From NCBI RefSeq assembly GCF_008000775.2, contig NZ_CP042905.2, positions 3,450,001-3,482,000 on the forward strand: 32,000 nucleotides of DNA, in the 5' to 3' direction. The DNA comes from Promethearchaeum syntrophicum (GTDB lineage Archaea; Asgardarchaeota; Lokiarchaeia; Sigyniarchaeales; Promethearchaeaceae). This document shows positions 1 through 32,000 of this stretch, one piece after another. A program made the translations under genes and the position numbers. Position 1 is the first letter of the stretch. Every line of letters starts with the position of its first letter. The notes under the pieces were generated by a model. It saw only the letters and a program-made list of their open reading frames with translations. It did not search any database and was not told the DNA's origin.

Positions 1-1051
1 ACATTACAACTTCACGACATACAGTGGCAATATCTGAACCAGAATATCCTTCAGAAATTTCCCCTAATTCTTTGAAATCGACCGTTTCATCCATCTCGAC
101 TTCTTTAGTGCAAAGTTCAAAGATTTTAGTTCGCCCTTCCACAGTAGGAAGACCACAATATATCTTTTTTTCAAACCTCCGAAGAACAGCATTATCAATA
201 TCCCATGGAAGATTGGTTGCACCCATTAAAGTCACCAATTTGTCACTAGAACTTTTAACTCCTTGCATTTCCTGTAGAAATTGCGTTTTAATTCTTCGTT
301 CTCCCCCACCTTCATGACCTCCTCCTCTTTTTCCTGCAAGACTGTCAACTTCATCCATAAAAATTAAAGAAGGAGCGTCTAAACGAGCTACTTTGAATAA
401 TGTTTTTAGTAATTTTTCTGATTCACCTAACCATTTTGAAACTAAACTAGCAGAATCGGCAGCAAAAAATTGTACTCCACATTCATTTGCAGCCGCTTTT
501 GCTATCAAAGTTTTCCCGCAACCGGGTGGACCAAATAATAGTATACCACGCCAAGGTTTTCGTGCACCTCTGAAAAGTTCGGGATGAGACATTGGTAGAA
601 CTACCGCCTCTCTAATTGCTTGTTTTGGGTTCTCCATTCCTGCAACGTCACCCCATGTGATAGTTGGACGTTCAGTTATAATGGTTCCTTCAATAGTTTT
701 TCTTAATTCCTTCTCATCATCAGACATTTCTGCATCTTCTTCAGATTCTCCTGATTCTTCACCAGTTTTATCTTTCCTATTACTTTTATTGGGAACCCGA
801 CCAGAAGGAACTTTGAGTTTCTTATTTTTAAGTTGAGTTAGCATATCTGCACGTTTAAAGTACTGAAGGGCTTTTTCTTGAGCCAGTTTTTTCAATTTGG
901 TGTTTTTACAGAATTTAGCAAATTCATTGAGTGTCTCGGTGGCATTTAAATATTTATCAGCCGCTTCATCAAATTGTTTTTGCTTATCAAGTTCAATTGC
1001 TTCATTAGCTAGTTTTATCGCAGCATTAAAGATTTTGTTATCAGAACTCAT
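1..1051 (-). CDS. vps4: Vps4/CdvC-type AAA+ ATPase (MIT domain + AAA core). Partial: the C-terminal part lies beyond the left window edge, so it is absent from the ORF track.
   Basis: Own translation of the minus strand from ATG 1051-1049 gives MSSDNKIFNAAIKLANEAIELDKQKQFDEAADKYLNATETLNEFAKF... (MIT-like helices), then an acidic/Ser-rich linker, then ITWGDVAGMENPKQAIREAVVLPMSHPELF. Motifs present: Walker A GPPGCGKT, pore loop VSKWLGESEK, Walker B SLIFMDEVDS, LRRFEKKIY. It is colinear with eukaryotic VPS4 as I remember it. Plus-strand ORFs 24..317 and 393..587 are antisense shadows. Confidence 0.9.
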   Translation of the reverse strand, partial: MSSDNKIFNAAIKLANEAIELDKQKQFDEAADKYLNATETLNEFAKFCKNTKLKKLAQEKALQYFKRADMLTQLKNKKLKVPSGRVPNKSNRKDKTGEESGESEEDAEMSDDEKELRKTIEGTIITERPTITWGDVAGMENPKQAIREAVVLPMSHPELFRGARKPWRGILLFGPPGCGKTLIAKAAANECGVQFFAADSASLVSKWLGESEKLLKTLFKVARLDAPSLIFMDEVDSLAGKRGGGHEGGGERRIKTQFLQEMQGVKSSSDKLVTLMGATNLPWDIDNAVLRRFEKKIYCGLPTVEGRTKIFELCTKEVEMDETVDFKELGEISEGYSGSDIATVCREVVM

Positions 1052-1393
1052 TTCCAATAAAGAATAATCTTTACAAACTTTAATATTCTATTTATTTTTT
1101 AATCAATAAAAATCCCAATAAGAATGAATTAAGAATGATAATTTCAAAATTATTAAGTTTAACCTTCATGATCCTTTGCTTTGCATTGAAAAATTCATGA
1201 ATATCTGCATATTTTTAGCCTCGATTTCAGTTTTCTTAATATATTTAAGAGGTCATTGCCAATAAATATGAATCTACTCAATTCCAGTGTACGAACGCCA
1301 GAGAACGAATCAAATATACTTTAAAAAATAAAGTACTAAAAAATGCAAAGCTATTAATAGATTAAAGTTCTTAAAATAATAAAGGTTATAAAA

Positions 1394-2047
1394 ATGGATA
1401 AACATAATTTTACAGCTGAATCAGTTGATTTGAAAAAAATCGAAAAAAACGCATTTTTAATCTATTTTCAAGATGGAATTTGGGATATGTTGCTTGGATG
1501 GGTGCTTATTTCTTTTGGAATAGCGGCATTACTTTATGATATCCTTCCAATACCGCTGAACTCCTTATTCGGTATGATTTTATTCACCTTTGGTCTAATA
1601 ATGTATTTTCTGATAAAATTCCGAATTATAATGCCAAGAATCGGTTATGTTAAATTCTCTCCTAGCCGAAAAAAGAATACGTTAATTTTAGGAGTAGCAA
1701 TAACCTCCTTCCTCATTATAACAGTTGTGTTTTCAATTTTGGTATGGACCGGAGTAATAAGTTCAACTGTAACCCCTGGAACCAATATGGCTTTAGTCTT
1801 TGCACTGATACCGCTTATTATTTTTAGTGTATTGTCTTTTATCCTAAAATTTCCTAGAATGTTTTTAATTGGTGTCTTTTTTGCTTTAGCAATGTTCTTT
1901 ACGGAATATTGGAACCGTTCTGGAGAAGATCTATTAGGGTCTTTAGCTCAATTTTTCGCAGGAATTCCGGTTTTTTTATGGGGAATCGTGTATTTCATCA
2001 TATTTCTAAGAAAATATCCCCTCCCTGGTGAAGCAAATGACAACTAA
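1394..2047 (+). CDS. Multi-pass membrane protein of unknown function
   Basis: 217-aa ORF with AGGT about 9 nt upstream of the ATG. It has several long hydrophobic helices (GWVLISFGIAALLYDILPIPL, FGMILFTFGLIMYFLIKF, ILGVAITSFLIITVVFSILVW, LVFALIPLIIFSVLSFIL). No catalytic motif recognised. The 3' end overlaps the next gene. Confidence 0.6.
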   Translation: MDKHNFTAESVDLKKIEKNAFLIYFQDGIWDMLLGWVLISFGIAALLYDILPIPLNSLFGMILFTFGLIMYFLIKFRIIMPRIGYVKFSPSRKKNTLILGVAITSFLIITVVFSILVWTGVISSTVTPGTNMALVFALIPLIIFSVLSFILKFPRMFLIGVFFALAMFFTEYWNRSGEDLLGSLAQFFAGIPVFLWGIVYFIIFLRKYPLPGEANDN

Positions 2048-2363
2048 AAATTCAGATATTAAAGAGAAAATGGATAAAATCGGCGGTATTGATAAAATAA
2101 TTCATAGTACTGGTCGTTTGAAAATAATTTCATTGTTATATGGAATAGAAGAAGCAGATTTTGTTTTTATTCGAGGTCAAACAGGACTTACATGGGGCAA
2201 TCTTTCGGTTCAAGCTACAAAACTAGAAGAATCTGGATATATAAAAATTGAAAAAAAATATAAACGTAAAAAACCACTAACTATTGCTAGCTTAACCAAA
2301 GAGGGAAGGTTGGCTTTTGAAAAATATCGTAAACAAATGCAAGATGTGTTAAATCAAGATTAA
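2037..2363 (+). CDS. Small winged-helix DNA-binding regulator (HTH_34 / MarR-ArsR-like)
   Basis: GRLKIISLLYGIEEADFVFIRGQTGLTWGNLSVQATKLEESGYIKIEKKYKRKKPLTIASLTKEGRLAFEKYRKQM fits a helix-turn-helix plus beta-wing plus C-terminal helix pattern. The ORF opens at GTG 2028. ATG 2037 overlaps the upstream stop (2045-2047), suggesting coupling with the membrane protein gene. Confidence 0.6.
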   Translation: MTTKNSDIKEKMDKIGGIDKIIHSTGRLKIISLLYGIEEADFVFIRGQTGLTWGNLSVQATKLEESGYIKIEKKYKRKKPLTIASLTKEGRLAFEKYRKQMQDVLNQD

Positions 2364-2376
2364 ATTTATCAATGAA

Positions 2377-2387
2377 TTTTTTTTTTT
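2377..2387 (+). terminator. Oligo-T (T11) archaeal-type terminator candidate
   Basis: A run of 11 T starts 14 nt after the stop codon at 2361-2363. Archaeal RNA polymerase terminates at oligo-T tracts (established knowledge). Confidence is limited by the AT-rich background. Confidence 0.4.
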
Positions 2388-2438
2388 ATTTAATATATCC
2401 TTCCATAATAATTTATTCCATGACTCTAAATTGGATTT

Positions 2439-2822
2439 ATGAACAACATAGAAATTCCAAATATTGTATATATAGTAAAAAATTATATTGATGGTGTTTG
2501 TCAGCTCAATTTTGAATTAGTAAAACAAGCTTGGATAGAAGATGGACATAGGTGGATCATTGATTCTGAAACTGATTTACCCCACAAAATGTTGAGTCCA
2601 TCCCATAAGAAAGTAATTAAAACAGTGCCAACTACAATAGATGGAACCCAAACGGTTCAAATTCAAAGTATTGATTATTCAGGGAATGCTGCTATGGCAA
2701 AGATTGAATGGAAAATCAACTTCCCAGACTGGAAAGGGATTGAAATTAACTATTTACTCCTACTTAAGGGTAAAAATGGCTGGAAAATTGTAAGTAAAAA
2801 TGCGTTTCGTGAAAAATTGTAG
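2439..2822 (+). CDS. NTF2-like / SnoaL-like fold protein (putative lumazine-binding-type family)
   Basis: 127-aa ORF. The N-terminal IVKNYIDGVCQLNFELVKQAWIEDG and C-terminal AMAKIEWKI...YLLLLKGKNGWKIVSKNAF match the alpha+beta cone pattern of NTF2-like proteins. Assignment is by pattern only. Confidence 0.45.
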   Translation: MNNIEIPNIVYIVKNYIDGVCQLNFELVKQAWIEDGHRWIIDSETDLPHKMLSPSHKKVIKTVPTTIDGTQTVQIQSIDYSGNAAMAKIEWKINFPDWKGIEINYLLLLKGKNGWKIVSKNAFREKL

Positions 2823-2825
2823 AAT

Positions 2826-3155
2826 TCATAAACGTCGCGCCTTTTTAAGACGTGCTCTCCGGAGATCCCGTTCTTTTATCCATTTTTTTCCGCATTTAGA
2901 ACAATAAAGACCAAACAGAATTTGTTCTCCTTCGGAAAAAATCTTGGCACATTTCACACAAATACTCTTAAATTTATACCAATATACCAGTTTAACATCA
3001 ATTTGCATTTCTTTTTCTTTCTTTGGCCCACATTTAGAACAGTAAAGACCAGATAAAATTCTTTCGTTCTCACAAAAGGTCTCCCCACAACCTATGCAAA
3101 ATGATTTATTATATGTACTCCACTTAGGTTTCGCATTTTTTCTAAAAATTGTCAT
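2826..3155 (-). CDS. Double zinc-ribbon protein with a basic C-terminal tail
   Basis: Two internally repeated CxxC...CxxC units: CIGCGETFCENERILSGLYCSKCGPKK and CVKCAKIFSEGEQILFGLYCSKCGKKW. The tail is RDLRRARLKKARRL. Confidence 0.6.
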   Translation of the reverse strand: MTIFRKNAKPKWSTYNKSFCIGCGETFCENERILSGLYCSKCGPKKEKEMQIDVKLVYWYKFKSICVKCAKIFSEGEQILFGLYCSKCGKKWIKERDLRRARLKKARRL

Positions 3156-3227
3156 ATTTCCATATTCCTTCCGACCATAACATCAAATATAATAAAATAT
3201 AAATTAAGTAACATACATCGCCATTAA

Positions 3228-4016
3228 TTAAGTTGGATTATTTTGATCCTTATGTCGATATCTATTTAAGAATGGAATTTTAATTATTTCCTCATGATAT
3301 ATATGACCCGAATTCCTTCTATAATGAAATCCTGTCTGAATTACCCATATTATCGTAAAAATTACGCCTAACCATTCAAAATACCGTACACCATCTAGTT
3401 TAGGGTCCATGGATCCCATCATAATCACCCAATCATCTAATGTCAATTCCAATAAAGGATACATGTAAAATATTGTTCTGAAATACCATGGAAAAAAGAT
3501 AATTGAGATTACTAAAAGATTAGTTGTGCATATCCATTGGAAAGTCGAAATTTTTCCTTCAAGTTCCATTACGATAGTTAAAAGCAACGTCATTGATACT
3601 GTTGAAAAAAAGAATATTGCTGCGGAAATATCATGAATCAAAGCTGCTGCTTCCATGTCATAGAATAAAACAATCATGAATGAAATAAAGGATATTAAGG
3701 TAAAGATAAAACTACCAACAAATATTGTATTAGTTAGTTTAGATTCACTCCATAACCATAATTTTAAGGCGTAAACAAAAGGAATCATTAATGCAATTGT
3801 AATTCCTATTCCAATGCCAAAAACTATCCCAGATCCATGTGGACCGACACCTAAATTGCTTATATAATGGGTAAAAACACTAATAGGTTCACCTAACGAA
3901 TATAAAATGAATGATAGAATGAAAGTACATGTGCCAATAATTCCTGAAGCTAAAGCAAAGTATTCTGCAGGGATAATTTTAAATAACCCGGTAAAAAATT
4001 GATCAATGAGTCCCAC
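3228..4016 (-). CDS. Multi-pass membrane protein, DUF998/Frag1-like (ISxLG motif). The true N-terminus may lie upstream at 4172 (see findings).
   Basis: 262-aa ORF from GTG 4016 with about 6-7 hydrophobic helices. The motif HYISNLGVGPHGSGIVFGIGIGI resembles the ISxLG signature of DUF998-type proteins (from memory). No SD precedes the GTG. A stop-free in-frame extension reaches 4172. Confidence 0.6.
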   Translation of the reverse strand: MGLIDQFFTGLFKIIPAEYFALASGIIGTCTFILSFILYSLGEPISVFTHYISNLGVGPHGSGIVFGIGIGITIALMIPFVYALKLWLWSESKLTNTIFVGSFIFTLISFISFMIVLFYDMEAAALIHDISAAIFFFSTVSMTLLLTIVMELEGKISTFQWICTTNLLVISIIFFPWYFRTIFYMYPLLELTLDDWVIMMGSMDPKLDGVRYFEWLGVIFTIIWVIQTGFHYRRNSGHIYHEEIIKIPFLNRYRHKDQNNPT

Positions 4017-4441
4017 GATTGAGAGTTTTTCTACATTCTCATCAATTGGAACAGTAATAACCTCATTTTTGTTGGACTCATTTAAATCGCTCTTTTTCTC
4101 TTCTATATGATTTGTACGTTTGTTATTTTTACGAAAAAATTTTGGTTTATTTCGTTTAGTTTTTGTTTGAATTTAGTTTCACCAGAAACAATTTTTTTCT
4201 TTAATATCTTGATGGAAATAAACCATTTTAAATCCTCATTATTTAATTTGTCAGAAAATAGAATCTATTTTGTAATCTCTTTTGGAAAGATTCTATGTTT
4301 TTTATAAATAAGGCATGTTTTTATAAGCGCAATGATGGCGGAGAAATTTTCCACGATTCTTAAATACCCAAATAATTTTTAGTAATATAACAAAGAAAAT
4401 TTTTTTGTTAGTGTCTAAGTCCTATTGGGGGAGAATTAAAT

Positions 4442-4699
4442 TTGGCAATTCAAATGGAATCAATAATGAAAAATAATATAATGAACCGAAAAAAGAAGTT
4501 GGATAAATCTTCAGCTAAAATCAATAACCATTTTGTTTACAAGGAAAGTTTAAACTTTAATTTCTTGTATCACTTGTTTTCTCAAACGCTTGAGCATTTA
4601 TTTAATAATATTGAGAAAATTTCAGAAAAAGATTTTAATAAAAAAATGGAAATGCTTGATGAAACGGTTTCAAGACTTCAAAATTATGTAATCGAGTAG
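4442..4699 (+). CDS. Small helical hypothetical protein
   Basis: 85-aa ORF with a TTG start preceded by GGGGGAG (4427-4433) at 8-nt spacing. T-runs follow the stop. No recognisable domain. Confidence 0.35.
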   Translation: MAIQMESIMKNNIMNRKKKLDKSSAKINNHFVYKESLNFNFLYHLFSQTLEHLFNNIEKISEKDFNKKMEMLDETVSRLQNYVIE

Positions 4700-4749
4700 T
4701 AGGTATTTTTTCAATTTCTTTTTTTAGCTTCTTATTGTTCATTTTTTTT

Positions 4750-7293
4750 TCATATTGGAATTTTTAATTTTTCATCCTTAATTGGGGATTCTGTTATAAT
4801 TTCAGTATTAAAATATTTCTTTATCATCTCATGCAACGGGAAATCTAAAGGTTTTCCTTTGAATTCTTTGATTTTTTCTCCAAAATCAAACTGAATTTCA
4901 TCTTTAAGTTTTAAAATCCCTTTTTCTATCCATCTAGGATTATCTTTCATAAATAGAATTAACCAAAAAGGATTTCCATGAATTATATTTACATATCCTC
5001 CTTCAATTTCAATGGTTCTTAATCGAGAGCCAGTAATTTCTTTAATTAATGATAGAATTCCAATAAATGCTCCAGAAACTAATGCAGAGTCTGAATGTTT
5101 CATTTTATATGATATTTTTTCTGCGAGTGGAGCACCATTATCATGTAGAATCATCAAACCTAACAAGGATCTTTTTACTTTTTCTCTTGTAACAAAATAA
5201 CCTCCCACTATACTGCTAACTAAACCAATAAAAATAGGAAGTGTTATTAACCAAAAAATGGAATTTTTTACTTCAATTGCTTGATCTAGAGTCAAAATAC
5301 CAGTATAATATTCACTTATCACCTCAATAACAATATCATAACTACCTTCTTCAATATCTGAAGGTGTTTTCCAAGAAAATGATTCTTCTTGATTGATTCC
5401 TTCTAATATTTCATGATAAACCAAATCAACATTTGAACGTATTCCAGTATGAAAAACTCTAATTTGAATATCTACGGGTCTGAGTAAATAAGATTGATTT
5501 CCAATGTCTTTTAAATTTAATTCAAATTCAATGGTATTCCCGGGAGGTATTGTAGTTCTGCTCTTACTTAACTCCATTGTGACAATTCTTGGATTAATAA
5601 TAATCGGAACTTCAGAGTAAACTATTCCATAGTTTTCTTTTTCCGCTTGTATTGAAATTGAATAATTTCCGGGAAATATACTAAATTGACTTAAATCAAT
5701 AGAATGGGAGTAATTTCCTTTAGTATCCATATCCATTACACCAGAAAGATCCCCAAAATTATATGAGATTAATCCATCAGAAATTGGTAATTGAGAATGA
5801 AAATCTCTATAAAAACAAGAAAATGAAAAATTATCCAACGCATAACCATAGATTGGATCTGAAATTATTTCAGAAACCCTGTTTATGCTAATATTCCTTG
5901 AGTAATATCCAATTTCATTAGATCCATTGAAGAAAATCTCAACATTTAGGGAATTTGTATCAATAAGCGGATCTAAATGCCATTGAAAACTTTGATATGA
6001 AACATTGTAACTTGAATTTTGATAAACAAGTGTCTCATTATCCCATAGGAATAAATAGATGTCACCATTTCCTTTTGTAGAAACATTGACTGTAGTCGTT
6101 GTTCCAACTAGCAAAATATCTTTTAAATTAACAGAATCTATGTAATTTTCACTTATTAATAATATGTGTGTTGCTTCCGCTGTAAAGCTAATAACTTCTG
6201 GGGATATTGAAGAATATCCTACAATACTTGATTGATTATGAACTTCGATAAAAATGTAATCATCTTTAATTCCAGAAACATTAATTCTGTAATTTGAATA
6301 AGGGGAACTAAAATACCCAGAATTTATGGTCAAATTCCATTCAATTTCAATTAAATCTTGTTGAATTTGAGTATAGTATTGTATGGAACAATTTCTATAA
6401 AAAATACTTGCCAAAGAATAAAAAAAACTTATGGATTCATTTGAGTTAATAGTTAATATGGTGTTAGTTGAACTTATTTCATCAGTAATCCTTACAAACC
6501 CTTTTCCAATACCGGTGTTAAGAACTGGAATGCCATTTACATTCATTTCTACATCCTCAGGATTAATTATTTCAGAAGTTCTAACTTTCAAAGTTAAATC
6601 ATAGTTTGCAGGTTGCCAGCTTGTTGTAAACTCCCAAGTTTCTGTGTTATTATCTGAACTTTTTTCCCAAGAACTATCAGCCGGTAGAATTTTTTCAATC
6701 CAGAGAAAATAAGTCCCAGGAGTTAGAATTATATGTTCAGAAAATGTGATATTTATCCATACACCGCTATCACTTGCTCCTGAAATGAATAATGGAGTAA
6801 AAGCATAAATTAATTCACCACTATAAGAATTATTTCTAATTTCCATATGAGGATAAATTTCAGCCTTTGTATATAATGATATTGAAAATCCAATCAAATT
6901 TACAGTTTTACCAATAATAAAGGATTGAGCTTGTTGGTTTCGAGAATAGGTCAAAGGAGCATCTTCAATAATATCTAATGTTTCATTTATAACATTGAAA
7001 GCAATATCAGCACTAAACGAATCATATTCAATAGGTGTTTCAAAAGACAATTCTTCTGAATTCGGTTCAACATTGGAATAACTTCGATTTATCGTTTCGG
7101 ATGAGTTGAATTGAATTATTGATGATGGAAGGTCTTGTGATTTTGGAGTAAAAAAATTATTTTGAGAAAGGTTTTCTTCATCAAATTTGGACTGATTTTT
7201 AAAAAAAAATTTAGAATTTTCAAAATTTTTTGGATAAAGTAATGGTAACAATCCAATAATTATTATTAAGAAAGCAATTTTTTTTTTTTGGAT
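4750..7293 (-). CDS. Type-I membrane, glycoprotein-like receptor candidate: signal peptide, beta-rich ectodomain, 1 TM, cytoplasmic Roadblock/longin-like tail (paralogue 1)
   Basis: The canonical-start ORF is 4750..7251 (TTG, 833 aa). Alignment to paralogue 2 places the start at codon 7293-7291, which is ATC here, preceded by GAGGT at 7-nt spacing. TM helix IFWLITLPIFIGLVSSIVGGYFV lies at 5191-5259 and is followed by TREKVKRS. The 146-aa tail occupies 4753-5190. I counted about 23 N-x-S/T sequons by eye in the ectodomain. Confidence 0.8.
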   Translation of the reverse strand: MQKKKIAFLIIIIGLLPLLYPKNFENSKFFFKNQSKFDEENLSQNNFFTPKSQDLPSSIIQFNSSETINRSYSNVEPNSEELSFETPIEYDSFSADIAFNVINETLDIIEDAPLTYSRNQQAQSFIIGKTVNLIGFSISLYTKAEIYPHMEIRNNSYSGELIYAFTPLFISGASDSGVWINITFSEHIILTPGTYFLWIEKILPADSSWEKSSDNNTETWEFTTSWQPANYDLTLKVRTSEIINPEDVEMNVNGIPVLNTGIGKGFVRITDEISSTNTILTINSNESISFFYSLASIFYRNCSIQYYTQIQQDLIEIEWNLTINSGYFSSPYSNYRINVSGIKDDYIFIEVHNQSSIVGYSSISPEVISFTAEATHILLISENYIDSVNLKDILLVGTTTTVNVSTKGNGDIYLFLWDNETLVYQNSSYNVSYQSFQWHLDPLIDTNSLNVEIFFNGSNEIGYYSRNISINRVSEIISDPIYGYALDNFSFSCFYRDFHSQLPISDGLISYNFGDLSGVMDMDTKGNYSHSIDLSQFSIFPGNYSISIQAEKENYGIVYSEVPIIINPRIVTMELSKSRTTIPPGNTIEFELNLKDIGNQSYLLRPVDIQIRVFHTGIRSNVDLVYHEILEGINQEESFSWKTPSDIEEGSYDIVIEVISEYYTGILTLDQAIEVKNSIFWLITLPIFIGLVSSIVGGYFVTREKVKRSLLGLMILHDNGAPLAEKISYKMKHSDSALVSGAFIGILSLIKEITGSRLRTIEIEGGYVNIIHGNPFWLILFMKDNPRWIEKGILKLKDEIQFDFGEKIKEFKGKPLDFPLHEMIKKYFNTEIITESPIKDEKLKIPI

Positions 7294-7339
7294 GAAAATT
7301 ACCTCTATTGTATTATTTATTATAATAATGCAAAATAAG

Positions 7340-7360
7340 GTAAAAAAGTTGCTTTTTTGT
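7340..7360 (-). promoter_or_regulatory. Conserved intergenic 20/21-mer upstream of paralogue 1 (copy A)
   Basis: Plus strand reads gtaaaaaagttgcttttttgt, minus strand ACAAAAAAGCAACTTTTTTAC. It is almost identical to 10006-10025 and sits at the same distance (about 47-67 nt) from the aligned start codon. It contains the short inverted repeat AAAAAG-CAA-CTTTTT. Confidence 0.5.
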
Positions 7361-7366
7361 ATGTTT

Positions 7367-7377
7367 AAAAAAAAAAA
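7367..7377 (-). terminator. Oligo-T (T11 on minus strand) terminator candidate after paralogue 2
   Basis: An A11 run on the plus strand lies 37-47 nt downstream (in the minus sense) of the stop at 7414-7416. Confidence 0.4.
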
Positions 7378-7413
7378 TTCTGGATTATTTATTCATCAGT
7401 GGGAATTAAAAAT

Positions 7414-9957
7414 TCAAGAAGGATTCTCCATTGGTAATTCTTCTTCATTAACAGTTTCAGTTATTATTTGAGTGTTAAAATACGCCTTAATCCAATCTTC
7501 TATTGAGATTTCCAAAAGTTCCCCGTTAAAATTTTCGATTTTTTTTCCATATTTTAACTCTATTTCATCTTTAAGTTTTAAAATATCCTTTTCTATCCAT
7601 CTCGGATTATCCTTTAGAAAAATTACTAACCAAAATGATTTTCCATGTATTAAATTTACATAACCACCCTCAATTTCAATGGTTCTTAGTTGAGAGCCTG
7701 TTATTTCTTTTATTAATGATAATATCCCTGTAAATGCACAAGAAATTAAAGCAACATCTGATTTTCGCAGTTTAGGTGACATTTTTTCTGCTAATGGAGC
7801 ACCGTTATCATGTAGGATTATTAAACCTAATAACGATTTTTTTACTTTGTTTTTTTTTATATAATAACCAACAACAGAACTACTGACTAAACCAATAAAG
7901 ATAGGTATTAATATTATCCAAAAAGTGGAGGATTTGATATTAATTGCTTGATTTACGTAGAGAAAACCAGTGTAATATTCATTTATTACCTCAACAACGA
8001 CATCATAACTACCTTCTTCAAGATCTAAAGGTATGTCCCATAAAAAAGATTCTTTATTATTTATACCTCCTAATCTTTCATTATAAACTAAATTACTGCT
8101 TGAATTTGTTCCGGAATATAATATTTTGATTTGAAGATCTACGGGTCTAAGTAAATATTGTTGATTTCCAATGTCTTTTAGATTGATTTCAAAATCAAGG
8201 GTATTTCCGGGAGCTATTGTTGTCCTACTCTTACTTAACTCAATTGTTGCGACTCTAGGACTAATTATTATTGGAATTTCAGAGTAAGTTAATCCATAAT
8301 ATTCTTTTTCAGCTGTTAATGATATTGAATACTCTCCCGGTAAGATTCCATAATGATTTAAATCGAGAATATCAGAATAATTACCATGTATATCCATTTC
8401 CATTACACCTAAAAGATCCCCAAATTCATATGTGATAAATCCGTCAGGAATAAGTATTTGATTATAATGATCACAATATTGACATGAAAAAGAAAAATTA
8501 TCTAAAGTATAAACATGTAATGGGGCTGAAATTATTTCAGAAACCCTGAAAATACTAATATCCTCTGAATAATAACCAATTTGGTTAGTGCCATTGAAAA
8601 AAATATTAATAGTAAGGGAATTTAAATCTAAGGATGGATTTATATACCATTGAAAATTCTTATAAGAAACATTATAAATCGAATTCTGATATAAAAGGGA
8701 TTCATTATTCCAAATAAAAGCATAAATGTCACCAATGCTTTTAGTAGAGACATTTATTGTAAGATTGGTTCCATATTGAAGGTTATTACTGAGATTAACG
8801 TCATTAATATAATTTTGACTTTTAAGATTAATATGACTAGCTTCGGTCAAAAATCCGATAATTTCTGAAGAAATTAATGAGTAACCTATAACTTCTGTTT
8901 GATTATAAACTTGAATATCATAGTAATCATCTTTTATACCTGAGATATTAATTTTATAATCAAAGTAGGGATACTCAAGAAAACCAGAATCAATTATCAA
9001 ATTCCATTCAACCCATTCTTGTTGAAATTGAGATTCATGTTGAATCAGAGAATTTTTATAATAAAAATTTTCAGATGAGTAAAAAAAATTTATGTTTTCA
9101 TCTGAGCTTACGGTTAAATTAATGTTAGAAGAAATAATATCTCCTAAAATCTTTACTGATCCTTGTCCTGGATATGTATCAATAACAGTAACTTCATTTA
9201 TTTTCATATTCACATCTTCTGGATTTATTAATTCTGAAGTAAAAATTTTCAAAGTCAAATCATAATTTGCAGTTTGCCAGAAAAAGCCTGTAAATTCCCA
9301 TGTCTCTGTGTCATTTTCTGAGAAAAGACTTTTTTCCCAACAACTATATTGGGACCCAACTTCTTGCATCCAGAGAAAATATATCCCAGGAGTTAAAATA
9401 ATCTGGTCAGAAAATGTAATATTTATCCATCCACCTGAGTTAATGAAAGGAGTAAATGAAATAATTGAATCCCCACTATAAGACTGATTTCTTATTTCCA
9501 TATTCACATAAATTTCATTTTTTTCAAAAATCTGTATTGAAAATCCAAGTAAATATACATGATCAATAATAATAAATGATTGTGCTTGCTGAGATCGAGA
9601 TTCTCCTCCCAAATCAGAACTTTCAACTATTGTAGTATTTATAGTTCCATTCATAACGTGAAAATCAATATTAGATTCATAATTATCATATGATTCGGGG
9701 GTTTCCATTAATAAATCAGATGAAATTAGCTCGGTATTAGATTGATTTCGATTTATTCTTTCGGATGAATTGAATTGGATTTTTGATGATGGAAGGTCTT
9801 GTGTTTTAGGTACAACAAGATTATCTTGAGAAAGGTTTCTCTCATTAAAATAAATCTGGTTGTGAGAAATATGCGTCGTATTTTCAATTTTTAAAGGAAT
9901 AAGAGATGATAATGATCCAAATATCAAGATTAATATCACGATTTTGTTTTTTTTCAT
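7414..9957 (-). CDS. Type-I membrane, glycoprotein-like receptor candidate with cytoplasmic Roadblock/longin-like tail (paralogue 2)
   Basis: The ORF opens at 10059, but Met35 (ATG 9957) begins a classical signal peptide, MKKNKIVILILIFGSLSSLIPL. TM helix TFWIILIPIFIGLVSSSVVGYYI lies at about 7858-7926 and is followed by KKNKVKKS. The 147-aa tail occupies 7417-7857. It is colinear with paralogue 1 throughout. Confidence 0.85.
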   Translation of the reverse strand: MKKNKIVILILIFGSLSSLIPLKIENTTHISHNQIYFNERNLSQDNLVVPKTQDLPSSKIQFNSSERINRNQSNTELISSDLLMETPESYDNYESNIDFHVMNGTINTTIVESSDLGGESRSQQAQSFIIIDHVYLLGFSIQIFEKNEIYVNMEIRNQSYSGDSIISFTPFINSGGWINITFSDQIILTPGIYFLWMQEVGSQYSCWEKSLFSENDTETWEFTGFFWQTANYDLTLKIFTSELINPEDVNMKINEVTVIDTYPGQGSVKILGDIISSNINLTVSSDENINFFYSSENFYYKNSLIQHESQFQQEWVEWNLIIDSGFLEYPYFDYKINISGIKDDYYDIQVYNQTEVIGYSLISSEIIGFLTEASHINLKSQNYINDVNLSNNLQYGTNLTINVSTKSIGDIYAFIWNNESLLYQNSIYNVSYKNFQWYINPSLDLNSLTINIFFNGTNQIGYYSEDISIFRVSEIISAPLHVYTLDNFSFSCQYCDHYNQILIPDGFITYEFGDLLGVMEMDIHGNYSDILDLNHYGILPGEYSISLTAEKEYYGLTYSEIPIIISPRVATIELSKSRTTIAPGNTLDFEINLKDIGNQQYLLRPVDLQIKILYSGTNSSSNLVYNERLGGINNKESFLWDIPLDLEEGSYDVVVEVINEYYTGFLYVNQAINIKSSTFWIILIPIFIGLVSSSVVGYYIKKNKVKKSLLGLIILHDNGAPLAEKMSPKLRKSDVALISCAFTGILSLIKEITGSQLRTIEIEGGYVNLIHGKSFWLVIFLKDNPRWIEKDILKLKDEIELKYGKKIENFNGELLEISIEDWIKAYFNTQIITETVNEEELPMENPS

Positions 9958-10005
9958 GTTGAAAATGCACATTTTGGTTTGTTTATTAGTGTAGTATAAA
10001 ACATC

Positions 10006-10025
10006 GTAAAAAAGTTGCTTTTTGT
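10006..10025 (-). promoter_or_regulatory. Conserved intergenic 20-mer upstream of paralogue 2 (copy B)
   Basis: Plus strand reads gtaaaaaagttgctttttgt. It differs from 7340-7360 by one T in the run and lies 49-68 nt upstream of ATG 9957. Confidence 0.5.
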
Positions 10026-10035
10026 TAGCATTTTC

Positions 10036-10043
10036 AAAAAAAA
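10036..10043 (-). terminator. Oligo-T (T8 on minus strand) terminator candidate after the SDR gene
   Basis: An A8 run on the plus strand lies about 20 nt downstream (in the minus sense) of the stop at 10063-10065. Confidence 0.4.
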
Positions 10044-10062
10044 GTAGTTTTATCATCAATTA

Positions 10063-10902
10063 TTATTTTCCAAGACGTTTACGTGCTTTTTTGTAATCTC
10101 CATCCATGAACCATCTAACAAGTCTAGGTAAATAACGATACAATAACCAAACCATCTTTGCTTCTCCTGGAAGAATATTATACTTTTTTTTTCTTATACC
10201 CTTGATAAAAACTTTAGCAACTTCTTCAGCACTAAGCAATTTTACGGTTTCCGATAATATTTTACACTCTTCTGGTTTAGTTTCATTCTCCTTTGCCATT
10301 CCGGGAGTGTCTGTGTCGGGAGGATAAAGAATTGAAAATCCAATATTAAATGGTTTTAATTCATGTCGTAGGGCTTCTGTTAAACCTACTATCGCAAATT
10401 TTGAGGGGCAGTAAGTAGCATAACTCATCATCCCGAAATATCCCATCATTGAACTTGTATTGGCGATGAAACCGCGTTTTTCTTTCATAAAATAAGGAAG
10501 AAGTGTTAAGATCGGAACTAATTGACCATAATAATTAACATCCATATTTCTCTTAAAATCATCCAAAGTTAATTTCTCAATATATTGCGGATATGCATAC
10601 CCGACTAAGTTCAATAAATAATCGGGAACTCGGTGATTGTTTATAAAATCTTTAATTAATGGTTTTAGTTTAACCATATCCGTAGTATCACATGAGAAGA
10701 ATTCAACAAATTGTGATTCTATGACTTTTAATTGATTTAATTCTTCTGCAACAGTTTTTAATACCTCCATATCACGTGCAATAATAAGCACACTTCCACC
10801 CATTTTTACAATAAGTTTTGAAGTTTCTTCTCCCATTCCCTTAGATCCTCCACAAATTATCGCAATTTTATCTTTAAAATATAATTTTTCCATTGTTACC
10901 AT
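10063..10902 (-). CDS. Short-chain dehydrogenase/reductase, 3-ketodihydrosphingosine reductase (KDSR/Tsc10)-like
   Basis: Rossmann motif [12 protein letters not shown] and catalytic NTSS...[10 protein letters not shown] (YxxxK) are present. The stretch [53 protein letters not shown] is colinear with the human KDSR segment [53 protein letters not shown], recalled from memory. The C-terminus is hydrophobic/amphipathic: [17 protein letters not shown]. Confidence 0.8.
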   Translation of the reverse strand: [279 protein letters not shown]

Positions 10903-10953
10903 CTTCTATTACGTTATTTTTTTATTAAAAAAACAGTAAAATAAACAAAAAAA

Positions 10954-11349
10954 CTAAAATAACCCCCAAGCAAAAATCATGAATAATGGCCCAAAAATAA
11001 TGCAAACAAGGTTTATGAATAAATTCATGATTGTATCACCAATATTTGTTGTGTAACCCCCGTTTTGAATGTTGAAAGAGATATCAAGCAAACCTAAAAA
11101 GAGTAACGCACTACCCGATGTAATTGTAAAAAATATTCCATAAGGTTGTTCCGATAAAAGACCGATCGCGGCTATGAGCAAACTTGGAGTTGCCCATCCT
11201 AAATCAGGAACTGGAAACGATCGTTCGAACCCTAAATAAACTTTGGATTTCTCGGGATTCTTATTTTCTACTAAAAAAAAATAAATCCAAAAACCGATTA
11301 AACCTACTCCAATTAAAATCTCAAATATTGCAATTAAAGTACTATTCAA
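10954..11349 (-). CDS. Small 4-TM membrane protein of unknown function
   Basis: 131-aa ORF with a TTG start preceded by GGTGAT at about 8-nt spacing. It has four hydrophobic segments (IAIFEILIGVGLIGFWIYFFL, PSLLIAAIGLL, IFFTITSGSALLFLGLL, LFINLVCIIFGPLFMIFAW). Confidence 0.6.
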   Translation of the reverse strand: MNSTLIAIFEILIGVGLIGFWIYFFLVENKNPEKSKVYLGFERSFPVPDLGWATPSLLIAAIGLLSEQPYGIFFTITSGSALLFLGLLDISFNIQNGGYTTNIGDTIMNLFINLVCIIFGPLFMIFAWGLF

Positions 11350-11407
11350 ATTTCATATCACCATATAAAATTCTGATAATGATCAATAAAAAAATTTATT
11401 TATCAAA

Positions 11408-12064
11408 TTAAGTTCGACGTTGTTGTTTCAATTTTTTAATTTCCTTTTCCAAGTCATCAATTTGTGCTTCTGCATTCACACCTGAAGGAACACTTGGAAG
11501 TGAAATTCCAGATTCTACACTCAATTCTGAATCAACTTCTGCGAGAGCTAAATTCACTTCATCATCAGTAACTCCAGTTGAAGATGCATCATCCGTAATT
11601 TCGAGTTGTTCTGAAGTTTCCCCGAACATAGACTCCATTGAACCGAACCCTAAATCCATTTCAGATAAGAGCTGCGCAATTTCAGGCATTTTTACTTGTT
11701 CTTGTAACCCTTGTAGAGTTCCTACAATATCTTCTGCAACTTTAGAAAATTGCCCCATAGCTTTTGCCTGTTCTAATCGATATTGAACTCCTTCCATCCT
11801 CACGCGAAAGTTTTCGGTAGAATGAGCCCATTTTCTATATTGTAATGAATTTTTCATATGAAGTTTTGAACCGGCAATATCCCCATTTTTTCGGGCAGTA
11901 ATTGCTTTTTTCTTTGCTGTGCGTTCTTGAATCTCCATTTTTCCAATTTGACGGGCCAGACGTTTGTTAAAAACTTTGATTTTTATCAAAGGAGATGTTT
12001 CATTATTTTTCTGATACCCTCCACTTAACCACGTCGCAAAATTTTTCAAAGAGCCGATTATCAT
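11408..12064 (-). CDS. ESCRT-III / Snf7-family protein (CHMP1-3 / Vps2-24-46-like) with a MIM1-like C-terminus, paralogue 1
   Basis: The ORF opens at TTG 12097. ATG 12064 (MIIGSLKNFATWLSG) aligns with the start of the paralogue at 14060. A basic helical hairpin (FNKRLARQIGKMEIQERTAKKKAITARKNGDIAGSKLHMKNSLQYRKW) is followed by MPEIAQLLSEMDLGFGSMESMF, an acidic region and the terminal IDDLEKEIKKLKQQ. This layout is colinear with CHMP1-type ESCRT-III as remembered. Confidence 0.85.
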   Translation of the reverse strand: MIIGSLKNFATWLSGGYQKNNETSPLIKIKVFNKRLARQIGKMEIQERTAKKKAITARKNGDIAGSKLHMKNSLQYRKWAHSTENFRVRMEGVQYRLEQAKAMGQFSKVAEDIVGTLQGLQEQVKMPEIAQLLSEMDLGFGSMESMFGETSEQLEITDDASSTGVTDDEVNLALAEVDSELSVESGISLPSVPSGVNAEAQIDDLEKEIKKLKQQRRT

Positions 12065-12145
12065 TCCCTTCCTTTTTTTCTTAATTACCAGTGTCAATAA
12101 AAAAAAATATTATTAACCTAATATAATGTTGTGATTGAAAATATA

Positions 12146-13948
12146 TTATTTAATGCTTTCCAGCTCATTCAAAAAATATTCATATTGCTTCATACCTAGT
12201 TCCCAAAATTCAGGTTTTGTTATATCAAACCCAATAATCTCTCCAATTTCTTTAGGAGATAAGGAACTTCCTGCTGACATAATCTTCTTGAATTTGATGA
12301 TAAATTCCGCTCCTTCCTTTTTATAGATCTGATATAACGCATACACAAACAATTGTGCGTATACATAAGGATAATTATAAAATCGAAAATTAGGTAGATA
12401 ATAGTGAGGTGTCTTTGCCCATTGCCATCGCATTTCATCGAACCAACTTACACTATCCCCAAAAATTCTATTTCTAGCATTACACCATAATTTTGCAATT
12501 GTTTCTCCATCTAAATGCTCTCCATTTTCAATAGAATCATAAAGGGTTTTTTCGAAAAATACACGGGCTGACACAAAGAAGACCCCCATCCCTGCTTCAT
12601 CTAATATATGAGCGAGAATTGAACGTTTTTCTGAATTCGATAGAGAAGGGTCATTTAGAAAGAGGTCAGTCATAAGCAATTCACCAAAAATTGAAGCGGT
12701 CTCCGCCACCACCATTGAAATATCAGTATTCAAGTAAGAGTTATTTTTCGTGCAGTAATAAGCATGAATTGCGTGTCCTAACTCATGAGCGAGGGTATAT
12801 TCACTATTCAAATCTTCACTATATGATGTAAGAATGAATGCAGAACGACCTTTAAACCATGTTGAGCAAAATGCCCCATTACTCTTCCCGTATCTTGGAC
12901 TTGCATCGATGTGAGTTTTATTATACATATCCTCTACAATCGTCTTAAATTCTTCATCAACATTTCCATAACCTTTGAGTATTTGATCTTTCGCAGATTC
13001 CCAATCAATTTTTTTATGAGTTAAGTCAGAAAGAGGTGCCATTATATCTTCACACCCTAATTTTGGTAAATTCATTAGAGAGGCTTTTTGATCCAAATAT
13101 CTTCGATATAATCCGACATTGCTCTCAATAGTTTTCATTAAATTATCTACAGTTGATTGATCAAGGTCATTGGCAATTAAACTCTGATGCATTGTATTAC
13201 TAAATTTCCTTCTCTTTGATGTATTTAACCAGTCACCACAAACATTTCGAAGAGCTGATGAGAAAATATCGTTTTCTTTCCCTATTAATCCATAAATCCC
13301 TTTAAAACAAGAAGTTCGTGTTTTTCTGTCGGGATGGGTTAAAAATGCTACTGCTTTACCGTAAGGGAGGGTTTTCAATTCTCCTTTTACTTCAAAATTT
13401 ATCATTCTAGTGTTTAACCATGATCCATGAATTTGACTCCAAGCTTCCACTCCAAACTGATCTTTTTCAAGAATTAATTGCTCTACGCTTTCAGATAGCT
13501 GATGTGGATATAGACGTAATATAATTTCAAGATGATGCTTATAATTAGCAAGAATAGGATCTGTAATTAGATTTTGATGTTCAAAAACATATTTACCGAT
13601 TTCGAGTGAAAGAAAGGCAATTTTCTTATTTAAATCTGTTAAAAAGCTTGTAATCTTAGTATGTAATTCTTGATTTTCAGGCAATGTCATATTAGCAGCA
13701 AAAGAAAGCTCAGAAAATTGCCTAAGTTCAGAAAACTCAACAAGAAAACTTTCTTCTTCTTGGAATAGATTCAGCAAATCAGTAGCAGTGAAATCTGGAA
13801 CGTTTATTTTGCCTTTGTATTTTAATACTAAATTATCTGTCATTTCTATAAGATTTTTTCGCGCAACTGCAATTTTTGGATGATTTGGATCGGGAAAAAG
13901 TTTGGTCAAATCCCATGCAATTTCATTTTCTAAATTTTCTGATTTCAT
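12146..13948 (-). CDS. pepF: M3B-family oligoendopeptidase F
   Basis: 600-aa ORF with AGGTGA 6 nt upstream of the ATG. The zinc site HELGHAIH is followed by AETASIFGE (the third ligand Glu region). Length and motif spacing are typical of PepF. Confidence 0.9.
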   Translation of the reverse strand: MKSENLENEIAWDLTKLFPDPNHPKIAVARKNLIEMTDNLVLKYKGKINVPDFTATDLLNLFQEEESFLVEFSELRQFSELSFAANMTLPENQELHTKITSFLTDLNKKIAFLSLEIGKYVFEHQNLITDPILANYKHHLEIILRLYPHQLSESVEQLILEKDQFGVEAWSQIHGSWLNTRMINFEVKGELKTLPYGKAVAFLTHPDRKTRTSCFKGIYGLIGKENDIFSSALRNVCGDWLNTSKRRKFSNTMHQSLIANDLDQSTVDNLMKTIESNVGLYRRYLDQKASLMNLPKLGCEDIMAPLSDLTHKKIDWESAKDQILKGYGNVDEEFKTIVEDMYNKTHIDASPRYGKSNGAFCSTWFKGRSAFILTSYSEDLNSEYTLAHELGHAIHAYYCTKNNSYLNTDISMVVAETASIFGELLMTDLFLNDPSLSNSEKRSILAHILDEAGMGVFFVSARVFFEKTLYDSIENGEHLDGETIAKLWCNARNRIFGDSVSWFDEMRWQWAKTPHYYLPNFRFYNYPYVYAQLFVYALYQIYKKEGAEFIIKFKKIMSAGSSLSPKEIGEIIGFDITKPEFWELGMKQYEYFLNELESIK

Positions 13949-14059
13949 TGATATTCACCTAACTACCTAGCTTATTTTATCTTACTATAAGAATTTTTTA
14001 GAAGGTATTTACTCCTAATAAATAAGTAAAATTTTATAAAAAAAAAAAATTGGTTCAAT

Positions 14060-14713
14060 ATGGGTTCAATAAAACGTTTTGCAGGTTGGTTAAGCGGTGA
14101 CCGAAGAAAAGGTGGATCAGATCCGGTGCGATCAACGATAACTAGCCTTAAGATATTCAATAAAAGACTCCAGAGACAAATACGGAAGATGGAGTCACAA
14201 GGAAAGCTAGCCAAGAAAAAAGCAATTGAGAGAAGGAAAGCAGGAGATATCCCCGGGTCCAGACTTCATATGAAATCATGTTTGCAATTTACCAAATGGT
14301 CTCATTCAACCGAGAATTTCAGAGTTCGGCTTGATGGAGTTCAATTTAAGCTCGAACAAGCGAAAGCGATGAATGATTTTTCGGGTGTTGCACAAGAAAT
14401 TGTTGGTGTTTTGGGTGAACTTCAAAACACAGTAAAAGCACCAGAATTAGGAAAAATTCTTTCTCAATTAGATTTGGGATTTGGAAATATGGAGTCAATG
14501 TTTTCAGAAACCTCTGAACAACTCGAGATTTCAGATGATGCATCCGCTTCTGGTGTGTCGGACGAAGAGGTGGATATGGCTCTTGCTGAAGTTGACGCAG
14601 AATTATCTTTAGATACGCGAGAAGCTTTACCTTCAGTTCCCGGCTTAGCTGACACTGGTGAAATTTCCGATTTAGAAAAAGAAATAGCCCGATTAAAATC
14701 ACAAAGAGATTAA
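14060..14713 (+). CDS. ESCRT-III / Snf7-family protein with a MIM1-like C-terminus, paralogue 2
   Basis: 217 aa, colinear with 11408..12064 and by eye roughly two thirds identical (GSIKRFAGWLSG, FNKRLQRQIRKMESQ, HSTENFRVRLDGVQFKLEQAKAM, LDLGFGNMESMFSETSEQLEISDDAS). The terminus is ISDLEKEIARLKSQRD. Confidence 0.85.
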   Translation: MGSIKRFAGWLSGDRRKGGSDPVRSTITSLKIFNKRLQRQIRKMESQGKLAKKKAIERRKAGDIPGSRLHMKSCLQFTKWSHSTENFRVRLDGVQFKLEQAKAMNDFSGVAQEIVGVLGELQNTVKAPELGKILSQLDLGFGNMESMFSETSEQLEISDDASASGVSDEEVDMALAEVDAELSLDTREALPSVPGLADTGEISDLEKEIARLKSQRD

Positions 14714-14728
14714 ATTCAAATATATAAT

Positions 14729-14742
14729 AAAAAAGTTTTTTT
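14729..14742. terminator. Bidirectional A6-G-T7 tract between convergent genes
   Basis: The sequence aaaaaagttttttt lies between the stop of the plus-strand ESCRT-III gene (14711-14713) and the stop of the minus-strand PAS gene (14741-14743). It reads as an oligo-T run on both strands. Confidence 0.35.
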
Positions 14743-16423
14743 ATTTCTTTACTTCTTCTGCAATAGCTACTAGTTCGTTATCTCCAATTTCAAATTCCCT
14801 AAAGATAACCCTACGAATTTGGCCATTTTTGCAAACAACATTATTTGCTTGGTGCTCTACAGTTCCACCTTTTAATTTTTCCCAGTATTCATTAACTTTG
14901 TCGCGATACACAGGATCAGGGTATGCATTCTTCATCCAAGCTACATCATTGGGGGTGTCTTCAAGTGTATATCCAAACATTTCAACAAATTTTGGATTCA
15001 AATATAGGCGAACACCTTTTTTATTGGAAATTGCAAAAGGTAGGGGAAATTTTTCAGCTAAATTCATGAATCTTCGTTGACTATTATGTAATTCAATTTG
15101 TCCCTTTTTTTGATCTGAAATATCAGTGACGATACCAGCTATATGTGTAGGTTCATTGTTTCTATTACGAACTAAGAAAATATTAATTAGGGTTTCAACA
15201 ATTTTCCCATTTATTCCAATTAATGGAATTTCACCCATCCAAATCTCCTCTTGGAGTAAGATGGGATTAATTTGTTTCTCTATTATTTCATAGTATTTTT
15301 CTGAGGTAATTTCTTTCCAGTTTTTTCCTTCGAATGAATTTGATGGATCATAGCCAAGTAATCGCTTCAAAGCTTGATTGGCATACCTAATTTCTCCCTT
15401 GAAATTACACATAATAAAACCAATTCCAGAGGTTTCGATTGCTTTATTAAAAAAATCAAGTCTGCTTTGCACAATCCTCTTATCTTCTTGAATTTTGAGA
15501 TGACTAAACACATTAGATAGCAAATCAGCAATTGTTTGAAGTAGTTTAATATCTAGGCTGCTCCAAATGATCTCCTCAGATTCACTTATTAAACTTAAAA
15601 AACCAACGAAATAATCTTTTTTTATCATTGGCATGATCAACAAGGATTTTAATGGATTTTTGGAGAGTATATTCGTCAAGGGGGCGATTTTTTCCGGTAA
15701 ATCGGATAATTTTGACACATAGATTTTGTTCTTTTCTTTTATCAGATTCGAAAGCCATACAAAATCCTGGTCACTCAATTCGTGCATTTTATTTGGGTTA
15801 GAGTCTACATTTTTCGCATTCCATTCATTGAACTTTATTAATTTTGAAGAGTTATAATCAAAAAGAAAAACGGAACATCTATCACTATTTACAAAAACTC
15901 CCACGTTAGCGAGGGTATTTAAGATCTTTTCTTCAATCAAATCAGGGGTCTGAGATATATCCATAAAACTCGCAGAAATCTCTGCAATTAATTTTTCCAT
16001 CGCAATTCGATGTCTTAATTCCAATTGGATATATCTTCTCGATGTTACATCCTCACCAAAATAGATTACCCCTATAATTTCATCTCCATCTTTTAATAGA
16101 TCGTGAAACCAACGAATAATCCTACGTTCAGAATTATTACAAATAACGAAACACTCTTCAACAGGTTGGTTAATTTTACCCGAGATTGAGGATTCAAATT
16201 CCATTTCAAGTTTTTTTCGCTCAGGTTCATATATAAAATTTTCAAACCAATTTTTTCCAATCGGTGATAAATTGTCATTCAAAATATAGCATCCATTTGG
16301 ATTCATATATGCGATTTCTTTATTTAAATCCAATGCAACCAAAATAAATCCCGGAACATTAGCAAAAGTTATAGATTTAGAGATTATATCCATTATTTTT
16401 TGATTTGGGTTAATTTCCCCCAT
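14741..16423 (-). CDS. PAS-GAF-PAS-PAS multi-sensor protein without a recognisable output domain
   Basis: 560 aa. PAS-like blocks include GFILVALDLNKEIAYMNPNGCYIL, GIGFIMCNFKGEIRYANQALKRLLGYDP and LPFAISNKKGVRLYLNPKFVEMFGYTLED. A GAF-like block is ILNTLANVGVFVNSDRCSVFLFDYNSSKLIKFNEW...GFLSLISE. I found no H-box/ATPase, GGDEF, HTH or receiver motifs. Confidence 0.75.
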   Translation of the reverse strand: MGEINPNQKIMDIISKSITFANVPGFILVALDLNKEIAYMNPNGCYILNDNLSPIGKNWFENFIYEPERKKLEMEFESSISGKINQPVEECFVICNNSERRIIRWFHDLLKDGDEIIGVIYFGEDVTSRRYIQLELRHRIAMEKLIAEISASFMDISQTPDLIEEKILNTLANVGVFVNSDRCSVFLFDYNSSKLIKFNEWNAKNVDSNPNKMHELSDQDFVWLSNLIKEKNKIYVSKLSDLPEKIAPLTNILSKNPLKSLLIMPMIKKDYFVGFLSLISESEEIIWSSLDIKLLQTIADLLSNVFSHLKIQEDKRIVQSRLDFFNKAIETSGIGFIMCNFKGEIRYANQALKRLLGYDPSNSFEGKNWKEITSEKYYEIIEKQINPILLQEEIWMGEIPLIGINGKIVETLINIFLVRNRNNEPTHIAGIVTDISDQKKGQIELHNSQRRFMNLAEKFPLPFAISNKKGVRLYLNPKFVEMFGYTLEDTPNDVAWMKNAYPDPVYRDKVNEYWEKLKGGTVEHQANNVVCKNGQIRRVIFREFEIGDNELVAIAEEVKK

Positions 16424-16692
16424 TTTTTATTCCCCTCTGGTATTCTAAGTAAATCAATACTTCTATTTGTGTTTGTGTTTTTTATGAAAGCTTACATTTC
16501 TTATACAAAAACTTGTTAAATAAATTTCGGATTAGAATGAAAATCAGATTTGTCAATTTTTAATTTGAGACTTCGAAAAGTATTAAGCATACAAAATTAA
16601 GGCATATTCATACATTCTATTATTTCAAGTTTAAAATGTATTTTTCTAAATCTTGTATAATAGGGTGCATGAATATTGTCGGATGATTGAAA

Positions 16693-17112
16693 ATGGGAAA
16701 AGTAAGAATACTCGGTATTATTGGCGGTTTCTTTGCTATTGTTGGAATAGTAGCAAGTTTATTTGTTGAACTTCTTGGATGGTATAATGCGGGACCTGGT
16801 GCATATGTAAATGCCATTGGTGGAGGAACTGCAGGAATAATTGCTAGTCCAATTGTTATTTTGGAATTTCTACCAGGGATTATCGCAGTTCTTGGCGCTA
16901 TTTTATGCTTTGTTCCGAAAAAAATCACGTGCTTAATCGGAGGGTTGCTAGTTATAATCGGCGCTGGTTTATTCCTATTTGGAGCAACTGCTAACTTCAG
17001 TAATTTTGGTGCCTTCTGGGTATCATCAACTGTTCATATTGGATACGGTTGGATGATTTGCGTATTTGGGGGCCTTCTTGGCTTCATCGGAACATTTGTT
17101 GGGGAAGAATAA
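16693..17112 (+). CDS. Small Gly-rich 4-TM membrane protein
   Basis: The ORF opens at TTG 16687 and an ATG lies at 16693 (MGKVRILGIIGGFFAIVGIVASLF...). It has four hydrophobic Gly-rich segments and is followed by T-runs. The antisense ORF 16620..16928 is judged spurious. Confidence 0.55.
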   Translation: MGKVRILGIIGGFFAIVGIVASLFVELLGWYNAGPGAYVNAIGGGTAGIIASPIVILEFLPGIIAVLGAILCFVPKKITCLIGGLLVIIGAGLFLFGATANFSNFGAFWVSSTVHIGYGWMICVFGGLLGFIGTFVGEE

Positions 17113-17120
17113 TCCAACAA

Positions 17121-17137
17121 TTTTTTACCTTTTTTTT
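17121..17137 (+). terminator. Oligo-T tracts (T6 then T8) downstream of the small membrane protein gene
   Basis: The sequence ttttttaccttttttttc starts 9 nt after the stop. Confidence 0.4.
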
Positions 17138-17178
17138 CTACTTATTTTAAAACCCCAAAATTCTAATTATTTGATTCT

Positions 17179-18645
17179 TTGTTAGTTTTGGATGATAATT
17201 TTTTGAAAAAACATTTATTTATATTGGGGAAAAATTGGAGGTTAGCCCTAGCAGAGATTGATTCTTATCTGCAAACACGAGATTATGCCGGGCGAATAAC
17301 AGATTATTCCTCAAATGTTGCAATAGTTGAATTTGAAAACGAAAAAATGTCCATCAAGCAAATTGGAAATTTAATGGTGTTTCTAGGTTCCGTTCAAAAA
17401 ATCGGAGAAATGATTGATTTTATCGATAGTGAGACCTTTACTGATGCTTTTCCAATAGATATAGAAAATAACAGAGCCAAAGTCTTTTCTGGAAGGCGGT
17501 ATGTTGATAATACATTAAAAGATATGGTGTATGAACTCTTTCCGAAAATTAAGAATGAAAAATTCTTTGTGGCAAATTCCATTTATCCCGCAGCATTTAA
17601 TGACCCATATTACAAAAAGAGTCTTGTTGCATATTTTTTACATTATGTAAATAAATTTTTTAACACGTATCTTAAAGAACAAGGGGCAAAACAAGCAATA
17701 TATTATCGATATCCTCAAAAAAATATTGAAAGTGGAAAATTAAACCCAATTTTTCCGCATCATTTTTTTACATACAAGCTCTATGAGCCTAATAGAGTGG
17801 AGCTTCTTTATTGTATGACCTCAGAAGGAATGTATTTTGGAAAGACGATTACAGTAGCGGACTCTAATTTTCAAAAAGAAATGGACGAAGAACGTCCTTT
17901 TAAAGAATTTAAATTTACAATCCCTCCAAAATTCGCAAAAACACTTATATCTTTTTTACAACTTGCCCCCTCAGTTAGAAATAAGAAAATTTATGATCCA
18001 TTTTGTGGATCCGGGACAATTATTCAGTTTGGGCACATGTTGGGCTATTCGGTGTATGGTTCAGATATCGAGAAAAACTACATTGAAGGAACTAGAAAAA
18101 ATATTGAATTTACCGCTCAACTTCTTGAAGAACCGATACCCCAGAAAATTTTAAAGGAGAATTTTTTTCAATCAGATATTACAGATGTTCATGAGCATTT
18201 TTCACCCGAATTCTTTGACGGTATAGTTAGTGAACCAATACTCATACCAATTTCGGACGAATTACCAGATACCGAGAAAATTGATGATTATTTGGATAGT
18301 ACAGTAATACCCATTTACAAAAAATTTTTAGAACAAGCTTATTTGTTGCTCAAACCTGGCAGAAAGTTAGCCTTTGTTTCTCCTCTCATAAAAACTAGCG
18401 ATAATCGAAGATTAAACTTGCCAATCAATAGGATGGCAGAAAAAATTGGTTTTAAATCAATTCAGTTATTAAGTACGGACCATTTACCAGAAAAAGCTAT
18501 TGAAATTGAGAATCCTTCATTTGAGCTGCACCGGAGTAAGTTTAAATCTATTTTCGATGGTAGTTCAAAAAAAATTTTAAGAGAATTCTTTCTCCTTGTA
18601 AAACCTAAAACGGGAACTAAAAGTAAATCAAAAAAAAAATATTAG
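17179..18645 (+). CDS. Class I SAM-dependent methyltransferase, Trm11/UPF0020-like (putative RNA methyltransferase) with an N-terminal THUMP-like region
   Basis: SAM motif I is IYDPFCGSGTIIQFGHMLGYSVYGSDIE. The motif IV position reads DGIVSEPILIP, i.e. degenerate relative to DPPY. The tail is basic (KSKSKKKY). It uses a TTG start with no ATG nearby. Confidence 0.55.
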   Translation: MLVLDDNFLKKHLFILGKNWRLALAEIDSYLQTRDYAGRITDYSSNVAIVEFENEKMSIKQIGNLMVFLGSVQKIGEMIDFIDSETFTDAFPIDIENNRAKVFSGRRYVDNTLKDMVYELFPKIKNEKFFVANSIYPAAFNDPYYKKSLVAYFLHYVNKFFNTYLKEQGAKQAIYYRYPQKNIESGKLNPIFPHHFFTYKLYEPNRVELLYCMTSEGMYFGKTITVADSNFQKEMDEERPFKEFKFTIPPKFAKTLISFLQLAPSVRNKKIYDPFCGSGTIIQFGHMLGYSVYGSDIEKNYIEGTRKNIEFTAQLLEEPIPQKILKENFFQSDITDVHEHFSPEFFDGIVSEPILIPISDELPDTEKIDDYLDSTVIPIYKKFLEQAYLLLKPGRKLAFVSPLIKTSDNRRLNLPINRMAEKIGFKSIQLLSTDHLPEKAIEIENPSFELHRSKFKSIFDGSSKKILREFFLLVKPKTGTKSKSKKKY

Positions 18646-18654
18646 ATATCACTA

Positions 18655-19515
18655 CTAATCTTTAAGCAATACATTTAACTCAGCTTGGGAGAATACGGGA
18701 CCATCAATACACACAAATTTACTTCCTATATTGCACCTTCCACATTTTCCAATACCGCATTTCATCCTCATTTCAAGTGAGAGAAAAACTTGTTCATCAA
18801 CAAATCCTAATTCGTGGAGAACTGGAGATGTGTACTTAATCATGACTGGTGGACCACACACAAATGCCATAGCATTTTTCGGACTAGGAGCAACTTCTTT
18901 TGTAATTGTTGGAACAAACCCTACCAACTTTTTCCAATCTGGATGTTCGCGATCTATGGTTAAATGGAGATTAATATCATCTCTTTTTCCCCACTCTTCC
19001 AAATCTTCTTTATAGCAAAATTCTCCTGGATTGCGGCATCCATAGATTATAGTAATATCTCCAAATTTTGATCGATTATTTCCATGTAAAAGATATACAA
19101 TAAAAGAACGTAGAGTGGTAAAGGCAAACCCGCCACCAATTATTACTATATTTTTTCCTTCTGCTTCTTTGAGTGGCCAACCATTTCCAAAAGGTCCGCG
19201 AATACCAAGAGATTTCCCTTTTTTTGAATCATGAAGACGATTTGTTACTTTTCCAGTTTTCTTAATTGTAAAAAGTAAGTAATCTTCTTCTGTTGGTGAA
19301 CTTGCAATACCTATTGGAGATTCACCAATACCAAATTCTGTAATCTCTGCAAATTGTCCAGGTTTAAAATTTTCAAAGAATTTTTCTTTATCCGCAATTT
19401 CATTAAAAGTTAATTTAAAAGTTTTTAAATCGTTTACTTCGTTTTCTGAATCTATATCTTCTATTGTAACCAATGAAGGAATATAGGGATTATCAAGTTC
19501 GTGTTTATGATTCAT
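18655..19515 (-). CDS. FAD/NAD(P)H-binding oxidoreductase with a C-terminal [2Fe-2S] site (FlxA / sulfhydrogenase gamma HydG / AsrB-like)
   Basis: Ferredoxin-reductase-type layout: GESPIGIASSP (FAD), NIVIIGGGFAFTTLRS (NAD(P)-binding) and C-terminal MKCGIGKCGRCNIGSKFVCIDGP (PyrK-type Cx4Cx2C...C). Confidence 0.8.
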   Translation of the reverse strand: MNHKHELDNPYIPSLVTIEDIDSENEVNDLKTFKLTFNEIADKEKFFENFKPGQFAEITEFGIGESPIGIASSPTEEDYLLFTIKKTGKVTNRLHDSKKGKSLGIRGPFGNGWPLKEAEGKNIVIIGGGFAFTTLRSFIVYLLHGNNRSKFGDITIIYGCRNPGEFCYKEDLEEWGKRDDINLHLTIDREHPDWKKLVGFVPTITKEVAPSPKNAMAFVCGPPVMIKYTSPVLHELGFVDEQVFLSLEMRMKCGIGKCGRCNIGSKFVCIDGPVFSQAELNVLLKD

Positions 19516-19530
19516 GATTTTCTAACCACA

Positions 19531-20637
19531 TTATGCTTTTTCTGCTGTTTCAACTACCGTTTTAAGTGTTTCTCTGATGTCACGATTAGTAGGACACACT
19601 TTAATACAACGCCCGCAACCAACGCAACCCAGAATTTTATAATTTTTAAGATAATAATTAAATTTATGATAAATTCGCTGTCTTGTTCTTTCTCTACCTG
19701 AATTTCGAGGATTATGCCCAGATGCTTCAAGTGTAAAAATTGACGTTTGACAATTATCCCATATTCTGACCCGTGTTCCTTCATTTTTATCATATTTATC
19801 CTGCACATCAAAACAATGGCATGTAGGACAAATGTAACTGCAAGCGCCGCAAGAAAGACATTTACGACTTACGACTGACCATATATCACTCTCAAATAAA
19901 CCATCGAGATCCTTTTCAATGTTATCCAAATTAATATTAAATTGAATCTTATCACGCGATGATGATGCCCATTCTTCTTTTCTTTTAAGATCGGCTTGTT
20001 CTACATCGGGATACTCTTTTACATATTTATTAAAGATGCTTCCTTTTTCCGAGGTAATTTTAAAGATATATTTATCCCCCAGATCGAATAAAATCGCATC
20101 TAATCCTTCAGAAGAGAATGGGTCACCACCTACTGAAGTGCAAAAGCACGTACTCATAGGTTCGTTGCAGGCTAATCCAATTAATAGAGTTTTATTCCTT
20201 TTGTTGAAATAGTAAGGATCACTATATTTTCCTGATGAGAAAAAGGTATCGAGGATTTTATAACTTCGCGCATCACAACTTCTGATACCAAAAATTACTT
20301 GATCATCAATAATTTCTTCTTTCTCTTTTATCTTTATTTTATTATCTTCTTTTTCAAATGAATAAAGCACTTCGTTTTGTGGAAAGAGAAATTTTTTGGG
20401 AGAGATTCTTAAATTTTGATATTCGGGGAATTGATATTCTTCATTATCTAAGTCAAGATAACCAAATTCTACTTCATTTTCAGCCTTTTTTGGAACTATC
20501 ATCTTAAAATCTTTGTATATCCCCTTGATTAAGGAATCTAATTTATCTTTTGGAATAATCTTCTCAATTGTTTGCTGTTGATCTACCTGATTTTTTTGAT
20601 CATTTTGGTTTTTTTGCGTTTTTGCTTTTTTTACCAT
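19531..20637 (-). CDS. Iron-sulfur protein, FlxB / sulfhydrogenase beta HydB / AsrA-like
   Basis: 368 aa with AAGGGGGA upstream of the ATG. Cluster motifs are CLSCGACSYICPTCHCFD and CVGCGRCIKVCPTNRDI. Length and motif placement resemble HydB/AsrA. Confidence 0.75.
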   Translation of the reverse strand: MVKKAKTQKNQNDQKNQVDQQQTIEKIIPKDKLDSLIKGIYKDFKMIVPKKAENEVEFGYLDLDNEEYQFPEYQNLRISPKKFLFPQNEVLYSFEKEDNKIKIKEKEEIIDDQVIFGIRSCDARSYKILDTFFSSGKYSDPYYFNKRNKTLLIGLACNEPMSTCFCTSVGGDPFSSEGLDAILFDLGDKYIFKITSEKGSIFNKYVKEYPDVEQADLKRKEEWASSSRDKIQFNINLDNIEKDLDGLFESDIWSVVSRKCLSCGACSYICPTCHCFDVQDKYDKNEGTRVRIWDNCQTSIFTLEASGHNPRNSGRERTRQRIYHKFNYYLKNYKILGCVGCGRCIKVCPTNRDIRETLKTVVETAEKA

Positions 20638-20654
20638 TTATATTCCCCCTTCTA

Positions 20655-21629
20655 TTATTCACTGATTATAAATTCTTGAGGATCATCCTTTTTATAGGAT
20701 CCCAATATAGAGGGATCGCCCAATTCAATTTTATCAGCATCCCATCTATCTTTTGCCATTTTTCTTAATTTTTTATATAATAAATGAATATCTATCCCCT
20801 CAGGGCAAGCTCGTGTACATGCCTCACAACCTGTACATCTTCCCGCCAAATGAATAGCCCGTGTCATATGAAAAAGCATTTTTTCTGAAAGATCGTTAGT
20901 TTTATCAAACCATTGTGGTTGATTTGAATCAATAAAACATGTTTTGCAATAACATAATGGGCAAGCATTCCTACACGCCATACATAAAGTGCATTTTTCT
21001 AACTCTTTTTTAAAGTACTCCCATCGTTCTTTTGGGGTTTTTTTCTCAAATTCGATTACATCAAGATATTCATCGAAATCTTCTTCTTTGATATTTTTAA
21101 ATTCGCTAGGAGCTTCAACCAAGTAATCATATTCTACAGGATTTTTATCTTTACAATAAACACATGAATCTGATAGAATATCTTGAAGTTTAATATTTTT
21201 TTCAAAATCAATACCTTTAAAGGTATAATCATTTTCATTTTTCTTAAACTCAGTAAATTCTTTACCACCAAATAATTTCGAGAGTTTATTCGAATCAATT
21301 ATGCCATGACCGCATGGAACCCCAATGATGACAATATCTTCGCGATTTATTTGTTTTTCATTTAATAATACAATTAAAGAACGAATCTCACAAGTTTTTA
21401 AAATTATCCCTATTTTCTTTCCATGAGGTTCATCATGTAGAAATTTGACTAAATTTAGATTACAATAGTCATTCCAAATTAACCTATCGATATCCTCTTC
21501 TTTCTCAATATAAAAAGGCATTGATTTTAACGGAAGAGTTCCTTCTTCAAACCCTAACACAAATTCAACTTTTTTTTCCGATATTAATGATCTTACGATT
21601 TCACTAAGTGATTTTCTAATTTCTTCCAT
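20655..21629 (-). CDS. Iron-sulfur protein, FlxC-like (2 x CX2CX2CX3CP)
   Basis: CTLCMACRNACPLCYCKTC and CTGCEACTRACPEGIDI. The N-terminal part contains IVIIGVPCGHG. The ORF opens at 21695, overlapping mvhD by 59 nt. I prefer ATG 21629, which lies 7 nt after the mvhD stop. Confidence 0.6.
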   Translation of the reverse strand: MEEIRKSLSEIVRSLISEKKVEFVLGFEEGTLPLKSMPFYIEKEEDIDRLIWNDYCNLNLVKFLHDEPHGKKIGIILKTCEIRSLIVLLNEKQINREDIVIIGVPCGHGIIDSNKLSKLFGGKEFTEFKKNENDYTFKGIDFEKNIKLQDILSDSCVYCKDKNPVEYDYLVEAPSEFKNIKEEDFDEYLDVIEFEKKTPKERWEYFKKELEKCTLCMACRNACPLCYCKTCFIDSNQPQWFDKTNDLSEKMLFHMTRAIHLAGRCTGCEACTRACPEGIDIHLLYKKLRKMAKDRWDADKIELGDPSILGSYKKDDPQEFIISE

Positions 21630-21636
21630 ATTTTTA

Positions 21637-22125
21637 TCACTGATCTTCTTTAAATATTTTATTTGGTCCCAACTTTCGTGTTTTTTCAGTAACATCCCTT
21701 ATTACTTGCGCGAACGCTTCTCCTTCAGCTGCAGAAACCCACGAGAAATTTACTCGCCCCTTTTCAATCCCTATAAACTCTAATAAATCATTCAACACTG
21801 AGAATTTTCTTCGAGCATAATAATTTCCTGAAATATAATGACAATCTCCCGGATGACAGCCGGAAACAAGTACAGCATCAACCCCCACTTGTAAACTTTT
21901 TAGGACATGTAATGGGTTAATTCTTCCAGAGCATGGAACTCTAACGACTCGTACATTTGGGGGGTATTGAATTCGAGATACGCCTGCCAGATCTGCACCT
22001 GCATATGAACACCAATTGCAAAGAAACGCTATTATTTTGGGTTCCCAATTTTCATCCGTAACCTCTTGAGTTTCATCAGAAGTGTGCATAACTTGGATTT
22101 CTTCAATTTTATCTGTATCTACCAT
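21637..22125 (-). CDS. mvhD: MvhD/FlxD-type [2Fe-2S] electron-transfer subunit
   Basis: PKIIAFLCNWCSYAGADLAGVSRIQYPPNVRVVRVPCSGRINPLHVLKSLQVGVDAVLVSGCHPGDCHY is the hallmark MvhD/FlpD core. The ORF opens at 22152. ATG 22125 has AGGTGA 7 nt upstream. Confidence 0.85.
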   Translation of the reverse strand: MVDTDKIEEIQVMHTSDETQEVTDENWEPKIIAFLCNWCSYAGADLAGVSRIQYPPNVRVVRVPCSGRINPLHVLKSLQVGVDAVLVSGCHPGDCHYISGNYYARRKFSVLNDLLEFIGIEKGRVNFSWVSAAEGEAFAQVIRDVTEKTRKLGPNKIFKEDQ

Positions 22126-22138
22126 TGTAAATTCACCT

Positions 22139-25100
22139 TTATTTAAACTCATTAATAACTAAATATAATTCCTCATCTGTAAATCCGAGTAAATCGATAG
22201 CCGAACCCCTGCAACTCGAAACACAAGCACCACACCCTTTACATAATCCAGAATTAATTTCAACAACCATTTTTTCTTCATCCATTTTGATTGCACTATA
22301 GGCACAAGTCTCTATACATAACCCACAACCGCTGCATTTGGAAATATCAACATGGGCAACTATTCCTTCAGATTCAATTTCATCTTTGCTTAGATAGGTT
22401 GAAGCTCGAGATACTACCGCATTAGCTTGCATGATAGATTCATCAATCGATCGAGGAGAATGAGCAAGACCACATACAAAGACTCCGGCAGTTGCAAAAT
22501 CAACAGGTCTCAATTTAACATGAGCTTCTAAGAAAAATTTATCATCATTTAATGGAACTTTTAACATTGGAGCTAAAATTTCGTTAGATTCATATGGAGG
22601 ATGAATTCCTACACTCAACACTAACAGATCCAGATCAATATCTATCTTTCCAATGTTTGGGGAATCGAGATGAATAACTAGATTCTTCCCTTTTTTTTCT
22701 AATTCAGGAGGTAAATCTTGATCAAATCTAATAAACATAACTCCTTTACTTCTTGCTTCCCGATAATATTTCTCTTTAAGACCGTATGTTCTAATATCCC
22801 GAAATAGAACAATAATTTCTTTCTCCGGATAAAGATCTTTTAGCTTTATAGAGTTTTTAACGGCTTCTGCACAACAAACTCTGCTACAATAGGGATTTTC
22901 ATCATTTCTGGAGCCGATACATTGAATCATTACAATTTTATTGACTTTTTCATCGAGTTCATTCTCGAAAAGCATTTTTTCGAAATCTATTTGAGTAACA
23001 ACTCTTGGATCTTTGGTATACAAATATTCTGTTGGTTGGTATTGTTCACCACCAGTGGCAACTACAATGATTCCATGTTCAAGGGTATTTTCTTCACTTT
23101 CTTTATTTTCCATCGATTTTAATGTAGTTTCAAAATTTCCTACAAAACCTTCGATTGTATCAATTTCTGTGTCCAAAAAGATCTTAAGGTTCTCATTATT
23201 CTTCGCATTTTTAACGATATTAGATAAATATTCTTGTACATTATTACCTTCGATTGTAGCATATATATTTTTGGCATGTCCGCCCAATTCTGCGGTTTTT
23301 TCAACCAAATATGTCATAAAACCTTGTTCAGCAAAGCCTAAAGCTGCAGTTAATCCAGAAATTCCTCCACCAATAACTAGAACATTATGATTCATATCTA
23401 AAATGGTTCTTTGCAGAGGTTCTATTTTATTTGCTTTACTCACGGCCATTCGAACTAAATCTTTTGATTTTGCGGTTGCAGCAACAGGCTCATGCATATG
23501 AACCCAACTGCATTGATCTCGAATATTTGCCATTTCAAATAGATAAGGGTTTAATCCCGCTTCTCTTATCGTTTCTTGGAATAGTGGTTCATGGGTTCTC
23601 GGTGTGCATGATGCAACTATAACTCGGTTTAAATTATTCTCTTTTATGGATTCAACAATTTTGGTTTGCGTGTCTGCTGAGCAAGTGTAAAGGTTTCTCT
23701 CTGCATATTCTACATTCTCCAAAGTTTCCGCATATTTCACTACGTCTGGAACGTCTACATAACCGCCTATATTAACACCACAATGGCAAACAAAAACTCC
23801 GATTCGTGGAGGTTGTCCTTCGACATTGATCTCTGGAGGGTATTCTTTCTTAGTTACCAAAGAATTTCGTACTGAATGCAATAAAATATTTGCATGTGCT
23901 GCACTTGCGCTAGCTTGAATAACACTTTCAGGAATATCTTTTGGAGCTGCAAAGGCACCACATACAAAAATTCCTGGTTTTGAGGTTTTACTCGGTGTAA
24001 AAGTGTCGGTTTGGCAAAAATTGTATTCATTTAATTCAAAACCAAAAATCTTGCTTAATTTAATAGCGTCATCTGGAGGATTTAACCCTACGCTTAACAC
24101 AACCATATTATATTCTTCAGTAATCAAAGATCCGTTTTCAGATTCATATGATAAAATCAGGTTTTTATTATCCGGATTTTCTTCTATGGATGAAATCCGG
24201 CTCCGGATATATTTTATCCCATATTCATCTTGAGCGCGTATAATATATTTATCAAAATCTTTTCCATATGCCCTAATATCCATCGTAAAAATGGTGGGAT
24301 TTACTTGATGTTGATGTTCTTTGGCAATTACAGCCTCTTTGGCGGTATACATGCAACAAACTGAAGAACAATAAGGTTTAGCGTGATGGATGTCCCTTGA
24401 GCCAATACATTGAAGAAACGCTACTTTTTCGGGAATATCTCCATCAGAGGGTCGTAAGACCATTCCGGTATACGGTCCACTTGCACTTAAAATTCTTTCA
24501 AACTCAATACTCGATACAACATTTGGATATTTTCCATAACCATAAACTTGTAAAGGTGCAGGATCAAATTCATCAAAACCCGGAGCTAGAATAATAGCTC
24601 CTACATTAATAGTTATTTCTTCATCTTGTTGGAAATATTCAACTGCATGAGCCTTACAAACGGCTTCGCATATTCCACAACCGATACATTTATCTCTATT
24701 AATGGAAAAGACAAGAGGAACAGATTGAGGGTATTTAACAAATGCTGCACTATTAATAACCATATTTTCATTATAGATATCAATACCCTCTACAGGACAT
24801 TGTTGCCCACAAATACCACACCCTGTACATTTCTCACTATTTATGAATAATGCTTTTTTCAATATGTTTACGTTGAAATTTCCCGCTTCTCCATCAAGTT
24901 TAACTATATTCGCGTTGATTAAAAGTTCGATATTTGGATGTCTTCCCGCTTCTACGAGTTTAGGGGAAAGAATGCACATTGAACAATCATTTGTTGGAAA
25001 AGTTTTATCCAGCTGTGACATAACTCCTCCAATACCTGTAGTTTTTTCAGATACATATACTTTATAGCCTGAATCAGCTAAATCCAGAGCTGATTGAATT

Positions 25101-25147
25101 CCAGCAATACCGCCACCAATGACTAATACAGCACCAATCTTTTCCAT
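22139..25147 (-). CDS. hdrA: Fused double-module HdrA (heterodisulfide reductase subunit A-like flavoprotein), 1002 aa
   Basis: The N-half has VIGGGIAGIQSA, FPTNDCSMCILSPK, an inserted ferredoxin (CTGCGICGQQCP, CIGCGICEAVC) and QCIGSRD...YCSSVCC. A linker occupies about aa 420-447 (nt 23807-23890). The C-half has IGVFVCHCGVNIGG, ASCTPRTHEPLF, VIGGGISGLTAA, QCIGSRN..YCSRVCC and a C-terminal ferredoxin (CSGCGLCIETC, CKGCGACVSSC). Confidence 0.9.
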   Translation of the reverse strand: MEKIGAVLVIGGGIAGIQSALDLADSGYKVYVSEKTTGIGGVMSQLDKTFPTNDCSMCILSPKLVEAGRHPNIELLINANIVKLDGEAGNFNVNILKKALFINSEKCTGCGICGQQCPVEGIDIYNENMVINSAAFVKYPQSVPLVFSINRDKCIGCGICEAVCKAHAVEYFQQDEEITINVGAIILAPGFDEFDPAPLQVYGYGKYPNVVSSIEFERILSASGPYTGMVLRPSDGDIPEKVAFLQCIGSRDIHHAKPYCSSVCCMYTAKEAVIAKEHQHQVNPTIFTMDIRAYGKDFDKYIIRAQDEYGIKYIRSRISSIEENPDNKNLILSYESENGSLITEEYNMVVLSVGLNPPDDAIKLSKIFGFELNEYNFCQTDTFTPSKTSKPGIFVCGAFAAPKDIPESVIQASASAAHANILLHSVRNSLVTKKEYPPEINVEGQPPRIGVFVCHCGVNIGGYVDVPDVVKYAETLENVEYAERNLYTCSADTQTKIVESIKENNLNRVIVASCTPRTHEPLFQETIREAGLNPYLFEMANIRDQCSWVHMHEPVAATAKSKDLVRMAVSKANKIEPLQRTILDMNHNVLVIGGGISGLTAALGFAEQGFMTYLVEKTAELGGHAKNIYATIEGNNVQEYLSNIVKNAKNNENLKIFLDTEIDTIEGFVGNFETTLKSMENKESEENTLEHGIIVVATGGEQYQPTEYLYTKDPRVVTQIDFEKMLFENELDEKVNKIVMIQCIGSRNDENPYCSRVCCAEAVKNSIKLKDLYPEKEIIVLFRDIRTYGLKEKYYREARSKGVMFIRFDQDLPPELEKKGKNLVIHLDSPNIGKIDIDLDLLVLSVGIHPPYESNEILAPMLKVPLNDDKFFLEAHVKLRPVDFATAGVFVCGLAHSPRSIDESIMQANAVVSRASTYLSKDEIESEGIVAHVDISKCSGCGLCIETCAYSAIKMDEEKMVVEINSGLCKGCGACVSSCRGSAIDLLGFTDEELYLVINEFK

Positions 25148-25158
25148 ACATTCTCACT

Positions 25159-32000: not shown

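What the first reader, a model, noticed from the sequence alone, without database searches (positions are those of the whole stretch)
4750..10059. Tandem pair of receptor-like type-I membrane proteins with a cytoplasmic Roadblock/LC7-longin-like tail
Two adjacent diverged paralogues share one architecture. Each has a KK-rich signal peptide (MKKNKIVILILIFGSLSSLIPL; QKKKIAFLIIIIGLLPLL) and a ~680-aa beta-rich ectodomain; I counted about 23 N-x-S/T sequons by eye in copy 1. A membrane-proximal CARDB/Ig-like module follows (PGNTIEFELNLKDIGNQSYLLRPVDIQIRVF...EEGSYDIVIEV). Then comes one TM helix with a positive stop-transfer (TREKVKRS / KKNKVKKS). The ~146-aa cytoplasmic tail is the most conserved part: SLLGL(M/I)ILHDNGAPLAEK...SD.AL.S.AF.GILSLIKEITGS.LRTIEIEGGYVN.IHG..FWL..F.KDNPRWIEK.ILKLKDEI. 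The strand-strand-helix-strand-strand-helix periodicity and this motif pattern resemble Roadblock/LC7 proteins (MglB, LAMTOR2) or longin domains. In eukaryotes and Asgard archaea such domains act as small-GTPase platforms or GAPs. A Roadblock-like platform covalently tethered to a glycosylated ectodomain would be a transmembrane link from the cell surface to GTPase/trafficking machinery. I do not know that architecture to be described. The pair lies between vps4 and ESCRT-III genes.
Basis: partly seen in the sequence, partly recalled or inferred. Interest (0 to 1): 0.8.

Follow-up and report, generated by a model that had tools for sequence, protein, structure and literature searches.

The report
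Surface glycoproteins with cytoplasmic longin-like tail
Two neighbouring genes of the Asgard archaeon Promethearchaeum syntrophicum encode large surface proteins that cross the membrane once and end inside the cell in a longin/Roadblock-type domain, a fold that eukaryotes use as a docking platform for small GTPases. Nobody has yet shown what this domain binds.

Summary
Window 4750-10059 (minus strand) carries two 847-aa paralogues (DSAG12_03708 and DSAG12_03706, 59% identical). Each has a signal peptide, a ~656-aa sequon-rich ectodomain, one TM helix with a K/R-rich inner flank, and a 146-147-aa tail. The tail is the best-conserved part (77% against 55-63%).

The fold interpretation is supported and sharpened. 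AlphaFold2 with a 59-sequence alignment gives pLDDT 87 and the order ββαβββαα, which is the longin arrangement. There is no Roadblock N-terminal helix. All top Foldseek PDB hits are longin or Roadblock proteins; the best is Sec22b longin (TM 0.65). Profile searches hit Odinarchaeota Roadblock 7F8F (E 5e-5). The window proteins reach no Pfam cut-off.

The tail belongs to a wider, unnamed family of 89 cluster representatives. The domain is usually C-terminal and directly follows a TM segment (66 of 85 cases). It occurs on other type-I proteins, on MFS transporters and on a PAS/HisKA protein.

Three claims are not supported. The GTPase link is untested. CARDB membership is not met. The ESCRT neighbourhood is conserved only within the genus. 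Copy B also lacks a canonical start codon.

Verdict: a new architectural variant of a known fold superfamily.

The parts
7414..9957 (-). Copy A gene (DSAG12_03708), 847 aa plus stop, read from ATG MKKNK...
   Evidence: ORF listing. 100% identity and coverage to P0001, NCBI hypothetical protein DSAG12_03708.
9892..9957 (-). Copy A signal peptide (aa 1-22, MKKNKIVILILIFGSLSSLIPL)
   Evidence: Basic n-region followed by a hydrophobic 19-mer with Kyte-Doolittle mean 2.35. This is a heuristic; no SignalP was available.
7924..9891 (-). Copy A ectodomain (aa 23-678), beta-rich, with 21 N-x-S/T sequons
   Evidence: Sequon excess z = 3.7 against shuffles. Only sub-threshold Ig-like or beta-sandwich hits appear in the family: MG2, DUF4082, PHR, and PKD of KIAA0319L at E 1.2e-3.
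7858..7923 (-). Copy A transmembrane helix (aa 679-700, FWIILIPIFIGLVSSSVVGYYI)
   Evidence: Hydrophobic segment. K+R is 1 in the 15 residues before it and 5 in the 15 after it.
7474..7842 (-). Copy A cytoplasmic longin-type domain (aa 706-828), with β1 starting 8-9 residues after the TM helix
   Evidence: AF2 model m1da7b3c66cca: pLDDT 86.9, order ββαβββαα. Foldseek hits Sec22b longin at TMq 0.65 and Roadblock structures at E ~3e-4. Profile search hits 7F8F at E 4.8e-5.
7417..7473 (-). Copy A acidic C-terminal extension (aa 829-847), low-confidence and poorly conserved
   Evidence: The last block of the model has pLDDT 65. Identity between the paralogues is 36%.
4750..7293 (-). Copy B gene (DSAG12_03706), 847 codons plus stop when read through the signal peptide. 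No canonical start codon precedes the signal peptide; the annotated start is TTG at 7251 (833 aa).
   Evidence: P0005. B is the positional orthologue of the single gene in relatives: 69-72% identity, against 58-67% for A.
5257..7227 (-). Copy B ectodomain (aa 23-679), with 23 sequons
   Evidence: Sequon excess z = 4.4; 0 of 5000 shuffles reach 23. Kre9_KNH Ig-like hit at E 0.18 for aa 625-665.
5191..5256 (-). Copy B transmembrane helix (aa 680-701, FWLITLPIFIGLVSSIVGGYFV)
   Evidence: K+R is 1 before and 4 after the helix.
4807..5175 (-). Copy B cytoplasmic longin-type domain (aa 707-829)
   Evidence: Matches the family HMM at E 1.8e-48. Pfam Robl_LC7 E 0.037, 14.2 bits, below the 23-bit cut-off. 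The core is 77% identical to copy A.

Best explanation
Architecture. The two genes encode single-pass type-I surface glycoproteins of Promethearchaeum syntrophicum MK-D1. A signal peptide exports an N-glycosylated ectodomain of about 656 aa built from beta-sandwich/Ig-like modules. One TM helix follows. Eight to nine residues after the membrane begins a compact cytoplasmic domain of about 120 aa. This domain belongs to the Roadblock/longin superfamily and has the longin secondary-structure order (ββαβββαα).

Family. The domain is one member of a previously unnamed family. Its hallmark is a juxtamembrane, C-terminal position on many different membrane proteins: other type-I ectodomain proteins, MFS transporters and 5-8-TM proteins. 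It also occurs on a few soluble signalling proteins.

Most likely mechanism (inferred, not shown). The tail dimerises through its central helix and edge strand, as longin and Roadblock domains generally do. Dimers could be A-A or A-B. The result would be a platform held flat against the inner membrane face. That platform would recruit a cytosolic partner, most plausibly one of the organism's ~74 small GTPases. Events or position at the cell surface would thereby be coupled to cytoplasmic machinery.

Confidence by step. Architecture and fold: about 0.85-0.9. Dimeric recruiting platform: about 0.5. GTPase as the partner: about 0.3.
For: Architecture:
- Searches show the signal peptide, the TM helix, the positive-inside charge bias, and 21/23 sequons against 10.7 expected with none in the tails.
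- The same domain ends 11-12-TM MFS transporters, which independently places it in the cytoplasm.

Fold:
- The AF2 model has pLDDT 86.9, pTM 0.78 and the order ββαβββαα. The shallow-alignment model had the same order.
- Foldseek returns only longin or Roadblock proteins at the top: Sec22b at TMq 0.62-0.65 over 123-131 columns, plus TRAPP, VAMP7, dynein roadblock, LAMTORs and the MK-D1 Roadblock2 structure 9JQ8.
- Profile search against PDB sequences hits 7F8F (4.8e-5), 9JUE (3.1e-4), DYNLRB, BET5 and MON1.
- Pfam per member gives Fuz_longin_1 in 11/59, Robl_LC7 in 9/59 and Intu_longin_1 in 5/59.

Family:
- 89 representatives score E<=1e-3 in a library of 1.8 billion proteins.
- 66 of 85 occurrences have a TM-like segment within 45 aa upstream.
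- The partner architectures are diverse.

Functional constraint on the tail: it is 77% identical between paralogues against 55-63% for the ectodomain, and 33-48% against 23-33% across the family.

Pairing: a second, independent tandem pair of type-I proteins carrying this tail exists in L009.

Precedent for GTPase binding: Roadblock/longin dimers are GTPase platforms, and 26 of 74 MK-D1 small-GTPase sequences are fused to Roadblock or longin domains (PMC10933270).
Against: - No dimer or partner prediction could be run.
- No small-GTPase gene is adjacent in the window or in any fetched locus. GTPase genes 4-7 kb away in L010 and L011/L012 fit the chance rate of roughly one GTPase per ~58 kb in MK-D1 (74 sequences in 4.3 Mb).
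- Longin and Roadblock folds also have GTPase-independent roles, for example in SNARE regulation, adaptor sigma/mu subunits and dynein light chains.
- The window proteins do not reach any Pfam gathering cut-off.
- Topology rests on heuristics, not on a dedicated predictor.
- Copy B lacks a canonical start codon, so it may be poorly expressed or not expressed at all.
Confidence: 0.6

Rival explanations
1. The tail is a generic dimerisation or regulatory module of the PAS/GAF/longin-like alpha/beta-sandwich type. It would control or cluster the membrane protein it is attached to, for example through transporter gating, receptor oligomerisation or sensing of a small ligand. No small GTPase would be involved.
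For: - The domain is attached to functionally unrelated carriers: MFS transporters, TSP3-repeat proteins, 5-8-TM proteins and a PAS-HisKA sensor.
- No GTPase gene is linked to it.
- Liu et al. report longin-like domains fused to two-component signalling domains in Asgard archaea.
Against: - No ligand pocket or ligand-binding family was hit.
- The best sequence and structure matches are the GTPase-platform and trafficking members of the superfamily, not PAS or GAF.
Confidence: 0.25
2. The proteins are structural components of the glycosylated cell-surface coat or of cell-cell contacts with syntrophic partners. The tail would serve only as an inner anchor, perhaps to the cytoskeleton.
For: - The ectodomain is large, sequon-rich and Ig-like, and it diverges faster than the tail.
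- There is a weak hit to an S-layer protein, 4UID, at E 0.03.
- The close family is restricted to the genus.
Against: - An anchoring role does not explain why the same tail sits on transporters and on soluble signalling proteins.
- It also does not explain why the tail is the most conserved part.
Confidence: 0.1
3. The pair is functionally tied to the neighbouring ESCRT machinery. The tail would act as an ESCRT cargo or adaptor handle.
For: - Vps4 and two Snf7-family genes flank the region.
- The order is conserved in four Promethearchaeum relatives, with ESCRT-II genes further along.
- A soluble Baldrarchaeia member combines the domain with an N-terminal region whose best, sub-threshold Pfam hits are MIT domains.
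Against: - Eight unrelated ORFs, on both strands, separate the pair from the ESCRT genes.
- Distant homologues (L002, L010, L013, L009, L011) have no ESCRT neighbours.
- The MIT hit scores 16 bits against a cut-off of 30.
Confidence: 0.05

Closest known systems
Longin domains (Sec22b, VAMP7, Ykt6 N-terminal domains; TRAPPC1/C4 = Bet5/Trs23; adaptor sigma/mu N-domains)
   Same: The secondary-structure order is the same, ββαβββαα, with no N-terminal helix (topology rule quoted from PMC10933270). These give the best whole-domain structural matches: Sec22b at TMq 0.62-0.65 over 123-131 columns, VAMP7 at 0.52-0.59, and TRAPP core at 0.56.
   Different: In longin SNAREs the longin domain is N-terminal and the TM anchor is at the extreme C-terminus, after a SNARE motif. 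Here the TM helix comes first, the domain follows within 8-9 residues, and no SNARE or coiled-coil region exists. Sequence identity is 10-19%. No Pfam longin model reaches its cut-off.
Roadblock/LC7 proteins (MglB, LAMTOR2-5, DYNLRB, Asgard Roadblocks 7F8F, 7F8M, 9JQ8)
   Same: These give the closest sequence signal: 7F8F at E 4.8e-5, 9JUE at 3.1e-4, and Pfam Robl_LC7 in 9/59 members. They share the ββαββ core. The eukaryotic Ragulator Roadblock dimers are likewise held at a membrane.
   Different: The Roadblock N-terminal helix is absent, and two C-terminal helices are present instead. Matches cover only 74-103 columns. Ragulator is tethered through the lipidated LAMTOR1 subunit, not by a covalent TM helix and ectodomain.
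First longin domains of tri-longin GEF subunits (MON1/FUZ/HPS1 and CCZ1/INTU/HPS4)
   Same: These are the most frequent Pfam hits among family members: Fuz_longin_1 in 11/59 (best 2.3e-5) and Intu_longin_1 in 5/59. MON1 chains appear in the profile search at E 0.17. These domains work as heterodimers, which would fit tandem paralogues.
   Different: None of the hits whose bit scores were shown reaches the gathering cut-off; the best of them is 22.8 bits against 26.1. The proteins here carry a single longin domain, not three, and are membrane-integral.
Asgard Roadblock/longin expansions and fusions (GTPase-RB/longin fusions; longin fused to two-component domains)
   Same: The organism group and the superfamily are the same. 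Liu et al. list 130 Roadblock/LC7-superfamily asCOGs and fusions of longin-like domains to two-component signalling domains. Family member P0088 is PAS-HisKA plus this domain.
   Different: The papers I could read do not mention fusion to a TM helix, an ectodomain or a transporter. No NPRL2 hit was obtained. The locus tag appears in no searchable paper.

Membership tests
Roadblock/LC7 (Pfam PF03259) | Sequence reaches the Pfam gathering score (23 bits) | tested here: not met
   Tail B scores 14.2 bits (E 0.037) and tail A gives no hit. In the family, 9/59 members hit at E<=1, the best at 1e-4.
Roadblock/LC7 (Pfam PF03259) | N-terminal helix preceding β1 (order α-β-β-α-β-β-β) | tested here: not met
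   In the AF2 model β1 starts at tail residue 4, which is 8-9 residues after the TM helix. No helix lies between them.
Roadblock/longin superfamily (shared core) | ββ-α-βββ sandwich recognisable by structure and profile comparison | tested here: met
   All top 50 Foldseek PDB hits are Roadblock or longin-fold proteins, with probability 0.99-1.00 and E from 2.9e-4. The family profile hits Roadblock chains at 4.8e-5 and 3.1e-4. This rests on a predicted model (pLDDT 86.9), not a solved structure.
Longin domain | Order ββαβββαα, with an extra C-terminal helix taking the place of the Roadblock N-terminal helix | tested here: met
   DSSP elements of the model are E4-11, E16-21, H30-46, E53-57, E60-66, E70-76, H83-103 and H114-122. 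Whole-domain match to the Sec22b longin domain has TMq 0.65.
Longin domain | Reaches a Pfam longin-family cut-off (Longin 26.2 bits, Fuz_longin_1 26.1 bits) | tested here: not met
   The window proteins give no hit. The best score shown for a family member is 22.8 bits, for P0060.
Longin SNARE | N-terminal longin domain, then a SNARE motif, then a C-terminal TM anchor | tested here: not met
   The order is reversed: signal peptide, ectodomain, TM helix, then the domain. No SNARE or coiled-coil family was hit.
GTPase platform (MglB, Ragulator, TRAPP, Mon1-Ccz1) | Forms a dimer and binds or regulates a small GTPase | not testable with these tools
   No multimer prediction or binding assay was available. 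Gene neighbourhoods show no linked GTPase beyond chance.
CARDB (PF07705), for the membrane-proximal module | Match to the CARDB profile | tested here: not met
   Neither window protein gives a CARDB hit at E<=10. Only sub-threshold Ig-like hits were found: Kre9_KNH at 0.18, MG2 in 4/21 family members (best 2.6e-6, 28.2 bits against a cut-off of 32.8), and PKD of KIAA0319L at 1.2e-3.
Type-I membrane protein (N-out, C-in) | Cleavable N-terminal signal, single TM helix, cytoplasmic C-terminus | tested here: met
   The tests were heuristic only: hydrophobic segments, a K/R bias of 5:1 and 4:1, and sequon excess restricted to the ectodomain. The same domain also sits at the cytoplasmic C-terminus of MFS transporters. 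SignalP and DeepTMHMM were not available.

The most novel reading that the evidence does not exclude
These proteins and their wider family could be a direct archaeal route from the membrane to small-GTPase signalling. In this reading a longin-type dimer is covalently fixed under the membrane, by a surface receptor or by a transporter. It acts as anchor, GEF or GAP for Arf-, Rag- or Rab-like GTPases. Cell-surface contacts would feed in through the type-I members and substrate flux through the MFS members. Both would then be read out much as eukaryotic Ragulator/SLC38A9 or TRAPP/Mon1-Ccz1 platforms read out membrane identity. Such a system would be a candidate precursor of membrane-tethered GTPase platforms in eukaryotes.
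Probability: 0.2. Interest if true: 0.85.

Novelty: new variant of a known kind. Interest (0 to 1): 0.6.

Why it matters
Asgard archaea encode dozens of small GTPases and Roadblock/longin proteins. How any of them is brought to a membrane is unknown: Tran et al. note that operons do not pair GTPases with regulators.

A longin-type domain welded to the inner end of surface glycoproteins and transporters gives a concrete set of membrane-fixed candidate platforms. This one sits in the first cultured Asgard archaeon. The roughly 140-residue tails are small and soluble enough to express and to screen against the organism's ~74 GTPases.

If they bind, this would be a direct link between the prokaryotic cell surface and a eukaryote-type GTPase switch. 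If they do not, the family still defines a new, widespread cytoplasmic module of archaeal membrane proteins.

Tried and rejected
- The search for related loci with the broad alignment A3 failed because no stretch was conserved enough. With A2 it returned only three Promethearchaeum MAG loci.
- The search for homologous proteins with A3 scored only 1030 candidates and added little. I therefore could not count how many MK-D1 proteins carry the domain.
- Taxon names for distant members were mostly missing. Only Promethearchaeota, Baldrarchaeia and one Methanomassiliicoccales MAG were named.
- GTPase co-location was rejected as evidence. Small-GTPase genes 4-7 kb away in L010 and L011/L012 match chance expectation.
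- The ESCRT linkage is conserved only within the genus.
- The CARDB label is not supported.
- An NPRL2-like identity, suggested by Liu et al.'s fusions, is not supported. No NPRL2 or NPR2 hit appeared in the Pfam, PDB-sequence or Foldseek lists.
- I looked by eye for a MIT-interacting motif in the C-terminal extensions. The hydrophobic spacing does not fit MIM1, and the extension is absent from the window copies, so I dropped it.
I treat these as leads only.
- The first AF2 run, with 10 close sequences, was too shallow (pLDDT 52).


Full report
**What is there**

The window comes from Promethearchaeum syntrophicum MK-D1. The upstream protein is 100% identical to NCBI DSAG12_03708 and the downstream one corresponds to DSAG12_03706. 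Both genes are on the minus strand.

Copy A runs 7414..9957 from ATG (MKKNK...), giving 847 aa. Copy B runs 4750..7293 when read through its signal peptide. The two proteins are 59% identical over 831 residues.

Each protein has the same parts, in this order:
- a basic-then-hydrophobic N-terminal signal;
- an ectodomain of 656 or 657 aa;
- one hydrophobic helix (A aa 679-700, B aa 680-701);
- a K/R-rich flank (KKNKVKKS in A, TREKVKRS in B);
- a tail of 147 or 146 aa.

**Topology**

No dedicated predictor was available, so I used three independent indicators.
- K+R in the 15 residues after versus before the TM helix is 5:1 in A and 4:1 in B.
- N-x-S/T sequons number 21 and 23 in the ectodomains, against 10.7 +/- 2.8 in shuffles (z 3.7 and 4.4). 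The tails have none.
- The same tail domain ends MFS transporters with 11-12 hydrophobic segments (P0047 and P0069 hit Pfam MFS_1). From established knowledge of MFS topology, their C-termini are cytoplasmic.

The tail is therefore most likely inside the cell.

**Conservation**

The tail core is 77% identical between the paralogues, against 55-63% for the three ectodomain thirds. Against distant homologues the tail is 33-48% identical and the ectodomain 23-33%.

**Fold of the tail**

Sequence evidence:
- The only Pfam hit of tail B is Robl_LC7, below threshold at E 0.037 and 14.2 bits against a cut-off of 23. Tail A has no relevant hit.
- A profile of ten close tails hit one solved structure first, the Odinarchaeota Roadblock 7F8F, at E 1.1e-3.
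- A full scan of 1.8 billion representatives with that profile found 89 proteins at E<=1e-3.
- A 59-sequence alignment of the domain (A3) sharpened the signal. It hit 7F8F at 4.8e-5 and Roadblock 9JUE at 3.1e-4, then dynein roadblock chains, BET5, MON1 and Trs23.
- Scanned one by one against Pfam, 11 members hit Fuz_longin_1, 9 hit Robl_LC7 and 5 hit Intu_longin_1. No other family recurs in more than two members.

Structural evidence:
- AlphaFold2 with A3 gave pLDDT 86.9 and pTM 0.78. The elements are β4-11, β16-21, α30-46, β53-57, β60-66, β70-76, α83-103 and α114-122.
- The shallow first model (pLDDT 52) had the same order.
- Foldseek against the PDB returned only Roadblock and longin-fold proteins in its top 50.
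- Whole-domain matches are to longin domains: Sec22b at TMq 0.62-0.65 over 123-131 columns, VAMP7, and TRAPP core.
- Roadblock proteins, including the MK-D1 Roadblock2 structure 9JQ8, align only over the 74-103-residue core.

[quoted passage not shown] By that rule the tail has the longin arrangement. β1 begins 8-9 residues after the membrane, so the domain must lie directly under the bilayer.

**The wider family**

The domain is not confined to these two proteins. Of 85 occurrences with enough upstream sequence, 66 have a TM-like segment within 45 residues upstream. The carriers include:
- about 30 proteins of ~850 aa with the same architecture;
- other type-I proteins with different ectodomains (P0053-P0056, P0068);
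- TSP3-repeat proteins (P0046);
- MFS transporters and 5-8-TM proteins;
- a PAS-HisKA protein (P0088);
- soluble forms.

Named sources are Promethearchaeota, Baldrarchaeia and one Methanomassiliicoccales MAG. The window proteins and the members tested hit no NCBIfam model, and they reach no Pfam cut-off.

Close relatives of the pair occur only in Promethearchaeum MAGs. A related contig carries a single copy in the same place. Orthologues resemble copy B more than copy A, at 69-72% against 58-67%. Copy A is therefore probably a lineage-specific duplicate.

A second, unrelated tandem pair with this tail occurs in L009.

**Ectodomain**

No confident family was found. The sub-threshold hits are:
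- MG2 for the membrane-proximal module (best 28.2 bits against a cut-off of 32.8);
- DUF4082 and PHR for the N-terminal module;
- PKD domains of KIAA0319L (E 1.2e-3);
- an S-layer protein (E 0.03).

There is no CARDB hit. 'Ig-like beta-sandwich modules' is as far as the evidence goes.

**Neighbourhood**

Vps4 occupies 1..1051 (-) and two Snf7-family genes lie at 11408..12097 (-) and 14060..14713 (+). This order is conserved in four close relatives.

Eight unrelated ORFs on both strands intervene between the pair and the ESCRT genes. Distant homologues sit next to a tRNA synthetase, helicases or nothing of note. I do not treat the ESCRT proximity as functional evidence.

No small-GTPase gene is adjacent anywhere. 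Arf/Rag-like and Ras/Roc-like genes lie 4-7 kb away at two loci. That fits chance, given 74 GTPase-related sequences in a 4.3-Mb genome.

**How it most likely works**

Shown or strongly predicted: a type-I glycoprotein with a juxtamembrane longin-type domain, a tail under stronger constraint than the ectodomain, and a family that habitually follows TM segments.

Inferred:
- The domain dimerises, as longin and Roadblock domains do, so that the tethered dimer lies against the inner membrane face.
- The dimer recruits a cytosolic partner.
- A small GTPase is the leading candidate partner, by analogy with MglB, Ragulator, TRAPP and Mon1-Ccz1. In addition, 26 of 74 MK-D1 GTPase sequences are themselves fused to Roadblock or longin domains.

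The main rival is a GTPase-independent dimerisation or regulatory module. A pure surface-coat anchor and an ESCRT handle are less likely.

**Novelty**

Large Roadblock/longin expansions and unusual fusions in Asgard archaea are known. Liu et al. list 130 asCOGs and longin fusions to two-component domains.

In the papers I could search and read, I found no description of a longin/Roadblock domain fused behind a TM helix to an ectodomain or a transporter. The locus tag appears in no paper. The key paper by Klinger et al. (2016) and the supplementary tables were not readable, so prior listing in a table cannot be excluded.

I rate this a new variant of a known kind, with interest 0.6.

Noticed in passing
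window 7228-7300 (minus strand), start of copy B: Copy B has no ATG/GTG/TTG before its signal peptide. The codons read ATC CAA AAA AAA AAA ATT (IQKKKI), where copy A and the orthologues read M-K-K-N-K. The run of 12 A lies here. The NCBI start (TTG at 7251) cuts the signal peptide in half. Possible explanations are a start-codon mutation, non-canonical initiation or a homopolymer error.
   Followed up: partly
L009:1715-4096 and L009:4189-6498: A second, independent tandem pair of type-I proteins (793 and 769 aa) from a different subfamily. Both end in the same tail domain (HMM E 1.8e-36 and 1.3e-22).
   Followed up: partly
P0043 / P0102 (L006:8001-8663), Baldrarchaeia MAG: A soluble 220-aa protein. 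The best Pfam hits of its N-terminal 95 aa are MIT (E 0.01) and NRBF2_MIT (E 0.022), both sub-threshold, and the tail domain follows. If the MIT assignment is real, it would link this domain family to ESCRT-III-binding modules.
   Followed up: partly
P0047, P0050, P0069, P0072, P0082, P0089 (metagenomic proteins): MFS-type transporters with 9-12 hydrophobic segments carry the same longin-like domain directly after the last TM helix. JGI names two of them 'MFS family permease'.
   Followed up: partly
P0051 (Methanomassiliicoccales MAG, 1320 aa): A non-Asgard, apparently soluble coiled-coil protein. It has two copies of the domain, each preceded by a CARDB-like module (CARDB E 4.7e-5).
   Followed up: no
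L003, L004, L005 (Promethearchaeum MAG contigs): In all three MAGs the orthologue lies at the very start of its contig. This would be expected if assembly breaks at a tandem paralogue, so the duplication may not be unique to MK-D1.
   Followed up: no
window 11408-14713: Two Snf7-family (ESCRT-III) paralogues, about 62% identical to each other, flank an M3 oligoendopeptidase gene in divergent orientation. The arrangement is conserved in L001.
   Followed up: partly
window 18655-30466 (minus strand): A long same-strand cluster that reads like heterodisulfide-reductase/Mvh-type electron-bifurcation genes (a 1002-aa HdrA-like protein, MvhD-like, HdrB/C-like and Fe-S proteins). This is judged from the ORF translations only.
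   Followed up: no
window 2826-3155 (minus strand): A 109-aa protein made of two near-repeats of a CxxC...CxxC zinc-ribbon (Pfam DUF7564, E 5e-8). It is conserved in the same position in all four related contigs.
   Followed up: no
C-termini of P0003, P0006, P0007, P0009, P0011: Orthologues in other Promethearchaeum genomes carry an extra basic amphipathic C-terminal extension (for example ...FAKINKLKKE). Both MK-D1 copies lack it.
   Followed up: no
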